From contig CAZSWG010000001.1 in assembly GCA_964610795.1 (NCBI GenBank), positions 1-42,602 of the forward strand: 42,602 bases of DNA, in the 5' to 3' direction. Made by a program: the position numbers and the translations under genes. The stretch's first letter is position 1; each line of letters starts with the position of its first letter. The DNA is from an uncultured Candidatus Saccharibacteria bacterium. Lineage in GTDB: Bacteria > Patescibacteriota > Minisyncoccia > UBA6257 > Colwellbacteraceae. Positions 1 through 42,602 of the stretch are shown here, piece after piece. The notes under the pieces were generated by a model that worked only from the letters and a program-made list of their open reading frames with translations, did not search any database and was not told where the DNA came from.

Positions 1-1
1 A

Positions 2-1279
2 TTAAAGTGTACTTGTGTATTTATCCATATAAGTATTTCCTACTGTTGAATATTTATTTACATAACTTGCTGGCGATGGCGACGCGCTCGCCGAGGCGCT
101 GGGAGATAAAGAAGCGCTAGGAGAAAGAGAAGCACTGGATGACCTTGATGCACTGGCCGAGGCGGAGGCAGAGGCGGATTTTGATGCCGACGCGCTGGCG
201 CTAGCGCTACCAGATGCCGACGCGCTGGCTGACGGACTAAGAGAAGCTGACTCGCTGGCGCTGGCTGACGGACTAGCTGAAGCGCTGGCTGACGCTGAGG
301 GAGATTGAGATTTACTCTCTGATGCCGAGGCACTTCTGCTGGCACTGGCACTCTCTGATTTACTCTCTGATGCCGAGGCTGATTTTGAGGCAGACTTAGA
401 TTCAGAGGCGCTCGCACTCTTTGATTCACTAGCAGAAGGGCTAAGGCTTTTAGATTCAGAGGCGCTGGGAGATAAAGAAGCGCTGGGAGATAAAGATTTA
501 GACGCTGACGCGGAAGGACTTTGTGATGGTGAAAGGCTAGCGCTTGTACTGCTTGACGGACTCTGAGAGGCCGAGGGACTCAGAGAAGGGCTTCCACTAA
601 ACGGTACATCAGTTGAAAATACTGGACTACCTGTTGCTGTTAAATCGTTATTATTAGCCGTTTCGTCAAGATAATCGTTATCAAGCTGCCAATAGGCCAC
701 AAGACCCGCTTCGTTGCCGACTAATTCCGTCTGGTATTTATCGGATATTTCCGTATCGGTTCGTATGTCATTCCAGATTCTTACTTCATCTATGAGGCCG
801 TCAAAAAACTCACTAGCAGGATCAAGTGAATTTGCACCAACATGGACTTCATAGGTATTGTTTCCGATGGTCGTTGCGCCGGTAAGCGCCATCGTATCGG
901 TAATGAGAGAACCGTTAATATAGACCTCAACGCTTGGTACGCTGATGTCTACTGCTATGGCAATATGCGTCCATGTTCCTGAAGTAATAGCAGTATTACC
1001 AACTCCAACAGTAACATTGCCACTCGCGTCACCAAAACGGATAACCGCTTTATCATCGCTCGACCGTATGGCAAATTCATATCCTCCGTTTACATCAGAT
1101 CTGAACTTGGAAATCATGGTAAAACCGGCTCCGGCCGTTGACGGTAATTGTTCCAGTTTTACCCAAGCCTCAACAGTGAAATCCGTCGATAAATCAAGAC
1201 CCGTTTGAGAAGCATCGGCAATAGAGGCATATTGTGAGCTAGAAAGTTCAAGATCAAGAGAATGGGTATTATCGGCCAT
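2..1279 (-). CDS. LamG / concanavalin-A-like lectin domain protein with a long Ser-rich low-complexity array and a Tyr/Lys-rich C-terminal motif
   Basis: ORF track gives 2..1285, but its first codon is TTG. The ATG at 1279 lies 8 nt after a -10-like box. The N-terminal ~225 aa has a Laminin_G_3-like pattern (FTVEAWVKL, GTWTHIAIAV, VYINGSL, FDGLIDEVRIWN, LVAYWQLD). Residues ~230-407 are S-x-S-A-S-x repeats. The protein ends YVNKYSTVGNTYMDKYTSTL, with TAA at 2-4. Confidence 0.8.
   Translation of the reverse strand: MADNTHSLDLELSSSQYASIADASQTGLDLSTDFTVEAWVKLEQLPSTAGAGFTMISKFRSDVNGGYEFAIRSSDDKAVIRFGDASGNVTVGVGNTAITSGTWTHIAIAVDISVPSVEVYINGSLITDTMALTGATTIGNNTYEVHVGANSLDPASEFFDGLIDEVRIWNDIRTDTEISDKYQTELVGNEAGLVAYWQLDNDYLDETANNNDLTATGSPVFSTDVPFSGSPSLSPSASQSPSSSTSASLSPSQSPSASASKSLSPSASLSPSASESKSLSPSASESKSASASESKSASKSASASESKSESASASRSASASESKSQSPSASASASASPSASASESASLSPSASASASGSASASASASKSASASASASASRSSSASLSPSASLSPSASASASPSPASYVNKYSTVGNTYMDKYTSTL
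65..598 (-). repeat. Coding low-complexity array (SPSAS / SESKS hexapeptide-like units, 18-bp periodicity)
   Basis: The translated sequence is almost only S, A, P, K, E, L and R with Ser at every second position. All reading frames are open across it. Confidence 0.9.
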
Positions 1280-1287
1280 ACCCAAAG

Positions 1288-1315
1288 ATTAGAGGACGGA
1301 TTTATCTGAAGGCAA
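1288..1315 (-). promoter_or_regulatory. Class-B promoter-like element, TTGCCT-N16-TCTAAT, with the ATG 8 nt downstream
   Basis: Minus strand reads TTGCCT tcagataaatccgtcc TCTAAT ctttgggt ATG. The same geometry occurs at 16158-16185 and 35025-35052. The -35 abuts the upstream stop codon. Confidence 0.5.
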
Positions 1316-2944
1316 TTACTGCAGGGTCTTTACGAGGTCTTTTCCTAATCCCCAATGAGGTACTTCTTCGCTTTCTACCCAGTTAATAAGAAGTTGTTGA
1401 TTCTTATATTGATCTTTTTCCCACCGCATACCTGTAGAATTAACACCAAAACGAATGTCTATATTAGGAGCCTCTGATTTCCACCTACCTAGGTTAAATT
1501 CATGTTTCCACGTAACTCTATGGTGAGTAAAAGGTTCAAACCCTGTGTTTCTGGTAAATTCTTCTTTCGTGAATCGTTCATATCGTTCTCTAAAATGGGT
1601 AATTGCAGCTTCCCGCCAAACACAAAGTCCGGATAGTTGGTTTACGTCATAATGTAAAGCATGGCCGTCTTCTCGTAAGTACCAGATATTTTGGTTATAG
1701 TAAAACGTATCTTTATCCGATGGAGTGAAATCAAAATGTGAAGGATGATAGAGTACGTCATGCTCACAAAAGAAAATTATATCCGACTTGCTATTTTCCA
1801 ACGCTCCCAGAATTTGTTTGAACATAGTGAGATACCCTCTTTTCAATGAAGGGAACCGCACGTTTTTAACTCCAAAGTCCATCTTTTTTAATGACGAACT
1901 GACTATAAACACACTTTTATCTTTCGTTACCTTTAAGAGTTGGTCCCGCACCGGCTTTGCTATTTTCTCGTTCAACTGATTGTCTGTATAAAATATCGCT
2001 CCCTTAGTAATTCCCCAATCGGGAGGATGAAACTTATCTAATATCCATTGGAATTTACGGGTAGCTTTGGGCCACTTATCTTTTTGAAACAACTCTCTTG
2101 AGAGTTCTCTATTTTCATTAACTTTGTTTTGAGGATTAGAATATGGGAAACCAAAATCCCCTCCACGAGTCCGGAAGCAATGCGCGTACCAAGTTTTCAT
2201 ATTGACTAAAACCTGCCCACCTGAAAGCCATGTTTTACAGGCGACCTCAACACCATTCTGTCCCCAGCTATTAAATTCTTCGCTAGTTAAATCTAATTCT
2301 AAATATTTTTGTTTCGTAACCATATAACATGATCCCTGTATGCTCATCGTCTCTCTATAATCTTTATTATAATTTGATCCTATAAGTACTCCTCTTTGAG
2401 CTTCTTCAGTTTTTGACCATCTGCCGTCGTATTGAAAATGCATCGTCTTATCAAATGTAAAAGCGTGAGTAGCAGGACTCTTTTTAGGAATCCAAACAAC
2501 ATCTTTTACTGTAGATTTACCACACTTTTCACACAATCCTGATGGGCTTTGATAACGCCTATGACCATCTGGACACACCCAATCAAAAATGTGCATATTA
2601 CGCATAATAGGAATTAAAGTTGTATCATCCCCTAATTCTTCCATTGCTTTAATCATCTTTAAATCAAAATCTTGGTCTACTGCACAATGGGCATCAAGTT
2701 TCATAACATATTTTGAATTAGATAATCTAACACCTTGATTAATAGCTCCACGCTGACCAACTGATACAGGATTATAAATTATAGCAACTCTATGATTAGA
2801 CTTAAAAGGTGGATCGGGAAGGAAACCATCTAGAACAGCTATTATTTCAGTCTGATCGCTAGTATGTTCCAGTACATCTTCTATGGTTCTGCCCATAAAC
2901 TCTTCATTTCTTCCTATAATTATTATAGAGAGCTTATATTGCAT
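1316..2944 (-). CDS. Two-domain glycosyltransferase: N-terminal GT-A (GT2/GT27-like) domain plus a C-terminal second transferase-like domain
   Basis: SIIIIGRNEE start and a DxH-type motif KLDAHCAV. WGQNGVEVACKTWLSGGQVLVNMKTWYAHCFR resembles the Gal/GalNAc-T motif and conserved His of GT27 enzymes. There is a Cys/His insertion, CPDGH...CEKCGK. The C-terminal ~230 aa carries CEHDVLYHPSHF. Confidence 0.75.
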   Translation of the reverse strand: MQYKLSIIIIGRNEEFMGRTIEDVLEHTSDQTEIIAVLDGFLPDPPFKSNHRVAIIYNPVSVGQRGAINQGVRLSNSKYVMKLDAHCAVDQDFDLKMIKAMEELGDDTTLIPIMRNMHIFDWVCPDGHRRYQSPSGLCEKCGKSTVKDVVWIPKKSPATHAFTFDKTMHFQYDGRWSKTEEAQRGVLIGSNYNKDYRETMSIQGSCYMVTKQKYLELDLTSEEFNSWGQNGVEVACKTWLSGGQVLVNMKTWYAHCFRTRGGDFGFPYSNPQNKVNENRELSRELFQKDKWPKATRKFQWILDKFHPPDWGITKGAIFYTDNQLNEKIAKPVRDQLLKVTKDKSVFIVSSSLKKMDFGVKNVRFPSLKRGYLTMFKQILGALENSKSDIIFFCEHDVLYHPSHFDFTPSDKDTFYYNQNIWYLREDGHALHYDVNQLSGLCVWREAAITHFRERYERFTKEEFTRNTGFEPFTHHRVTWKHEFNLGRWKSEAPNIDIRFGVNSTGMRWEKDQYKNQQLLINWVESEEVPHWGLGKDLVKTLQ

Positions 2945-2973
2945 ATTTGGTTCCTTTAAGCTACAATCATATT

Positions 2974-3444
2974 ATGAAATATCTTCAAATAATCTTGACT
3001 GATAGTGAGAAAACTAGGCTTTTCTCCAAAATTTTTATTGATCCAATTACCAATTGTTGGAATTGGACTTTTGCAAGAGATAAATTTGGATATGGATTTT
3101 TTCGTTATAAAGGAAATACATATAGAGTACATAGATTTATGTATGCCTATCTTATTGGAAAAATTCCTACGGCAAAATATGGCAAAGGAATTCCAGTATT
3201 TGACCATCTTTGTAAAAATAGATCTTGTTGTAATCCTAAACACCTTGAACTTGTTACTCAAAAAATTAATCTTCTTAGAGGATCTAGTCAAATGGCAATA
3301 AACACAAAAAAAATTCATTGTATTAAAGGACATTTACTCCCAAAAGCTAAAAAGGAAAGCCATGATGGAAAGCCTACCAGACGTTGTATAATCTGTCGCA
3401 GAGCCAATCGTATGCGCCGTTATTATGCTACTAAAAACACTTAA
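2974..3444 (+). CDS. Free-standing HNH homing endonuclease
   Basis: Motifs CWNWT, GYGFFRY, RVHRFMY, DHLCKNRSCCNPKHLELVTQKINL (HNH_3-like). It is on the opposite strand to all neighbours and visibly more AT-rich. The track starts at TTG 2947; the ATG at 2974 is preferred. Confidence 0.8.
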   Translation: MKYLQIILTDSEKTRLFSKIFIDPITNCWNWTFARDKFGYGFFRYKGNTYRVHRFMYAYLIGKIPTAKYGKGIPVFDHLCKNRSCCNPKHLELVTQKINLLRGSSQMAINTKKIHCIKGHLLPKAKKESHDGKPTRRCIICRRANRMRRYYATKNT

Positions 3445-3451
3445 ATCTACT

Positions 3452-4234
3452 TTATCCATTTCTTATCCTTTCATTATTTTTTAAAACATCTTTAATAAAT
3501 TCTGGAGAATAACCTGCTTTTTCCGAAGCCTTAACAATTGCGTTCAAATCCTTGGGCAAACACTTCCCGTCAAAACCCCGTCTATTTTTGTATACAGTCG
3601 TAAACATTTTTCCCTGCCGTTCATCTAAAACAAATCCCTCTCTCACAAGAGAGTAATCAACTCCAAACGCTTGTGCTATATTGAAAAACTCATTACAGAG
3701 GGTAACTTTAGCCGCAATAGCGCAATTTTCCATATATTTAATGAGTTCGCTTGTCGTTTCATCTACTTGATAGTACGTCTTCGTTGCCCCGAGGACAGGG
3801 TAAAAGATATCAAGTACCTCCTCCCTGTCCCCAGGGTCGCCCCCAATTATCATAAAAGAATGATGTTGAGGGTCAGTAGGATGAGGGTAAAGCCAAAAAG
3901 GTATATAATATCCGCCTTCACCAACGTACTCGGGACTGTGGCAAATTCGCTTTCCTGTAGCCTGTTTAAGCGACTTCGTAGTACCTGGAGGGATAGTTGA
4001 TTTAATAAGGATTAAACGAGTTTTAAGCCATCCTACGACTTCCTCTACTATGGAAATGTCGCAACTTCCATCCGGAAGCATAGGGGTTGGCACACAAACG
4101 ATAGCCAATTCACATTGATTAACTTCGTCGCGACTCTTTTCAATATTCCCATGTCTATCATAAAAAATAGAATCTGGAAAAATCTTTGCATACGCTCTTC
4201 CTACATACCCTCGTCCGATAATTGCTATTTTCAT
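3452..4234 (-). CDS. Short UDP-glucose/GDP-mannose 6-dehydrogenase-family protein
   Basis: MKIAIIGRGYVGRAYA (Rossmann GxGxxG), VPTP, KSTIPPGT, NPEF-like SPEYVGEG, and the catalytic-Cys motif DGKCLPKD (compare GGSCFPKD). At only 260 aa, the C-terminal nucleotide-sugar-binding domain seems to be missing. Confidence 0.7.
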   Translation of the reverse strand: MKIAIIGRGYVGRAYAKIFPDSIFYDRHGNIEKSRDEVNQCELAIVCVPTPMLPDGSCDISIVEEVVGWLKTRLILIKSTIPPGTTKSLKQATGKRICHSPEYVGEGGYYIPFWLYPHPTDPQHHSFMIIGGDPGDREEVLDIFYPVLGATKTYYQVDETTSELIKYMENCAIAAKVTLCNEFFNIAQAFGVDYSLVREGFVLDERQGKMFTTVYKNRRGFDGKCLPKDLNAIVKASEKAGYSPEFIKDVLKNNERIRNG

Positions 4235-4236
4235 AT

Positions 4237-4443
4237 TTATTTCAAAAACCTACTCCAAAAAATTATTCCGGAAGTAATAGCACATGAAACAGCAGTCCCG
4301 CCTACAACAAAAAGTGCCAAATTCTCACTTTTTCTTCTCATCTCTTGCATCGCAGAATCTGTCTCATTTATTGATATTTCCGGTTGTGGCACTACGTCAG
4401 CTTGCGGTATTGGCTTATCTCTATTTTCTGTCAACATAATCAA
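4237..4443 (-). CDS. Small single-pass membrane protein
   Basis: 68 aa with a hydrophobic segment LALFVVGGTAVSCAITSGIIFW. It is tightly packed between the flanking genes. Confidence 0.4.
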   Translation of the reverse strand: MIMLTENRDKPIPQADVVPQPEISINETDSAMQEMRRKSENLALFVVGGTAVSCAITSGIIFWSRFLK

Positions 4444-5296
4444 GCTCCTTATATAATGTACTAATGTTCTCTATGTGATATTTTTCTGCTTTTTTAAGAC
4501 ATCTTATAGAATATCCATCATAATATGACGGTGAAGCTCTTAATTCATCTAACGCTACTAAAAGTTCTGCCAAATCACCAACAGGAACATAACAGGTTTT
4601 CATCTCTTTGAAAGCCTTTTCATCAAGGGCAATAGTCGGTATGCCAAAAGAAGCGGCATTGACTAGCTTTAACGGATTAGATAAAATTTTCTTATACGGC
4701 CTCCAAACAATTTGAATATCTATCTTCTGGTAAAAATCTATAATATCCTGTCTTGTGAAAAATCTGGAATACTCAATGAGGTTCATTCCTCTTTCTGCCA
4801 GGAGTTGTTTTAGTTCTTTTGGAAGATACAAAAACGCTTTAGCTTCTCCGATAACACCCACCGTATTTACTTCTTTCCTTATCCTTTTAACCCGTTCAAA
4901 ATTGCAATGATGTTGAGGAATAAGTACAATTTTATTAGGAATTACTTTAGACATGACTTCGTAATCCGCTTCTGAACAAACAATGACTGTTACTTCGGGG
5001 TGCTTTTGGACTAATTGACCTAAATTATGACCGTCTATTATATCTAAATAGGGATTTCCCTCAAATACAAAATCATCGCCTTCTCGTACCATTGGTTTTA
5101 CATAAATACATACGCCATTCTCGTATCCGCTTGTCGGATTAAGATTCGCACCAATGTAACCGGCTATCTGATCTCCCCGGATCATAGAAGAAACACGCAT
5201 GAGATGGCCCGCTTTCCCCTTGAGTTTCCGACTGGGATCAAACTCTTGACTAGGATTGATATTAAGAAAAGCCCTTTTTGCGAATATAGAAATCAT
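4421..5296 (-). CDS. Putative GT-B-fold glycosyltransferase
   Basis: The C-terminal region IQIVWRPYKKILSNPLKLVNAASFGIPTIALDEKAFKE resembles the donor-binding half of GT1/GT4 enzymes. It sits inside the sugar cassette. Confidence 0.4.
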   Translation of the reverse strand: MISIFAKRAFLNINPSQEFDPSRKLKGKAGHLMRVSSMIRGDQIAGYIGANLNPTSGYENGVCIYVKPMVREGDDFVFEGNPYLDIIDGHNLGQLVQKHPEVTVIVCSEADYEVMSKVIPNKIVLIPQHHCNFERVKRIRKEVNTVGVIGEAKAFLYLPKELKQLLAERGMNLIEYSRFFTRQDIIDFYQKIDIQIVWRPYKKILSNPLKLVNAASFGIPTIALDEKAFKEMKTCYVPVGDLAELLVALDELRASPSYYDGYSIRCLKKAEKYHIENISTLYKELDYVDRK

Positions 5297-5772
5297 AAGA
5301 CAAAAATCTTTACTATGTCCGCGACCTTAAGTCTTCGTCCCGGGACATTCATTTCAACATTAAAATCTGGTATCAAGTTTATCGAATGCAAAAATTCATC
5401 TTTACTCACTATATAACGGTAAACATCTTGAATCTCGGCATCCCTGTTATTTTTCAAATAATTGATAAGTGTATATGGATTAGATCCCCATGTGATATTT
5501 CCTAACCTTATAATGCAATATTTAGGAAAATTCTCTTTTACCAATCCCTCCATCTCTCTTTTATGCTGAATATACCTTGTATTCCCGTAAAAAATAGACA
5601 GTGAGCTAAAATAGACAAGTCGTTGTGACCTGTTTTGTGCTAATAATAAATCCTTTTCTCTCTGATACTCAGATTCTCTGGTTTCAAGGCTGTTAGATAC
5701 CCCTGAAGCGAAATACAGCCTTCCTGGGTCATCCTGTAAAGCGCTAGCTATGTCTCCATGACCAACTATCAT
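5293..5772 (-). CDS. Short SDR-like protein (possible nucleotide-sugar epimerase/reductase remnant)
   Basis: The ATG at 5772 forms an ATGA overlap with the upstream stop. A YxxxK motif (YIQHK) lies downstream of a Ser-rich strand (FSSLSIF). The N-terminus reads IVGHGDIASAL. This is a weak call. Confidence 0.3.
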   Translation of the reverse strand: MIVGHGDIASALQDDPGRLYFASGVSNSLETRESEYQREKDLLLAQNRSQRLVYFSSLSIFYGNTRYIQHKREMEGLVKENFPKYCIIRLGNITWGSNPYTLINYLKNNRDAEIQDVYRYIVSKDEFLHSINLIPDFNVEMNVPGRRLKVADIVKIFVL

Positions 5773-6416
5773 GTCTTTACCCAAAACCAACTTCGGTATC
5801 TATCTCTAATTTCTCCTTCTTTGTAATCTAATGAACCCACTATAAAAAGGGGTAGCATCCTATAGCTCCACACATACGCTTCCAAAGCTCTTTTAACGTG
5901 AATCAGTTTCCTGAAAGGATAACGGGCGTAATCATGTCCTGACATAATTCCCCCAACCCTCACTTTCTTCAACCAATAGTGCAAATCGTTGGTAAAGTTT
6001 ACAAAGTCATGTCCCGCGTCAATATAGACAAAATCAAGTGAATTATCAGGAAAGTCCTTTACTGCGTCCATTGAATATTTTTTAACAAACGTATAATTCT
6101 TATAGGGAGCCATTCTTTTTTGAGCTTCTTTATAAATATCATCAAAGAATTGCTGTGTTTCTCCTCCTACAAAAACTCCTTCTGGATGCGCGTCAAGTTT
6201 CCACGCATCAATTCCATAGATGGTAGCTTGGGGATTAACTTTACATAAAACTTCAGAATACTTACCCTTAAATACCCCAATTTCTGCCCCTCTATTAAAA
6301 TTCAGTTCAGCAAACAACTCAGCCATATTGTCTCGGCCTATGTTTGGAATTTCAACAATATACTGGTTTCCAATATTAAGATTGTATTTTTTTACTATGT
6401 AGTCAAATGAGTTCAT
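5769..6416 (-). CDS. Class I SAM-dependent methyltransferase (Methyltransf_24 / sugar O-MTase-like)
   Basis: EIGVFKGKYSEVL (motif I), DFVYIDAGHDF and GGIMSGHDY are typical of this family. Confidence 0.7.
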   Translation of the reverse strand: MNSFDYIVKKYNLNIGNQYIVEIPNIGRDNMAELFAELNFNRGAEIGVFKGKYSEVLCKVNPQATIYGIDAWKLDAHPEGVFVGGETQQFFDDIYKEAQKRMAPYKNYTFVKKYSMDAVKDFPDNSLDFVYIDAGHDFVNFTNDLHYWLKKVRVGGIMSGHDYARYPFRKLIHVKRALEAYVWSYRMLPLFIVGSLDYKEGEIRDRYRSWFWVKT

Positions 6417-6483
6417 AACCCGAAAATACGTATTAGTATGTACATTGCTATAGAACCAATAAATGAACCCAAAATTAAATCTT

Positions 6484-6993
6484 TCATACCCAAAAATCTT
6501 CTAAATCAACAAAGTTTGATAGAACGGTTGCATGATTTTTGTCCTTATCCCAAATGATCCGGTACTTAAATAGTGAGTATATTTCCGAGTAGTGATATGT
6601 TTTATCTTTGTTACCGTTTGAGTCATGGATAATGATGTACTTTGCAAATTTAGCAAGCCTCTTAATCTCCTCAACACGGCTAGAATCGGGTGTTTGATCT
6701 ATCAAAACAACATCCCATGGCTTCTCAATCTTCGCGTCCGAGTATTTTTCAACAAAGTTTATTTCGTGTGTAGGACACTTATAACCATAATCTATAAAAA
6801 ATTGCATCCAAGATTTAGTATTCTCATAGGATACTAATTTACGATTAGAAAGATAACATTGATAATGAAGATAAGGAGTACTAAACACTCCCATTCCCAA
6901 CTCTAGGACATCTCCCGTAGTTTTAGACATCGCCTTAATAAGCGCTGGCAGATGAGTACCATAATTGCCGGATACGAACATTTTATATGCCAT
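6484..6993 (-). CDS. Class I methyltransferase-fold protein
   Basis: VLELGMGVFSTP (motif I-like), VVLIDQTPDS and IIIHDSN. A strong SD (GGAGGAAA) precedes the ATG. Confidence 0.45.
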   Translation of the reverse strand: MAYKMFVSGNYGTHLPALIKAMSKTTGDVLELGMGVFSTPYLHYQCYLSNRKLVSYENTKSWMQFFIDYGYKCPTHEINFVEKYSDAKIEKPWDVVLIDQTPDSSRVEEIKRLAKFAKYIIIHDSNGNKDKTYHYSEIYSLFKYRIIWDKDKNHATVLSNFVDLEDFWV

Positions 6994-7882
6994 TTTCCTC
7001 CTGCCATTTATCTAGTAACACTCTCCAATTTTCGGACCATGTAGGCATTAACTCAAATTTGTCTAAAAACCACTCAAAACTATGGAGATAGTTTCCTTTA
7101 TCTCCTACAAAATGTCTGGCTGCTATATCATAGGATTTAACCTCTTGAGCATGATCCATATGATAACCACGTTTGTTCCCTTGCTGATGGAGATGTGCAT
7201 ACCAGGTATTCTTATTGACCATTACTTTACCACCCATTAACCAATTCTTCAGTGCTAACCAGATTGGCTCCATTGCATGTCCGTAGGGGTCAATGTTTGG
7301 GAAGCCCCCCAATTCAAAATATCTATCTTTTGTCATAAACCAACCGGAACCGTGAATTTGTGGGGTTTCATCCACGCCAAGATGACTTGTAAGCCTCTCT
7401 TGAGTTCTCTCTGGCCAATGACCACCTGCCTTGAATCTAAAACCCTTTGGATCAGTGAAGGGACAACAGAGATAAAAGTAATCGTAAAACTCTTCTTTGC
7501 CATCTCTCATCTGAATACTCCAATCGTCTTTGATTATCTTGAAGCGGGGCATGACTATCCAATCTTCTTCCATATCAGCTTGGAGAATCTCATCAAAGCC
7601 TTTTCCGAAGGAACAGTGTGCATCAGACTTGTAGATATACTTGCCAGTAGCCATAGCGGCCATAGCGTTTATGTTGGTTTTGATGCCGACGACCGAAGGG
7701 AAGTGGACTACTTGTGTGTTAGAAACATGGGGGATATCTTCTACTCCATAACCACATTCACCATCAAACCCAACGATAACTTCATACTCTCCGGTCGTAT
7801 TCTCATAGATACTTTTAAGAGTCCGACTGAGGTTCTCTAATTTCTCCCCCCTCGCCGGTATTATTATTGACACTTTGCTCAT
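6983..7882 (-). CDS. GT-A glycosyltransferase, GT27-like paralog 2
   Basis: VSIIIPARGE, a DxH motif at KSDAHCSF, and LALKNWLMGGKVMVNKNTWYAHLH. It is collinear with the 1316..2944 N-terminal domain and with 8834..9724. Confidence 0.75.
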   Translation of the reverse strand: MSKVSIIIPARGEKLENLSRTLKSIYENTTGEYEVIVGFDGECGYGVEDIPHVSNTQVVHFPSVVGIKTNINAMAAMATGKYIYKSDAHCSFGKGFDEILQADMEEDWIVMPRFKIIKDDWSIQMRDGKEEFYDYFYLCCPFTDPKGFRFKAGGHWPERTQERLTSHLGVDETPQIHGSGWFMTKDRYFELGGFPNIDPYGHAMEPIWLALKNWLMGGKVMVNKNTWYAHLHQQGNKRGYHMDHAQEVKSYDIAARHFVGDKGNYLHSFEWFLDKFELMPTWSENWRVLLDKWQEENGI

Positions 7883-8409
7883 GGAATCCTTCCTATAATT
7901 ATCAATCTATCGTCGTATCTTTTTCCCACCTTCTTAACATTTACATAAAATCCAAGGAGCGCTTTTATTAACTCCTTGCCCACGCTCTCATCTGCCACAT
8001 CCTCAATTACATAAATAGTTTTTTTACTAAGCATGGGCATGACTGTTGCACAAGTAAAATACTGATCTTCCGGCTTGTGGCTTCCGTCATCAATAACTAA
8101 ATCAATGTCTGAACCAATTACGTCAATTAAATAAATTAGGTCTTTTTCTATCCCCTGATGACACAGATACGCTACAATACGATCTTCCTTTAAAAGACGT
8201 GTTTCATCAATTTCAGCCCCGTAAATCATTGCGTTAGGAAAGAAGTCTCTGAACATTCTCAAGCCCGCCCCCTCTCCAACACCTATTTCCAGAACCTTTT
8301 TAACCTCATTCCGCCTGTCTTTGAACAGACCATAATAAACAGGCAGGTAGTTATGCTTTCCTATCTTATCGGTGCCGTATTTTTTACCCAGCTTTTCTAA
8401 ATCGTTCAT
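7879..8409 (-). CDS. Class I SAM-dependent methyltransferase
   Basis: KYGTDKIGKHNYLPVYY followed by VLEIGVGEGAGLRMF and VIDDGSH. This is a signature common in sugar and polyketide O-methyltransferases. Confidence 0.7.
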   Translation of the reverse strand: MNDLEKLGKKYGTDKIGKHNYLPVYYGLFKDRRNEVKKVLEIGVGEGAGLRMFRDFFPNAMIYGAEIDETRLLKEDRIVAYLCHQGIEKDLIYLIDVIGSDIDLVIDDGSHKPEDQYFTCATVMPMLSKKTIYVIEDVADESVGKELIKALLGFYVNVKKVGKRYDDRLIIIGRIP

Positions 8410-8837
8410 TTTTGATCTTTGATTCTCTGCTTTAATCTTCCCGATCCAAAATTATGATCTCTCTTGTTGCGATAAATTTCTATACCTCGCTTTTCGCATA
8501 TATTCATTCCTGTCACCGGATGGTCCCTGGGTTCGTCTCCCATTATTCGTACATCTATATCAAGTGTACTTAAAATCTCTTTCAATTCTTCTTCGTTTTG
8601 ATAAACAATTATTTCATCAACATACTTACACGACTTAACCTGTATTTGTCTCTCTACAAGAGATTGGACAGGCTTATTTTTCCAAGGTCTATCTATTGAA
8701 GGATCAGTTTCAATACCAACCAATAAGTAGTCACAAACCTCTTTACACTCTTGAAGCATAACAGCATGACCCGCATGAAAAAGGTCAAAAGCACCGGCTA
8801 CAAATCCTACCCTATCGTTTTTTTGTATTTCTCTCAT
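8406..8837 (-). CDS. Cytidylyltransferase-family nucleotidyltransferase (TagD / HldC-RfaE domain II-like)
   Basis: GFVAGAFDLFHAGHAVML contains the HxGH motif. LLVGIETDPS ... KPVQSLVERQ is collinear with heptose-1-P adenylyltransferase and glycerol-3-P cytidylyltransferase. Confidence 0.8.
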   Translation of the reverse strand: MREIQKNDRVGFVAGAFDLFHAGHAVMLQECKEVCDYLLVGIETDPSIDRPWKNKPVQSLVERQIQVKSCKYVDEIIVYQNEEELKEILSTLDIDVRIMGDEPRDHPVTGMNICEKRGIEIYRNKRDHNFGSGRLKQRIKDQK

Positions 8838-9724
8838 TGTATCCAGCCCATATTTCTAATTTCTTCTTTCCAATTACTCGGCCAACTTGGCATACCGAGA
8901 AATTTATCATCTATAAACCATTCAAACCTGTAAACCATATTCGGCTCTCTATTGTTGAGCCAATGATCTGCTGACCAGCTAGAAGCCTCTATAGTACCTC
9001 CGGGGAATTTATAGAATCGCCCATAATGATTCCCCTTGTGGAGATGTGCATACCAAGTCTTCTTATTAACTTTCAATGCTCCGCCGCCGAACCATGTCTT
9101 AAACCCTATCTCCTGAGACTCCTGAGCGAACTGACCATAGCCTTCTTCATGTAGGCCATGAAGAAAATTATCAAAGTAGTCTTTAGTCATAAAATAGCAC
9201 GAACCCTGCATTGAAGGCGTATCATCAATTTCTTCTTTTATATATTCTTGCCATTTTTCTCTTTTCCACGGTACACCGTGCATACCATCATCGTGATCTT
9301 TACCTTTTCGGGGGAAATCTATATACATATAATCAATAGGATATTTATTATCAGTCCGTTCCTCTATTTTCCAATTTTCCGCATCCAGCGCATATCTTCT
9401 TGGTATCTGTACCCAATTATCCTTCAGGTGATTTTCAATGAGGATTTTTCCGAAGTTTGGGCCAAAAGCACAGTGATCGTCGGTTTTCATAATATATTTA
9501 CCTTTAGCCATAGCTACACAGGCGTTTATACCCGCCCTCAAACCCACAGGAGCGCTTGGATGGATATAGTGGACTCTTTCATCCTCTACAAGCGACTCGG
9601 GCCATTTCTCATCAATGTTGACTATAACCTCTAACTCACACCCAGCGTTTTTGAGTACATCTTCTATGGTTTTAGTAGTAAAAGGTGAATTTCTATTTGG
9701 TATAACAACCGATAACTCAATCAT
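8834..9724 (-). CDS. GT-A glycosyltransferase, GT27-like paralog 3
   Basis: LSVVIPNRN, a DxH motif at KTDDHCAF, SMQGSCYFMTKDYF, and GFKTWFGGGALKVNKKTWYAHLH. Confidence 0.75.
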   Translation of the reverse strand: MIELSVVIPNRNSPFTTKTIEDVLKNAGCELEVIVNIDEKWPESLVEDERVHYIHPSAPVGLRAGINACVAMAKGKYIMKTDDHCAFGPNFGKILIENHLKDNWVQIPRRYALDAENWKIEERTDNKYPIDYMYIDFPRKGKDHDDGMHGVPWKREKWQEYIKEEIDDTPSMQGSCYFMTKDYFDNFLHGLHEEGYGQFAQESQEIGFKTWFGGGALKVNKKTWYAHLHKGNHYGRFYKFPGGTIEASSWSADHWLNNREPNMVYRFEWFIDDKFLGMPSWPSNWKEEIRNMGWIQ

Positions 9725-9988
9725 TTAATTTACTCCTTGTACTATTATCCAGTCATTTCCTTCAAGATCACCTTGAGAAATCAGCCATGTATGAAATTTA
9801 CCTTTCGTATAAATAGTGAGCCATTCATCTTTCAAAAAACCGTAATCAGTATTTCCCCATGAAACTCGGGTTACCTTTTTACCCTTGATAACTTCCTTTA
9901 TTGCATCAGGGAAATCCATAGTTTGAGCCTTGCTCTCTATTCTTGGGGCAGGAGTTAATGTTTCTCCTTCAATTATTTGTGGTTCCAT
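9725..9988 (-). CDS. DUF2829-family small protein (the family that includes the Thoeris anti-defence sponge Tad2)
   Basis: FPDAIKEVIKGKKVTRVSWGN ... WLISQGDLEGNDWIIV matches the F-x-A-[IL]-x(4)-GKKV-x-R-x-W ... SQ-x-D-x(3)-DW-x-IV pattern of DUF2829. The start is taken at the internal ATG (9988), which is preceded by AAAGGAGG. Confidence 0.6.
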   Translation of the reverse strand: MEPQIIEGETLTPAPRIESKAQTMDFPDAIKEVIKGKKVTRVSWGNTDYGFLKDEWLTIYTKGKFHTWLISQGDLEGNDWIIVQGVN

Positions 9989-10148
9989 TTTTATCCTCCT
10001 TTCTTGATTGTGAAGCACTTACATTTTGAGTAGATAATTTTTGGAGATACTCGTAAATTGCTCTACGGATATGTTCAGTTAATGTCCCGGGAAGCCTTTT
10101 GAGGTATTCAATCTCAGTCTCATCTAAGAAGAGGTTAATACGTTTCAT
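9969..10148 (-). CDS. Ribbon-helix-helix (CopG/Arc/MetJ-like) DNA-binding protein, 59 aa; not in the ORF track
   Basis: My translation is MKRINLFLDETEIEYLKRLPGTLTEHIRRAIYEYLQKLSTQNVSASQSRKEDKNGTTNN. It has the classic strand-helix-helix layout. The gene overlaps the DUF2829 start by 20 nt and has its own promoter upstream. Confidence 0.6.
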   Translation of the reverse strand: MKRINLFLDETEIEYLKRLPGTLTEHIRRAIYEYLQKLSTQNVSASQSRKEDKNGTTNN

Positions 10149-10160
10149 ACACGTATGTAT

Positions 10161-10189
10161 ATTTTATGTAGGATTTTACTTTAATGCAA
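10161..10189 (-). promoter_or_regulatory. Sigma70-like promoter TTGCAT-N17-TAAAAT, 12 nt upstream of the RHH ATG
   Basis: Minus strand reads ccTTGCATtaaagtaaaatcctacaTAAAATatacatacgtgtATG. It lies in the only sizeable intergenic gap of this region. Confidence 0.55.
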
Positions 10190-10197
10190 GGAGCAGT

Positions 10198-10512
10198 TTA
10201 AGGGGTTTCGGCGTAGACGACTGTAATATCCGGGGCTGTGCCTGCGGCAGTTACAATACGAAGCCCGTTATATAGAGGAAAACCATACTCAATAGCTCCT
10301 ACATTCGCTGTCGTATCAAGTGTACCCTTTAGATTCTCTTCCGTATCTGCACTATCATAAATCTTAGCTGTATTAGAAGAAGCTCCTTTTGTATTAACAA
10401 CTATTCTAATCAATACTAATTTGCCAACAGGATTAGCAGGAACCGGAAGCTGTGTAGTCCCGTTTGTTGTTATATTGTATGTTTTATTAGCCGAAGCCTC
10501 ATTAGGATTCAT
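10198..10512 (-). CDS. Hypothetical small head-module protein
   Basis: 104-aa ORF, tightly packed after the Ser-rich head-associated gene. The sequence looks beta-rich and has no recognised motif. Confidence 0.5.
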   Translation of the reverse strand: MNPNEASANKTYNITTNGTTQLPVPANPVGKLVLIRIVVNTKGASSNTAKIYDSADTEENLKGTLDTTANVGAIEYGFPLYNGLRIVTAAGTAPDITVVYAETP

Positions 10513-10514
10513 AG

Positions 10515-11525
10515 TTATGGGAATGAAATGCTTGCACTCGGGCTTGCACTAGCTGATGGCGAAAGTGATCCAGATGGACTGTAGGACGCGCTGGCTGATC
10601 TTGACGCGCTGGCCGATGGCGATGCGCTCCCTGACGGGCTAAGAGAGGGAGAAGCCGACTTGGATGCACTGGCAGACGGACTCTTAGAAGCGCTTGCTGA
10701 CCTTGATCCGCTAGCACTACCAGATGCCGAGGCTGAAGCGCTTGCGGAAGCCGAGGCTGATTTTGAGGCTGATGCCGAGGCGCTAGCGCTGGCTGATCTT
10801 GACGCGCTGGCCGATTCCGAAGCAGACGGGCTGGCAGAACCAGATGGACTGAGTGATGCAGATACGCTGGCGCTTTCCGAGGCAGACGGACTAAGGGAAG
10901 CCGATGCACTAGCGCTTTCCGAGGCTGATGCACTGGCGCTTTCCGAGGCTGAAGGAGAAGCAGATTTGGAGGCGCTGGCGCTTTCCGAGGCTGAAGGAGA
11001 GAGTGATGGTGACGGGCTTGACGACTTTGATTCTGACTTTGAGGCGCTTTTGGAAGCAGAGGCTGACGGGCTAGCGCTCCCAGACGGCGAAACCGATGGA
11101 CTAACCGAAGGTGATACTGACGGACTTTCCGATGGTGAAGGACTTACCGATGGCGATGGCGAAGCTACTGCCGAACCTACTATACTCCAGATAGCGGCAG
11201 TTGATGTACCAGTATTCCTATACGCATTTCTGCCGGTTTTGGTAAGGTCATAGAAAATTGCACCTACTTTGAACCCCGAATCTCCTGTTGGAAGTGAATT
11301 ACCCTCTGCCTCTAAAATATTGTCAGTTGAAACATGATCTTCATTGGTCGCACTTGCAACTCGGTCATTATCCCATCGTAAAACCCTGTTTGTTCTATAC
11401 GGTAAAAGTGCCGTGAGAAAGTTTGCTTCAACAGTGGTCCGAAGTCCACTAGCTTTGGCCTCAATTCGTGCAAGCTCGGCTTGTGTATCTTTTGATAAAT
11501 CTGCTTTACGCTTAAATACTGCCAT
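10515..11525 (-). CDS. Head-associated protein with a ~120-aa globular N-terminus and a ~215-aa Ser/Pro/Ala tail (possible decoration protein)
   Basis: It lies immediately downstream of the major capsid gene. From residue ~121 to the C-terminus it is made of SPSxS/SASAS repeats. An AGGA lies 5 nt before the ATG. Confidence 0.65.
   Translation of the reverse strand: MAVFKRKADLSKDTQAELARIEAKASGLRTTVEANFLTALLPYRTNRVLRWDNDRVASATNEDHVSTDNILEAEGNSLPTGDSGFKVGAIFYDLTKTGRNAYRNTGTSTAAIWSIVGSAVASPSPSVSPSPSESPSVSPSVSPSVSPSGSASPSASASKSASKSESKSSSPSPSLSPSASESASASKSASPSASESASASASESASASASLSPSASESASVSASLSPSGSASPSASESASASRSASASASASASKSASASASASASASGSASGSRSASASKSPSASASKSASPSLSPSGSASPSASASRSASASYSPSGSLSPSASASPSASISFP
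10518..11165 (-). repeat. Coding Ser/Pro/Ala low-complexity array
   Basis: Same repeat class as 65-598, 37439-37642, 37962-40589 and 41220-42491. Confidence 0.9.
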
Positions 11526-11572
11526 ATTTTCCTATTAAAAAAAGCCTATTCTCAAAACCTAATGCTTTTTTG

Positions 11573-11600
11573 AGCTTTAGGCCTTAAGCTTTAGGCTTTA
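11573..11600 (-). repeat. Tandem 14-nt direct repeat just downstream of the capsid gene
   Basis: Plus strand reads agctttaggcctta / agctttaggcttta, with one mismatch. It contains AAGCTT and AGGCCT palindromes and can form a short hairpin. Confidence 0.6.
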
Positions 11601-11622
11601 CCAATCTAACTATTTATTCTCT

Positions 11623-12729
11623 TTAGAATGTGGCAAACAATTCTGCTGCTTGGTGTCTCATTATGTCTTTAACCTTAGCTCCATATACGAACAAGTCTTT
11701 GTAGGCTGTACCGAAGTCTCCGATTAAATCCTCTTCCATTCGTGCATCAAGTACCTTCTCTGCAAAGGTCAACCAATTCTGGTGTCCTGCAATACAGTGG
11801 TAGCCGTCCGTATTGTCGCCGGTAAGTCTATTGCTCTTAAACAATTGGAAGTTTTGCAAGTTACCCATGTAACCCTTTTTAACTAAATCCTGGTATGCCT
11901 CGTCTACATGAAGGACTATCCCGGTCCCTTGAGATAGTATTGTGAAAAACTCCGGAGGGACAACTAAGAACCTTCCCTCATCCGGCACTGATGAATACCC
12001 ATTTTTCTCAGCAAGATCAAGTGCCTGCTTTAACAATGCAACTTTATTCAAAATATTTGCGGCTGTGATTGCAATAACTGTATCTGCCTCAACTGTAAAC
12101 GTAGAGCTGGCTGCGATTGCTCCGCCTGTATAAGCTGATGTTATATCATCAAAATCATCTTCAATCGTGATTGAGGTTGTATTTGTAAAGGTCTTTACTC
12201 TGTACCAAGTCGTGTGTCCATCCGCCTTAAAGCCCCGGCCCACCATTGTTGAAGTGAATGTCGTTCCAGATCCAGTAACTACTCCTGTGGTTGCTGCTAC
12301 TTCAACTGTTCCGCCGGTTACATCAGTTCCAACCCTGTGTCCTGCTCCAACATCTGTATAAAGCCCAAATGCGAAGCTATCCATGTTTTTGGATCTTTCA
12401 TTGGCAACTTGAGTAACTATATAGGGATGTGGATCTTTGATGTAGGAAAGCCACTTATCAAGAGTTTTCTCTTTCCAATAGAAAGACTTGTATTGGTCAA
12501 TAGTTAATTGACCGTTGTTTTCCGAAAGAGAGTCTGCTGTAAGCGCTGCGTCTGCGTAGGTTTTTTCTGTAAGTTTGCTGAAATCTAAAACATTTAGGAG
12601 AGAGCCTATGGCGTTAATTTCGCCTTCATAGTTTCTGTTAACAATAGAATCAAGCAAATTCCTGTCATACATCTGTTGCATGACTTTGCTTGAAAAACCT
12701 TCTGCTAGCTTTGTTCCGTAGTCTGACAT
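11623..12729 (-). CDS. Major capsid protein (probably HK97-fold)
   Basis: 368 aa, positioned directly after the scaffold-like gene and downstream of the portal. It has its own near-consensus promoter. The call rests on size and synteny, not on a motif. Confidence 0.65.
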   Translation of the reverse strand: MSDYGTKLAEGFSSKVMQQMYDRNLLDSIVNRNYEGEINAIGSLLNVLDFSKLTEKTYADAALTADSLSENNGQLTIDQYKSFYWKEKTLDKWLSYIKDPHPYIVTQVANERSKNMDSFAFGLYTDVGAGHRVGTDVTGGTVEVAATTGVVTGSGTTFTSTMVGRGFKADGHTTWYRVKTFTNTTSITIEDDFDDITSAYTGGAIAASSTFTVEADTVIAITAANILNKVALLKQALDLAEKNGYSSVPDEGRFLVVPPEFFTILSQGTGIVLHVDEAYQDLVKKGYMGNLQNFQLFKSNRLTGDNTDGYHCIAGHQNWLTFAEKVLDARMEEDLIGDFGTAYKDLFVYGAKVKDIMRHQAAELFATF

Positions 12730-12732
12730 TTT

Positions 12733-12758
12733 GGTAAAAGTTGAAGATTACTTTTACC
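12733..12758 (-). promoter_or_regulatory. 8-bp stem-loop in the capsid 5' UTR, ending 3 nt before the ATG
   Basis: mRNA reads GGTAAAAG-taatcttcaa-CTTTTACC-aaa-ATG. No Shine-Dalgarno is visible. Confidence 0.5.
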
Positions 12759-12793
12759 GGCTCTTACGAGGTTAGGAAGTTATCTAATGTAGA

Positions 12794-12823
12794 ACTATAA
12801 AGACTACTCTTACTTCTTGTCAA
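12794..12823 (-). promoter_or_regulatory. Class-A promoter TTGACA-N18-TATAGT for the capsid gene
   Basis: Minus strand reads TTGACAagaagtaagagtagtcttTATAGT. It has the same 18-nt spacing as the promoters at 20339-20368 and 23372-23401. Confidence 0.6.
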
Positions 12824-12839
12824 TACCCCAATTTTGTAC

Positions 12840-13646
12840 CTAAAGGTTTGATTCTATTTTTCCGGCGATAAGGTATTCCTTGTATTTATTGTAATTATTC
12901 TCTCGTAACTTTCTGGCTTCTTCAAGAGTTATCTTATCGGACTTTAGTTTTGGTTTATCATTCGGCCCACCGCTACCTCTTTCAAACATTCTCCCTTTGT
13001 TGATCTGTTTATTTTTGGCGTGTTCGTGTAAGAAAGCGGATACTAAAATAGTAAATGGTACACTATTATTCGCTTCTTGTGTTGCAAACGTCTTAAACTC
13101 TTCAGTCTTTCCTTCTAAATCCGGGCTATCAACTAACGTCTGTGGATCACCTAAAAATGATTCTACCGATTCATTCCACTTCTCAATCTTACTGGCTTGT
13201 GCTTTAGCCTCTGATATGACCTTTCTCCAATTACGGCTGATTACCGTTTCTTTAGCAAGAGTTTTCTCAAACTCACTCATTACCTCCCAATCGCTAAATT
13301 CTTTTGCCAATTCTTCTTCTGTTGGCTCCGGAATGTCGTCAGCCTCAGTGAGAGCTTTGTTAATAACCCGATTCTTCGCGTAAATCTTCTGATTTTCCCG
13401 GGCAGATGCGGATGATTTCTTTTTCTCTGCATCTAATTTTTTCTTGAGTGCTTCTTTTTCTTCTTCGAAAGGTTCAGCCCGTGGCTCCGGTTCAGGTTCT
13501 GGTTCCGGATCTGGAGTTGGTTCCGGATCTGGGGTTGGTTCGGGTTCTGGTTCCGGATCGGAAGCGGGATCTGCTTCTAATGCCCTTCTTTGGGCTTCTT
13601 CAAGTTCTTCTTTCGTGGGTTTTATGTGTCCTTTAGGCTTTGGCAT
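12840..13646 (-). CDS. Scaffolding-like protein with an acidic (PE/PD/PT)n N-terminal tract
   Basis: It sits between the portal block and the capsid gene. It is highly charged and predicted helical, and contains PEPEPEPTPDPEPTPDPEPEPEPEP. Confidence 0.55.
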   Translation of the reverse strand: MPKPKGHIKPTKEELEEAQRRALEADPASDPEPEPEPTPDPEPTPDPEPEPEPEPRAEPFEEEKEALKKKLDAEKKKSSASARENQKIYAKNRVINKALTEADDIPEPTEEELAKEFSDWEVMSEFEKTLAKETVISRNWRKVISEAKAQASKIEKWNESVESFLGDPQTLVDSPDLEGKTEEFKTFATQEANNSVPFTILVSAFLHEHAKNKQINKGRMFERGSGGPNDKPKLKSDKITLEEARKLRENNYNKYKEYLIAGKIESNL

Positions 13647-13827
13647 TTCGTTTTTTTACCGGCTCCTTAACAGGAGGTTTGGTTTCTAATACGCTTTGAT
13701 ATTCTTCCAACTGTGAATTTTTAAGGTATGATCTTCTTGCTCTAAGAAAACGTATCTCATCAATAGTAAGTGTTTCAGGTTCTTTTGCGAGAATTTTATT
13801 TAAGTACTCTTGAGCTTCTGGATTCAC
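13633..13827 (-). CDS. Hypothetical small protein
   Basis: 64-aa ORF with a GTG start codon that overlaps the scaffold start. No motif recognised. Confidence 0.4.
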   Translation of the reverse strand: MNPEAQEYLNKILAKEPETLTIDEIRFLRARRSYLKNSQLEEYQSVLETKPPVKEPVKKRNAKA

Positions 13828-13859
13828 AGATAAATACTAAAGTATGTTTTTATCCTATG

Positions 13860-14048
13860 TCAAGCTCTGGATCTACCCCTCGCCTTCTGTCCCCCCGCTA
13901 TTGCACCAAAAAACCTTTTCTGTTTTCTACTCAGTTTTTTCCCTCTCACCGATCCATCAGATAAAATTTTCTTGGCTTTTGAACTCGTTAATTTGTGTCC
14001 TTTTTTTGTTGATCTTTTACCCTTTTTATAGCTACCTTTGTGTGGCAT
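13860..14048 (-). CDS. Very basic 62-aa protein (possible DNA-binding / internal head protein)
   Basis: MPHKGSYKKGKRSTKKGHKLTSSKAKK... About 40 percent of residues are Lys/Arg. It lies in the head module. Confidence 0.5.
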   Translation of the reverse strand: MPHKGSYKKGKRSTKKGHKLTSSKAKKILSDGSVRGKKLSRKQKRFFGAIAGGQKARGRSRA

Positions 14049-14054
14049 AATGTA

Positions 14055-14369
14055 TCACTTCCCCCCCAATCCCGCAATGGCTTTCTCAAACGCTATCTTA
14101 GCCTTTTGCGGTGAAATTAAGAACGATTCTAATAGCATATAATTCTTAAGTCTTGCTTTTAGGAATAGATCTGCTTGTAGGTCTAAGTTGGGCTTCGTCA
14201 GTTCATCTTCAACTGCACCCTTCATAGAAATAATATAGTCTCGTAGCTTCTCTGGGGTTAATTGCGCCTCGGCAACAGCATTAAGCATCGTAAAGTATGT
14301 CTGCTGTTCTTCAGGACTTAGAGTATCTATTTTTATTCCTTTTTTTTCTAGTTCGTCGGTTACCGACAT
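14055..14369 (-). CDS. Hypothetical head-module protein
   Basis: 104-aa ORF starting 1 nt after the portal stop. It appears helical and has no motif. Confidence 0.5.
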   Translation of the reverse strand: MSVTDELEKKGIKIDTLSPEEQQTYFTMLNAVAEAQLTPEKLRDYIISMKGAVEDELTKPNLDLQADLFLKARLKNYMLLESFLISPQKAKIAFEKAIAGLGGK

Positions 14370-14370
14370 A

Positions 14371-16149
14371 TTATTGAATGATTTGTGGCTGATTCAGTTG
14401 TTGTCCCCGCTGTGGTTGCCCTGGGATAATGGGTTGGGCAGGCGATAATCCCATTATACCATTTCCCATCATCATCATTTTTTGTTTCTCAAACTGCATA
14501 ATCTCAGTTATTTCATCAGGCGTTAGATCAGCAAACTCAAGAAGTTTTCTTTGATAGACTTCCCGCAACTTCGGATTATCCGCCATGTTCATCATAACTG
14601 CGTTTAGTTTTGTGAGTGAGTCGGTATCATTGGCTTTCTTCTCATCCTGGCTCCAAACCTTAACTCTATACCCGGCTTTTGTCATCCAGTCTTTCGGTGC
14701 AATCTCTCTTTCAAAAACATTATCTGTATTTTTTCCTTTCTTGTATATTTTAACCGCATCAAGTCTATCGGAAGCAGCTTCAATCAACTTTAAGAATTTA
14801 GTAGCTCTTTGTTTCCAGACATTCGTGTAAAATTTAGACATACCCTGCGTTCTTGCTTTTGCTTCACCTTGGGCCAGTTGTACCTCTCCTAATGTACGTT
14901 GATTCGAAGTCTGTACTCCCTGCTGTGTTGCAGTAGCCCCTGTTGCCTTCTCGGTCATCTCTGTTATGTAGGTCATCTCATCCAACGACTCAGATAAATC
15001 AGGAATATCTACCTTTTGTAACACATCAGAAGGTTTCCCCGGAACAGGATACCAACCCCACGGAACAGGATTAAAAGTACTAGGCACAAAGCCATCTGAT
15101 TTTAGTGAGGAATCGAAATAGTGCATACCAAAATTGCGGAGTGTACGATTCTCTACCAATTGTGAGAACCACGAATTAAGCACTTTATTGGGTACTCTTA
15201 CAATATCGGCTATCCCGTCTGTCCAGAAGTCTTGTTTGTCTACATCATCCCCCCAGGTGTTGTATCTGAAGTGATTACGCCAATAATGATCGGGTGTAGT
15301 ACCGATAATCTTTTCTTGAGGCTTTTTCATTAAAATTGTTCGTTCTTCCGCCTCAACGAATACGAATACCTGCTCTGCTTCAGAAATGTATTTCTTCCCA
15401 TCTTTGTTGTCTATCCACTTCTCCCCTTTATCTCTAAAAACAAAATGCATTGTTAACTCTACATACGTTTCTCCAAGTACAGGGTCTTCAGTATCAGGTA
15501 CTCCCATGTCAGCCATCTTTTTATTCTTTTGCTGAAGAGAATTTTCGTTATCTTTGGCTTTTATCATTCCAAGTTGCGACTCAAAAAATAACTCTAGCTT
15601 TGCAACTTCCTCTTGGTCGTAGTCGGGATTGTTTTTGAGACTACTTAGGGGCTTAAAAATGTGTATATGGATTAAAAACCGTGAAGAATCTATATCATGT
15701 GGATTCATAAACCGATCAACGAGCATGTCCTCCGAGTCTTCAACATCAAACACTATTTTTCCATCCTCTATTTGCCATGAGTCAAACGTCCTGCCGAAGA
15801 AAAAGTCCTGCTTTTTATCAACAATATCCTGAATCTCAGCGTTATTATCTGTAAGCGTCAACTTCCAATACTCGTTTTGAAAAACCTCTGCTTGTTTGTC
15901 ATTGTCTAAATTCTCAAACTGAATAACTGGCATATCGTCAATGTCCTTAAGAAGCGTCCGGAGAGTTGTTTTCATTAACGGGAGATTTACACTTTGGCGC
16001 TGAGTCAGACGATTTATTGTAACCTTGTCCCTATAGAGTTCGTAATTTTCCCGCCAATCTTCTTCCCGTCGTCGGCGGTAGTTAAACCCATTCTCTTTAT
16101 TGTTGAGAAGCATCTGAAGTTCTAAATTCTCACGTGTAATATCTGCCAT
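14371..16149 (-). CDS. Portal protein
   Basis: 592 aa, immediately downstream of the large terminase and upstream of scaffold and capsid. It has an acidic, Gln-rich C-terminus. Call based on synteny and size. Confidence 0.75.
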   Translation of the reverse strand: MADITRENLELQMLLNNKENGFNYRRRREEDWRENYELYRDKVTINRLTQRQSVNLPLMKTTLRTLLKDIDDMPVIQFENLDNDKQAEVFQNEYWKLTLTDNNAEIQDIVDKKQDFFFGRTFDSWQIEDGKIVFDVEDSEDMLVDRFMNPHDIDSSRFLIHIHIFKPLSSLKNNPDYDQEEVAKLELFFESQLGMIKAKDNENSLQQKNKKMADMGVPDTEDPVLGETYVELTMHFVFRDKGEKWIDNKDGKKYISEAEQVFVFVEAEERTILMKKPQEKIIGTTPDHYWRNHFRYNTWGDDVDKQDFWTDGIADIVRVPNKVLNSWFSQLVENRTLRNFGMHYFDSSLKSDGFVPSTFNPVPWGWYPVPGKPSDVLQKVDIPDLSESLDEMTYITEMTEKATGATATQQGVQTSNQRTLGEVQLAQGEAKARTQGMSKFYTNVWKQRATKFLKLIEAASDRLDAVKIYKKGKNTDNVFEREIAPKDWMTKAGYRVKVWSQDEKKANDTDSLTKLNAVMMNMADNPKLREVYQRKLLEFADLTPDEITEIMQFEKQKMMMMGNGIMGLSPAQPIIPGQPQRGQQLNQPQIIQ

Positions 16150-16157
16150 AGTTCAAG

Positions 16158-16185
16158 ATTAAAGCATAGTTTTATTTAAAGGCAA
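16158..16185 (-). promoter_or_regulatory. Class-B promoter-like element, TTGCCT-N16-TTTAAT, with the ATG 8 nt downstream
   Basis: Minus strand reads TTGCCT ttaaataaaactatgc TTTAAT cttgaact ATG. No SD is present. The -35 starts 3 nt after the terL stop. Confidence 0.5.
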
Positions 16186-16188
16186 GTA

Positions 16189-17553
16189 TTAACCGACGCC
16201 CTCAATATATGGCTTTACTCCTCCTACGTCTTCCCCTGGTTGTATTTGTGTCGGTCTGCGGAAGCTTACTGCAAATATCCGGAACGCATCCGATCCGTGT
16301 GAAGCCCAATTGTGAAACGGACCCTTACGGTACACCATATTTTTTTCATCCCAATCCTTCTTATAATTTCTCAATGCCTGTAATCCTCTACTACACTTAT
16401 CTTTCTCAAACCAACATTGAGTAAAGATAGACCGGGCGGCATTGATGCCATCATCAATAGACAACTTTGGAGCTACCCTGAAGTCTATCCCGAGCTTTCT
16501 TGCTACTTCCTTCCTAGACTTACCAGTTCCAAGCTCGCGTACTTCTATGTCATGCGGTCCAAAGTGATTGCCGTATATATACTTTCGCTCTTGTAAAACC
16601 AAAGCATAATGAGCCAATCCCTCTCCGGAATTTTCATAGTAGTCAATAAACCGAATCTCCATGCCGGCAATCTGAAAGAACCAAATTGTCATAGAGTCAT
16701 CCATGCCTAAGTCCCAAGCAGTATGTACTGGCAAGCTCTGGTCATACGGCACTGACGTTATCCTTCCCTCCTGTTCCGCCTTCTGAATTGCCGCGCCATA
16801 ATAGGAACCGAGAACCGGAGCATCAAACGAACAATAATACTCTTGATTGATATACGCATTTGCTTCTTCTGTACTTCTTCCACTTGCTTCAAACCGCTTA
16901 AGGGTATCTCCTTTAATATCCTCCATCTGTTGTGCGCTAAATATATGCGTATCGTCTACCGTCAAGGTCTGAACAAACCACTTAGGATGATTTTTTGCAA
17001 ATTCAAAGAGCGACCGGGCATGATTATCTCCTCTCGGCGTCGTGTTAAATACTCCTATTCCGTCATTCTCCCGCAGGATAGGCTCTACAACGTCCCACGC
17101 ATACGGATCTTGCTCGGCCCACTCGGAAAAAACAATAAGTCTTGGATTTCCACCGCGAAGTGAATCCGGATGATCTGAACCTCCAATCTGAAACAGAGAA
17201 CCATTGAATATCGGAATCTTCATGGTAGTCTCATTGGGAATACCTTTTCGCATTTCAGAAGGAATATGCTCACGATACCTAAATCCATCAGCTCCTATAC
17301 CATCCCAAAGATTCTCACGACCCATTACAAGCGTGGGATAGACATACTTTACGAGGCACGGATCTTGCATTAAACGTCGCGGAACCACAGAAGCAATGTT
17401 TACTTTATCTTTTCCTGATCGCCGATGCCAAATCTGGTAAAAATACCGCTTCTGACTTCTTCCTTCAATTGCCGCTCTTACTTCATGTAAGAATGGTTTT
17501 TGATAGTCACGGGCTGTAAAATTGTAAGGAATATCAACATTGATCTCAATCAT
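16189..17553 (-). CDS. terL: Terminase large subunit
   Basis: 454 aa with a Walker-A-like WHRRSGKDKV and acidic nuclease-type motifs in the C-terminal half. It lies upstream of the portal. Confidence 0.85.
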   Translation of the reverse strand: MIEINVDIPYNFTARDYQKPFLHEVRAAIEGRSQKRYFYQIWHRRSGKDKVNIASVVPRRLMQDPCLVKYVYPTLVMGRENLWDGIGADGFRYREHIPSEMRKGIPNETTMKIPIFNGSLFQIGGSDHPDSLRGGNPRLIVFSEWAEQDPYAWDVVEPILRENDGIGVFNTTPRGDNHARSLFEFAKNHPKWFVQTLTVDDTHIFSAQQMEDIKGDTLKRFEASGRSTEEANAYINQEYYCSFDAPVLGSYYGAAIQKAEQEGRITSVPYDQSLPVHTAWDLGMDDSMTIWFFQIAGMEIRFIDYYENSGEGLAHYALVLQERKYIYGNHFGPHDIEVRELGTGKSRKEVARKLGIDFRVAPKLSIDDGINAARSIFTQCWFEKDKCSRGLQALRNYKKDWDEKNMVYRKGPFHNWASHGSDAFRIFAVSFRRPTQIQPGEDVGGVKPYIEGVG

Positions 17554-18043
17554 TTTTAACGTGGATAGTCACTTCATGTTCTTCTTGTGAACCTTTTGGA
17601 TATTTACTTTTGAGTTTATACGCCATGTCTATCGCATCCTTCCGGCTTCTGTTATCCGGAATGGCAAAATAGGCCCGAACCCATTGAGGATTGCGTTGAA
17701 CTCTTAAAAGTTTACAGCCAGCGACTTGATCCAAAATTTGCTTTATCGTTTCATCTGTCACCGCATTAGGAAAAGTATAGTGGTCTATCGTCATTGAAGA
17801 AAGAAGCTCATTGTGCTTCTTAGAGAGAAGATCGTCTGGCAAATTTTTCTCCATCAATTGTTCCCATGAAAGAGTCTGTTTAACCTTCTGTGGAGTTTTC
17901 GCGTATGACTTTGTATAACCAGCTTTTATCATCAATCTACCGAGAGGAGATTTTCCACCATCTTCAGACAGCAACTTTATCAGAAGGCGTTGGCGAAGCA
18001 AATCTTGAGGCTTATCCTTTCGAACTTTACCGTTCTTATTCAT
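17546..18043 (-). CDS. terS: Terminase small subunit (putative)
   Basis: 165 aa, overlaps terL by 8 nt, and has a basic HTH-like N-terminus (LLRQRLLIKLL..GKSPLGRLMIKAGYTKSYA). Confidence 0.55.
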   Translation of the reverse strand: MNKNGKVRKDKPQDLLRQRLLIKLLSEDGGKSPLGRLMIKAGYTKSYAKTPQKVKQTLSWEQLMEKNLPDDLLSKKHNELLSSMTIDHYTFPNAVTDETIKQILDQVAGCKLLRVQRNPQWVRAYFAIPDNRSRKDAIDMAYKLKSKYPKGSQEEHEVTIHVKND

Positions 18044-18077
18044 AAAGAGTTTGGTTTATATAAGCATAATGATAAAG

Positions 18078-18359
18078 CTACTTTTTGGCAACTTTTTCCT
18101 TTGGCTCTTCCCTCTTTGGTGTCCTGGTATAAGTAATTTCATCGTTCGCTAAATTATAGCTGATACTCTTAGTCCACTCTTTACTAGGCTCTGTATCTAT
18201 CCCAAGACGCTTATATGCACCGCCAAGAATGACGTTTTTATAAATCTGCATACCATCAAGCGCAGCGTTTGAAGCGGTAATACCAATATGGAGGCTCTGC
18301 AATTTATCATGCTCTTCCTTTGAAAATGAGTATTTTTTAACAATAGGTTGTGGTTCCAA
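18078..18359 (-). CDS. Hypothetical protein (TTG start with a strong SD)
   Basis: GAGGAGGAA lies 6 nt upstream of the TTG. The overlapping ORF 18197..18460 is judged spurious. Confidence 0.5.
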   Translation of the reverse strand: MEPQPIVKKYSFSKEEHDKLQSLHIGITASNAALDGMQIYKNVILGGAYKRLGIDTEPSKEWTKSISYNLANDEITYTRTPKREEPKEKVAKK

Positions 18360-18377
18360 GAATAGTTCCTCCTCTCT

Positions 18378-18632
18378 TTAGATTCCCCTAAGCTGAACAA
18401 AATATGTTTTGTTAGTAATTGGATAAGCCCTTCGTATATATCCTTTCTTAACAAGAACATTGATAGATTTTATAGCGGTAAAATCTTTAATTCCTTCTCT
18501 GGTCATTTTTGTAATAATTTCCTTTAGTGGAATAGGTGTCTTTTTTCGGTGAACCCAACTGTCAACAACTTTCATTATCTCTGTCTGTAATTTATTTAAC
18601 TCATTGATACTTACATAGACAGTGTGAGACAT
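18378..18632 (-). CDS. Winged-helix-like DNA-binding protein
   Basis: PIPLKEIITKMTREGIKDFTAIKSINVLVKKGYIRRA has a wHTH character. Confidence 0.45.
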   Translation of the reverse strand: MSHTVYVSINELNKLQTEIMKVVDSWVHRKKTPIPLKEIITKMTREGIKDFTAIKSINVLVKKGYIRRAYPITNKTYFVQLRGI

Positions 18633-18748
18633 AGAGGATACTTCGCTAAGTATAACATACTAATCAAGCAAGCGTTTTAAGAGGATGAAATATATGGCTT
18701 ACTTCTTTTTAGAGAATCGTAGGTCAATACAGGGACTTGTTTTTGAAG

Positions 18749-19111
18749 CTAACTATTAAAAATGGCTATACAGCCTTCTAAATCCCAAAACTTGCTCGCG
18801 TTGATCTCACACAAACTCTTGTCCTCGGGCATTAGGGCATCTGTAAATCCTTTGACTAAATTATCCAAGTCCGGCTTTTGTTTATGATATTGTTTATTCA
18901 TTTTCGCTTTCTTTTTCTTGCTCCACGACTCCGGCATAGGAAGACGGAAAAGAATATCCAACGTATCACCAATTTTATATCGCTTTTGTTTGGCAAGTAA
19001 ATTCAACCTATCCTTATACGCCCAATACTCCGCGACCGACTTCCTCCCGGCCCAAGCATCGGACCGTACCATGCGGGGCTTTGCTACTGGTGTGATATTA
19101 AATAAAATCAT
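18749..19111 (-). CDS. rusA: RusA-family Holliday junction resolvase
   Basis: ITPVAKPRMVRSD and KPDLDNLVKGFTDAL (the D-x-D-N motif of RusA). The start is taken at ATG 19111, which has a GAGGA upstream. The track's TTG at 19162 has no SD. Confidence 0.8.
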   Translation of the reverse strand: MILFNITPVAKPRMVRSDAWAGRKSVAEYWAYKDRLNLLAKQKRYKIGDTLDILFRLPMPESWSKKKKAKMNKQYHKQKPDLDNLVKGFTDALMPEDKSLCEINASKFWDLEGCIAIFNS

Positions 19112-19166
19112 AATCTTCTCATCCTCAGCCTCTCCAAAACCCACAAAAGAGGCCGAAGTCAAAAGA

Positions 19167-19928
19167 CTATTCTACTTTAATCTCTTTCACTACTTCCGGT
19201 TCTTCTAAAACCTTCGCGGCAATAACCTTTTCAATCGTTTCATTCATCATGTCTACCATGTCACGAAGAAACTGAAACTCTCCAATATCTGTAATAACGA
19301 TCGGATCATCAGCCTCATTTTTCATAATACTAAATGATACAACCCAACTCTTACCGTATGTCGTTTCTACCTTTTGCGTATTCATTTTTACCAGTAGAGC
19401 AAACAATGGAATTGCTACTGGACGTGCATGGGTATATTTACCCGCTTCCTTCCCGAAATTCCAAAGATTTTGTAGCTTTGTACCAGTGAAATACATGATA
19501 AATGGCCGTTGATCTCCTTCATTGATGATTACACCAGAAAGAATTTGATTAAATACATCTTTTTGTCCACTCATTCCTTCCGCACGAAATCCCCGACTGA
19601 TTGTTAAGATATGTACCACGACTTCCTTAAATTGCTGTTGTGAAGGTTTGTAAAAGAAATAGCCATCGGTCGGTTCTGTACCATCGGCCAGCGTATTTGT
19701 TGTACTCTTACCTGTAGCATGTATCTTAAGCTGCGGAAGATCGCTCCCAAGATTCTCCGAACCAACACGCGCATTATCGTTATAGAGCTTCACAAGTTCT
19801 GGATTATTAGCAATCGTCGCTAATTCATTCTTCACCTGTTCCATAACGACTTTTTCCTTAAAGTCCTCGTCAAGTATGTCTTTTTTTAATTTATCTGCTT
19901 CTTCTCTCGCTTTGTCTATCCCTGCCAT
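19167..19928 (-). CDS. Hypothetical protein in the recombination block
   Basis: Start taken at the ATG preceded by GGGGGTGAG. No motif recognised. Confidence 0.5.
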   Translation of the reverse strand: MAGIDKAREEADKLKKDILDEDFKEKVVMEQVKNELATIANNPELVKLYNDNARVGSENLGSDLPQLKIHATGKSTTNTLADGTEPTDGYFFYKPSQQQFKEVVVHILTISRGFRAEGMSGQKDVFNQILSGVIINEGDQRPFIMYFTGTKLQNLWNFGKEAGKYTHARPVAIPLFALLVKMNTQKVETTYGKSWVVSFSIMKNEADDPIVITDIGEFQFLRDMVDMMNETIEKVIAAKVLEEPEVVKEIKVE

Positions 19929-19945
19929 AATTTTCTCACCCCCTT

Positions 19946-20332
19946 TCAATAAACTATCTCCACTCTACACAAATCTCCACATCCTATTGCTAGCTTCGTA
20001 GCCACAGAGAGGTCGGCGATCCGGCTATATCGCCCAAATCCTCCGGTGTCCGTAACTGTCGCTACGACGCTAGCTCCCGTCTTACTGTTCCGGATGGTCA
20101 CGTTCTTGTTGAGAAGTTTGTACTTCCGGACAGTAGAAGGGATCATAGCAAGCGTCAACCGGCGATCATCCAGCCGTTGACCATTCGCCATAGTGAGGGT
20201 TTTACTGCATCCCAGGCATCCGGTTTCGGAGTAATAGCTTGCAGTTCCAGTCCAAGTGATTGCCTTAATTTCCTGAGGATAAAGTAAATAACAAAGCAGT
20301 ATCAGTATCAGGTATCGTGGAGAAGTCTTCAT
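19946..20332 (-). CDS. Secreted RlpA-like double-psi beta-barrel (DPBB) protein
   Basis: Signal peptide MKTSPRYLILILLCYLLYPQEIKA. GTASYYS...TMANGQRLDD...VTIRNSKTGASVVATVTDTGGFGRYSRIADLS is collinear with the RlpA/3D-domain consensus (G-x-ASWYG...TA-x-GE...V-x-V-x-N...V-x-V-x-DRGP...DLS). Confidence 0.7.
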   Translation of the reverse strand: MKTSPRYLILILLCYLLYPQEIKAITWTGTASYYSETGCLGCSKTLTMANGQRLDDRRLTLAMIPSTVRKYKLLNKNVTIRNSKTGASVVATVTDTGGFGRYSRIADLSVATKLAIGCGDLCRVEIVY

Positions 20333-20338
20333 ACCCGT

Positions 20339-20368
20339 ACTCTATCAAACAAGCGGTAGTTTTGTCAA
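20339..20368 (-). promoter_or_regulatory. Class-A promoter TTGACA-N18-TAGAGT, with the ATG 6 nt downstream (leaderless geometry)
   Basis: A 29-nt block TTCTTGACAAAACTACCGCTTGTTTGATA is identical to the one at 23376-23404. Confidence 0.65.
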
Positions 20369-20384
20369 GAACCTAATTATCCCG

Positions 20385-20585
20385 TTATAAAGAGCTTTTT
20401 TCTTCTGACAATTTTTGTCGTGCGGCAACCCCTAACTTAGAGAGTCGCTTAAAATAGTCCGGGCCGTATCGTTTCATCTTCGCTTTTGCCCCGCGCTTAC
20501 CGATTGCAGAGTAATGCTCACTCCCATACTTTTGTTTTGTGGTCATTCCGCCCTTCCGCGATATGGTCTTATGATCCATAGCCAT
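20385..20585 (-). CDS. Small basic KGG-repeat-like protein
   Basis: SRKGGMTTKQKYGSEHYSAIGKRGAKA resembles the KGG stress-protein repeat. ATG start preferred over the track's TTG. Confidence 0.4.
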   Translation of the reverse strand: MAMDHKTISRKGGMTTKQKYGSEHYSAIGKRGAKAKMKRYGPDYFKRLSKLGVAARQKLSEEKSSL

Positions 20586-20719
20586 AAACAATCATTAACG
20601 AAACGGAAAAATGTCTCTAATAACCCGTAGGAGCGTTTATTTTGCCCTTTCAAGATCATCTTCGGCAGATCCCGTCTCTTTTTATTATTATACTTCATTT
20701 CTTCAACGATGAGTTTCAT
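20543..20719 (-). CDS. Possible 58-aa ORF (not in the track)
   Basis: The ATG forms an ATGA overlap with the stop of 20716..21018. My translation is MKLIVEEMKYNNKKRRDLPKMILKGQNKRSYGLLETFFRFVNDCLWLWIIRPYRGRAE. Its 3' end overlaps the next gene out of frame, so the call is uncertain. Confidence 0.2.
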   Translation of the reverse strand: MKLIVEEMKYNNKKRRDLPKMILKGQNKRSYGLLETFFRFVNDCLWLWIIRPYRGRAE

Positions 20720-21018
20720 ACATTCTTATCTTCTTCTCCGCTATGCATTTTTCTAGCGGCAATATCTGACACCGCCTGGTAATATCCTTGGGCGTACATA
20801 TCTCCCTTGGTATAATCGTATGCTCGCTGTCGTAATTCCGTCACTATTTTTTTTATGATCTCTCTCCTCCCCTCTTCTTCCCATAGGAGCTTATGGCGGA
20901 CTATAAAGTCTTCTATCTTGTTGTAGAACTCTCCCATAGTTTCCTCATCAGGCCCATTGTCCCTAATTTTTTTCCATTGCTCTTCCCAATCATCTGCTCC
21001 TGTGGGTGGGGGGTTCAT
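20716..21018 (-). CDS. Hypothetical protein
   Basis: 100-aa ORF overlapping the methyltransferase stop by 4 nt. It is acidic and looks helical. Confidence 0.5.
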   Translation of the reverse strand: MNPPPTGADDWEEQWKKIRDNGPDEETMGEFYNKIEDFIVRHKLLWEEEGRREIIKKIVTELRQRAYDYTKGDMYAQGYYQAVSDIAARKMHSGEEDKNV

Positions 21019-21905
21019 AATAGTTTCATTGCTATTGCTGTTACAACATTTGTGGTGACAGCATTTCCCATCATCTTGTACCTCTGTGTATCGCTTATCA
21101 GTTCCCCGTCTGCTCCGTATTGAGTCCAGTTGTCGGGGAAGCCTTGTAGGCGTTCACATTCCACACAAGTTAAACGTCTAATCTGGTAGTTGCCTTCAGC
21201 AACGTACTGATTTCCGTGTTGATTTTTGGTGTAATGGACTGTAACCGCACCAGCAGTTTCGTTTTTTGGTGTCTTAGTCTGTGTGTTAATATCATCATTT
21301 TTTTGGCTGTCTGTTGTGATAGGAAATACTTCTGGTCTACGTGTTCCTCTAAGATGTCCGGTAATGAAGATGCGCTTCCTGTTCTGTGGAACCCCGAAAT
21401 CCTTTGAGTTAAGTACTTGCCATTGGAGGTCATACCCCAACTCATCAAGCGTGGCGAAGATGGTTTTAATAGTTCTTCCCTCGTCATGAGACAACAGTCC
21501 TTTGACGTTTTCCAGTAAACACAGTCGTGGTTGTTTCGCTTTGAGAATCCGAGCGATGTCAAAGAAAAGAGTTCCTCTGGTGTCGTCAAATCCCCGTCTT
21601 TTTCCAGCAATAGAGAAACTTTGGCAAGGAAATCCGCCACAGAGGAGGTCATGGTCGGGAATAGACTCTGCTGGGACTGTTCGGATGTCGGACTGGTCGC
21701 ACTCTCCGAAATGTTTTCTATAGACGGAGTTTGCGTACTTGTCCCATTCGTTTGAGTAAACACAGTATATCTGTTTCCTGTTCCCTTCATCGCTGATAAC
21801 GCCCCTATTATCTGATTTGGTGTTCTTAACAGTTTTTGATTGAAATACTTTTTCAATCCCATAATGAAATCCTCCTACACCAGCAAATAAGTCTATAAAT
21901 TTCAT
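21015..21905 (-). CDS. dcm: DNA (cytosine-5)-methyltransferase
   Basis: Motif I FIDLFAGVGGF, motif IV GGFPCQSFSIAGKRRG, motif VI ENVKGL, motif VIII QNRKRIFI, motif IX RRLTCVECERLQGFP, motif X GNAVTTNV. Confidence 0.95.
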   Translation of the reverse strand: MKFIDLFAGVGGFHYGIEKVFQSKTVKNTKSDNRGVISDEGNRKQIYCVYSNEWDKYANSVYRKHFGECDQSDIRTVPAESIPDHDLLCGGFPCQSFSIAGKRRGFDDTRGTLFFDIARILKAKQPRLCLLENVKGLLSHDEGRTIKTIFATLDELGYDLQWQVLNSKDFGVPQNRKRIFITGHLRGTRRPEVFPITTDSQKNDDINTQTKTPKNETAGAVTVHYTKNQHGNQYVAEGNYQIRRLTCVECERLQGFPDNWTQYGADGELISDTQRYKMMGNAVTTNVVTAIAMKLL

Positions 21906-21919
21906 TCATGCTCCCTTCT

Positions 21920-22150
21920 TCATACGGTAGGCTCCTCAACAATTGTTTCAACAGGCTTTGCGTTTTCTTCAAAGAGTGGTGAACCTTCTACGACATCAAA
22001 CTGGCGCTTTTCTAGGTACCCATGGCAATGAGGACACCTGTCGGGGTCTAGCATCTCTATGCTGATAAACGTCCGTCCTGATGTATAGCCAATAACTCTC
22101 GCTAGATTACCTTTCCAATAAAAAATATCGTTGGTTTTAACCTTCTTCAT
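21920..22150 (-). CDS. Hypothetical small protein with a CxxC-H element
   Basis: 76 aa, contains DRCPHCHG, ends VEEPTV. Confidence 0.5.
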   Translation of the reverse strand: MKKVKTNDIFYWKGNLARVIGYTSGRTFISIEMLDPDRCPHCHGYLEKRQFDVVEGSPLFEENAKPVETIVEEPTV

Positions 22151-22371
22151 ACGGTGGGCTCCTCAACCTTCAATAGGCATTTTTCGGGAATACCTGCTTG
22201 TTTCATGGCTTCAAAAATATCAGGAATAATGTCGTATGCGTGTGAGAATATCACTCCACATGGACATACGTAATAAGTGGCCTTCTTCATCCAGTTACTT
22301 CCAACTTGGTTGGTTCCTCCACGAATCCAGTTATGACTATCACCGTACCCTTTACCGCTTATATCACTCAT
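22147..22371 (-). CDS. Hypothetical small protein
   Basis: 74 aa, ends VEEPTV, ATGA overlap with the next gene. AAGGAG lies 5 nt upstream of the ATG. Confidence 0.5.
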   Translation of the reverse strand: MSDISGKGYGDSHNWIRGGTNQVGSNWMKKATYYVCPCGVIFSHAYDIIPDIFEAMKQAGIPEKCLLKVEEPTV

Positions 22372-22552
22372 ACTTACTCCTTTGTGTGATGCTCACGCTC
22401 TACAAGTCTTTTCTTTAAACACTTTTGACAAATAAGATAAATTCTATCTCGGGTAAACAATTTAACGGAATTTAAACTAAGATCAACTGATGGTTCATAA
22501 TAGAATGGAACATATAAATGCTTACACTCCTTCACTCACTTGGCTTGGGGTT

Positions 22553-22846
22553 TCATTCTAGTTCCTCCAACAGCTTCTTCTCCCAGCGATCCAGTTCCAC
22601 TTGCGCATCGGTGTAGGAGGAAATGGGCTTGGTGGATTTGATTTTACTTTTTATTTCTTCCATGATTAAAGGCATATATCCATCTAAAAGTTGAGGAAGG
22701 AAGAGATTTTCTTCGCTTTCATACTCAAAAGCGATTTCGGTGATAAGAGATCGCAAGGTCATTGAGAGTGTCATAGATATATTTTTAATAGTATCGCCGT
22801 TATCATCCCGACTACTATACCAAGTCCCAGTCCCATGCTTACCCAA
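22553..22846 (-). CDS. Hypothetical protein (start uncertain)
   Basis: 97-aa ORF whose first codon is TTG with no SD. The first internal Met is at residue 25. Confidence 0.35.
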   Translation of the reverse strand: MGKHGTGTWYSSRDDNGDTIKNISMTLSMTLRSLITEIAFEYESEENLFLPQLLDGYMPLIMEEIKSKIKSTKPISSYTDAQVELDRWEKKLLEELE

Positions 22847-22901
22847 TCATCATGCGTGTACCAGGGATGTTTAGTGGCATCGTATTTGGAATAGTATACT
22901 T

Positions 22902-23201
22902 TCATATTGTATCTGCTACCTTAAAATATCCCAGTGTATATTGTCCTCTTCCCCACTTGTCCATAAAACTTCTAAACCGTTCGGCCCTGTTCCAATCATC
23001 TATCTTTGCTTCTATCCATCCAAAAATATCCTGTCCTATGTCATTTTTCTTTTTATACCAATAGCGGATAATAAATTTCTTTCCCTTATATCCTTTGTCC
23101 GGAACCCCTACATAGAGTCCCTTTAACTCCGGATCTATTTTGTATCCGGGAACTAAAATTTTAGGAGTATAAAGAAGTGGTACATCCTTTTTTCTTTTCA
23201 T
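22902..23201 (-). CDS. Hypothetical protein
   Basis: Start taken at ATG 23201 (MKRKKDVPLLY), preceded by AAGGAGAAATAT and overlapping the upstream stop (ATGA). Confidence 0.5.
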   Translation of the reverse strand: MKRKKDVPLLYTPKILVPGYKIDPELKGLYVGVPDKGYKGKKFIIRYWYKKKNDIGQDIFGWIEAKIDDWNRAERFRSFMDKWGRGQYTLGYFKVADTI

Positions 23202-23365
23202 ATATTTCTCCTTATGTAAAACACCATAGCCCTCCACTCTTTTGTTTGGTAATTCACGTCATACTTTACATTGAGAATAGAAAGTTTAGTCGCGCCGGTT
23301 ATAAAAGAAGAAACACGCTTTTTGAGGTTCTCTTTGTCTTTATCAATGAAGCTCTTGAGATTCAT
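23198..23365 (-). CDS. 55-aa ORF, probably leaderless; not in the ORF track
   Basis: The ATG lies 6 nt after the -10 of the class-A promoter. My translation is MNLKSFIDKDKENLKKRVSSFITGATKLSILNVKYDVNYQTKEWRAMVFYIRRNI. Its stop overlaps the next ATG. Confidence 0.45.
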   Translation of the reverse strand: MNLKSFIDKDKENLKKRVSSFITGATKLSILNVKYDVNYQTKEWRAMVFYIRRNI

Positions 23366-23371
23366 ACGGAG

Positions 23372-23401
23372 AGTATATCAAACAAGCGGTAGTTTTGTCA
23401 A
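23372..23401 (-). promoter_or_regulatory. Class-A promoter TTGACA-N18-TATACT, with an ATG 6 nt downstream
   Basis: Minus strand reads TTGACAaaactaccgcttgtttgaTATACTctccgtATG. It contains a TG at the extended -10 position. Confidence 0.7.
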
Positions 23402-23436
23402 GAAGAAAGAAATGATAATACCCAAAAAGAGATTCA

Positions 23437-23452
23437 CCCCCCCTACCCCCCC
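23437..23452 (-). other. G7-TA-G7 tract on the coding strand (C7-TA-C7 on plus); potential G-quadruplex or slippage-prone tract
   Basis: Plus strand reads cacccccccTAcccccccTcc. It is intergenic, about 35 nt upstream of the class-A -35 box. Confidence 0.7.
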
Positions 23453-23611
23453 TCCTTAAAAAAACGGCGGGTAGTAGAGACGAATCCCTAGACTTCTCTT
23501 CCATTCAGCTCGTACTATTGATTTACGATACTGCTTTTGACTTAGCCGAGAAGCAGGCATCACCTGTCACTGTTACTTTTTTAACGTCGCTTCAGCGCTT
23601 ACCCCTACGAC

Positions 23612-23800
23612 TTATGCTTTTGTCTTCAATCTATACACCAACTTCGGATCTTCTACTAATGTATAGCCTTCCAGCTCCAGAAACTCCAACAGAACCTTCT
23701 TTAATTTATCAGCCCGGGGAATATCCCTATTCACGGTCGCATCCCGAAGGTTGTCCAGCGCTTCCTCTACATCCTTGACGACTTTAGTAGTAAGGTTCAT
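23612..23800 (-). CDS. Hypothetical small protein
   Basis: 62-aa ORF, charged and helical in appearance. Confidence 0.45.
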   Translation of the reverse strand: MNLTTKVVKDVEEALDNLRDATVNRDIPRADKLKKVLLEFLELEGYTLVEDPKLVYRLKTKA

Positions 23801-23904
23801 ATACTATTGGGTATGACAAAAAATAAAACGTAGACTATGGCAGAGATCCCGCCGGTAATCCACGTTATATCAAATAGAAATTCTTTGAAGGTTGGTTCTC
23901 TCAT
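23797..23904 (-). CDS. Possible 35-aa membrane peptide (not in the track)
   Basis: My translation is MREPTFKEFLFDITWITGGISAIVYVLFFVIPNSI. Its stop overlaps the next ATG (ATGA). Confidence 0.3.
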   Translation of the reverse strand: MREPTFKEFLFDITWITGGISAIVYVLFFVIPNSI

Positions 23905-23909
23905 AGTTA

Positions 23910-24482
23910 TCACATTACTTCTATTCTTCTAATTTGATTTTTTGATTGCATTGATCTCGTAGCCCACCGACAATTTGATGGTTCATAATTGCCAAACGGA
24001 TTTATTCTATCAATAGAAGTATTTTTTTCTCCGTATATCTTTACATGATTGAGGTAAGATAAATACATATCGTTTTTGAAAATAATAAAATTTTTCCACA
24101 TATTACAAACTTTTATGCCCTTTGCTCCATACCTATAATAATTTACACAATATAATTTTTCACATCTTTGCCTCATTCCTCTCCAAATTTCATAGAATCT
24201 AAGTTTTAATTTATCTCCATTCCTAAAAGTAAATCCATGTATAATTTTATGTGTCTTATGTTTAATCCCTTTTTTTGACTTTCGTTGAGTTTCTTTCTGT
24301 AAGCAACCACAGCTTTTAACTCCTCTACCAACATTACAAACTGATACTATTTTTTCTTTTCCACAAACACATTGAAAAATCCAATATCTTCGTTTATGAC
24401 CAGTCTTATCTCTTATTGTATGAGAATATCTGATAGCAGTAAGTCTACCAAACTTTCTTCCGGTTAAATTAAACGGTTTCAT
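23910..24482 (-). CDS. Free-standing HNH-type homing endonuclease
   Basis: The N-terminal LTGRKFGRLTAI...W.FQCVCGKEKIV....SCGC zinc-ribbon pattern and the C-terminal IDRINPFGNYEPSNCRWATRSMQSKN are typical of phage HNH/AP2-type endonucleases. The gene is AT-rich and starts right after a terminator. Confidence 0.65.
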   Translation of the reverse strand: MKPFNLTGRKFGRLTAIRYSHTIRDKTGHKRRYWIFQCVCGKEKIVSVCNVGRGVKSCGCLQKETQRKSKKGIKHKTHKIIHGFTFRNGDKLKLRFYEIWRGMRQRCEKLYCVNYYRYGAKGIKVCNMWKNFIIFKNDMYLSYLNHVKIYGEKNTSIDRINPFGNYEPSNCRWATRSMQSKNQIRRIEVM

Positions 24483-24488
24483 TTCAAC

Positions 24489-24553
24489 AAAAAACCTCTG
24501 TAGAGAATACAGGTACAGATTTTGCGGTCAGAAACCTGTACCCTCCACAGAGG
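24489..24553 (-). terminator. Rho-independent terminator
   Basis: mRNA reads CCTCTGTGGAGGGTACAGG-loop-CCTGTATTCTCTACAGAGG followed by TTTTTT. The stem is up to ~19 bp including G-U pairs. It lies 30 nt after the stop of 24583..24801. Confidence 0.8.
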
Positions 24554-24582
24554 TCGCAAAATCATGTTTGTACAAAGATAGT

Positions 24583-24801
24583 CTAAACCTTTTTATTCCC
24601 CTTTGTCAAGTGCGGAGATGGGACGAGTTGAACGTCCGGTATTTTGTTAATGGGCAAACTAACAAAATCTCCTCTCCCAGCATCTCCATATAGAAAATCT
24701 ATCATTTGACTATTTGCCTCTGCAAGACGCCGGACTTCTGATCGCTTCCCCTCGTGATGCGCGTCATCATGCTTTCCGTTGATAAACTTTTCAATTGCCA
24801 T
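24583..24801 (-). CDS. Hypothetical small protein
   Basis: 72-aa ORF with no motif. Confidence 0.45.
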   Translation of the reverse strand: MAIEKFINGKHDDAHHEGKRSEVRRLAEANSQMIDFLYGDAGRGDFVSLPINKIPDVQLVPSPHLTKGNKKV

Positions 24802-24857
24802 ACGTTATGATATACCATAAAGTATGCTACCTCTTCTGTCCATTGGTTTAAAAGTCT

Positions 24858-24886
24858 CCTCATCCGAGCACCAAAAAACGGAGAGG
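24858..24886 (-). terminator. Possible weak terminator or processing hairpin
   Basis: CCTC(A)TCCG / CGGAGAGG forms an 8-bp stem with a 12-nt loop. The U-tract on the minus strand is poor. Confidence 0.25.
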
Positions 24887-24910
24887 TAGTTTATTTTTCT
24901 TAAAATTCTT

Positions 24911-25147
24911 TTATACCGGCGATATGCCTTTCCACTTACCTTCGTAGCCGACTTCTTTTCTCCACTCATACACGACCTTATCAAGACCAGCGAGACCTAA
25001 CGTAATAGCCCATTTGACTTCGTTTGGCAATGTCGTGCCGGCAAGGGTCGTACTGCCGTAATCTGCAAGTGCTGACAAAAAAGCAAACGTTCCATACCGA
25101 ACAGCTACTTTGACACCTTCCAATACCCACTTTTTAATCGCTTCCAT
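24911..25147 (-). CDS. Small membrane protein, holin candidate
   Basis: 78 aa with two hydrophobic segments (YGTFAFLSALADYG, WAITLGLAGL). It lies immediately downstream of the two peptidases. Confidence 0.35.
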   Translation of the reverse strand: MEAIKKWVLEGVKVAVRYGTFAFLSALADYGSTTLAGTTLPNEVKWAITLGLAGLDKVVYEWRKEVGYEGKWKGISPV

Positions 25148-25151
25148 AATC

Positions 25152-25619
25152 TCACCCCCTATCTATAAGAATTGCTAAATTTTTAAATTTCTTTCCAGAC
25201 CGAAGTATATCCTTCCAATGTGAAATAAAGTAATCTTTGGTTAAAAACTCATCCTTCCCCAGCGCCGGGTCCCATACTTTAATTTTGCCGTTAGACAATC
25301 CTAAAAAAACTACGTAGTGTCCATCTTCATAGAGATCACCGGCAGAATAGTCTACAATCACAGAAAAACCAAGTTTACGGACTGCATACAGGAATTTTAA
25401 GAATCTTTTTCCGTTAGGATGAGTAAGGCTTTCAGCCCAAAAACCCTTTTTCTTCGCGTATACGGCAAGAGCGCTTGGGTCAACACCATTTTCTTTTGTT
25501 GCACCAGTGCCTTTCGTTATCTTTTCTTCTGACAGTTTCAGACCGTACTTATCAAAGATATACCGGAGAGCGGCTGGGCCGCACGTATAGTTTGTATTCT
25601 GCTGTAATTGTTCTCCCAC
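25152..25619 (-). CDS. Stand-alone C39-like (papain-fold) cysteine peptidase
   Basis: QQNTNYTCGPAAL (Gln plus catalytic Cys), DGHYVVFLG (His) and KVWDPALG (Asp) appear in the order expected for Peptidase_C39. Confidence 0.7.
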   Translation of the reverse strand: MGEQLQQNTNYTCGPAALRYIFDKYGLKLSEEKITKGTGATKENGVDPSALAVYAKKKGFWAESLTHPNGKRFLKFLYAVRKLGFSVIVDYSAGDLYEDGHYVVFLGLSNGKIKVWDPALGKDEFLTKDYFISHWKDILRSGKKFKNLAILIDRG

Positions 25620-25621
25620 GT

Positions 25622-26575
25622 TTAGCTCTCTATTTTTTTAGGAACAAGTTTCCAGAACCATCCGACAAGACGAAGAAACAGATTTTGCATATGCACTTTT
25701 CCGGATGTAGCCTCTGCAAGCTCGTTGAGGATACGACCTTTCTCTTTAGACACAGTATCTACCTGCCCCTCAAGCTGAGCTATCCTGCCCTGCATCTGCC
25801 CCATCATCTTCTCGTTCGTCTTATCCTTCTCACCCGTCGCATCCAGACAGGCTGTAAGTAATTTGGCACTCTCATCACCAGATTGCTTATATCTTCCTGC
25901 TTGCTCTATCCGATTCTTTACCTCTTGATTAGCGCCAGAAAGATCACTTTGGAGCGATGTAACAGTCCCTTGGAGGCCACGGAGGGAGCGCACCACTGTA
26001 TCGGTACTGGCATCGCCGGGCAGTGCTAATTGCTTTGCAATCTCATCTCGGGTTGTTGCTTTTCCAACCAATTCCTCAAATAACTCCTTTTCTATCTCCA
26101 TTTTTGATTTCATCCATGACTCAATAAACGCAATCGGATTTTCCCATTGTTTAAGATCTTCCAGTGTTTTTGCAATGGCGTCTACTCCGGTTGGTTCTTT
26201 CTTTACAGCTAAATGACAGTGAGCGTACACCGTTCCAGAATTGCCTATCGTAGCCACTGTATCGCCTTCCTTAACTTGTTGTCCTTCAATAACGAGTATT
26301 TCATTACAATGAGCATAATGAACCCACCGTATACCCCACGGGCCTTCAATTTTAATATGGAGATGCTTTCCGAAAGAAGGCTTATTCGTGTGGGTATGAA
26401 CGGATGTCACTTTACCATCACAAATTGCATAAAGAGGTTTGCCAAGATCATTATTTCCTCCCAAATTATCGTTTATATCAACAGCCTCATGCGAACCGTA
26501 ATCAGTTTTATCTCCAAATCCAAATCCTGCCGATATATTCCATTTCGTTTTGAAATCATCAACCGGATACCTCAT
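25622..26575 (-). CDS. M23 (LytM-type) metallopeptidase endolysin with a coiled-coil C-terminal half
   Basis: HEAVDI (HxxxD) and GNSGTVYAHCHLAV (HxH). The C-terminal ~170 aa is helical and charged and ends in an amphipathic LFLRLVGWFWKLV. Confidence 0.8.
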   Translation of the reverse strand: MRYPVDDFKTKWNISAGFGFGDKTDYGSHEAVDINDNLGGNNDLGKPLYAICDGKVTSVHTHTNKPSFGKHLHIKIEGPWGIRWVHYAHCNEILVIEGQQVKEGDTVATIGNSGTVYAHCHLAVKKEPTGVDAIAKTLEDLKQWENPIAFIESWMKSKMEIEKELFEELVGKATTRDEIAKQLALPGDASTDTVVRSLRGLQGTVTSLQSDLSGANQEVKNRIEQAGRYKQSGDESAKLLTACLDATGEKDKTNEKMMGQMQGRIAQLEGQVDTVSKEKGRILNELAEATSGKVHMQNLFLRLVGWFWKLVPKKIES

Positions 26576-26613
26576 TATATACCTCCCGTTGTATTTCCTG
26601 CTATAATAGAAGA

Positions 26614-27075
26614 ATGGGAAGGATAAAAAGAGGAAGGTATTGGGCTATTCTTATTGGGAATAAATATGTTTTTGAACATAGATTGGTCATGGAAAAAAAA
26701 CTTGGTCGTCCGCTTACTCAAGATGAATGTGTAGACCATATTGACCGGAACCCTGAAAATAATAGTCCAGATAATCTTCGCCTTTTTTCTACACATGGTG
26801 AACATACGAAAGTAGCTCATGCAGATATATTTATTTCTCAAAGTATTGTAAGGAAAGGAATACACTTTTCTCCAAAAACAGAATTTAAAAAAGGCGACCC
26901 GAGAATTATGGGCAATAAATTTAGACTTGGTATTTCTTCTTGGAATAAGGGGAAAAAATGGTCTTTGAAACATAGAGAAAAACTGAAGGGTGCTCATAAA
27001 GGAAAACACAAACCTAACCTTACTTCTTTTAAAAAAGGAATGATTCCCTGGAATAAAGGTTTGAAAAAAACGTAA
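26614..27075 (+). CDS. Free-standing HNH endonuclease with NUMOD-like repeats
   Basis: EHRLVMEKKLGRPL..VDHIDRNPENNSPDNLRLF..HGEH, followed by WNKGKKWSLKHREKLKGAHKGK and IPWNKGLKK. It is on the plus strand, opposite to the surrounding genes. Confidence 0.85.
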   Translation: MGRIKRGRYWAILIGNKYVFEHRLVMEKKLGRPLTQDECVDHIDRNPENNSPDNLRLFSTHGEHTKVAHADIFISQSIVRKGIHFSPKTEFKKGDPRIMGNKFRLGISSWNKGKKWSLKHREKLKGAHKGKHKPNLTSFKKGMIPWNKGLKKT

Positions 27076-27106
27076 CGGCTCAATGGGGCGAATAATATCA
27101 GCCATA

Positions 27107-27376
27107 TTATTTGCGTATACCAACGGTAGTCTGTAATTCCTGAACCTTCAAAGATAGTTCTCCATAGCGTGTTTCTACACTCGAGTATTTAGTGAGGATT
27201 TCTTTCTGCTGAGCAATGACAATATCCATTTTCGTTTCTAGGACAGAAACCCGAGTCGTCCAAGCGGCGAAGGAAATTGCCATACCGATAAACGTGACAA
27301 TGAGCGGAAAGATATTATTAAACTGAAACCAAGTAATAGTATCTGATTTGTCTTTAGGCATACGTCTATCCTTCAT
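27107..27376 (-). CDS. Membrane-anchored coiled-coil protein (start may be the Met at 27361)
   Basis: The TM segment IFPLIVTFIGMAISFAAW is followed by a heptad-like helix. Confidence 0.45.
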   Translation of the reverse strand: MKDRRMPKDKSDTITWFQFNNIFPLIVTFIGMAISFAAWTTRVSVLETKMDIVIAQQKEILTKYSSVETRYGELSLKVQELQTTVGIRK

Positions 27377-27405
27377 TATAGAGTTCTCATATTATCGCAA
27401 GTCAA
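27375..27405 (-). promoter_or_regulatory. Possible promoter, TTGACT-N19-TATAAT (or N17-TCTATA)
   Basis: Minus strand reads TTGACTtgcgataatatgagaactcTATAATg. The -35 begins 2 nt after the stop of the 50-aa ORF. The spacing is not ideal. Confidence 0.35.
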
Positions 27406-27407
27406 AT

Positions 27408-27560
27408 CTATTCGTCATAAAAATACATATTTCCTCGCGCTCCATAGAGTCCTAAACCCCGACCGTCACGAAACATGAGCTTAAATACGCTCAAGAACAT
27501 TGAGTACACGGTGAGCAGGACCAGGAGAAACGCTAAAGCGTTTCCCACTTTTTGTTCCAT
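27408..27560 (-). CDS. 50-aa membrane peptide (not in the track)
   Basis: The ATG directly follows the TAA of the 1839-aa gene. My translation is MEQKVGNALAFLLVLLTVYSMFLSVFKLMFRDGRGLGLYGARGNMYFYDE. Confidence 0.45.
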   Translation of the reverse strand: MEQKVGNALAFLLVLLTVYSMFLSVFKLMFRDGRGLGLYGARGNMYFYDE

Positions 27561-30500
27561 TTATTTTTTCCGTACACTCTCCAATACTTTTTGGGCAATA
27601 GTTGTCTGCAATTCATTCAATTTTGTAATTTTCCGTTTTTTCTCATCTGGCGTAAGATGATCGCTACTTAGTATCATGTTGCGTGCGCGGTTTATATCAG
27701 TAAATGTATTAACAGCTCCCGTAAGCGTACTGGCGTGAACAATCTCCGGATGATCTTTAATAAACTTCTTCGCCTTTTCTACCTCTCCCTCTTTGACGAG
27801 CTTTCGGACGTAGGTAACCTGCCCGCCGATCTCGGAGTACATAGTGTAGATCCGGTTGACGGATTCAGAGGCAGATCCCTCCGGATCTCGGACTACAAAG
27901 GCTTTGATAATCGGTAAATCAGAGAGTGACGGGGCAGGACGCGGAGGAATCTTCACCGCGCCGGTTCCGGTTAGCACCTTATCTATAATGCTCAATGCGT
28001 ACCGGCCTAAACCTCCGGTATAACCGAGAATCAGGTTTTCAATCTTAGCGGGAGAGTATCGGAGCGCACTCCCGATAATTTTTGATATTTCCGTTGTATA
28101 TGGCCCATGTTGGGCTTCCGGTGGCAATCCTTCCTTGCCGCGCGAAACGATAGGACGATCTAAAAAGAAACTGTAATTACTTATATTCTCTATAATCGGT
28201 AAGAGTGTTGTCGGGATAAAGCCCGGAGTCGCGCCGTTTGCGACATCCGCCTGTAACTGGTCAAATATCTTTGGATCTTTATTGTCCATAAATTCTAGGA
28301 CTCGCTCAGGAACACTGCCAAAAAGTATTCCAACCTCAAATGGTTTAGGGATACGCCATATATTATCTTTGGTAAAGACTATCCAAAAAAGATCCTTCTG
28401 CCACGCTGGTATTTCTTTCCAGCGCTCATCATTTCGGTTAGCAAAATAGAGCAGTATAGACGGAAGCGTAATGCCCATAAGTGTCTTGAAAAGTGTCTGA
28501 TAGGGCCGGGTTTTAAACGATCGGATGAGCTTGTCTGTACCTTGCACATTTGCGTTCCAGAAGGCGACAAGCATATTAACGGCTTTCGTCTTTGCGCCAA
28601 TCCGGCTAAAATCTAATGTTACTTCCCTACTATCAAACGCTCCTTGAACTGGATTTTTGCCCTTCGTTAATGCGCGCTTCATCTCCCCAAGTCGCGTCGC
28701 CTGTTCTCCTATCTCTGAGAGCGTTTGAAGAAGCTCTAGGGGATTTTTAATGTACCGAAGCACTTTTGCTTTGTTCTCATGGAGTAGAACGGTAAGATTC
28801 TTCTGCATATATTTTCTGTCCATGCTGACAAGCATTGCTCGCTCTCCGCCACCGGCTCTCCACAAGTTATATACATCGCCTTGCTTAAAAAGCTCAAACA
28901 TACCGCGCAAGAGATCAAAACCGGGCGTATATCCGGATCGGGAATAGATAAAAGCGGAAAATTGATCGCGGATTGGATTTCTTAGAGAAAAGTCAGGCGT
29001 GAGCGTTGCTCCTGCCCGAAGAATATGGGCGGGGAGTGAAAGAAGCCGCATGATAAGTCCGCTATCTTCTGCGTTAAGACCCTGTATTGACTTAAAAAGC
29101 ATCGGATCTACCTGAAACACCATCTTCCTGTCTCCCATGTTGACGTTGAGCATATTCGGTCCGATGTCCATTGTTGGACGAAAAATGGTTACGACTATAT
29201 CGGCAAGATCCTCTGGTACTTCTATTTCTGCATCACTTTCCTTGAGTACCTTTTCCATCACTTCCTTCGCGTTAACTTTGACTCCCTTCATGGGACGATC
29301 CACTTTTTCAAAAAGACGCCCGAGTTCAAAGTTCTCTGCGCTAAGGTTTGCCATAGCAATACCAATACTATTGCGCTCTACGGCGTTTATAATCGCGTAA
29401 GTATCTTTAATATCGCTTTCAAGAGGATCTATAATTTCTCGTTCTGATCCTTTAATTCGTTTGATAGGACTGCCAAGATTACCAGCCATCTTGCGCCGAC
29501 CCATGAATCCACCGCCAGCGACTTCTTCCATGACACGATAGAAGGGTACATGAAACTTATTGAGCGCCTTAATTCTTGTGAGCGCTTCCTGTCCGAGTAG
29601 GCCGCTACTTGGTTCTGCGGCATACTTGAGGAGTGCGTCTTTATATGCGAGACGTTCCTGCGCGATCTTTTCAAACTCCGGATACTTTTGTGAAAGTTCA
29701 ACGAGTGCGTCTTCTGCGTCCTTTCGGGTTATTCCGGTGACTATCCCGCGATCAGAGAGTTCAATTGCGCGTTTAGAAACAATATAGACCCGAAATTCAT
29801 CCATTTTTCCGGTTTTTTCAATCGGACGCATAATCTCTGAATAGCTCTTACCAGTGAAATTCATTTTGGTCTTACCTTTTTCGTCTACAGACCAGAACTC
29901 CCGGCCAAATGTGCCTTTGGTTAAAAACAGATCAGCTTTCCCGGCCCACCCGCGAAGGTTCCGAGCAAGAATGTACGGATCTCTTGTTGCGTTTATCGGT
30001 CCCAGCTTCTTTTTGGCAATACGGGAAAACTCCTCAAGAGGATGAAGGTCATCTAACGCGGCCGTATAAAAATCATGGAGACTTGTATTAACCTTATCAA
30101 GTAAACTTCTCTTATTCTGTGTTCCGATAGAAATGTGGCTAAGAATCTTTGCGGTTGCCGGCTGATTCATCCAGCGTTTAAAGTCCCGGGTTGCTGTATC
30201 TATAACTTCCTTAATTTCCGGAAGCTCTTTCATCCGAGTATCAAAGATTTTAGAAAACTCTGGAGCGAATTTTTCCGCCTTTGCATCCTGCCCACTCATC
30301 TTAAACCGGAGAAACTCTGAAAATGCCTCTTTTCTTTGCTTATCTGTTTGCCCTTCATATTTAGTTGCATACTCAGTCAATAATGATTTTCGTTCCGCTA
30401 CGCTTATATCACGGGAGAAATTAAATTGGTCATCAAGAAAATGTCCGACTTCGTGGAAGACCGTTTGGAGACCACCCTTCTTTATCCGGACAACTTTGGG

Positions 30501-33080
30501 TTGTTGCTTAAATATACCGAGGGCTCTTTGATTGAACTTGCCGCGCCTGATCGGCACGCCGAGCTTTTCGCTTAACTCTTTAGCTATTTCACTCTTTTTG
30601 ACGATCTTTTCTACTTCTTTGGCGGCCTTAGGAGATTCCGGATCTTCTAGGTTTTTGGGGTTAAAGCCGTAGACTGTCGGCTCTTTTACTCCTTGAGAAC
30701 TCTCTTTGGCCACTACTCCTCTAAAACTTCCAACTATATCTTTTTCAGATATTGGCGTTCTGTGTAATCTCAATACCCCCTTATATTCAGGGTGTTTATT
30801 TCCATAACTTGTAACAAGAAATGAATTACCACCATCGGCTTCCTTTACCACACCAATAACCAAATCTTTATCGCCTGTCCATGTTTTATAAATTGTTCCA
30901 GCCCACTTTTGGTTTTCAGGTGTTTGTAACCCTTTTGTATAACCCATGAGAGTTTTTAATTCCCCCTCATTAAGTTTCATTCCTTGTATTCCACGCCCAC
31001 CGGGCAATTCTGAACCCGTAGCTATTTTATTGATAATTTCATTTACGTTACCTGTTTTTACTATTCCCCCTACTCCTTTGGTAACTTGGCTGTAGAAATC
31101 GGTGAGTTGGGATTTTGTTTTGAGGATATCAGGATTAAGTATTCTAATTTCTTTTTCTGCAAAAACTGGACTTATATCACCATAATCTATTGCATCAAAC
31201 CCCGCATTTCTAAAAGCATTTAATATAGGAGATGGCGTTTCAACACCTAAGTGGAGTTTTAATGATTCCAATGCCATTTCTGGAGAAGCATTAGGGAATA
31301 CTTCTCTTGCAATTATTGCAGCATCTTTTACTGTAGCAATCTTAGCTTCAGGTTTAATATAAAATTCTTCAATAGTCCCTCCTTTCCCAACTTCTTGTGC
31401 AAATTCTCCTGCGATTGTCTTTGATAAACTGACAGATATTCCCTGTTTAAAACCTCTTAATACATCTAATTTCTCCCCACCCCTAAATACTGGTGTCTGA
31501 CTTTTTACAAACTCCTCTGCATTCTTATACTTCCTTGCTTCTTGAGCAAGAGGTTCTAATTCCTTTGGTATTCCCGCAATTGGAGCTTCTGGAGGCTCTA
31601 TCCTCTCCCTTACTGGTTTAACGGGCGTAACTTCAGCTTTTATGGCTGGCTTTTGTATTTTCTGCTCTACCGGAGAGGGTAGGGGAGTCTCTTTCACACC
31701 TGCCTGTTCTGCGATACGCTTTGGCTCGGCAGACACTTTTGCTTCTCCTGGCTTACCGGCTTCTCCCGGGAGCTTTCCTTTGGCATCTACATACTCCACG
31801 CGAAGAATATAATCGGTCCCCTCGCCGCTCTTGAGCTTTATCTCCTGGGGCTTGCCGGTTATAGATTCCACAATGCCCTTACCGACGACTTTAGCCGCCA
31901 GAGATTCCTGGGAGGCAATGACTTCAATCTTCACATCTTTACCCATGGCTTCGGCCTGATCTGCAATCTTACGAAAGGCGGCTTTGCTTTTGGGCGGGAT
32001 ACTTGATCCGTCTGCCCGGTTCCGGATATCTGCGGGTGTGAGTGTTTCACCGCGCTCCAAAAACTTTGCGCTAGTAAGCTGACGGTAAGCCACATTCGTA
32101 GTATGAAACAACGCGCCGATTATTCCGGCTGTCCATGACGTTTCTAATGCCTGTTTTGGCGGCATCCCTTTTGTCAATTTATCTACAACTGCCGAGCCAT
32201 ACAAAAGAAACCCTGCAGGAATCGCACCTTTATACGTTAGCGGTACTTTCCCAAATAACCACGCAGTTATCAAATCATTAGAAAACCTCTTAATTCTATC
32301 CTGTACGGTTGTTCCGACAGGTTGGCTTAGTTGACCGATACTGGTAAAAAGAATAGGAAGTGTTGCCCGAGCCGCGCCAATCGCACGAAGTCCTTGACCG
32401 CCGTAATACATAGTCGCAACTCCGGCAAGTATTTCTCCGATCGTCGCTTGTGTTTCCCCCCAAAAATCTTTCGGGGCAAATGTCTCGGTATTCCAGTATT
32501 CGTCAAACGACTTCGTATTACCGATAAACGTCTGCGTTAATCTTTTGGTAAATCCGTATACTGCTGGACGCTTTACAAAATCTTCTTCTACCTTCTTCTG
32601 CACAAATGCCAGTGTTTTTGTAATCGTGCTATCATAATTGTCTTGCAGGTATTTCTGGACTTTCTCAATTTCCTGCTGTGGGTCTTTGATTGCTGGGAAT
32701 AACACTTCGGCAACCTTCCGAGCGGTACTTTTTTCTGACTTTGCTACTGGCGCAATGGGTTTTTGCACGGACGGTTCTTGAATAGGCGAGATGACTTCTT
32801 TCTTGCCGAAAAAAGAGGATAGAGTACTTTTTGCACTTATGGTAAAATCTTCCGCAATTTTCTTCCATGTATCCAGTGTATTTGCTTCTGATATTTGAAT
32901 TTGTGGTGTAACTGGGAGCGTAGGATACGATTTTTTCTGAACTGTTACTTCTTGACCAATTTTAGAAAAAACACCGTAATAAGGAGAGGTAATTTCAGTC
33001 GTCTTTACTGAAGGTGTCGGTGTCAGCTGTTTATCGTCCTGAGAAAATTTACTGAAGGTTCCATATAAAGGAATTGCCAT
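27561..33080 (-). CDS. Giant 1839-aa multidomain virion/ejection protein with a zincin HExxH motif (polyvalent-protein-like)
   Basis: A cluster of hydrophobic helices at about residues 210-340, a Pro/Lys-rich linker, TVFHEVGHFLDD (HExxH) near residue ~1010, and a long C-terminal half. It lies in the tail/ejection module. Confidence 0.7.
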   Translation of the reverse strand: MAIPLYGTFSKFSQDDKQLTPTPSVKTTEITSPYYGVFSKIGQEVTVQKKSYPTLPVTPQIQISEANTLDTWKKIAEDFTISAKSTLSSFFGKKEVISPIQEPSVQKPIAPVAKSEKSTARKVAEVLFPAIKDPQQEIEKVQKYLQDNYDSTITKTLAFVQKKVEEDFVKRPAVYGFTKRLTQTFIGNTKSFDEYWNTETFAPKDFWGETQATIGEILAGVATMYYGGQGLRAIGAARATLPILFTSIGQLSQPVGTTVQDRIKRFSNDLITAWLFGKVPLTYKGAIPAGFLLYGSAVVDKLTKGMPPKQALETSWTAGIIGALFHTTNVAYRQLTSAKFLERGETLTPADIRNRADGSSIPPKSKAAFRKIADQAEAMGKDVKIEVIASQESLAAKVVGKGIVESITGKPQEIKLKSGEGTDYILRVEYVDAKGKLPGEAGKPGEAKVSAEPKRIAEQAGVKETPLPSPVEQKIQKPAIKAEVTPVKPVRERIEPPEAPIAGIPKELEPLAQEARKYKNAEEFVKSQTPVFRGGEKLDVLRGFKQGISVSLSKTIAGEFAQEVGKGGTIEEFYIKPEAKIATVKDAAIIAREVFPNASPEMALESLKLHLGVETPSPILNAFRNAGFDAIDYGDISPVFAEKEIRILNPDILKTKSQLTDFYSQVTKGVGGIVKTGNVNEIINKIATGSELPGGRGIQGMKLNEGELKTLMGYTKGLQTPENQKWAGTIYKTWTGDKDLVIGVVKEADGGNSFLVTSYGNKHPEYKGVLRLHRTPISEKDIVGSFRGVVAKESSQGVKEPTVYGFNPKNLEDPESPKAAKEVEKIVKKSEIAKELSEKLGVPIRRGKFNQRALGIFKQQPKVVRIKKGGLQTVFHEVGHFLDDQFNFSRDISVAERKSLLTEYATKYEGQTDKQRKEAFSEFLRFKMSGQDAKAEKFAPEFSKIFDTRMKELPEIKEVIDTATRDFKRWMNQPATAKILSHISIGTQNKRSLLDKVNTSLHDFYTAALDDLHPLEEFSRIAKKKLGPINATRDPYILARNLRGWAGKADLFLTKGTFGREFWSVDEKGKTKMNFTGKSYSEIMRPIEKTGKMDEFRVYIVSKRAIELSDRGIVTGITRKDAEDALVELSQKYPEFEKIAQERLAYKDALLKYAAEPSSGLLGQEALTRIKALNKFHVPFYRVMEEVAGGGFMGRRKMAGNLGSPIKRIKGSEREIIDPLESDIKDTYAIINAVERNSIGIAMANLSAENFELGRLFEKVDRPMKGVKVNAKEVMEKVLKESDAEIEVPEDLADIVVTIFRPTMDIGPNMLNVNMGDRKMVFQVDPMLFKSIQGLNAEDSGLIMRLLSLPAHILRAGATLTPDFSLRNPIRDQFSAFIYSRSGYTPGFDLLRGMFELFKQGDVYNLWRAGGGERAMLVSMDRKYMQKNLTVLLHENKAKVLRYIKNPLELLQTLSEIGEQATRLGEMKRALTKGKNPVQGAFDSREVTLDFSRIGAKTKAVNMLVAFWNANVQGTDKLIRSFKTRPYQTLFKTLMGITLPSILLYFANRNDERWKEIPAWQKDLFWIVFTKDNIWRIPKPFEVGILFGSVPERVLEFMDNKDPKIFDQLQADVANGATPGFIPTTLLPIIENISNYSFFLDRPIVSRGKEGLPPEAQHGPYTTEISKIIGSALRYSPAKIENLILGYTGGLGRYALSIIDKVLTGTGAVKIPPRPAPSLSDLPIIKAFVVRDPEGSASESVNRIYTMYSEIGGQVTYVRKLVKEGEVEKAKKFIKDHPEIVHASTLTGAVNTFTDINRARNMILSSDHLTPDEKKRKITKLNELQTTIAQKVLESVRKK

Positions 33081-33082
33081 AA

Positions 33083-34285
33083 TTATATTCCATGAGGATT
33101 AACCAATTTTTTATATGTTGGACTTAACATATATTTCTCTGTATTATAACCCCAATTTATGTGTTGTGACGCAAATGATGAGTCAAAATTTTCTGGATTA
33201 TAACCAGCATGAATCCAAACTTGCCTTGCTTCATTCCATTCTGTAGGACTCACAATTTGATCTTCACCACCCAATTCACTTAATGTTCTCTCCATATCGG
33301 AAACAGCAGTACGGTTAATTTCCGATTCGGTCGGTTGTTTTCCTTGCTGCACATTTCCGATTGCTCCAAGACTTGTTTGATTTATAATTGCTCCTGTATC
33401 GGTATTGACAACGCTTACAGTAACAACACCAGCGTCATTGGTAGACTGAACAACTTGTGTATTGGGTTGTTTTTCTTTACTTTTTTTCCTGACACTAATA
33501 GCACTTTGCCACATACTACTGCTTATTCCGGTAGCACGAGTTAAGTTAGCTATATCCTCACCCGAAGCATTATCTAACATCCCGGCTTGCAACATATTGT
33601 TAGCTTGACTTATTGCTTGTTGTGCTTGCTGGCTTTGAATATCAAATTGTTTAGTTTGTAAATTAAGTCGGGTTTCTACATCTGCTCTTTTCATGGCAAT
33701 ATTACTCTGTGCAAGCGTTGAATCTGCATTGAATTTATCCTTTAATTTACTTAACCTTCCAGTCATAGTTGCTTCGGATAAATATGGGTTGTCTTTAATT
33801 TTTGCGACTTGTGCGTTATATGCGTCAGTTTTAGCAGCAAGATCAGTTTCTACATCTTTAATGCCTGATGAGGCAATCAATCCTTCATATATTTCAGGGA
33901 AATTAATTGAAGGCTGATTAAATACAGGTGTTTGTCCTGGTACTTGGGATGATGATCGCTGTTGCTTAACTAATTCCTGATACCGTGTTTCTTGAATAGG
34001 ATTTCTATCAGTTTTTTCGAGTTGTTGTAATTCCGTATCTCCTCCGCCTGCTCCTTGAGGAACTGGTTGAGGTACGGGTTGAAGTGTAGGTTGACCTTGA
34101 GGAGTTGCAGGTTGGGCTATAGGCGCACCAGTAGCACCGCCTCTTAACATATTCAAAAGCTGGGTGTTTTGTTGGGCACTTCCAACATATCCACTAATAC
34201 CCTTAGAAGCGGCAAGTTGCGCTCTTGAGGCATAGTCAGTCGGCTGGCCTTGTGCTTTTAGATAATTTACTATTGATGGGTCCAT
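33083..34285 (-). CDS. Virion-module protein with a Gln/Pro-rich linker and a coiled-coil centre
   Basis: 400 aa. The N-terminus IVNYLKAQGQPTDYASRAQLAASKGISGYVGSAQQNTQLLNML resembles a small helical domain seen at the ends of cell-wall hydrolases. This is from memory and unverified. Confidence 0.5.
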   Translation of the reverse strand: MDPSIVNYLKAQGQPTDYASRAQLAASKGISGYVGSAQQNTQLLNMLRGGATGAPIAQPATPQGQPTLQPVPQPVPQGAGGGDTELQQLEKTDRNPIQETRYQELVKQQRSSSQVPGQTPVFNQPSINFPEIYEGLIASSGIKDVETDLAAKTDAYNAQVAKIKDNPYLSEATMTGRLSKLKDKFNADSTLAQSNIAMKRADVETRLNLQTKQFDIQSQQAQQAISQANNMLQAGMLDNASGEDIANLTRATGISSSMWQSAISVRKKSKEKQPNTQVVQSTNDAGVVTVSVVNTDTGAIINQTSLGAIGNVQQGKQPTESEINRTAVSDMERTLSELGGEDQIVSPTEWNEARQVWIHAGYNPENFDSSFASQHINWGYNTEKYMLSPTYKKLVNPHGI

Positions 34286-34287
34286 AA

Positions 34288-35016
34288 TTAAAATAATCCT
34301 GTCATATCTTTTTTAAGTCCTTCATTACTTCTATTAAAATAATCCGGAACGTCAAAAAACGGATTTATCTTTTCATACTTTGCCTGTTCTCTTGCAATCT
34401 TTCCCCAAGCGCCTATCAATATCTGTTTAGCCTCAGTACTCTTAAATTGAGCAGATTTATCATCTTCTCCCTTAGATTTAAGAATAGCAACTGCCTCTAG
34501 TTCTATCGCTTCATTCGCCTCTGGCGTGGAGTAGGTAAAAATTGTTGTGTCGCTATCTGCACTCAAAGAAGCGGGGACTTTTATTCCCCAGACATGGATA
34601 TTGTTATTTCCTAGAGTCGTAGGTACGGGCCAGATAAAAAACCTTCTCCATTGATTAGCCCATTTCTTGTCGGTTGAGTCGGGATTATCCTCTTTCCAGT
34701 TCAAGTAGTCGTCAAAAGAAAGCGGGCTCCCATCGGGGTCTTCACCATATCTTTCATCATTATTATCAGAATCTAATATAGTTAGTTTCCAAATTGAATT
34801 TGACCTCCAATTTGTAGGGTAGTCATAATACTCTTGATTTACTTGAGTTGAAGTCTTTTTAGCGTCCTGAAGTTCAGGCCAGGGGAATAACGCTCCTACC
34901 TTTCGGTACGCTCGGTTTGTAGCCCGATCAATAAGATTAGGAGAGTAAAGGGTACTTTCGTCTCCTATGGTAAGATCATCTTGGATCGCTGCCCTGATAT
35001 CCGCTAGTGTATCCAT
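34288..35016 (-). CDS. Virion structural protein (possible head-tail adaptor)
   Basis: 242 aa, first gene after a class-B promoter. Position-based call only. Confidence 0.45.
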   Translation of the reverse strand: MDTLADIRAAIQDDLTIGDESTLYSPNLIDRATNRAYRKVGALFPWPELQDAKKTSTQVNQEYYDYPTNWRSNSIWKLTILDSDNNDERYGEDPDGSPLSFDDYLNWKEDNPDSTDKKWANQWRRFFIWPVPTTLGNNNIHVWGIKVPASLSADSDTTIFTYSTPEANEAIELEAVAILKSKGEDDKSAQFKSTEAKQILIGAWGKIAREQAKYEKINPFFDVPDYFNRSNEGLKKDMTGLF

Positions 35017-35024
35017 GCTGTAAG

Positions 35025-35052
35025 AGTAGAGTATGATTTTATTTTATGGCAA
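35025..35052 (-). promoter_or_regulatory. Class-B promoter-like element, TTGCCA-N16-TCTACT, with the ATG 8 nt downstream
   Basis: Minus strand reads TTGCCA taaaataaaatcatac TCTACT cttacagc ATG. The geometry matches 16158-16185 and 1288-1315. Confidence 0.45.
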
Positions 35053-35057
35053 GAGGA

Positions 35058-35255
35058 TTAGTGGTTTACTATACAAATAGTTTCGTTATGTCGTGAAAAA
35101 CAATACGAAGTTGTATAATCTTTGTCTTGGATTGTATAACATTTTGTCTTGATACAGTATAGATTATCCCATATATCAATAATCGTTTTATGCGGCCAAT
35201 ATACCAATGATAAAATGAATATCAAAAATACGATAATAATAAATAATCTATTCAT
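35058..35255 (-). CDS. Small membrane / Cys-rich protein
   Basis: 65 aa with an N-terminal TM segment LFIIIVFLIFILSLVYW and four Cys residues. Confidence 0.4.
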   Translation of the reverse strand: MNRLFIIIVFLIFILSLVYWPHKTIIDIWDNLYCIKTKCYTIQDKDYTTSYCFSRHNETICIVNH

Positions 35256-35256
35256 A

Positions 35257-36210
35257 TTACTTTCCTAAAACGACATACCATAATACTCTTGATCCTCCCA
35301 AAGTCACATTTCCTCCCGAACTAGATTTCAATTGTATTTTTATAGTATGACTTCCGGATGCGATAGTAGAAACTATAGTTGTTGAAGACGTAGTAAAATA
35401 TTTTCCTGCCGTTTCTTCAATGGAAGGAGTAGACATTTCTCCTGCAACTTGAGAACCATCAAGGTCTATTATAGAAATAGGTGTAACTATATTTGTAGGA
35501 GATGAATCCGGGCTATAGCCTCTTACTGAAGCTCCTATCAAAACTTTTGATGATCTTGCCAGCGTAAATGATAAAGTCATATCTGTTACATCAACAAACG
35601 ACTGGTTTGTAGTAGAAAATGAAGCTGTTTGAGAAATGCTATCTGCTGCAAAATTAGCTGTACTTACTAATCCTGTTGCATCTATAATTGTGGTTTCAGT
35701 ATCATCTTTTACCGTGATATTGCCTTTAGTTACCACAACATTTCCTTCAGCATCAACGGTAAACTTATCATTGATATTTATACTTCCGCCCTCAATTTCA
35801 GCATCAGAGACTAAACTTCCTGCCCGTACTTCTCCCTTAAATACCGCATCTCCCGTAGTTCCGTCTATCGCAAGGGTAGTTATTCCTGCTATATCTCTTG
35901 CAGTTAATCCATTGGGTGTAATTCTTAAATCTCCCGAAATTCCTTTCTTAAAATCACCAACTTGAAACCCCCCGGATTGCTGAAGGTCAAATTCTTCAAG
36001 TATCTTGCGACTTCTGGTATTAAGCGCTGTACTTAATAATTCAACCGCTATTCTTTTTTTAGGAAAAGTTTTTTCTTTTGTAGCAGTTGGGGCATAGTTT
36101 CCTTCTCCCACAGCTTGAGCTTGTGATAGAACAGGCTGTACGACCTCTCCGGGAAAAGGGTTCTCGCTTACAATTTCCGGTTCAAAATTCTTATCTTTCA
36201 TATTACTCAA
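35257..36210 (-). CDS. Tail fibre / spike-like protein
   Basis: Beta-rich repeats (DLRITPNGLTARDIAGITTLAIDGTTGDAVFKG, NINDKFTVDAEGNVVVTKGNITV) and a C-terminal beta-sandwich-like end. It overlaps the upstream gene by 8 nt. Confidence 0.55.
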   Translation of the reverse strand: MSNMKDKNFEPEIVSENPFPGEVVQPVLSQAQAVGEGNYAPTATKEKTFPKKRIAVELLSTALNTRSRKILEEFDLQQSGGFQVGDFKKGISGDLRITPNGLTARDIAGITTLAIDGTTGDAVFKGEVRAGSLVSDAEIEGGSININDKFTVDAEGNVVVTKGNITVKDDTETTIIDATGLVSTANFAADSISQTASFSTTNQSFVDVTDMTLSFTLARSSKVLIGASVRGYSPDSSPTNIVTPISIIDLDGSQVAGEMSTPSIEETAGKYFTTSSTTIVSTIASGSHTIKIQLKSSSGGNVTLGGSRVLWYVVLGK

Positions 36211-37804
36211 AGTAGGTGATAATTCTGAAAATCTCCGGGGTAGTATTTCCGCTGGGAGTCATAATTATTCGCGGCTCGTATATGTCCATTTCTGCACCTA
36301 TTCTAAATACCGCTTTCTTTCCACCTGTTGAAGTAAATGCTTGGTTTCCATCTGCTGTATAAGCCTGTACCCAATCACCGGATTTATTCTTCTGATAATA
36401 GAAGTAAACACTACACCCTACGGGCAGTTCATCCATAAACACTTCAACACGGTCAAATTTTGTAATCTGTTCTGCTTTCTTAATCGGCGTCCTATATTCC
36501 AACCCTTCCCAGGTCCCCTGAGCCTTTGCAGTACTATCTACGGCCTTTACACCAAAATCATCCCCGTCTTTATATGAAGCTATAGTAGTTCCGTCTATAT
36601 TGACTACAGCGCCTATTTCGTCTACATCCAAGGCATACTCAAGATTCATGGTAAAAGGCTGTTCTTTATTTTTACGCCCGTAATAATAAAGACCATTTTT
36701 ACCTGAATCAGCGTCAAATACTCCCCAGATAGACATATTTCCCAATGATTGACGATCCACCCAGCTATCAGCTCCGAATACCCAATCAAATATCTCAATC
36801 TGGTCTACTTCGTTTGCTACTCCTCCCGGATTTACTCTGCCCCCGCCCGGGAATCTTTTAACAGGCATTGAATCAGTGAAGTTCGCAAAAAACAAATTTC
36901 CGTCATCTCCTATCTGAACAAGAGGATACTCACAATCTATTGCTCCATTTACTCCTTTATTGGGATAACCGGCAGGGTACGTACCGGAAACTGCCCTACC
37001 GTTGCGTTCAATAATGGTTTTTATTAGTCTTCCGGGAATTATGTCAAGTGCTTCATTAGTCCACGAATCGTCATATCCAACCAATGCGAGTTTAGATCCA
37101 TTAGCGATATAGTTTGCTCCGCCTACCTGTTTCATTGTGTGCCAGTCAGTACCCGTTAAGTTATCTGCTATTTCAGTTACATCACCCCAAGTTGACGAAC
37201 CAGGCAGAGGCTTTCGCTTTATTGAAGTAGCAGTAGCCCATTGAAGGTATGTTGTACCGCTATCTGAGGGTTTTTCTATAGCTCCTTTAATTGCCCCGTC
37301 TGCGTCCGTATAAACCATTCTTGTAAATCCATCGGGATACCGTCTATAAATATGCCCGGCGTTCCCAAATCCGTACGTGTTGCCATCCGATGCTTTTACC
37401 CAAGCGATAATCAAATCAACATATACATTATTAAGCCCTGCTGATGGAGAAAGAGAAGGACTAACCGAAGAAGAAGGTGAAGATGAAGCTGATGGGCTTA
37501 AACTTTTAGAGGCGCTTCTTGAGGCTGAAGCACTAGGTGATAGAGAAGGTGAAACTGATCCGCTGGGACTTTTAGAAGCACTAGTGCTGGCACTAGGCGA
37601 TTGGGATGAACTTTGCGAAACGGAGGCAGATTGTGAATGGCTGGTATCAAAAAGTCCTTCTTCTTTAAGTGCTTGTCCACAAGAAAGGGTATCATTTGCC
37701 TTGCGTATATCAATTCCGCTTGCGAACTTAAAAGCGCCACGGATACCTCTGTCATTGAATGACGAAATTCCGCCCTCAAAACTTTTAACTGTGTACGTTT
37801 GCAT
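36203..37804 (-). CDS. Tail-module protein with a Ser-rich array inserted after residue ~54 and a large beta-rich body
   Basis: 533 aa. Residues 55-122 read SQSASVSQSSSQSPSAS...SPSLSPSA. The remainder is Gly/Asp/Trp/Tyr-rich and propeller-like in character. Confidence 0.6.
   Translation of the reverse strand: MQTYTVKSFEGGISSFNDRGIRGAFKFASGIDIRKANDTLSCGQALKEEGLFDTSHSQSASVSQSSSQSPSASTSASKSPSGSVSPSLSPSASASRSASKSLSPSASSSPSSSVSPSLSPSAGLNNVYVDLIIAWVKASDGNTYGFGNAGHIYRRYPDGFTRMVYTDADGAIKGAIEKPSDSGTTYLQWATATSIKRKPLPGSSTWGDVTEIADNLTGTDWHTMKQVGGANYIANGSKLALVGYDDSWTNEALDIIPGRLIKTIIERNGRAVSGTYPAGYPNKGVNGAIDCEYPLVQIGDDGNLFFANFTDSMPVKRFPGGGRVNPGGVANEVDQIEIFDWVFGADSWVDRQSLGNMSIWGVFDADSGKNGLYYYGRKNKEQPFTMNLEYALDVDEIGAVVNIDGTTIASYKDGDDFGVKAVDSTAKAQGTWEGLEYRTPIKKAEQITKFDRVEVFMDELPVGCSVYFYYQKNKSGDWVQAYTADGNQAFTSTGGKKAVFRIGAEMDIYEPRIIMTPSGNTTPEIFRIITYFE
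37439..37642 (-). repeat. Coding Ser/Pro/Ala low-complexity array (short copy)
   Basis: Same repeat class as the other arrays. Confidence 0.85.
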
Positions 37805-37838
37805 ATTTTTTAGATTACCTTATGTTTTTATTTCTAGT

Positions 37839-40800
37839 CTAGTCTGGTGAGCTGGGTAACGCATCCCACTCCTTGTATTTTGCTTCATAATCATTACCTA
37901 ACTCTGAATACTTATCACCATAAGTGTTTCCAGTAGCTGAGTATTTATCAACATATTCTATAGGAGATTGGGATGGACTTGCACTTGGACTGGCGCTTGC
38001 TGAAGCGGAAGGACTTTTTGAAGCACTAGCCGATTTAGAAGCACTGGCGGAAGCACTTTTACTTTCAGAAGCTGAAACTGAAGCCGAAGCAGATTTAGAC
38101 TCACTAGCGCTAGCTGAGGCACTGGCAGACGCAGACTCGCTTTTACTTTCTGAAGCACTTGGGGAAAGGGATTTACTTTCGCTGGCGCTGGCAGACTTAC
38201 TTTCCGATGCCGAAACAGATTTAGATTCCGATGCAGATACGCTTGCTGACTCTGAAACACTGGCGGATTTAGATTCAGAGGCAGATGGGCTTAAAGAACC
38301 ACTGGGTGAAAGCGATGCACTTTCAGAAGCCGAGGCTGATCTTGAGACTGATGCACTAGCGGACCCACTTGCGCTAGGGCTTAAAGATGCCGATGCACTT
38401 GCACTTCCACTTGCTGAAGCGGAGGCGGAAGGGCTGAGTGAGGCAGAAGCTGAAACCGACCCTGAAGCTGATTCAGATGCACTGGCGCTCTTGCTCTCTG
38501 AGGCACTCGGAGATAGAGATTTGGATTCTGAAGGAGATTCGGAAGCCGACATAGATGCTGAAACACTTTTAGATTCTGATGCGGAAGGAGAAACACTTTT
38601 AGATTCTGATGGCGATTCAGAGGCACTTGCTGAAACGGAGACGGACTTACTTTCACTTGCGGATGGACTTAAAGACTTTGATTCACTAGCCGATTCCGAA
38701 GCACTGGCGCTGGCAGATCCTGATGCTGAAGGACTGACAGATGCTGACGCGCTGGCTGAAGGGGATAGAGAGGCACTAGGACTGAGACTGGCACTGGGAC
38801 TTAGGCTTTTGCTTGCTGAGGCCGATGGAGACAGAGATGCACTAGCACTTGCGCTGGGAGACAAAGAGGCTGAAGGTGAAAGTGAAGCCGATGGTGAAAG
38901 ACTAGCCGAGGGACTAAGAGACGCTGATGGACTCAAACTGGCGCTGGCAGAGACAGATGGAGATACGCTGGCGCTAGCAGAAGAGCTGGGAGAAACAGAT
39001 GCTGATGGAGATAGTGAAGCGGATGGAGAGAGACTGGCGCTAGGACTAAGGGACGTAGATAGGGATAAAGAGGCTGATGGAGATAAAGACGCCGATGGGG
39101 ACAAACTGGCACTAGCACTTGCGCTGGGTGACAAACTTGCCGATGCACTAGCTGAAGGCGATAGACTGGCAGATGGGGATAAACTGGAACTGGGACTGAG
39201 TGATGCTGATGGACTAAGTGACGCTGAAGGCGAGAGTGATGCACTAGGACTTAATGATGCTGACGGACTTAATGAAGCACTAGCACTCGCTGATGGCGAT
39301 AAAGACGCCGAAGCCGAAGCCGATGGACTTTGAGAAGCGCTCGGCGACAAAGAAGCCGAAGGTGATAATGAAGCAGATGGGGATAAAGATGCCGAGGGAG
39401 AAAGACTTGCACTGGCACTAGGAGATTCTGATGCAGATGCTGAAGCAGAAGCGCTAGCTGAAGCACTAGCAGATGGAGAAAGAGAGGCACTAGGACTTAA
39501 AGATGCCGATGGGGAGAGTGAAGCGGATGGACTTTGACTCGGACTTTCAGAAGGACTTTCGCTTAGACTAGCTGAAGCTGAAGCACTCTTTGATGCACTA
39601 GCACTAGGAGATAAGGAAGCACTAGGAGAAAGAGATGCGCTAGGCGAGAGAGAAGCTGAGGGAGATAACGAAGGACTTTCACTTAGTGATTCAGAGGGTG
39701 AGGCTGATTTACTAGCTGATGCACTTTCTGATGCACTGGGTGACTGAGAAGCTGATGGTGAAATACTAGCTGAAGGACTTAAACTAGCTGAAGGACTAAG
39801 AGAGGCACTGGCGCTAGCGGAAGGACTAGCGGAGGCAGAAGCAGAAGCCGATGGACTTTCAGACGCGGAAGGACTAAGTGAAGCACTTGGTGACAGTGAT
39901 GCACTAGCTGAAGCACTCGGAGATAAAGAAGCACTCTCGGAAGCCGATGGACTCAAAGAAGCAGAAGGCGACAAACTGGCACTTGGTGATAAGGAAGCGC
40001 TGGGACTTAGAGAAGGAGATGCACTAGCACTTGGTGACAGTGATGCACTAGCTGAAGCACTCGGTGACTGAGAGGCTGAGGGACTAAGCGATGCTGATGG
40101 TGAAAGCGATGCACTTGGGCTTAAAGATGCTGAAGCACTAGCGCTGGGGGAGAGAGATGCTGAAGCACTAGCGCTGGGACTCAAACTCGCCGATGGAGAT
40201 AAGGAAGCAGAGGGACTTAGAGAAGCAGAAGGAGACAAACTAGCACTGGCTGACGCTGAAGGGGACAAAGACGCTGAAGCTGAAACACTTGGACTAAGGC
40301 TAGCGCTTGGTGAGAGGGAAGCCGAAGGACTAAGAGAGGCTGAGGGACTAAGCGATGCTGATGGTGATAGTGATGCTGATGCAGAAGCACTGGGTGAAAG
40401 ACTAGCCGAAGCTGAGGCGCTAGGAGACAATGAAGCCGATGGACTCAAACTGGCTGATGGGCTGAGAGATGCTGATGGAGACAAGGAAGCCGAAGCACTG
40501 GCTGATGGGCTGAGTGAAGCACTAGCACTCGCTGATGGAGATAAGCTGGCGCTGAGGGAGAGAGAGGCGGAGGGGGAAACTGTAGATGCCGGAGAGAACC
40601 CTGCCGCTACTTGTGCCCAAGTATCGGAAGCGTCAAGGGTTTCACTCATTGTAGACACCCCAGCGGGGTTTACTGGTCCTTCGTGGGTGATGCAAGAAGT
40701 TCCCCCAAGAAAACCCGATGACCAGATAAAGTCGGCTCTTTCGGTCTGGTTCGCACCTGGAGAGTAATTCGTTCCGGCACCATTGTCCAAGCGATTAACA

Positions 40801-42602
40801 ATATCAACAACCCAACAATTATTGGCTATTGTTGTCACATCAACACTTGAAGTAGAAGAACCTCCTTGAGCCGTGTTACTGGAATCAAGGCCCCCAACTC
40901 CCTTTAAGGAAATAGCTGCGGCTCCGCTTCTGGTTGCCGAAGCCAGTGTAACTTCAACAGTATTTGACCCCGATGTCGGATTTAGTAAATACCACAACTC
41001 AGCAGTACAAACATTTCCCGGCTCGGTGGATACTTTTCTGGCGATAAGAGTAAGGGCTGTTCCGTTGTAAGTAATTCCGGAAACAGCCACATCATTCCTA
41101 ACCCCGACACCAACAATCAACACTCTATTCGCCCCAGAAGCTGTATGACTCCAAGAATAAACAGTTGCACTCCCTGGATTGGTTGTTGTTGTGTTGTCAT
41201 ACTCTATGACACCAAAACCAGCCGAGGGAGAAACCGATGGACTAACCGATGCTGAAGGTGAAGCTGAGGCCGATGGAGATAATGAAGCAGAAGGCGAAAG
41301 AGAGGCAGACGGGCTTACTGATGCAGAAGGAGACAGGGAGGCACTGGCAGATGCTGAAGGAGAAATGCTAGCAGACGCTGAAGCGCTTGGACTAAGCGAG
41401 GCAGAAGGAGATATGCTAGCGGATGGAGATAGAGAAGCCGATGGGCTAATTGAGGCTGATGGAGAAGCAGACGCACTGATTGATGCTGAAGGAGAAATAC
41501 TTGCACTGGCGCTTGCCGATGGAGATAGAGAAGCCGATGGGCTAATTGAGGCACTAGGACTCAGACTTGCCGATGGAGACAATGAGGCAGATGGTGAAAG
41601 TGAAGCAGAAGGGCTGGCACTGGGAGACACAGAGGCACTGGCGGAGGCAGATGGGGATAGGGAGGCACTAGAACTGATAGAAGCGCTTGGACTAAGGCTA
41701 GCGGAAGGCGATAATGATGCGCTTGCACTTGGACTTGCAGACGCACTTTCCGAAGCGCTACCACTAGCCGAAGCGGAAGCACTTGGACTTAATGAGGCAC
41801 TCGGAGATAGAGACGCAGATGGTGATATAGAGGCAGAAGGACTAAGAGATTTAGACTCACTCGGACTTTCGCTGGCAGAGGCGGATTTTGATTCACTAGC
41901 ACTAGCCGATGCTGATGGTGATAGTGAAGCCGAGGGACTTAAAGAAGCGGATGGAGAAAGACTAGCACTCGGACTTTGAGATGGTGATTCTGAGGGCGAA
42001 GCACTAGGAGATGCTGACTTACTTGCTGATGCTGATTCAGACGCGGAAGGACTTAAAGAAGCACTGGGAGATAGAGACGCGCTAGGTGATAAGGAAGCCG
42101 AAGGTGACAACGATGGAGATTCTGACGGACTCTCGGATGCCGAGGTAGATGCACTTGCCGAGGCAGATGCAGAAGCACTTGGACTCAAAGACGCTGATAG
42201 AGATAAGGATGCAGAAGCACTTGCCGATGGAGATAGACTTGCTGAGGCACTAGCCGAGGGTGACAAACTGGCGGATGGTGACAAAGAGGCGGACGGACTA
42301 AGGCTTGCTGACGGTGAAAGAGAAGCGCTTGGCGAAAGTGACGGGCTTGCGGAAGCAGACGCAGAGGCACTTTTTGACAAGCTTCCACTAGGACTTAATG
42401 AGGCAGACGGGGAAAGGGAAGCACTAGGTGATAATGAAGCGCTTGGTGATTGTGACGCGCTTGGGCTTACAGACGGACTGACACTTGAACTGCCTACTGC
42501 TACTGGCGCAAAAGAAGCGGCAACAAGCGCCCAGTCTCTACTCACACCTGTACTCCAATCAACCGTAGTAGCCCCAGCGGGAGATATTGGACCATATGTG
42601 CT
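37839..42602 (-). CDS. Giant (more than 1587 aa, 5'-partial) beads-on-a-string fibre protein: globular module, ~425-aa Ser/Pro/Ala array, globular module, ~875-aa array, Tyr/Lys-rich C-terminal motif
   Basis: The reading frame has no stop between 42545 and the window end at 42602, and the track's 'M' at 42545 is a GTG. A ~210-aa non-repetitive module lies at 40590-41219. TAG stop at 37839-37841. Confidence 0.85.
37962..40589 (-). repeat. Coding (S-P-S-A-S-L)n array, ~875 aa, with higher-order repeats and a charged SESKS-type C-proximal section
   Basis: Read directly from the translation. Synonymous codons vary between units. Confidence 0.9.
41220..42491 (-). repeat. Coding (S-P-S-A-S-L)n array, ~425 aa
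   Basis: Read directly from the translation. Confidence 0.9.

Follow-up and report, generated by a model that had tools for sequence, protein, structure and literature searches.

In mycobacteriophages, phage-encoded glycosyltransferases (GTs) modify the capsid and tail-tube proteins (Freeman et al. 2023, as summarized in passages of PMC12363180 and PMC12619734). In Gram-positive bacteria, the SRR regions of adhesins, such as SLSNSVSMSE, are O-glycosylated (PMC6973325). Virion glycosylation by phage-encoded GTs is already known, and the case proposed here is a further form of it. The window analysed, a 42.6-kb stretch of DNA, represents the greater part of an uncultured tailed phage's genome, the host likely belonging to the ultra-small Patescibacteria (CPR). 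About one third of it is taken up by Ser arrays in virion-module proteins and by soluble sugar enzymes, the latter encoded by a cassette at 1316-9724 (Table 1; gene calls were made with Pfam, NCBIfam, PDB and PHROG). Since the core transferases most resemble the mucin-making enzymes of animals and the Ser arrays are giant, the phage is probably coated in a sugar brush. Cytoplasmic O-glycosylation of the phage's own Ser arrays by the cassette would best explain these features, and we regard it as reasonably likely.

Table 1. Features of the window and the matches or positions that characterize them
Position (nt)	Strand	Feature	Match or remark
2-1285	-	LamG/concanavalin-like protein; 199-aa array, aa 217-415 (nt 41-637)	Laminin_G_3 E 4e-26
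1316-2944	-	GT2a, two-domain, 542 aa	Pfam Glycos_transf_2 E 3e-15
2947-3444	+	HNH homing endonuclease	Pfam HNH_3 E 2e-9
3452-4234	-	Short nucleotide-sugar dehydrogenase-like, 260 aa	Pfam UDPG_MGDP_dh central E 2e-20, N domain E 8e-13
4421-5296	-	Weakly GT-B-like conserved protein, 291 aa	Glyco_trans_1_4 E 3.5e-5
5293-5790	-	Minimal SDR-like protein, 165 aa	GxGxxA, YxxxK motifs
5769-6416	-	Methyltransf_24 O-methyltransferase-like, 215 aa	Pfam E 7e-14
6484-6993	-	Conserved cassette protein, 169 aa, possible methyltransferase fold	Invariant ExGxG
6983-7882	-	GT2b, GT27-like GT-A paralogue, 299 aa	Pfam Glycos_transf_2 E 8e-13
7879-8409	-	Class I SAM methyltransferase-like, 176 aa	PHROG methyltransferase E 2e-13
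8406-8837	-	Cytidylyltransferase	Pfam CTP_transf_like E 8e-15
8834-9724	-	GT2c, GT27-like GT-A, 296 aa	Pfam Glycos_transf_2 E 2e-11
10515-11525	-	Capsid-adjacent protein; 115-aa N-domain, 226-aa array, aa 111-336 (nt 10518-11195)	Directly after major capsid gene
11623-12729	-	Major capsid protein, P22-coat-like	PHROG major head protein E 6e-17
36203-37804	-	Tail-module protein, 533 aa; 87-aa array, aa 46-132 (nt 37409-37669)	
37839-42602	-	Giant protein, >1,588 aa, 44% Ser; arrays of 441 aa (nt 41202-42524) and 891 aa (nt 37938-40610)	Runs off window end

Strict (Ser-X)n arrays occur in four virion-module proteins, with a total of 1,844 aa and 897 Ser, and the longest unbroken (S-X)n run extends over 462 aa. 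An earlier note on this DNA had recognized the Ser-rich proteins that bracket the cassette and two more in the tail module; its observation holds and is stronger than it was put there. The periodicity is not a product of chance: within the arrays, a Ser is found at +2 from Ser in 89-99% of cases. The arrays draw on all six Ser codons in proportions typical of the genome, and their DNA contains almost no repeats (Tandem Repeats Finder). With the codons so scrambled and repeats so rare, the pattern must be kept at the protein level. The SRR regions of Gram-positive adhesins, which are O-glycosylated, show the same dipeptide periodicity (PMC6973325).

The array protein encoded next to the major capsid gene, itself matched in tblastn by the 'P22 coat protein' of Clostridium phages, is a candidate for a capsid-displayed glycan acceptor; its position in the gene order suggests that it associates with the head. 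Its conserved N-domain, modelled at pLDDT 66, gave no fold match. Display of the array proteins on the virion is suggested likewise by gene position and, in the case of the LamG protein, by that domain and a PHROG match to 'virion structural protein' (E 5e-12). This protein has a C-terminal Y-x-x-K-Y tail. In the giant protein, repeated globular domains of ~200 aa lie between the arrays. A homologue of the 533-aa tail-module protein is kept after array proteins in L012, L013, L017, L121, L131 and L152, all relatives of this phage.

The earlier note had put forward the co-occurrence of cassette and arrays in related phages as a check on its reading, and for the most part the two do occur together. 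With synteny anchored on the major capsid gene (76 distinct capsid relatives, 49-84% identity), an array protein follows the capsid gene in 64 of 64 distinct relatives, the array measuring 130-409 aa. In 45 of 47 relatives the array gene is in turn followed by GT2c, at 1.0-4.5 kb downstream of the capsid gene, and GT2c stays while the accessory cassette genes vary. Two phages, L034 and L047, keep the array and have no cassette in the following 2.4 kb. The association was also approached from the arrays, by searching 2.9 million viral contigs with the coding pattern of the array motif, 11 protein letters, alone. This search returned 44 viral stretches, 16 of which carry GT27-like genes; in 9 of these 16, from more distant phages, a GT2c-like gene (37-43% identity) sits directly beside an array of 155-898 aa and is co-oriented with it. 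Eight of the nine phages have no detectable homology to the structural proteins of the window, and the ninth shows a weak terminase match only.

All three of the GT-A glycosyltransferases that had been noticed in the cassette match Pfam Glycos_transf_2. By profile search and AlphaFold/Foldseek comparison, the proteins closest to the GT-A paralogues are the eukaryotic polypeptide GalNAc-transferases (ppGalNAc-Ts, family GT27). Whole ppGalNAc-T catalytic domains are covered by their matches to the GT family profile (residues 4-260; the 15 top PDB matches, E down to 2e-10); generic GT2 enzymes in the PDB match it over the N-terminal, nucleotide-binding half only. When the AF2 model of GT2c (pLDDT 85.6, pTM 0.88) was compared with the PDB in Foldseek, all 50 matches listed were ppGalNAc-Ts (E about 1e-13, TMq 0.58-0.71). 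The profile and Foldseek comparisons, a check that the earlier note had called for, thus point to a ppGalNAc-T-like fold and not to polysaccharide or lipid-carrier GT2 enzymes. D82-x-H84, H227 and a W..GG segment are invariant across the GT2c orthologues and both paralogues; DxH...H is the metal site, and H227 of GT2c aligns with the His in the 'VGHVF' stretch of ppGalNAc-T4. GT2b is 35% identical to GT2c, the DxH...H columns being common to both, and in a single-sequence phmmer search its sole PDB matches, weak ones (E 0.2), were to ppGalNAc-T1. GT2a, whose top PDB matches are Toxoplasma and animal GalNAc-Ts, joins an N-terminal GT27-like GT-A domain to a C-terminal domain (aa ~315-542) in which an E-x-D motif is invariant; this second domain, which relatives also encode in an ORF of its own, had no database match and no PDB sequence match. 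Unlike the GT27 enzymes, the phage GTs are without a ricin-type lectin domain. A ppGalNAc-T fold is no proof of a peptide acceptor, because the acceptor is a glycan in related GT-A families such as GT7. GT2c, conserved and encoded first in the cassette, is our candidate for the peptide-initiating O-glycosyltransferase.

These elements suggest a scheme in which virion proteins with very long disordered (Ser-X)n arrays would be made late in infection, one of them encoded right after the capsid gene and three in the tail or fibre module. Co-transcribed soluble enzymes would then add sugars to the array Ser in the cytoplasm, directly from nucleotide sugars and without a lipid carrier. GT2c, which adjoins the array gene, would start the glycans on Ser, and GT2b and GT2a might either attach further initiating sugars or extend the glycans. 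The capsid and long flexible fibres would thereby come to bear a hydrated brush of glycans. The conserved cassette proteins all appear soluble, with no transmembrane-like segment in any of them, and Pfam and NCBIfam searches found no match to the initiating phosphoglycosyltransferase, flippase, polymerase or oligosaccharyltransferase families. The absence of lipid-carrier machinery is in keeping with a soluble acceptor being glycosylated directly in the cytoplasm.

In this scheme the variable accessory enzymes (O-methyltransferase-like, SDR-like and dehydrogenase-like proteins, the cytidylyltransferase and its GT-B-like partner) would tailor the sugars, possibly by methylation, by oxidation or reduction, or by adding a phospho-glycerol or phospho-ethanolamine substituent. 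Several of the earlier assignments of these genes are weak. The nucleotidyltransferase described as TagD/HldC-like is a cytidylyltransferase, matched best in the PDB by ethanolamine-phosphate cytidylyltransferase (E 7e-24) and also by the glycerol-3-phosphate enzyme TagD (E 6e-13); it is a candidate CDP-glycerol or CDP-ethanolamine synthase, and its gene is variable among relatives. It is often adjoined there by a homologue of the supposed GT-B-like protein, whose similarity to Glyco_trans_1_4 (24.5 bits) is below the 27-bit cutoff and whose profile had no PDB match. The UDP-sugar-dehydrogenase-like protein has the expected Pfam domains in a short form, also seen in relatives, that covers positions 72-296 of the 413-position NCBIfam NDP-sugar dehydrogenase model and is missing the C-terminal UDP-binding domain. 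The motifs of the SDR-like protein are invariant across 17 homologues, but its PDB matches, exclusively extended-SDR nucleotide-sugar enzymes, are weak (E 0.08-0.7). Two of the three proteins assigned a SAM methyltransferase fold resemble Methyltransf_24: the 215-aa protein, with one to three similar copies per relative, and the 176-aa protein, at 24.1 bits under the Pfam cutoff. The third, of 169 aa, is kept in phage and cellular cassettes but has no Pfam, PHROG or NCBIfam match, and beyond its ExGxG motif there is just a weak profile match to a tRNA O-methyltransferase (E 0.03).

The existence of cellular cassettes brings up a different origin and use for these genes. MAG contigs of 27-119 kb carry orthologues (55-65% identity) within cellular sugar-nucleotide clusters, at three loci, two in Woesebacteria and a third in a bin labelled Gammaproteobacteria. 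These clusters carry SIS, GHMP kinase, full-length UGDH, epimerase, NTP-transferase and DegT genes and adjoin DprA and ComM. No Ser array was present within the 11-21 kb examined per locus, so the cassette enzymes have a cellular job that is not necessarily array glycosylation. The phage might have borrowed the cassette from such a Patescibacteria cell-surface cluster and use it to remodel the surface glycans or glycoproteins of the infected cell, with superinfection exclusion, adhesion or receptor masking as the benefit; the Ser arrays would then be unrelated flexible spacers. The literature on Patescibacteria phages does interpret the LamG and sugar genes of phages as AMGs that benefit the host (PMC12911398), and the accessory genes turn over fast, as in surface-antigen loci. 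We nevertheless consider this unlikely. Among the products of the phage cassette there is no membrane protein, lipid-carrier GT, flippase or ligase for glycan export; its sugar genes are tightly packed and co-oriented within the late structural block; GT2c directly follows the array gene in nearly all close relatives and accompanies it in distant phages found by the array alone; and the LamG domain, being no free AMG, forms one virion-module protein together with an array. The virion mucin proposed in the earlier note is thus partly supported: the GT27-like fold and the array linkage speak in favour, and the two relatives with no cassette in the 2.4 kb after the array and the cellular cassettes with no array in the 11-21 kb around them speak against.

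It is also worth asking whether the glycans might be placed on other virion proteins, for example the capsid protein or a 104-aa protein, which contain 10% and 14% Thr, respectively, with the arrays acting as spacers or being modified otherwise. That the arrays are the acceptors is something we infer, and the mycobacteriophage glycans, as far as the accounts cited above describe them, sit on the capsid and tail-tube subunits themselves. Against this stands the succession of array gene and GT2c, which is the strongest conserved linkage even where the structural proteins are not detectably related, together with the 897 array Ser, whose context is like that of known, densely O-glycosylated SRR regions; we think such targets improbable. 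More remote still is a role of the GTs and methyltransferases in hypermodifying the phage DNA for restriction evasion, although statements in a review have phage GTs often glycosylating DNA (PMC12619734). One Methyltransf_24 family does bear the PHROG label 'DNA methyltransferase', yet no hydroxymethylase, thymidylate-synthase-like gene, nucleotide-kinase module or other hypermodification gene was found in the window. Moreover, the T4 DNA glucosyltransferases are GT-B enzymes, whereas those of the cassette are GT27-like GT-A proteins, encoded in a structural module, linked to arrays and with cellular homologues in sugar-nucleotide clusters. Glycosylation of the Ser arrays thus seems to us the most plausible use of the cassette.

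Two smaller stretches of the cassette call for comment. The 'small membrane protein' of the earlier note (4237-4443; TTG start, one hydrophobic segment) is unconserved: it is probably not a gene, because none of the relatives has a homologue of it and the flanking genes abut there. The claim that all cassette genes are co-oriented is true of the sugar genes and not strictly of the whole, because an HNH endonuclease gene that had been missed, the sole plus-strand gene in the window, lies between the dehydrogenase-like gene and GT2a. This endonuclease is outside the sugar system. Its homologues are found on the opposite strand beside GT2a in L017 and inside a split GT2a match in L144.

The Ser-rich arrays, which an earlier note on this DNA had proposed as mucin-like acceptors for the products of a neighboring set of sugar genes, are real and larger than described there. 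Five of them, carried by four proteins (see the table), add up to 1,844 aa with 897 Ser, and, counted with the sugar cassette, they occupy about 33% of the window. Ser makes up 49% of their residues, Ala 21%, Pro 11%, Leu 7% and Thr only 0.5%, and their dipeptide periodicity is strict, Ser recurring at +2 in 89-99% of cases; the longest unbroken (S-X)n run, with Ser at every second residue, measures 462 aa, and SLSPSA is the most frequent hexamer. The globular regions between arrays consist of LamG and ~200-aa domains. The arrays draw on all six Ser codons, with proportions that match those elsewhere in the genome, and Tandem Repeats Finder returned only six short rows for the whole window. 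Because of this genome-like codon usage and the scarcity of tandem repeats, the pattern must be kept at the protein level and does not stem from recent DNA slippage. The notion that the arrays are slippage junk or a wrong-strand artefact was rejected, as they run in frame from conserved N-terminal domains.

Features of the window, ordered by position
Feature	Position	Strand	Remarks
LamG protein	2-1285	-	Ser array
Tyr/Lys-rich tail of LamG protein	2-60	-
Sugar cassette	1316-9724	mostly -	8.4 kb
GT2a	1316-2944	-	Glycosyltransferase
HNH homing endonuclease	2947-3444	+
Dehydrogenase-like protein	3452-4234	-	260 aa
"Small membrane protein" ORF	4237-4443		TTG start
GT-B-like protein	4421-5296	-
SDR-like protein	5293-5790	-
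169-aa protein	6484-6993	-
GT2b	6983-7882	-	Glycosyltransferase
Cytidylyltransferase	8406-8837	-
GT2c	8834-9724	-	Glycosyltransferase
Tad2-like protein	9725-10018	-	97 aa; Pfam E 9e-11, above cutoff
Capsid-adjacent array protein	10515-11525	-	Ser array
Opposite-strand ORF	10660-11253	+	Overlaps array gene 10515-11525 (-)
Major capsid protein	11623-12729	-	P22-coat-like
Scaffold-position protein	12840-13646	-	Acidic Pro-rich N-terminal repeat
C5 cytosine DNA methylase	21015-21905	-	E 4e-84
Second HNH gene	23910-24482
C39-family peptidase	25152-25619	-
M23 peptidase	25622-26575	-
1,839-aa large polyvalent protein	27561-33080	-	LPD38 domain E 4e-46; tail or ejection region
400-aa protein	33083-34285	-	L-Ala-D-Glu-peptidase-like N-terminus; adjoins LPD38 protein
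533-aa Ser-array protein	36203-37804	-
Tyr/Lys-rich tail of giant protein	37839-37950	-
Giant Ser-rich protein	37839-42602	-

Low-complexity genes of this type are systematically missed, truncated or mis-annotated by gene callers. In a protein database of ~5.8 billion clusters the capsid-adjacent array protein has 18 homologues, all of them (79-182 aa) too short for a full array; the neighboring glycosyltransferase has more than 1,000 in the same database. In an ENA assembly of the same phage (L120:8472-9065), an opposite-strand "EAEADGL..." ORF is called in place of the array gene. The N-terminal domain of the capsid-adjacent protein gave an AlphaFold2 model with pLDDT 66 and, in a Foldseek search of the PDB, nothing below E 0.8; by position only, the protein is a candidate for capsid decoration. 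A ...S-x-S-F-P terminus is conserved in 43 of 84 array tails of this kind that were examined, including those of the window and of the related loci L004, L006, L008, L012, L066 and L069, among others, a regularity that points to a defined cap or recognition element at the C-terminus. The LamG array protein and the giant Ser-rich protein have Tyr/Lys-rich C-terminal tails (YVNKYSTVGNTYMDKY in the window; YTDKYTTQGTAYTDKYSIQGTAYTDKY in L012 near 19700) that may serve as anchoring or binding repeats.

The cassette comprises 10-11 genes and lies between the head and tail modules, in the same orientation as both. The previous inventory of its contents stands as regards three Glycos_transf_2 proteins, Methyltransf_24, a nucleotide-sugar-dehydrogenase-like protein and a cytidylyltransferase; the SDR-like, GT-B-like and third methyltransferase-like members are weakly supported. 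Two of its statements had to be given up. The ORF described as a small membrane protein is probably not a gene, since it begins with TTG and has no homologue in any relative. Nor are all the genes co-oriented: an HNH homing endonuclease, the sole plus-strand gene, is inserted between the dehydrogenase-like gene and GT2a. The nearest solved structures to the cytidylyltransferase are ethanolamine-phosphate and glycerol-3-phosphate cytidylyltransferases. The 169-aa protein gave weak, mixed PDB matches (IsdH, E 0.003; tRNA methyltransferase, E 0.03), and the family profiles of the GT2a C-terminal domain and of the GT-B-like protein returned no PDB sequence match. No transmembrane-like segment was detected in any conserved cassette protein, and Pfam and NCBIfam searches of the cassette gave no match to flippase, bactoprenol-linked glycosyltransferase, GT-C, polymerase or ligase families.

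Homologues of the HNH endonuclease occur beside GT2a in L017 (14044-14499), in the same opposite orientation, and inside a split GT2a match in L144 (near 4454), a placement that suggests site-specific homing. The dehydrogenase-like protein has no UDP-binding domain in the window or in any of the phage relatives. In cellular clusters of Woesebacteria (L103:16765-18630 and L112:8583-10544), a similar core, also without or nearly without this domain, is fused to an uncharacterised N-terminal domain of ~230 aa. The protein may belong to a separate enzyme family instead of being a genuine UGDH.

According to the earlier note, glycosyltransferases that modelled as lipid-carrier or polysaccharide GT2 enzymes would refute the proposal of virion glycosylation; those of the cassette resemble the polypeptide GalNAc-transferases of eukaryotes (ppGalNAc-Ts, family GT27), which initiate mucin-type O-glycosylation, over both halves of the catalytic domain. 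Single-sequence searches of the PDB already placed ppGalNAc-Ts first, although weakly. With a profile built from 34 sequences (orthologues and two paralogues), the top 15 matches were all ppGalNAc-Ts, with E-values down to 2e-10 and alignments spanning query residues 4-260, the whole catalytic domain, whereas SpsA, chondroitin synthase and other GT2 enzymes aligned over the first ~95 residues only. The AlphaFold2 model of GT2c (296 aa; pLDDT 85.6, pTM 0.88) retrieved ppGalNAc-T in all 50 Foldseek PDB matches listed (E ~1e-13, TMq 0.58-0.71). Residues D82, H84, H227, W211, G214 and G215 do not vary among the 34 sequences; H227 aligns with the "VGHVF" stretch of ppGalNAc-T4 and the W..GG segment with "WGGENLE...W.CGG", and we take H227 for the third ligand of Mn2+ and the W..GG segment for the Gal/GalNAc-T motif.

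The phage enzymes thus have in common with ppGalNAc-Ts the catalytic domain, the DxH...H Mn2+ site and the W..GG segment, as well as the presence of several paralogues side by side and, in the candidate phage acceptors, dense Ser arrays. They differ in that ppGalNAc-Ts use the secretory pathway, whereas the phage proteins (296-299 aa), in which we found no ricin-type lectin domain match, hydrophobic segment or membrane anchor, would act in the bacterial cytoplasm; the near absence of Thr from the phage arrays is a further difference. Identity to ppGalNAc-Ts is only 16-22%, and no match to Pfam Glyco_transf_7C was obtained. Judging from profile and model, the phage enzymes are best described as GT27-like in fold and active site and not as established members of GT27. 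The GT27-like family is large: clustering at 90% identity gives more than 1,065 clusters, and at 50% identity there are 338 representatives (E ≤ 1e-30). Some representatives (P0140-P0147) are polyproteins of two or three domains, 555-1,352 aa long.

Scanning IMG/VR with a glycosyltransferase and with the capsid protein yielded 99 loci, which were deduplicated to 76 distinct capsid relatives (49-84% identity). Wherever at least 1.3 kb was available downstream of the capsid gene (64 of 64 relatives), a conserved 115-aa N-terminal domain led into an (S-X)n array with a length of 130-409 aa (median 212). The co-occurrence anticipated in the earlier note was largely borne out: among relatives with at least 3 kb downstream, 45 of 47 carry a GT2c orthologue after the array, at a distance of 1.0-4.5 kb from where the capsid gene ends. 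Beyond GT2c the content of the cassette is shuffled, with two to five GT27-like matches, zero to three Methyltransf_24 genes, and cytidylyltransferase, dehydrogenase-like, SDR-like and GT-B-like genes present or absent depending on the relative, and the cassette ends at Ser-array tail proteins. In the two exceptions, L034 and L047, the array gene leads to a small ORF and then to a gene for a LamG protein, and the cassette is missing from the remaining 2.4 kb; one could speculate that these phages rely on host-encoded orthologues.

A search that ignored the glycosyltransferases gave a concordant picture. An 11-residue array motif, written with TCN Ser codons only, was sought in 2.9 million viral contigs and its coding pattern was found in just 44 stretches. 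In the few kb retrieved for each, GT27-like genes are present in 16, and in nine of these (L122, L126, L130, L137, L138, L148, L155, L156 and L163), a GT2c-like gene (37-43% identity) is the immediate neighbor of an array of 155-898 aa, in the same orientation. Eight of the nine contigs have no detectable homology to the structural proteins of the window and the ninth, L156, has a weak terminase match only, so the pairing of an array gene with a GT27-like gene is found again far beyond the close family. Two of the contigs are 113 and 124 kb long (L138 and L148), and in both an array of 849-898 aa precedes the GT2c-like gene. The pair may be mobile between phage types. The distant contigs L110, L117 and L118, with cassette and array, have too few PHROG matches to be classified.

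Scanning 185,579 species genomes produced 20 loci, mostly from Patescibacteria MAGs (Woesebacteria, Parcubacteria, Zambryskibacteria, Gottesmanbacteria, Roizmanbacteria and Saccharibacteria). Some come from the phage itself, which had ended up in a MAG bin (L100 and L001 are one contig), and others are cellular: 71-kb and 119-kb Woesebacteria contigs, and one contig that also encodes DprA and ComM. All three carry GT2c and GT2b orthologues (GT2c identity 55-65%), along with varying subsets of the 169-aa protein, Methyltransf_24, GT-B-like, SDR-like and GT2a genes. Their neighbors include SIS, transaldolase, HAD, GHMP kinase, full-length UGDH, GFO/IDH oxidoreductase, epimerase, NTP-transferase, DegT aminotransferase and radical SAM genes, and no Ser array was seen within the 11-21 kb examined around these loci. 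Since the orthologues sit in cellular sugar-nucleotide clusters, the cassette derives from, or is common to, a cellular glycan system. Binning, gene sharing, similar G+C content and the phage peptidoglycan hydrolases constitute moderate evidence and suggest a Patescibacteria host; the hydrolases (C39 and M23) point to a bacterial host with a murein wall and not to an archaeal one.

How might these elements work together? The cassette enzymes are predicted to be soluble, with no lipid-carrier glycosyltransferase, flippase, polymerase or ligase among them. They are encoded in the late structural block, and the conserved first gene of the cassette adjoins the gene for a 226-aa alternating-Ser run; virions, moreover, assemble in the cytoplasm. 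Because the enzymes appear soluble and belong to the late block beside an array gene, the simplest reading is that the arrays would be O-glycosylated directly and stepwise, in the cytoplasm, from nucleotide sugars. We consider this the best explanation and a reasonably probable one. The initiating paralogue, the sugars used and the additions made by the methyltransferases, the SDR-like and dehydrogenase-like proteins and the cytidylyltransferase are parts of the scheme that we infer. The cassette might instead remodel the surface of a host whose own clusters carry orthologues of the same genes. Seroconversion cassettes of the gtrABC or Wzx/Wzy type have membrane components, however, and the phage cassette is without them; we regard host remodelling as unlikely.

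Glycosylation of virion proteins at sites other than the arrays is less likely still. Virion glycosylation itself has a precedent: in mycobacteriophages Che8, Corndog and Myrna, phage-encoded glycosyltransferases near structural genes reportedly modify virion proteins, the glycans being located at the C-termini of capsid and tail-tube subunits (Freeman et al. 2023, as cited in PMC12363180 and PMC12619734). Adjacency of glycosyltransferase and structural genes is common to those phages and the window. The mycobacteriophage acceptors, however, are short C-terminal regions of the capsid and tail-tube subunits, whereas here (S-X)n arrays of 90-890 aa are found on separate proteins, and the window cassette is the larger. 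A tblastn search with GT2c (E 1e-3) came back empty from 50,697 deposited phage genomes, those of mycobacteriophages among them, so that at this threshold no homology to the Che8 or Corndog enzymes was detected. Finally, modification of the phage DNA by the cassette is very improbable, as no hydroxymethylase-type gene was found in the window.

Glycosylation of the arrays by the phage enzymes would have parallels in bacterial surface proteins. The Ser-Asp repeats of staphylococci are stalks modified by soluble glycosyltransferases encoded nearby, SdgA and SdgB, both GT-B enzymes. They differ from the phage arrays in that X is Asp only and the proteins are anchored to the cell wall. The acceptors there are proteins with dipeptide Ser-X repeats, served by two dedicated glycosyltransferases, SdgA and SdgB (PMC3794999). 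The Ser-rich repeat adhesins (SRRPs) of Gram-positive bacteria are glycosylated in the cytoplasm by GtfA/GtfB plus variable extra glycosyltransferases; like the phage proteins, they have (S-X)n repeats of hundreds of residues and flanking globular binding domains, and their soluble enzymes are encoded beside the acceptor, the variable ones diversifying the glycan (PMC6973325). The phage acceptors are, for their part, candidates. SRRPs depend on GtfA/GtfB (GT-B, DUF1975), SecA2/SecY2/Asp export, a signal peptide and LPXTG, whereas the phage system is without all these; no Pfam, NCBIfam or PHROG match to GtfA/GtfB or SecA2/SecY2/Asp was obtained in the ORFs scanned (all large ORFs of the window). 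Moreover, the phage initiating candidates are GT-A, GT27-like enzymes, and its acceptor candidates are proteins of the structural module.

Neither virion glycosylation by phages nor the existence of (S-X)n arrays in glycoproteins is new in itself. What would be new are the GT27-like candidates for initiating enzymes outside eukaryotes, the arrays, candidate dedicated acceptors that reach ~890 aa in structural-module proteins of the phage and that with the cassette fill about one-third of a near-complete genome, and the probable Patescibacteria host. Full-text searches turned up no paper in which these elements are combined. If confirmed, the findings would show that virion glycosylation by phages is not confined to actinobacteriophages but occurs in an abundant environmental group whose architecture, with giant dedicated acceptor arrays, is quite different, and would provide the first non-eukaryotic, cytoplasmic relatives of mucin-initiating GalNAc-transferases with a natural acceptor encoded beside them. 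Sugar and lectin genes of Patescibacteria phages would be reread as virion-building, in contrast with their reading as host-benefit auxiliary metabolic genes (PMC12911398). A compact soluble pair, a ~300-aa glycosyltransferase and an (SPSASL)n array, would also become available for bacterial glyco-engineering. It is tempting to go further and imagine that widespread uncultured phages, probably of Patescibacteria, build true "viral mucins", kilodalton-scale (Ser-X)n arrays on capsid and fibres that are O-glycosylated in the bacterial cytoplasm by lectin-less GT27 homologues. We hold this broader picture to be rather doubtful; if true, it would be the first mucin-type O-glycosylation outside eukaryotes, and GT27 would have a candidate evolutionary reservoir or sister lineage in Patescibacteria and their phages.

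The remainder of the window is that of a tailed phage. The minus strand bears every substantial ORF except one. In order of transcription, the giant Ser-rich protein and the 533-aa Ser-array protein come first, then tail- or ejection-type proteins, including the 400-aa and the 1,839-aa proteins, and then the M23 and C39 peptidases, the second HNH endonuclease, the C5 DNA methylase and RusA. The large terminase, a 592-aa protein, a scaffold-like protein and the major capsid protein follow, and the order ends with the capsid-adjacent Ser-array protein, a 104-aa protein, the Tad2-like protein, the sugar cassette and the LamG array protein. The 592-aa protein, at the portal position, has no family match, and no tail tube, sheath or tape-measure protein was recognised among the window genes. 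Related contigs extend to 42-48 kb, so the window represents nearly the whole genome; circular closure was ruled out, the giant Ser-rich protein being interrupted within a globular domain at the window end. Megablast of 12.8 kb of the window against deposited phages gave no match, and the capsid protein had weak P22-coat-like matches only. Metagenomes are the sole source from which the phage is known. The Tad2-like (Thoeris anti-defence 2) gene occupies the junction of head genes and cassette in most relatives, and lies within or after the cassette in a subgroup. The acidic Pro-rich repeat of the scaffold-position protein (PEPEPEPTPDPEPTPDPEPEPEPEP) is a second, distinct low-complexity element of the head module.

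Follow-up and report, generated by a model that had tools for sequence, protein, structure and literature searches.

The locus described here raises the question of what three paralogous sugar-adding enzymes are doing among the structural genes of a phage, and on what acceptor they act. The window (the whole stretch of DNA analysed, 42,602 nucleotides) is the genome of an uncultured phage whose host is probably an ultra-small member of the Patescibacteria. Judged from sequence and predicted fold, the closest known relatives of the three enzymes appear to be the animal enzymes that initiate mucin glycosylation, and the reading we regard as most likely is that they form a sister family to GT27 in prokaryotes and phages, which O-glycosylates serine repeats of the virion. 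We found no earlier account of these enzymes or of such a system in the literature.

Consistent with the first-pass annotation, the three open reading frames, all on the minus strand (Table 1), are collinear paralogues, with 28–32% identity over about 290 residues in pairwise BLASTP (E 1e-27 to 2e-46). The D-x-H noted in each is present (KLDAHC, KSDAHC and KTDDHC) within a common K-x-D-x-H-C that is followed downstream by W-Y-A-H, and the blocks quoted for the 542-aa protein, WGQNGVEVACKTWLSGGQVLVNMKTWYAHCFR, and for the 296-aa protein, FKTWFGGGALKVNKKTWYAHLH, were found as given. Two further motifs had been drawn too broadly: SxQGSCY[FM][MV]TK occurs in two paralogues but not in the 299-aa protein, which reads QIHGSGWFMTK, and the N-terminal strand pattern is present but loose (IIIGRNEE, IIIPARGE, VVIPNRNS). 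Among family members, in the numbering of the 296-aa paralogue, D82 is found in 301/301, H84 in 300/301 and H227 in 301/301, and these residues align with the LDAHC and GH(V)FR of GalNAc-T1; the resulting Asp-x-His...His is essentially invariant and is predicted from sequence to be the metal triad, with a role in binding Mn2+. In the aligned Gal/GalNAc-T block the first Glu is kept in 210/301, the second in 251/301 and the Trp in 293/301, and the GG is kept, whereas the Asn of WGGEN is not. The flexible-loop motif YKFPGGT of the 296-aa paralogue aligns with YTFPGGT of GalNAc-T1, and the best single-sequence PDB matches of this paralogue are ppGalNAc-Ts (E 5e-5).

Whether the family lies nearer to GT27 or to GT2 was addressed with a profile built from 45 diverse relatives and searched against PDB sequences. 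All solved GT27 enzymes (14 distinct sequences) matched it over positions 4–256 with E values of 9e-20 to 7e-15, whereas matches to GT2 structures (E 1e-11 or worse) did not extend past about position 100. The comparison with ppGalNAc-T domains suggested in the first-pass annotation gave the same picture: for the AlphaFold model of the 542-aa protein (pLDDT 86.5) the top 50 Foldseek matches in the PDB are all GT27, with 15–19% identity over ~345 aligned columns, the domain compared being the N-terminal one. A resemblance to GT27 at a profile E of 9e-20 and a Foldseek E of 6.6e-16 far exceeds what chance would give. By profile and predicted fold alike, these are GT-A enzymes with GT27 as their nearest solved relatives. 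All three proteins also score above the gathering threshold of PF00535 (Glycos_transf_2; E 2.6e-15, 8e-13 and 1.9e-11) in their N-terminal halves only; because PF00535 covers GT27 enzymes too, this match does not separate GT2 from GT27. No full-length likeness to characterised GT2 enzymes or to an NCBIfam equivalog was found, and the three enzymes have no PHROG match and no NCBIfam model near cut-off. Membership of GT27 itself is not supported to the same degree: identity is low, PF02709 (the Gal/GalNAc-T motif region) matches in only 3/45 members (best E 7e-4), and there is neither a match to the ricin-type lectin domain (PF00652) nor an anchor in the three proteins. The 296- and 299-aa proteins stop where the catalytic domain stops, and in all three the first beta strand, as read from sequence, begins at residue 4–5 (MIELSVVIP, MSKVSIIIP, MQYKLSIII), leaving no room for a signal anchor. 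We think it fairly probable that the paralogues are soluble, cytoplasmic, metal-dependent GT-A glycosyltransferases from a large family, spanning hundreds of clusters at 50% identity, that occurs in Patescibacteria and in their phages. We lean to the same degree toward the view that no other prokaryotic family known is as close to the eukaryotic GT27 polypeptide GalNAc-transferases. A tblastn search found no homologue of the 296-aa enzyme in GenBank phages.

The Cys/His insertion and second domain pointed out earlier in the 542-aa paralogue are both real features of the protein. The insertion (C-x3-H...C-x2-C) is conserved and zinc-ribbon-like and lies within the N-terminal GT27-like domain; the C-terminal domain is predicted to have a generic GT-A fold with E-H-D at the DxD position, has no Pfam match, is unclassified, has PBCV-1 A64R among its fold matches and is found as a stand-alone protein in other loci. 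Because this second domain folds as a GT-A transferase in the model, the protein is plausibly bifunctional.

Table 1. Array-protein and cassette features of the window, in order of position.
Feature	Position	Strand	Basis or detail
Putative virion protein (427 aa): concanavalin-A-like lectin domain and C-terminal (S-X)n array (219-415)	2..1285	-	PF13385, E 4.4e-26; PHROG 'virion structural protein'
Plausibly bifunctional 542-aa transferase	1316..2944	-	N-terminal GT27-like domain (~residues 1-310; D84-x-H86, H255) and C-terminal GT-A domain (312-542)
UDP-glucose/GDP-mannose dehydrogenase-like protein (260 aa)	3452..4234	-	PF00984 and PF03721
Short GT-B-like protein (291 aa), C-terminal half Glyco_trans_1_4-like	4421..5296	-	PF13692, E 3.5e-5, below cut-off
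Conserved cassette protein, no assigned function (165 aa)	5293..5790	-	no family match
Methyltransf_24 SAM-dependent methyltransferase (215 aa)	5769..6416	-	PF13578, E 7.4e-14
Conserved cassette protein, no assigned function (169 aa)	6484..6993	-	no Pfam/NCBIfam match
GT27-like GT-A glycosyltransferase, paralogue 2 (299 aa)	6983..7882	-	KSDAHC, WYAH
Methyltransf_24-like SAM methyltransferase (176 aa)	7879..8409	-	weak: PF13578, E 6.8e-5, just under cut-off
Cytidylyl/adenylyl-transferase-like enzyme (143 aa)	8406..8837	-	PF01467, E 7.6e-15
GT27-like GT-A glycosyltransferase, paralogue 1 (296 aa)	8834..9724	-	D82-x-H84, H227, loop YKFPGGT
336-aa protein: 110-aa domain and C-terminal (S-X)n array (111-336)	10515..11525	-	directly downstream of major capsid gene
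533-aa tail-region protein with N-terminal (S-X)n array (47-130)	36203..37804	-	array statistics
1568-aa protein: two (S-X)n arrays (8-448, 646-1536) around ~200-aa globular domain	37839..42545	-	

The candidate acceptors are five arrays in four proteins, which are strict (Ser-X)n repeats of about 49% serine, almost free of threonine and up to ~890 residues long. All six serine codons are used in the arrays of the 1568-aa protein, and serine in the arrays is selected at the protein level. The gene for the 427-aa lectin-domain protein, a putative acceptor, sits directly downstream of the gene for the 542-aa transferase; the 336-aa protein is by its gene position a putative head-decoration acceptor, and in its relatives the protein end lies 0–4 residues from the array. 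Gene position and a single PHROG match suggest that the array proteins are part of the virion. The first-pass annotation had also seen in the serines preceding each proline the GT27 preference for Pro at +1/+3. In the largest array Ser does stand at -1 and -3 of Pro (97/97 and 95/97), but it stands equally at +1 (95/97); because a strict (Ser-X)n array puts Ser at every second position, the pattern is trivial and the argument an artefact.

The proposed tie between the enzymes and Ser-repeat proteins is supported by gene context. In phages the enzyme genes lie within the structural module, with array genes on both flanks, and a same-strand (Ser-X)n open reading frame is found in 72/80 viral loci holding a relative of the enzyme, although these loci are largely from related phages and do not amount to 72 independent events. 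In 12/13 determinable viral loci an array follows the long bifunctional gene at a distance of no more than 3 kb, and some related viral loci have, adjoining arrays, just a single short GT27-like gene and a single long one. Relatives identified through the capsid are all close (65–84% identity), and every sufficiently long contig among them has both arrays and enzymes, so that they offer no informative contrast. A chromosomal cassette of host type, found in Patescibacteria MAGs, has its copy in the phage; on the chromosome it sometimes adjoins giant (Ser-X)n proteins, as at the chromosomal locus L148, whose equivalent cassette lies beside giant (Ser-X)n open reading frames. Chromosomal cassettes hold a separate orthologue for every one of the three paralogues (at 48–57% identity for the 299-aa paralogue); the three must therefore be old and non-redundant.

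The chromosomal loci also supply grounds for a different acceptor. One could envision that the GT27-like enzymes build or modify glycans not attached to protein, for instance an envelope polysaccharide of the host, a polymer akin to teichoic acid or a lipid-linked glycan. They would then form an auxiliary or host-conversion module, and the Ser-X arrays would be flexible linkers with no part in it. Most Patescibacteria MAG cassettes have no array nearby, a Ser-rich array lying within 10 kb in only 12/67 loci by a strict and 17/67 by a relaxed definition and following the long transferase in only 5/19; neighbouring TagD/RfaE-like nucleotidyltransferase, sugar dehydrogenase and RmlD/epimerase genes typify polysaccharide pathways; and sugar genes of Patescibacteria phages have been published as host-surface auxiliary genes (PMC12911398). 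However, the placement of the phage enzymes within the structural module, the pairing of the long transferase with an array in nearly all viral loci that could be scored, the polypeptide acceptors of all the nearest characterised relatives, and the finding of no flippase, polymerase, lipid-carrier transferase or membrane-spanning glycosyltransferase among the cassette proteins scanned lead us to consider a non-protein acceptor unlikely.

The remainder of the cassette (1316–9724) adds to the three paralogues and the fused second GT-A domain a GT-B-like protein, a nucleotidyltransferase, a truncated sugar dehydrogenase and two or three methyltransferases; together with the arrays it occupies about one third of the 42.6-kb genome. 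To judge from its family matches, the 143-aa enzyme (best NCBIfam models rfaE domain II and glycerol-3-phosphate cytidylyltransferase, all below cut-off) probably makes an NDP-activated donor of the CDP-glycerol or ADP-heptose type, and the 215-aa protein, with orthologues in L148, L102, L115 and L084, is probably a sugar O-methyltransferase. The dehydrogenase-like protein lacks the C-terminal UDP-binding domain, matching positions 72–296 of 413 of TIGR03026. Orthologues of the 169-aa protein (61–73% identity) hold the equivalent position in loci L102 and L084, and the 165-aa and 291-aa GT-B-like proteins each have a 54% orthologue in the chromosomal cassette L148.

The best overall explanation, and one to which we give somewhat better than even weight, is that the GT27-like cassette glycosylates the (Ser-X)n virion arrays, although a predicted GT27-like fold does not by itself prove a peptide acceptor. 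We infer the acceptor, the sugars and the order of action as follows. During infection the cassette would O-glycosylate array serines on at least four virion proteins, namely the product of the capsid-adjacent gene, the lectin-domain protein and two from the tail region; one of the GT27-like enzymes would place the first sugar onto Ser, the remaining catalytic domains would extend it and methyltransferases would cap it, so that the particle would acquire a mucin-like glycan coat. Initiation by GtfA/B is of the GT-B (GT4) type. Alternatively, the arrays could be glycosylated with a first sugar supplied by the GT-B-like protein (4421–5296), a candidate initiating transferase that would act in the manner of GtfA/B or SdgA/B of Gram-positive bacteria, or by a host enzyme, the three GT27-like paralogues only elongating from sugar to sugar. 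In the Ser-repeat systems known from bacteria the first step falls to GT-B (GT4) enzymes (PMC3794999), the GT-B-like gene is kept in the chromosomal cassette, and three old paralogues with a fourth GT-A domain would suit multi-step elongation. Nevertheless, the GT-B-like protein, which is short, falls under the Pfam cut-off and matches no PDB sequence, some viral loci with arrays hold, of the GT27-like genes, only one short and one long one, and all characterised proteins that match across the whole catalytic domain are initiating polypeptide transferases; this division of labour therefore seems to us rather improbable, slightly more so than a non-protein acceptor. Glycosylation of phage DNA as hypermodified bases that evade restriction, a frequent task of phage glycosyltransferases (PMC12619734), is rejected as very improbable, since no obvious base-hydroxymethylation or hypermodification gene was seen among the open reading frame translations read (the family-library scan covering the cassette and some structural reading frames), the cassette also occurs in cellular chromosomes adjoining surface-protein genes, and the fold relatives are protein transferases.

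More tentatively, and at somewhat less than even odds, GT27-type polypeptide O-glycosyltransferases with mucin-like Ser-repeat acceptors may be a native protein-glycosylation system of the Patescibacteria that phages have captured whole for coating their particles. On that reading no mucin-type system would have been known before from prokaryotes or viruses, and the initiating enzymes of eukaryotes (GT27/GT60) would gain a candidate sister or source lineage. Mucin-type initiation is described as belonging to animals, through GT27, while protists have GT60 and apicomplexans received theirs by lateral transfer (PMC8724618); a family with the GT27 metal triad and fold adjoining dense Ser arrays makes the origin of such enzymes directly testable. 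In phages of Patescibacteria, sugar and 'concanavalin' genes are at present taken for auxiliary metabolic genes (PMC12911398); they may serve to build the virion instead. That about one third of the genome appears to go into a glycan coat bears on adsorption, on shielding from immunity or defence and on mimicry of the host surface, and such a coat would be relevant to the poorly understood triads of phage, Patescibacteria and host. Soluble, lectin-free bacterial-type polypeptide transferases could also help in making mucin-like glycoproteins in bacteria.

Of the systems already known, CAZy GT27 of animals and apicomplexans is the closest in its enzymes: the GT-A domain aligns end to end, with the LDAHC-type DxH and downstream His, a partly kept Gal/GalNAc-T-like block (W-G/A-x-E...W-x-x-GG), the YxFPGG loop motif in the 296-aa paralogue, and an association with dense Ser-rich arrays as presumed acceptors. 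The phage and prokaryotic enzymes differ in having no ricin-type lectin domain or signal anchor, in being apparently cytoplasmic rather than Golgi-lumenal, in their 15–19% identity and lack of the WGGEN Asn, and in arrays almost free of Thr. GT60, the protist polypeptide alpha-GlcNAc-transferases including the cytoplasmic Skp1 Gnt1, is related to GT27 and initiates O-glycosylation; by their description (PMC8724618) the Skp1 enzymes are soluble and cytoplasmic, as the short, anchor-less phage sequences would suggest of the present family, but GT60 is eukaryotic, and no GT60 entry was among the PDB sequence matches of our profile at E <= 1. Ser-dipeptide repeats are O-glycosylation acceptors in the SRR and SD-repeat adhesins of Gram-positive bacteria, and those systems (GtfA/B, SdgA/B; PMC7948813, PMC3794999) share with the phage long Ser-dipeptide repeats and cytoplasmic, co-located multi-enzyme clusters that include bifunctional elongating transferases. 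They use GT-B (GT4) initiation and accessory Sec, whereas here a GT27-like GT-A is found and the carriers would be virion proteins; the cassette proteins scanned include no Sec or Asp families of the SecA2/SecY2/Asp export kind and no GtfA/GtfB-type initiating pair, only the 291-aa GT1_4-like protein below the Pfam cut-off. Virion glycosylation encoded by the phage itself is reported for mycobacteriophages of the Che8 type, whose capsid and tail-tube subunits carry the glycans at their C-termini (work cited in PMC12619734). Like these phages and chlorovirus PBCV-1 (capsid transferase A64R), the present phage has its transferases in or near the structural module and would glycosylate its structural proteins in the cytoplasm; unlike them, it uses other enzyme families and would devote to the purpose repeat arrays that reach ~890 residues.

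The first-pass annotation had described three collinear paralogous glycosyltransferases, and the three open reading frames are present as described, with 28–32% identity between them (E 1e-27 to 2e-46), their DxH motifs (KLDAHC, KSDAHC, and KTDDHC), and their C-terminal blocks, which terminate in TWYAH. The mid-region motif attributed to all three is found in two of the proteins and is missing from the third. In an alignment of 45 diverse representatives, the only invariant positions are D82, H84, G174, and H227 (numbered as in the 296-aa enzyme), and the Asp-x-His...His triad is retained in 301, 300, and 301, respectively, of 301 family members from fetched loci.

The sole Pfam match of the enzymes, PF00535, covers their N-terminal half, and searches of NCBIfam and PHROGs returned nothing usable. 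As single sequences, the 296-aa and 542-aa proteins have polypeptide GalNAc-transferases as their best PDB matches (E 5e-5 and 1e-3; matches spanning the Gal/GalNAc-T motif region), and the 299-aa protein matches PDB weakly (E 0.2). For the 296-aa protein, similarity extends into the catalytic flexible loop (YKFPGGT, compared with YTFPGGT in GalNAc-T1). Searching 1.84 billion representatives with a profile of the three paralogues gave 345 clusters below E 1e-30 and 914 below E 1e-10; tandem or multi-domain proteins were frequent among the matches. The 45-member profile aligned with every solved GT27 enzyme over positions 4–256 (E 9e-20 to 7e-15), whereas GT2 enzymes (Leptospira GT, GalT1, chondroitin synthase, SpsA, and others) aligned over the first ~100 positions only. 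Modeled with AlphaFold (pLDDT 86.5), the 542-aa protein drew only GT27 structures as its top 50 Foldseek matches (E 6.6e-16 to 7e-13, ~345 columns, 15–19% identity), and nothing placed the enzymes firmly in a non-protein GT2 subfamily, the outcome that the first-pass annotation had named as refuting its reading. Judged by sequence, we nevertheless file them as a GT27-like sister family and not as GT27, because they lack the lectin domain and leave no room for a membrane anchor, because PF02709 matches only 3 of the 45 members, and because the Asn of WGGEN is unconserved.

The 542-aa protein had also been proposed to be bifunctional. Residues 312–542, modeled separately (pLDDT 84.7), adopt a generic GT-A fold. 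No one family dominates its matches, which at E ~1e-5 comprise GT27, AvpGT, heparosan synthase, B4GALNT1, GlcAT-P, GT6 enzymes, the PBCV-1 capsid GT A64R, and TarP; a Pfam scan of this domain gave no match. Its E83-H84-D85 (domain numbering) is invariant and occupies the DxD position, where strand 4 ends, and in related loci the domain is fused in 55 ORFs and stands alone in 84. A bifunctional enzyme is thus a well-supported prediction. In the first domain, the C, H, C, and C residues of an insertion are nearly invariant and the insertion is modeled as a beta hairpin, which is consistent with a zinc ribbon. Some orthologues (P0124–P0130, P0170–P0218) reach ~790–880 aa, with ~250 extra residues, and tandem GT27-like fusions as long as 1352 aa occur elsewhere in the family (P0241–P0248).

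Features of the window and of related chromosomal loci (L148, L102, and L115, from Patescibacteria MAGs)
Feature	Sequence	Position	Strand	Remark
ConA-like lectin protein	window	2-1285		carries array
GT27-like, 542 aa	window	1316-2944	-	cassette
HNH_3 homing endonuclease	window	2947-3444	+	cassette, opposite strand
UDP-glucose-dehydrogenase-like, truncated	window	3452-4234	-	cassette; without C-terminal UDP-binding domain
GT27-like, 299 aa	window	6983-7882	-	cassette
GT27-like, 296 aa	window	8834-9724	-	cassette
Cytidylyl/adenylyl-transferase-like	window			cassette
Methyltransf_24	window			cassette
Methyltransf_24-like, weaker	window			cassette
Two conserved unknowns	window			cassette
Short GT-B-like	window			cassette
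Tad2-like ORF, 97 aa	window	9725-10018	-	Pfam match
Array protein	window	10515-11525		adjoins capsid gene
Major capsid protein	window	11623-12729		P22-coat-like by tblastn
Portal	window	14371-16149		translation read by eye
Terminase	window	16189-17553		translation read by eye
Putative C5 cytosine DNA methyltransferase	window	21015-21905	-	by eye: FAGVGG, GFPCQ, ENV
HNH-like endonuclease	window	23910-24482	-	by eye
HNH-like endonuclease	window	26614-27075	+	by eye
533-aa protein	window			carries array
1568-aa protein	window			carries array
Array-antisense shadow ORFs	window	10660-11253, 37924-39333, 41179-41979	+
Array-antisense shadow ORFs	L148	14005-15525, 16645-18054	-
Extra cassette genes	L115	12840-14362
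Extra cassette genes	L102	15006-15920
Extra cassette genes	L148	197-2021, 7477-9350

The window is a tailed-phage genome, in which all but one or two of the long ORFs lie on the minus strand and which also encodes a 1839-aa tail protein and lysis genes. A public ENA assembly contains a protein identical to the 296-aa enzyme, which has more than 1000 relatives, many on 41–48-kb contigs; the phage therefore belongs to an abundant uncultured clade. Its sugar-gene cassette (1316–9724) sits between two flanking array genes. The HNH_3 ORF, one of just two long non-shadow plus-strand ORFs, abuts the dehydrogenase-like gene, whose truncation may be due to this insertion. The 97-aa ORF that lies between the first GT and the array gene on the capsid side matches a Tad2-like family above the cut-off (E 9.4e-11). 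Tad2 is Thoeris anti-defence 2, and on this similarity the ORF may be an anti-defence gene of a presumed Patescibacteria phage.

Five (S-X)n arrays are distributed over four proteins, and in relatives of the array protein adjoining the capsid gene, 0–4 residues separate the array from the protein end. Serine is nearly confined to one register (in the largest array, for example, 437 of 441 serines), X being Ala > Pro > Leu > Lys/Glu/Val/Gly, with Thr almost missing. The Ser found at −1 and −3 of each Pro had been read as an acceptor signal; it is instead a by-product of this strict periodicity, and Ser is equally common at +1 and −1 of Pro. All six Ser codons, from both codon boxes, are used in proportions like those of the remaining genome, so selection is on the protein rather than on a DNA repeat. 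The proteins at 2–1285 and 37839–42545 share a Tyr/Lys-rich C-terminal tail after the array, one ending ...YVNKYSTVGNTYMDKYTSTL; the tail recurs in relatives (L033, L054) and may serve in docking or assembly. The antisense frames of the arrays form long shadow ORFs rich in Asp/Glu/Ala/Leu/Gly, and it was these and not the Ser-X frame that gene calling selected in the public record from which L148 comes, so arrays are probably under-reported in databases.

In one-genome-per-species data the family is almost confined to Patescibacteria MAGs. Many family-bearing MAGs (L102, L133, and other TPA_asm loci), including a 938-kb complete chromosome, are titled "uncultured Gammaproteobacteria" amid Patescibacteria matches, and these labels look unreliable. 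Several MAG loci are chromosomal, with ribosomal protein L1 near L102, LeuRS near L115, and Rho, TatABC, and sortase near L148. Separate orthologues of the 296-aa and 542-aa enzymes and an orthologue of the cassette methyltransferase occur in all three. The 299-aa enzyme has its own orthologue in L148 and L102, and one or two of the loci hold orthologues of the two unknowns and of the GT-B-like protein. It follows that the phage carries a copy of a host-type cassette and that its three paralogues represent old, distinct orthogroups. Chromosomal cassettes also hold RGP (GT75, reversibly glycosylated polypeptide)-like, weakly TOD1/MUCI70-like GT, and RmlD/epimerase genes and two sugar-1-phosphate nucleotidyltransferases, which hint at the sugars used.

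We consider it fairly probable that these genes form a cytoplasmic O-glycosylation system, in which a GT27-like enzyme would begin glycans on array serines and the remaining GT domains and methyltransferases would elaborate them, yielding a particle with a mucin-like coat. A same-strand (S-X)n ORF occurs in 72 of 80 IMG/VR loci bearing a relative of the enzyme (40–82% identity), usually with 2–4 GT27-like genes; in 12 of the 13 viral loci where this could be determined, an array comes within 3 kb after the long bifunctional gene; and giant (S-X)n ORFs directly follow the long GT in L148. A Ser-rich array lies within 10 kb of only 12 (strict) or 17 (relaxed) of 67 MAG loci, which counts against a link between arrays and enzymes, and we think it unlikely, though worth weighing, that the enzymes act on a non-protein acceptor. 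Somewhat less probable again is that the GT-B-like protein or a host enzyme initiates and the paralogues are elongators. DNA glycosylation seems very improbable.

A full-text literature search turned up no account of the enzyme family or of Ser-X arrays in virions, nor any mention of GT27-like enzymes from phages or Patescibacteria. A study of Patescibacteria phages counted concanavalin-like and nucleotide-sugar genes among the auxiliary metabolic genes (PMC12911398). Glycosylation of phage virions and O-glycosylation of Ser repeats in proteins are already known in kind; the novelty here lies in the enzyme family, in its host range, and in the scale.

Follow-up and report, generated by a model that had tools for sequence, protein, structure and literature searches.

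The window, by which we mean the whole stretch of 42,602 nucleotides that was analysed, comes from an uncultivated tailed phage and carries five strict (Ser-X)n arrays in four minus-strand open reading frames, here called P1 to P4, which together amount to 1,754 residues and take up 12.4% of the contig. Even positions are 100% Ser in all five arrays, over ~875 dipeptides, and an alternation this strict cannot be chance. The residues between the serines are most often Ala, then Pro, then Leu, Glu or Lys, with Thr almost absent; in four of the arrays Ala makes up 41-46% and Pro 16-27% of these X positions, and in the short array of P3 the figures are 24% for Pro and 21% for Ala. An initial annotation of this DNA had described four contexts for the arrays, at differing positions on four virion-module proteins. 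The anatomy of the reading frames confirms both points, all four lying on the minus strand, and the bounds then given for the P1 array (10518-11165) agree to within 3 nt with those measured here (10521-11162). The genes and their parts are as follows.

10515-11525, minus strand: P1 gene, 336 aa, immediately after the P22-type coat gene (11623-12729)
11175-11525, minus strand: P1 N-terminal domain, 117 aa, conserved, of virion-anchor type
10521-11162, minus strand: P1 (Ser-X)107 C-terminal tail, residues 122-335 of 336
10518-10529, minus strand: P1 C-terminal tip I-S-F-P, conserved, which ends the tail
2-1285, minus strand: P2 gene, with a LamG domain, then the array, then a C-terminal motif
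599-1285, minus strand: P2 N-terminal LamG/concanavalin-like domain (Laminin_G_3, Pfam PF13385, E 1.2e-26)
71-598, minus strand: P2 (Ser-X)88 linker, 176 aa
5-70, minus strand: P2 C-terminal KY motif, 22 aa, ASYVNKYSTVGNTYMDKYTSTL
36203-37804, minus strand: P3 gene, 533 aa
37643-37804, minus strand: first 54 residues of P3, ahead of the array, modelled as beta strands
37439-37642, minus strand: P3 (Ser-X)34 insertion, 68 aa after residue 54
36206-37438, minus strand: P3 beta-propeller body, like podophage tail hub/nozzle proteins (Foldseek against the PDB)
37839-42602, minus strand: P4 gene, 5'-open at the contig end
41220-42491, minus strand: P4 array a, (Ser-X)212, 424 aa
40578-41219, minus strand: P4 internal globular module, 214 aa, between the arrays, with no Pfam family match
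37962-40577, minus strand: P4 array b, (Ser-X)436, 872 aa, with an SLSPSA superperiod
37842-37961, minus strand: P4 C-terminal KY repeat

The initial annotation regarded these as one and the same array. That description is right about the period-2 rule and the composition of X and wrong about the higher order, where a 6-residue superperiod is found only in the P4 arrays (autocorrelation 0.46-0.50 against 0.27 expected), with Pro recurring every third dipeptide. The serine register of P4 array b is unbroken over its 872 residues, and its SLSPSA superperiod turns E/K-rich in the last ~230 of them. The coat protein has no array, runs of at least five (S-x) are absent from the other minus-strand reading frames of at least 80 aa in the window, and no (S-x) run of at least 15 occurs in the other 69 contigs (507 kb) of the 550-kb bin to which the contig was assigned.

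The array-bearing proteins

Orthologues of P1 were found at 19 loci (56-89% identity), all with an array at the matching site. The tail is present in 15 of 15 complete orthologues, where it measures about 150-240 aa and every indel is even-numbered, and its tip reads SPSASISFP in 12 of the 15, SPSASVSFP in one and SPSFPFE in the two most distant. The N-terminal domain is modelled by AF2 with a pLDDT of 91, and its fold has no significant match in the PDB (best E 1.9) or in BFVD (best E 3.9e-3, over 60 columns). Its family comprises 99 representatives, the distant ones of which carry globular or pectate-lyase beta-helix C-terminal parts and not arrays. Comparison across the family shows the protein encoded after the coat gene as a putative anchor-type N-domain with swappable distal parts. 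Because the family includes tailspike-type beta-helix proteins, P1 may sit on the tail and not on the capsid; a capsid location, and with it the proposal that arrays decorate head and tail alike, is unproven. The coat protein itself has only remote, P22-type matches among deposited phage genomes.

P2 and P4 have in common a C-terminal KY motif that adjoins the E/K-rich end of an array. The motif recurs in the fibres of relatives, array-less ones included, and matches no known family. In P4, a stretch of 37 residues at the open 5' end is similar to the end of the 214-aa module, so this module is repeated. A distant homologue of the P2 LamG domain (locus L038) has a poly-Thr/Ser tract where P2 has its array. 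Near-complete relatives encode four to five array proteins each, with the arrays at the same sites. Samples of groundwater or sediment contain this lineage.

The array of P3 is exactly 68 residues long in 86 of 90 family members, and it is present both in the homologues of the 11 loci that were read and in all 40 homologues that were aligned (64-87% identity). Across these 40 the serines of the array have an entropy of 0.03 bit, against 1.61 for X and 0.88 for the globular part; serine is near-invariant while X drifts, which points to selection on the serine itself. AF2 models the array as disordered (pLDDT 22-35) and places strands at residues 2-6, 25-29 and 44-49 of the N-terminus, where successive 10-residue blocks have pLDDT values of 84, 47, 75, 79 and 86. 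When the model was searched against the PDB with Foldseek, P22 gp10 was the best match (E 6e-10, probability 1.0), and T7 gp12, the PhiM1 nozzle, Sf6 gp8 and SU10 were matched too, with nozzle proteins at E 6e-10 to 1e-7 and TM-scores that are low (0.3-0.43). PHROG, Pfam and PDB sequence searches revealed no sequence similarity between P3 and nozzle proteins. The two features of a nozzle protein that were tested are both found, namely a beta-propeller fold like that of solved nozzles and a gene next to an adaptor-like gene, the 242-aa neighbour being 32% identical to a region of locus L068 annotated as SU10_adaptor. On its predicted model, P3 resembles a podophage nozzle and is probably a structural tail protein, which bears out its earlier assignment to the virion. 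A 521-aa protein of L068 was considered as an array-less orthologue of P3 and ruled out, as it has no similarity.

The P1 N-domain, the P3 body, the P4 module and the KY motif all lack a match in PHROG and Pfam scans. Relatives of P3 were absent from deposited phage genomes, from 185,579 species genomes and from 40 relatives of the binned genome; since the species genomes and the 40 relatives hold none, they offer neither evidence of a prophage nor confirmation of a host, and the co-binning of the contig with a 0.55-Mb genome is no proof that this genome is the host.

A glycosylation cassette beside the arrays

Between P1 and P2 lies a block of genes whose products were classified with Pfam.

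1316-9724, minus strand: glycosylation cassette, 8.4 kb, 10 proteins

It encodes three GT2 glycosyltransferases, a GT1-like enzyme (recognised by a sub-threshold Glyco_trans_1_4 match in the Pfam scan), two Methyltransf_24 proteins, a cytidylyltransferase (PF01467, E 7.6e-15), a UDP-glucose/GDP-mannose dehydrogenase-like protein and two unknown ORFs. Glycerol-3-phosphate cytidylyltransferases are among the members of PF01467. Pfam assigns the GT2 proteins to the generic Glycos_transf_2 family only. The GT2 encoded at 8834-9724 has 11 PDB matches, all of them polypeptide GalNAc-transferases (ppGalNAc-Ts), although the similarity is weak (best E 5.4e-5) and covers ~80 residues within residues 148-247. 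The Pfam scan found no ricin-type lectin domain in any cassette protein, and the GT2 enzyme has no match in 50,697 deposited phage records.

Arrays and cassette occur together. Cassette genes are present in the 12 array-bearing relatives tested, and none were detected in the short locus L002; the array-less loci L067 and L068 also lack them. In IMG/VR, 78 loci encode a homologue of the GT2 (40-82% identity), and an array, defined as at least 15 (SX) dipeptides, lies within 10 kb in 73 of them, and in 49 of the 52 loci that are at least 12 kb long; these are raw counts, given without a base rate from random contigs, and most of the 78 loci come from one lineage and so do not represent independent events. 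Some of these loci have no similarity to the coat or portal genes of this phage, and there the arrays are N-terminal, internal or C-terminal on unrelated proteins. Phage-encoded glycosyltransferases adjoin the virion genes here and are conserved in array-bearing relatives, and the suggestion in the initial annotation that the arrays might carry a glycan is strengthened by the 8.4-kb cassette between P1 and P2.

Comparison with known systems

A close parallel is with the serine-rich repeat proteins (SRRPs) of Gram-positive bacteria, adhesins whose SRR domains are alternating-serine repeats O-glycosylated on Ser/Thr, with a layout of SRR1, binding region, SRR2 and anchor and with strain-specific repeat motifs (PMC6973325). 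The phage proteins share with SRRPs such as GspB, Fap1, Srr1/2 and the L. reuteri SRRP the long alternating-Ser domains with variable residues in between, the strain- or protein-specific repeat "dialects", the dedicated glycosyltransferase genes nearby and, in P4, a beads-on-a-string order comparable to short array, binding region, long array and terminal anchor. They differ in having no aSec signal peptide, AST domain or LPXTG; the N-termini of P1, P2 and P3 lead straight into globular domains, and the ends are ISFP, the KY motif and a beta domain. Nor did the Pfam scan reveal a GtfA/GtfB (DUF1975) pair or SecA2/Y2 among the 10 cassette proteins. The candidate initiators of the phage are GT2/GT27-like, and its arrays are on virion parts and in four different architectures, in contrast to a single adhesin.

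Mycobacteriophages offer a second comparison, in that the presumed acceptor extends a virion protein at its C-terminus, as in P1, and phage transferases are encoded next to structural genes. Freeman et al. (2023) reportedly found that mycobacteriophage glycosyltransferases modify C-terminal extensions of capsid and tail-tube subunits. Here, by contrast, the coat protein is free of arrays, and the putative acceptors are strict (Ser-X)n tracts, up to 872 residues long, that belong to nozzle and fibre proteins. The mucin domains of animals and apicomplexans, with their ppGalNAc-Ts (CAZy GT27), are similar in their dense Ser arrays rich in Pro and Ala and in the stiff bottle-brush that would be expected, and among solved structures the phage GT2 comes closest to ppGalNAc-Ts. 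This similarity is weak and partial, however, and the phage enzymes lack a ricin-type lectin domain and would be cytoplasmic rather than Golgi-resident, while the phage acceptors are spaced with a strict period of two and almost without Thr.

Podophage nozzles (P22 gp10, T7 gp12, Sf6 gp8) agree with P3 in the beta-propeller of its model and in its SU10-type-adaptor-like neighbour, and differ in the lack of detectable sequence similarity and the low TM-scores. We know of no podophage nozzle protein with a 68-residue alternating-serine insertion. In the full-text literature searched, alternating-serine arrays are nowhere described for virion proteins of phages, which does not by itself prove novelty.

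Proposed glycosylated stalks and their alternatives

The explanation we favour, with a probability of about 0.6, is that the arrays serve as stalks that accept O-glycans from phage-encoded enzymes, in analogy with the serine-rich repeat adhesins of bacteria. A single rule, in which serines alternate with small or extended residues, has been written by this phage clade into spacer or tail positions of its appendage proteins. The arrays of P2 and P4 would form a shaft between variable N-terminal binding heads (LamG or other jelly-roll-like domains) and the conserved KY motif, that of P3 a fixed 68-residue loop or tether on the tail nozzle protein, and that of P1 a tail of ~200 residues on an N-domain elsewhere fused to tailspike-type or globular distal domains. 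The serines would serve as acceptors for the phage's own cytoplasmic O-glycosylation cassette, with the GT27-like GT2 enzymes starting the glycans and the other transferases, the methyltransferases and the nucleotide-sugar enzymes extending or decorating them. Such glycans may turn disordered chains into stiff, protease-resistant bottle-brush stalks of mucin-like or SRRP-like character, which would hold the binding heads well away from the tail and also coat the tail hub. As a counterpoint, the cassette could instead act on DNA, on host envelope polymers or on some other target.

If the arrays are glycosylated, they would represent phage-encoded protein O-glycosylation with a very simple, readable acceptor code that serves several parts of the virion together. 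In an extended form the stalks could reach lengths of hundreds of nanometres, and their glycosylation would bear on host access and host recognition by phages of ultra-small or environmental bacteria, on the protease resistance of virions and on their sticking to matrices. It would also be of use in glyco-engineering, where a short Ser-X tag and a few soluble enzymes might yield designer mucin-like rods in bacteria. A wider proposal, for which we would offer slightly less than even odds, is that (Ser-X)n is a transferable "glyco-tag" code read by a family of phage-encoded, mucin-type-like cytoplasmic GT2s, which would accept any alternating-serine chain, and independently adopted by many uncultivated phage lineages; if true, phages would have a general means of making glycoprotein appendages that has so far gone undescribed. 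The joint form of this proposal adds, just as tentatively, that the chains are put wherever a virion protein requires a stalk or coat, be it on the nozzle, on fibres, on small beta-domain proteins or at N- or C-termini, and that the scrambling of their codons has been actively selected because it keeps peptide repeats of kilobase length genetically stable.

The alternative that survives best, unlikely as we consider it, is that the arrays are unmodified, disordered entropic spacers that provide reach and flexibility, the cassette serving, for example, DNA or host envelope modification. Disorder in the P3 model, variable array lengths of P1, P2 and P4 among relatives, the low-complexity linkers that are common in fibre proteins and the poly-Thr/Ser tract of the L038 homologue would all suit such spacers. 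Flexibility alone, however, would allow Ser to be replaced by Thr, Gly, Asn or Ala, yet in P3 the serines are held at 0.03 bit while X drifts; the register of P4 array b never slips and all indels are even; and arrays go together with GT2 homologues in 73/78 loci and are missing together with the cassette from L067/L068.

We judge it improbable that the serines bear a non-glycan or phospho-linked modification, such as glycerol-phosphate, a teichoic-acid-like polymer or phosphorylation, in place of a mucin-type sugar. The PF01467 cytidylyltransferase and the two methyltransferases would fit this chemistry, but the cassette is dominated by three GT2 enzymes and one GT1-like enzyme, the GT2s resemble initiators of protein O-GalNAc, and the idea is more a variant of O-glycosylated stalks than a true rival to them.

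A regular folded fibrous shaft, silk-like or a beta-solenoid, with Ser and small residues on opposite faces and no modification, appears very improbable. Amphipathic beta strands and silk, (GAGAGS)n, show such a strict alternation of polar and small residues, and the two-residue alternation of the arrays matches it; an LTETITV repeat shaft also stands at the same position in distant relatives. Against this, Pro makes up 16-27% of X and occupies every third dipeptide in P4, which is unfit for extended beta-sheet stacking, AF2 predicts no structure, and the X positions are poorly conserved.

Age and origin of the arrays

The initial annotation had taken the arrays for a portable module that spread within this genome. 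Arrays of different genes were therefore compared at the DNA level with synonymous-resampled controls. The longest common substrings between genes measure 13-21 nt, where the null gives means of 12-20 (p 0.04 to 0.98, uncorrected), and shared 15-mers between the arrays of different genes are no commoner than in the null. Within arrays, 15-mers recur at 5-13% in four arrays and not at all in P3, compared with 0.3-2% in controls, which indicates modest local duplication. The 100 copies of SLSPSA are spelled by 96 different 18-mers, with a pairwise codon identity of 0.238 against 0.237 for random draws. A recent DNA graft between genes is rejected on these grounds, and slippage of a microsatellite as the main cause is rejected as well, TRF detecting only short, degenerate repeats of 18-42 nt. 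Intragenomic homogenisation of array "dialects" is likewise rejected, the distance in X composition being slightly smaller within protein classes (0.239) than within genomes (0.278).

Orthologues were compared, as the initial annotation had proposed, and an array was present at the same site in every one, with lengths that vary between relatives in P1, P2 and P4 and are fixed in P3. Since the arrays are at the same sites in all orthologues and have no DNA similarity between genes above that of the controls, nothing has been grafted recently. Of the two marks of independent origin that the annotation had named, great age is seen within the clade, as same-site orthologous arrays, while a differing periodicity is not, the period being identical in all. 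It is hardly credible that a single Ser/Pro/Ala DNA module was recently copied onto four genes of this genome: the shared period-2 rule, the similar X composition and the KY motif beside the E/K-rich array end in both P2 and P4 are what it would lead one to expect, but between-gene DNA similarity does not exceed controls, codons are fully scrambled, arrays are site-conserved with a fixed length in P3, composition does not cluster by genome, and the 6-residue superperiod is confined to P4. As far as comparison of homologous genes can tell, the arrays are old for the clade, evolve separately and owe their persistence to selection at the protein level. With ~1,750 residues of perfect peptide periodicity and fully randomised synonymous codons, they are a clear natural example of a repeat kept by protein-level selection and not by DNA slippage.

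The idea of modularity stands for an older period, in the form of a spike domain or another repeat shaft at the array sites, and falls for a recent spread; to judge from distant relatives, modules have indeed been exchanged at these sites over a longer span of time. Relatives with a coat protein of 38-48% identity, in which no cassette genes were detected, have after the coat gene one that encodes the P1 N-domain followed by a globular part of ~430 or 580 aa, and their KY-motif fibre has an 18-aa LTETITV repeat in place of the array.

Alternating-serine arrays in virion genes

The 42.6-kb window has all its genes on the minus strand; in four of its open reading frames lie arrays in which serine alternates with a second residue, X:

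10515-11525, minus strand: P1, 336 aa, a 117-aa N-domain followed by a (Ser-X) tail to the last residue
2-1285, minus strand: P2, a LamG domain (PF13385, E 1e-26 in Pfam), a 176-aa array and a 22-aa C-terminal motif
36203-37804, minus strand: P3, 533 aa, with a 68-aa array after residue 54
37839-42602, minus strand, open at the contig end: P4, arrays of 424 aa and 872 aa flanking a 214-aa module

These are the four contexts named by the initial annotation; all are present on translating reading frames, at coordinates that were right to within 3 nt. A register-aware scan finds serine at 100% of alternate positions in all five arrays, which together amount to 1,754 residues (5,262 nt, 12.4% of the contig). 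Runs of five or more consecutive Ser-X dipeptides are absent from every other minus-strand reading frame of the window, and arrays of at least 15 dipeptides from the other 69 contigs (507 kb) of the 550-kb, 70-contig bin, in which the window is all of contig C1. The composition of X is alike across the arrays (Ala 30-45%, Pro about 20-25%), and a 6-residue superperiod is found in P4 only. P4, open at its 5′ end, there has 37 residues (42492-42602) that look like the last part of its internal 214-aa module (40578-40690), which argues that the full protein has at least two such modules and that the contig breaks inside the gene. The head module holds a second period-2 array, unrelated to the Ser-X arrays: an acidic Pro-Glu/Asp/Thr dipeptide tract (PEPEPEPTPDPEPTPDPEPEPEPEP) at about 13482-13561 in a scaffold-like protein (12840-13646).

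Co-occurrence with sugar enzymes

An 8.4-kb cassette sits between P1 and P2; in it Pfam recognizes three GT2 glycosyltransferase genes, one GT1-like gene, two Methyltransf_24 genes, a cytidylyltransferase and a UDP-glucose/GDP-mannose dehydrogenase-like gene. The sole PDB sequence relatives of the GT2 at 8834-9724 are polypeptide GalNAc-transferases, a weak match (E 5e-5). Of the 13 relatives with arrays that were searched by tblastn, 12 have cassette genes; the short L002 locus has none. None was found either in two array-less distant relatives, L067 and L068, where the gene that follows the coat gene encodes a protein with a globular C-terminus and the fibre ending in the KY motif shared by P2 and P4 has 18-aa LTETITV repeats.

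A wider scan with a profile of the three GT2 paralogues returned 80 IMG/VR loci at 40-82% identity, 78 of which were scanned. A Ser-X array of at least 15 dipeptides lies within 10 kb of the GT2 homologue in 73 of the 78, most of one lineage, and likewise in 49 of the 52 loci of at least 12 kb; the sole background for these counts is the zero arrays in the 507 kb of co-binned contigs. Several GT2 loci show no likeness to the coat, portal or P1 of this phage within the flank. At loci of the type of L141 (a 174.6-kb IMG/VR contig), L130, L139, L145 and L148, whose GT2 homologues are 44, 45, 44, 42 and 44% identical, the arrays are N-terminal, internal or C-terminal on unrelated proteins, including giant proteins rich in Gly, small proteins that pair a beta-domain with a C-terminal tail, and one that starts with MAD-(SX)39. 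Arrays and cassette are jointly present or jointly absent, a pattern that is new here. Their co-occurrence in the wider scan is the strongest support for a putative functional coupling, and it also suggests that arrays are "portable" as a design rule over evolutionary time.

Origin and age of the arrays

It had been proposed that a portable module had spread within this genome. The five arrays were compared with one another in pairs, against 200 controls in which the peptide was kept and the codons were drawn anew from the pooled usage of the arrays. Longest common substrings between genes (13-21 nt) and shared 15-mers fell within the null for all 10 pairs (lowest p = 0.04, uncorrected). Within arrays, recurring 15-mers make up 5-13% in four arrays and none in P3, against 0.3-2% in controls; together with short degenerate repeats found by TRF, this excess points to some local duplication. 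P4 contains 100 non-overlapping SLSPSA units encoded by 96 different 18-mers that draw on all six Ser and all six Leu codons, with a mean pairwise codon identity of 0.238 against 0.237 expected by random draw. X composition groups marginally better by protein class than by genome: the distance is 0.239 for the same protein class across genomes, 0.278 for different proteins of the same genome and 0.300 where both differ. The arrays are thus independent at the DNA level, with scrambled codons, a result that is new here. With no clustering by genome, and nothing to indicate a recent graft or homogenization within the genome, recent spread is unsupported. Kilobase-long perfect peptide repeats (37962-42491) are written in fully randomized synonymous codons. 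Such randomization, together with the changes of serine codon family seen in the P1 tail (10521-11162, compared with L001-L018; see below), may reflect selection against recombination or slippage.

The initial annotation had also proposed comparing the arrays of orthologues for presence and length: those of P1 and P3 are always present, length is fixed only in P3, and LamG homologues differ. P1 orthologues at 19 IMG/VR loci (N-domain 56-89% identical) all have the tail, of 150-240 aa and nearly always ending ...SPSASISFP. Positional homology is preserved in the aligned tails, which share 0.55-0.71 of X residues in the ten closer orthologues and 0.24 in the most distant, L018 (random 0.26); all indels are even-numbered, so that register is always kept. 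Array serine codons are identical in 17-34% of aligned pairs (27-34% where the N-domain is at least 79% identical), and a TCN/AGY switch is seen at 16-28% of aligned array serines in closer orthologues, rising to as much as 51% in the most distant one; the 6-7 N-domain serines show no switch. More than 120 P3 homologues, the least similar 64% identical, span 530-538 aa; the shorter entries inspected are truncated or mis-started, and each has the array. The spacing from SHS to GLNNVY is exactly 68 residues in 86 of 90, and entropy is 0.03 bit at Ser positions, 1.61 at X positions and 0.88 in the globular part. Among LamG homologues (37-51% identity), some lack any linker, some have a Ser-X array of a different dialect, SPSISPSI, one has a poly-Thr/Ser tract and one a Thr-rich repeat with the KY ending. 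Near-complete relatives have 4-5 array proteins each, of the same classes. The arrays are therefore ancient within the clade, with variable lengths in the fibres and P1 and a fixed length in the P3 insertion, the latter a new observation.

Virion context of the array proteins

The window is phage DNA and also encodes a large terminase (PHROG E 1e-20), a scaffold-like protein and a P22-type major head protein (phrog_267, E 6e-17, with remote tblastn matches annotated "P22 coat protein"). No sequence family was found for P3 in PHROG, Pfam or PDB sequence searches. In its AF2 model (pLDDT 77, pTM 0.78) the body is all-beta and predicted with confidence, and the array is disordered (pLDDT 22-35); the model is closest to podophage tail hub/nozzle proteins (P22 gp10, E 6e-10; also Pa223, T7 gp12, PhiM1 nozzle, Sf6 gp8 and SU10). 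This makes P3 a predicted core tail protein, the tail nozzle, an identification that is new here.

P2 and P4 share an architecture that recurs in relatives: a variable N-terminal globular head, the array, and one to four copies of a conserved C-terminal repeat, YxDKYSxxGNxYxDKY (window 5-70 and 37842-37961). This KY repeat, which matches no Pfam or PHROG family, is found in P2 (the LamG protein), in P4 (the giant protein) and in fibres from distant relatives without Ser-X arrays (L036; L068:5967-8447), and is probably the virion-attachment or trimerization end of the fibres. In near-complete relatives the LamG protein, giant protein(s) and P3 are contiguous in that order, so the window is either a permuted genome or a genome interrupted within the giant gene, and three of the four array genes make up one tail-fibre/nozzle block. 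The L068 locus (an IMG 3300033075 contig) has 12 in-frame TGA codons in one fibre gene (e.g. 5967-8447) and needs TGA as a sense codon, which suggests that its host has reassigned a stop codon.

P1 directly follows the coat gene, a synteny kept where the coat protein is only 38-48% identical. Its N-domain model is confident (pLDDT 91), with no match among solved structures or in BFVD. An exhaustive HMMER search places the N-domain in a family of 99 cluster representatives: nearer relatives carry Ser-X tails; at 40-50% identity the C-terminal part is globular and 100-680 aa long, with pectate-lyase-type beta-helix domains that match tailspike PHROGs (P0144, P0198) among the examples. The N-domain therefore behaves like a virion anchor with exchangeable distal modules, a feature that is new here; it would dock either on the capsid, as the initial annotation had proposed, or on the tail.

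A putative glycosylated polymer

Mycobacteriophages are known to glycosylate their virions with phage-encoded enzymes. Relatives of GT2 or P3 were absent from 50,697 deposited phage genomes, and the literature searched contained no description of alternating-serine arrays in phage virion proteins. The closest precedent, already known as alternating-serine glycoprotein stalks, is that of the bacterial SRRPs, whose SRR domains of alternating serines are glycosylated on Ser/Thr, with repeat motifs that are strain-specific and the layout SRR1-binding region-SRR2-anchor (PMC6973325). Unlike SRRPs, the phage proteins come without a signal/AST domain, LPXTG, GtfA/B or aSec genes. What is new is the putative combination of phage-enzyme virion glycosylation with alternating-serine stalks, each already known.

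The most economical reading, to which we give a probability of roughly 0.6, is that the alternating serines are putative acceptors for O-glycosylation by enzymes that the phage itself encodes. Chain flexibility alone would hardly explain the invariance of serine, which is fixed while X positions are near-free. On the acceptor-site reading, in which glycosylation, priming enzyme and biological role are all inferred, Ala, Pro and Leu at X would keep the chain extended and unfolded, and the glycosylated product would be a stiff bottle-brush. In P2 and P4 it could serve as the fibre shaft: if each residue adds some 0.25-0.35 nm (our own estimate), the arrays of P4, with 1,296 residues between them, would reach over 300 nm. 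On the nozzle, P3, it could form a collar or tether with six-fold symmetry. P1 would bear a hair-like chain of roughly 200 residues that ends in a conserved hydrophobic tip, ISFP, which suggests a docking or recognition function for the extreme end of the tail. This tip (10518-10529) reads ...SPSASISFP in 12 of the 15 complete orthologues and ...SPSASVSFP in another; the two most distant have SPSFPFE.

Follow-up and report, generated by a model that had tools for sequence, protein, structure and literature searches.

Introduction

The serine-rich repeat proteins (SRRPs) GspB, Fap1 and Srr1/2 have repeats that bear dense O-glycosylation, added by dedicated transferases whose genes lie beside that of the adhesin. 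PAS-like polypeptides behave as hydrated coils. To our knowledge, GT27-like polypeptide glycosyltransferases have so far been known functionally from eukaryotes. Polypeptide GalNAc-transferases (GalNAc-Ts) favor Pro at positions −3, −1, +1 and +3 of the acceptor site (PMC9950641). Phage glycosyltransferases often modify DNA or the host O-antigen (PMC12619734), and those encoded by mycobacteriophages Che8, Corndog and Myrna modify the phages' own structural proteins, among the targets being head- and tail-protein C-terminal extensions (Freeman et al. 2023, as summarized in PMC12363180 and PMC12619734).

Here we describe a 42,602-nt stretch of DNA (the window; GCA_964610795.1, CAZSWG010000001.1:1-42602) containing a giant gene dominated by alternating-Ser arrays together with an 8-kb glycosylation cassette located inside the late structural operon. 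On balance we lean toward the view that the gene encodes a 1,766-aa virion fiber, docked by its C-terminal motif, with Ser arrays glycosylated by the phage's own cassette.

Results

Anatomy of the giant gene

The giant gene lies on the minus strand (37839-42602) and encodes two arrays, one complete globular module and a Tyr/Lys-rich C-terminal tail. In order of translation these are the last 37 codons of a first module (module 1, 42492-42602), array 1 (41220-42491; 424 aa of alternating Ser, chiefly SPSASL and SASASL units), module 2 (40587-41219; 211 aa, all-β, of the 'minor tail protein' type), array 2 (37962-40586; 875 aa of alternating Ser), the 40-aa C-terminal motif (37842-37961) and the stop codon (37839-37841). 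A first-pass annotation of the same DNA had estimated arrays of about 425 and 875 aa, a globular module of about 210 aa and a 40-aa Tyr/Lys-rich end, all of which agree with these measurements. Since the frame is open at base 42602, the last of the window, the protein is N-terminally truncated there; a GTG at 42545 was rejected as start codon, the frame continuing open to the window edge. Full-length copies in two other assemblies (L082 and L085) encode a protein of 1,766 aa, so that 537 nt at the 5′ end of the gene fall outside the window, with the true ATG that far upstream of its edge and the 3′ 90% of the gene within it. The ORF described at first pass is incomplete, and the array anatomy drawn from it is correct. 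The full protein opens with module 1, which is paralogous to module 2 (36% identity, E 8e-31), and the earlier picture of beads on a string stands, with two paralogous beads. The truncation, three further array proteins and the glycosylation cassette went unmentioned in the first-pass annotation.

Ser occupies alternate positions throughout array 1 (212/212) and at all but one site in array 2 (436/437). Ser, Ala, Pro and Leu make up 92% of the arrays (Ser 50%, Pro 12%, Leu 9%), there are no aromatic residues, only three of the 1,299 residues are Thr, and the non-Ser positions accept A, P, L, E, K, V and I. Toward the end of array 2, over its final ∼275 aa, Glu and Lys increase and Pro and Leu decrease, which matches the change to charged units near the C-terminus described previously. 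All six Ser, all four Ala and all four Pro codons are in use, where the first reading of the sequence had noted many synonymous codons, and array GC is 0.52-0.53 versus about 0.35-0.45 elsewhere in the window, a difference also seen at first pass and attributable to Ser/Ala/Pro codon composition. A higher-order unit, 16 residues followed by (SPSASL)3-4, does recur, in four copies that all lie within array 2. Exact repeats extend to 71 aa in the peptide but to only 39 nt in the DNA, and Tandem Repeats Finder, the check proposed earlier, returned just short, weak repeats of 18-36 nt. When 25 pairs of identical-peptide repeats, each 30 aa or longer, are compared, their codons agree at 25% of positions versus 24% expected from codon usage, indicating that synonymous sites are randomized; the recent tandem expansion that had been proposed is contradicted by this chance-level identity. 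These figures support selection at the peptide level with little DNA repetition, much as had been supposed. Pro spacing is dominated by a six-residue period, and 83% and 73% of Ser in the two arrays have Pro at −3, −1, +1 or +3, compared with 71% and 62.5% in shuffled arrays, where 0/1,000 shuffles reached the observed value.

Arrays of this kind could be artefacts of assembly or annotation, arising by repeat collapse or expansion or from a wrong frame. Every dataset is a short-read metagenome, the L083 scaffold is interrupted by a gap of 10 Ns and a break in the frame, and automatic gene callers predict antisense ORFs inside the array, all of which would fit such an origin. However, independent groundwater assemblies from different runs agree; across 4,764 nt the window matches L082 and L084 exactly, and L085, which stems from a separate run and lies in a different genomic context, equals them in length and departs from them at six SNPs, every one within module 1. 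Exact DNA repeats are short enough for reads to span the array repeats, the Ser frame runs on into two modules with thousands of homologues, and relatives contain still longer arrays. The probability of an artefact appears very slight indeed, and the concern about collapse raised at first pass is largely answered by the base-for-base agreement of several assemblies from different runs.

Modules, C-terminal motif and fiber family

Module 2 matched PHROG families phrog_553 and phrog_2106 (E 2.3e-12 and 2.6e-11), and its AF2 model (pLDDT 92.5) gave query-normalized TM-scores of mostly 0.65-0.9 against uncultured-phage and Mycobacterium/Gordonia phage proteins in BFVD, with values up to 0.90 for uncultured-phage proteins and ∼0.6-0.8 for named minor tail proteins. 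The module family is large, with 26,555 cluster representatives found by hmmsearch, and is common in cell-surface proteins with signal peptides.

The C-terminal motif contains three 11-aa repeats, Y-x-D-K-Y-S-x-x-G-N-x. It is also present in the LamG paralogue of the window, and Y-x-D-K-Y is kept at the C-termini of fiber genes with unrelated N-terminal domains (L168-L179). Fibers of relatives combine a variable N-terminal domain (LamG or the 'minor-tail' module; LamG in 4/9 fiber genes scanned) with an alternating-Ser stalk and a Y-x-D-K-Y end, and their Ser arrays range from 84 to >1,500 aa (84-1,064 aa in the set in which the C-terminal motif was compared), a more than tenfold spread among orthologous fibers. 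The giant protein is an extreme member of this fiber family, which belongs to a large uncultured phage lineage, and the C-terminal 'anchor' named at first pass is the conserved end of the whole family. This motif most likely docks or oligomerizes the fiber on the particle with the variable N-terminal domains distal, a role read entirely from the pattern of conservation. A search with the motif as query found no match, and p533, the putative docking partner, has no recognizable fold relative by sequence.

The strict two-residue period and the dominant six-residue Pro spacing would also suit arrays that fold as a regular fiber, silk-like β or polyproline-II and possibly trimeric, forming a rigid shaft nucleated by the C-terminal motif; the C-terminal motifs in other phages (L003 and L189) may resemble the W-x-G-x-x-W hairpin of the T4 fibritin foldon. 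A more than tenfold variation in array length among orthologous fibers and the tolerance of seven different residues at the non-Ser positions argue against such a fold, which we think has little chance of being correct. As it is compatible with glycosylation, it represents a variant of the glycosylated fiber favored here rather than a true alternative.

The giant gene lies within a structural block encoded entirely on the minus strand, with the LamG fiber paralogue on one side and p533 on the other; its ATG follows the end of the LamG paralogue by 3 nt (a junction read in L082) and its end lies 34 nt from p533. By inspection, its N-terminus (MAIAFDATASGND...) is module from the first residues, with no hydrophobic leader or signal peptide, and the window contains no Sec genes. 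These features bear on whether the protein is part of the virion at all, since it might instead be a late product set free when the cell lyses, or remain in or on the cell as a decoy or matrix glycoprotein, possibly binding host surface glycans or shielding progeny. Like loci in contigs with cellular genes, where the products are presumably cell-surface proteins, and the frequency of the module in signal-peptide-bearing surface proteins would agree with such a role. The lack of a signal peptide does not, nor do the position of the gene on one strand between head and tail genes with minimal spacing, the match of its module to phage minor tail proteins, and the combination of a variable distal domain with a conserved end that is typical of phage fibers. 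A non-virion protein is accordingly judged improbable, and we infer a place on the virion.

Other array-bearing proteins

The same alternating-Ser arrays occur on three further proteins of this genome, each encoded on the minus strand. The LamG fiber paralogue (2-1285; Laminin_G_3, E 4e-26) has a LamG/ConA-like domain, then a ∼185-aa array (about 74-625) and then the C-terminal motif, ending YVNKYS..GNTYMDKYTSTL (about 5-73). Adjoining the major capsid gene is a Ser-tailed protein (10515-11525) with an N-terminal domain of ∼118 aa and an alternating-Ser tail of ∼218 aa that ends in ISFP (10518-11171); it is kept in nearly all relatives whose contigs extend past the capsid gene and is a putative head hair or decoration protein. 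The third, p533, is a structural protein conserved among its homologues and encoded directly downstream of the giant gene (36203-37804). It carries a 68-aa alternating-Ser insert (about 37439-37642) after a 55-aa N-terminal domain, and across 12 homologues neither the Ser nor the Pro positions of this insert vary.

The glycosylation cassette

The cassette, also on the minus strand, comprises three GT-A enzymes, methyltransferases and nucleotide-sugar enzymes. GT2_542 (1316-2944), directly upstream of the fiber genes, is a Pfam GT2 protein resembling polypeptide GalNAc-Ts (ppGalNAc-Ts) with a further C-terminal domain; GT2_299 (6983-7882) and GT2_296 (8834-9724), both with Pfam matches, are likewise ppGalNAc-T-like, the latter with a DxH motif (K-T-D-D-H-C). 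The remainder (3452-8837), which includes further ORFs, contains a nucleotide-sugar dehydrogenase-like gene (3452-4234), a GT-B-like gene (4421-5296), two Methyltransf_24 genes (5769-6416 and 7879-8409) and a cytidylyl/adenylyl-transferase gene (8406-8837). The sole GT-B-like Pfam match, to Glyco_trans_1_4, scored 24.5 bits, under the Pfam cut-off of 27.

By sequence, the only PDB match of GT2_542 was Toxoplasma gondii GalNAc-T3 (8uhv), and the top 50 Foldseek matches of its AF2 model in the PDB were all ppGalNAc-Ts. Family profile A4, which covers GT2_299 and GT2_296, matched GalNAc-T1 (1xhb) with an E value of 1.6e-16 over profile positions 3-260, the whole catalytic domain, with D82 and H84 of the DxH motif invariant; ordinary GT2 enzymes align with just the first ∼90 aa of the profile. 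Single-sequence searches with the phage transferases led to the same GalNAc-T enzymes. Sequence identity to GT27 is only about 15-19%, and the Gal/GalNAc-T motif region (WGGENxExSFRxWxCGG) aligns as QExQEIGxKTWLxGG and WGQNGVEVACKTWLSGG, with several consensus residues differing. Pfam detected no lectin domain in the cassette enzymes, GT2_296 and GT2_299 being just 296-299 aa long. The three GT-A enzymes are homologues of the eukaryotic polypeptide GalNAc-Ts (GT27). Neither GT2_542 nor GT2_296 had a tblastn match among 50,697 GenBank phage records or matched any PHROG family.

Linkage of arrays and transferases

A Ser array begins <3 kb downstream of GT2_542 in 55/65 related loci, which share ancestry and so are not independent events; in the other 10 the flank of GT2_542 has no Ser array. 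Such arrays occur in just 4/81 loci picked by the module alone. The order of capsid gene, Ser-tailed protein and glycosylation cassette is found in all 29 relatives with enough flank. Transferases and arrays are also adjacent on the other backbones of L027 and L003, which in the sequence available have no detectable head genes in common with the window, and Acidobacteriota prophage relatives have neither arrays nor cassette. The S/T-rich bead proteins of L006 and L040 are not accompanied by such transferases in the available sequence. Similar loci combining transferases and bead proteins are found on large contigs that also bear genes of cellular type (Rho, TatABC, sortase).

The first-pass annotation had interpreted the arrays as flexible spacers or brushes resembling naked Pro/Ala/Ser coils. 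Composition and the wide range of array lengths fit a spacer or brush. That the arrays are unmodified random coils serving as entropic tethers or brushes, with the cassette devoted to some other target, draws on their 92% S/A/P/L content without aromatics, on the hydrated-coil behavior of PAS-like chains, on the bead proteins of L006 and L040 that lack nearby transferases, and on the frequent use of phage glycosyltransferases on DNA or host O-antigen. The other target might be a different phage component or the polysaccharide of the host surface, whose modification could serve superinfection exclusion or serotype conversion. Set against this, the transferases are GT27-like across the whole catalytic domain, unlike polysaccharide and DNA transferases; the cassette lies within the late structural operon and close to a Ser array at most GT2_542 loci; arrays and cassette are both present in the lineage and both missing from the prophage relatives; and the strictness of Ser placement (648/649) and the GalNAc-T-favoring Pro spacing exceed what a plain spacer would need. 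Because the genome has a cassette with three polypeptide-GalNAc-transferase-like enzymes, a naked coil is less likely than first thought, and we regard it as unlikely overall.

Discussion

The glycosylated fiber that we favor can be set out as follows. The source virus would be an uncultured groundwater phage of ∼43 kb and the giant ORF a virion fiber gene, its product carrying two paralogous β-sandwich binding modules on a pair of alternating-Ser stalks, 424 and 875 aa long. The Y-x-D-K-Y end would anchor the fiber to the particle so that the N-terminal modules face outward. We infer that the Ser arrays are acceptor substrates of the phage's own three ppGalNAc-T-like enzymes, together with its tailoring methyltransferases and nucleotide-sugar enzymes, and glycosylation would turn them into stiff, hydrated, protease-resistant stalks and capsid hairs comparable to those of mucins or SRRPs. 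Since mucin-type sugar-adding enzymes are encoded beside the fiber gene, viruses of this family probably coat themselves in a mucin-like glycoprotein.

Several points weigh against glycosylated fibers, namely the 10/65 array-less GT2_542 loci and the L006 and L040 bead proteins without transferases. Furthermore, eukaryotic GalNAc-Ts prefer Thr, which is almost missing from the arrays, the ricin-type lectin domain of GT27 is missing from the phage enzymes, and the cassette could act on host envelope polymers or another target. A broader proposal, which we put forward more tentatively, is that a large, uncultured groundwater and sediment phage lineage runs complete mucin-type O-glycosylation, in which GT27-like enzymes modify the kilo-residue Ser arrays and the virion bears 'viral mucins'; some cellular genomes, possibly CPR/Microgenomates, appear to have this system too. 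If true, the virion coat would comprise capsid hairs and fibers hundreds of nm in extended length with swappable lectin-like heads, and its surface chemistry may be common to phage and host.

Comparison with known systems

The giant protein resembles SRRP adhesins in that a shorter and a longer alternating-Ser dipeptide region flank a globular binding region, the longer probably forming a stalk between that region and a putative C-terminal anchor, and where array 2 becomes charged (SASESKSAS) it looks very similar to SRR2 of SRRPs. It differs in having no signal peptide, accessory Sec system (SecA2/SecY2) or LPXTG anchor, in the regular Pro and Leu of its repeats, and in being phage-encoded within a structural operon, with GT-A/GT27-like transferases rather than GtfA/GtfB.

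The phage GT-A enzymes align with eukaryotic GT27 over the full catalytic domain, including DxH, and their putative substrates are kilo-residue Ser/Pro-rich tandem arrays with Pro at GT27-preferred positions. The phage system is prokaryotic and viral, its enzymes have neither a ricin-type lectin domain nor a membrane anchor, and its arrays are Ser-based and virtually Thr-free, whereas eukaryotic mucins are rich in Pro, Thr and Ser.

Mycobacteriophage glycosylation is likewise based on phage transferases and structural proteins with acceptor extensions, a pairing known here from the genes. In the mycobacteriophages, glycans are reported on short C-termini of capsid and tail-tube subunits (PMC12363180, PMC12619734), whereas the candidate acceptors in this phage are arrays of 68-875 aa on accessory fiber and hair proteins, and the lack of tblastn matches to GT2_542 and GT2_296 among GenBank phage records separates the enzymes as well. 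Module 2 belongs by sequence and predicted fold to the actinophage 'minor tail proteins' (PHROG 553 and 2106); in those and in cell-surface module proteins the linkers are structured or Gly-rich, in place of which the giant protein has long alternating-Ser arrays. Finally, Pro, Ala and Ser dominate the arrays as they do designed PAS polypeptides, and a hydrated, non-globular chain is therefore expected. In contrast to designed PAS, the arrays are natural, with a strict Ser period, 9% Leu and a charged end, and given their linkage to glycosyltransferases they are probably not naked coils.

Structure and composition of the giant putative fibre gene

A single open frame at 37839-42602 (-) encodes the 3′ part of a giant putative fibre gene. 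Its 5′-most part in the window consists of 37 codons of globular sequence resembling the end of a module, followed by array 1 (424 aa, 41220-42491 (-)), with Ser at 212 of 212 alternate positions, and an internal bead, module 2 (211 aa, 40587-41219 (-)). Array 2 (875 aa, 37962-40586 (-)), with Ser at 436 of 437 alternate positions, leads to a Tyr/Lys/Asp-rich C-terminal end of 40 aa (37842-37961 (-)). The first-pass annotation, which had described arrays of these lengths with alternate Ser, a module of ~210 aa and a 40-aa Tyr/Lys-rich end, was accurate on each count. Ser, Ala, Pro and Leu make up 92% of the arrays, the non-Ser positions being filled by Ala, Pro and Leu, then Glu, Lys, Val and Ile, and the varied Ser codon usage noticed earlier extends to all six codons. 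A shift from neutral to charged units toward the C-terminus, also suggested at the outset, was recovered as a gain of Glu and Lys and a loss of Pro and Leu in the final ~275 aa of array 2; the higher-order unit reported to recur was located four times, every one in array 2. The impression that the repeat DNA is rich in G+C held as well, with a GC content of 0.52-0.53 against about 0.35-0.45 elsewhere in the window. Horizontal transfer was considered as its source and ruled out, since the Ser/Ala/Pro codon composition explains the raised GC and arrays occur throughout the lineage.

The giant frame remains open at base 42602. The complete gene, found in two related contigs (L082 and L085), encodes 1,766 aa and begins with the N-terminus MAIAFDATASGND, where the first module is located; modules 1 and 2 are 36% identical (E 8e-31). 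The first 537 nt of the gene are absent from the window, and in the genome its ATG lies 3 nt past the stop codon of the LamG gene, a paralogous fibre gene at 2-1285 (-). The window therefore represents a ~43.1-kb circular or permuted genome, opened within module 1 and lacking 539 nt. Exact circular closure at the window ends was ruled out, comparison with L082 having placed the missing nucleotides between base 42602 and base 1.

Recovery in other assemblies and gene calling

A look-up with p533, the 533-aa conserved structural protein encoded directly downstream of the giant gene, showed the phage to be present in several assemblies of groundwater metagenomes (runs SRR1658465, SRR2177362 and other samples) on contigs of 42.8-45.6 kb, including one scaffold with an N gap. 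Over all 4,764 nt the giant gene of the window was identical to that of L082 and of a further contig, L084; the L085 gene, in another upstream context, was of equal length with 6 SNPs, all within module 1. This agreement among sequences that are all short-read metagenomic assemblies argues strongly that the giant gene is not mis-assembled. An exact DNA search with the window in IMG/VR gave no match.

In L085 (1-4662) the gene lies behind an integrase and unrelated genes rather than the LamG gene and GT2_542, a transferase gene of the glycosylation cassette. This context indicates a recombination breakpoint at the giant gene's 5′ end, and L085 is possibly a temperate relative.

Long open antisense frames rich in Leu, Ala, Glu, Asp and Gly run through the arrays at 37924-39333 (+) and 41179-41979 (+). 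Gene callers used for public assemblies, as seen in the L082 gene table, pick antisense ORFs of 469 and 257 aa in place of the true Ser frame, so the real giant protein is absent from protein databases; among 5.8 billion proteins, none was matched by its 46-aa C-terminal motif. Array genes are probably mis-called in databases, and a family largely invisible there, with callers favouring antisense ORFs, poses a practical problem.

Peptide repetition without DNA repetition

Exact repeats in the giant reach 71 aa at the peptide level and 35-39 nt at the DNA level, in keeping with the earlier proposal of selection on composition with few perfect DNA repeats. Identical peptide repeats of 30 aa or more formed 25 pairs, in which 25% of codons matched, compared with 24% predicted from codon usage, and nucleotide identity was about 60%. 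Codon identity at chance level means that selection maintains the peptide pattern while synonymous sites have been randomised, and the recent tandem expansion that the first-pass annotation had read from recurring units was rejected by this test. Tandem Repeats Finder, the check suggested with that annotation, returned only short and weak repeats of 18-36 nt. A slight excess of repeated k-mers over synonymous shuffles was the sole trace of a duplication history.

Array proteins across the phage lineage

Nearly all genes in the window are on the minus strand, in the order terminase, portal, scaffold, major capsid protein, a 336-aa protein, an 8-kb glycosylation cassette, LamG fibre, giant and p533, followed by further structural genes, a 1,839-aa LPD38 protein and lysis genes. 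The 336-aa protein adjoining the capsid gene carries an alternating-Ser tail of ~218 aa ending in ISFP, and the LamG protein an array of ~185 aa with the end YVNKYS..GNTYMDKYTSTL. In p533 (36203-37804 (-)) a 68-aa alternating-Ser insert follows a 55-aa N-terminal domain, at about 37439-37642. Across the 12 homologues that span the insert its length stays at 66-68 aa, and its Ser and Pro positions are invariant among the 12 aligned. Unlike the fibre arrays, whose lengths differ more than tenfold, it behaves as a fixed-length linker. A p533 profile run against the PDB gave just one low-complexity match, to an SR protein, and Pfam and PHROGs searches with p533, the capsid-adjacent protein and the portal returned nothing.

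At least 139 capsid-protein relatives were present in IMG/VR, of which 80, at 65-84% identity, were kept as loci. Where a locus reaches past the capsid gene, the following gene almost always encodes a Ser array of 72-384 aa whose S-F-P tip is conserved, and the glycosylation cassette comes next in each of the 29 loci flanked by at least 5 kb. Among 13 p533 relatives examined, one to three fibre genes lie immediately upstream of p533. Their N-terminal domains vary (LamG in 4 of 9 scanned; the module, other beta domains or Gly-rich regions in the rest) and are followed by arrays of 84-1,064 aa, and the C-termini are conserved as two to four 11-aa repeats of Y-x-[DN]-K-Y-[ST]-x-x-G-N-x. A conserved C-terminus with a swappable N-terminal head would be the signature of a C-terminally docked fibre. 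Other phages (L027, L003, L006 and L040) follow the same logic, using different Ser-rich repeats and ending in C-terminal motifs specific to each phage.

Several further features of the window were noted. The 1,839-aa protein (27561-33080 (-)) contains an LPD38 'large polyvalent protein' domain (phrog_9854, E 9e-126) and is probably an ejected internal virion protein. The scaffold-like protein (12840-13646 (-)) includes a Pro/Glu/Thr/Asp low-complexity run, DPEPEPEPTPDPEPTPDPEPEPEPEP, encoded by an 18-nt tandem DNA repeat at 13482-13561; it is the second low-complexity element of the structural block and is unrelated to the arrays. Two HNH_3 endonuclease-like ORFs (Pfam, L082 gene table), at 2947-3444 (+) and 26614-27075 (+), run against the minus-strand gene flow and look like homing endonucleases; the former interrupts the cassette between GT2_542 and a dehydrogenase-like gene. 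The tRNA-like gene that ARAGORN predicts at 24612-24687 (-), whose anticodon (tgcc) has four bases, is probably a false positive, as a whole-window Rfam scan at gathering thresholds finds no tRNA and no other family.

The beads resemble minor tail proteins

The module matches PHROG "minor tail protein" families 553 and 2106 (E about 2e-12), and stand-alone homologues of 220-260 aa occur in metagenomes. Its AF2 model is all-beta (pLDDT 92.5), with fold matches to uncultured-phage proteins (query-normalised TM-score up to 0.90) and to many minor tail proteins of Mycobacterium and Gordonia phages (about 0.6-0.8 on the same scale). A PDB fold search for a solved relative gave only poor matches (TM-score <0.3, PRD1 P3), so that the module resembles no structure solved so far. 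A full hmmsearch with the module collected 26,555 cluster representatives, and some family members are cell-surface giants in which up to five module copies are joined by structured domains.

Cassette transferases match polypeptide GalNAc-transferases

The cassette encodes three GT2-family enzymes (GT2_542, 1316-2944 (-); GT2_299, 6983-7882 (-); GT2_296, 8834-9724 (-)), one GT-B-like protein, one that resembles nucleotide-sugar dehydrogenases, a pair of Methyltransf_24 proteins and a cytidylyl/adenylyl-transferase. When the 296/299-aa family was searched as a profile, it retrieved the polypeptide GalNAc-transferases (GT27) T1, T2, T4, T9, T10 and T12 (best E 1.6e-16) across the entire catalytic domain; the alignment takes in the DxH motif and, with several consensus residues different, the region of the Gal/GalNAc-T motif, whereas ordinary GT2 enzymes aligned with the same profile over only the first ~90 residues; single-sequence searches gave the same GalNAc-T matches. 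For GT2_542, encoded immediately before the fibre genes, the sole PDB sequence match was Toxoplasma GalNAc-T3, a structure whose identity is confirmed by PMC11074326. The top 50 Foldseek matches of its AF2 model (pLDDT 83.7) were all GalNAc-Ts, over about 350 aligned columns. In fold and in the DxH motif the cassette enzymes conform to the GT27 catalytic domain, and the GT27 lectin domain is absent from the transferases. They fall in no PHROG family, and GT2_542 and GT2_296 had no match in 50,697 GenBank phage records.

Members of the GT2_542 family have invariant C124, H128, C138 and C141 in a Zn-ribbon-like insert in the GT-A domain. A conserved C-terminal domain of ~230 aa with an F-x-E-H-D-V-L-Y-H motif could be a second catalytic or substrate-binding domain.

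Linkage of the transferase to alternating-Ser arrays

More than 4,000 homologues of GT2_542 were found in environmental data, many of the closest on contigs of about 33-49 kb. Linkage was counted in 80 IMG/VR loci whose homologue is 42-76% identical; downstream sequence of at least 1.5 kb was available in 65. In 55 of the 65 an alternating-Ser array begins no more than 3 kb downstream and on the same strand, often in giants; among loci chosen for the module alone, just 4 of 81 have such arrays. The transferase-array association is strong, although the loci counted are phylogenetically related rather than independent. Array proteins even bigger than that of the window lie downstream of the homologue at L257, L247, L223, L215 and L227, reaching 2,253 aa with an array of 1,556 aa and, as another example, 1,355 aa with an array of 1,308 aa; the window's giant is therefore not the family extreme.

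Two loci, L027 and L003, have the bead gene directly preceded by homologues of GT2_542 and the 296/299-aa transferases, accompanied at L027 by a homologue of the methyltransferase, and in the sequence available neither locus has detectable head genes in common with the window. In Acidobacteriota prophage relatives (capsid proteins 51-59% identical) arrays and cassette are both absent.

GalNAc-Ts favour Pro at -3, -1, +1 and +3 (PMC9950641). In the two arrays 83% and 73% of Ser have Pro at one of these positions, compared with 71% and 62.5% in shuffles, and 0 of 1,000 shuffles reached the observed values. Pro spacing in the arrays thus fits the GalNAc-T preference.

Possible cellular counterparts and candidate host

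Variants of GT2_542 of ~800 aa occur on contigs of 145-155 kb. One of these, L189 (145.8 kb), encodes Rho, TatABC, a sortase and a cassette similar to that of the window. Directly after its cassette lies the gene (12575-18235 (+)) for a bead protein of 1,887 aa, in which two module-like domains are combined with arrays of 70, 490 and 396 aa. L188 and L190 resemble L189, and one copy is labelled Candidatus Microgenomates. These loci suggest a cellular version of the array/cassette system, possibly in CPR/Microgenomates.

Close homologues carry the NCBI MAG labels Woesebacteria, Curtissbacteria and Microgenomates, with one Thermodesulfobacteriota, and distant prophage relatives are found in Acidobacteriota. 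A CPR/Microgenomates host for the phage is plausible, but support for it is weak, since phage contigs can end up in the wrong bin.

A proposed mechanism

Beyond what the genes encode, we infer each step of the following mechanism. Late in infection the phage would produce the Ser-array proteins, and its own GT27-like enzymes would glycosylate them in the cytoplasm, the remaining cassette enzymes adding more sugars and methyl groups. The C-terminal Y-x-D-K-Y motif may dock the giant on the particle, with the 875-aa array as proximal stalk and module 2, the 424-aa array and module 1 following outward. Contour lengths at 0.36 nm per residue are about 315 nm and 153 nm for the 875-aa and 424-aa arrays, and the computed rms end-to-end distances of the naked coils are about 27 and 18 nm, respectively. 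Glycosylation extends chains in mucins and in serine-rich repeat protein (SRRP) adhesins, and here too would shift the chain toward the extended regime. The result would be a long, hydrated, protease-resistant tether giving a larger capture radius to two lectin-like heads, and the Ser-tailed head protein might form a glycan brush on the capsid.

Significance and comparison with known systems

Should the arrays be glycosylated, the phage would encode a mucin/SRRP-like glycoprotein system of a size undescribed for phages. A single protein would contribute about 1,300 acceptor-rich residues, one genome would hold four structural proteins with arrays, and the key transferase has thousands of homologues in environmental data and none in sequenced phage isolates. 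Such a system would extend polypeptide-GalNAc-transferase-like enzymes to prokaryotic viruses, bear on the origin of the eukaryotic mucin-glycosylation family, and offer a concrete model, of long glycan-stiffened tethers carrying exchangeable lectin-like heads, for gain in capture radius and particle protection in sediment among phages of hard-to-reach hosts. An (SPSASL)n peptide and three small GT-A enzymes make the system directly testable in vitro.

Phage self-glycosylation and Ser-repeat stalks are already known. Literature searches covering the peptide motifs, serine-rich phage fibres, GT27 in phages and CPR phages of this kind brought up no relevant paper and no description of such a system in a phage, and there is a realistic chance that this is the first viral or prokaryotic mucin-type system. 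The nearest phage precedent is virion glycosylation in mycobacteriophages (PMC12363180, PMC12619734). The closest functional analogues of the array/cassette system are the bacterial SRRP adhesins and the eukaryotic mucins with GT27. The giant protein differs from SRRPs in showing no signal peptide on inspection and in having no LPXTG anchor or GtfA/B pair, which sets it outside that family, whereas the cassette enzymes share with GT27 a catalytic domain with the DxH motif and differ from it in having no lectin domain.
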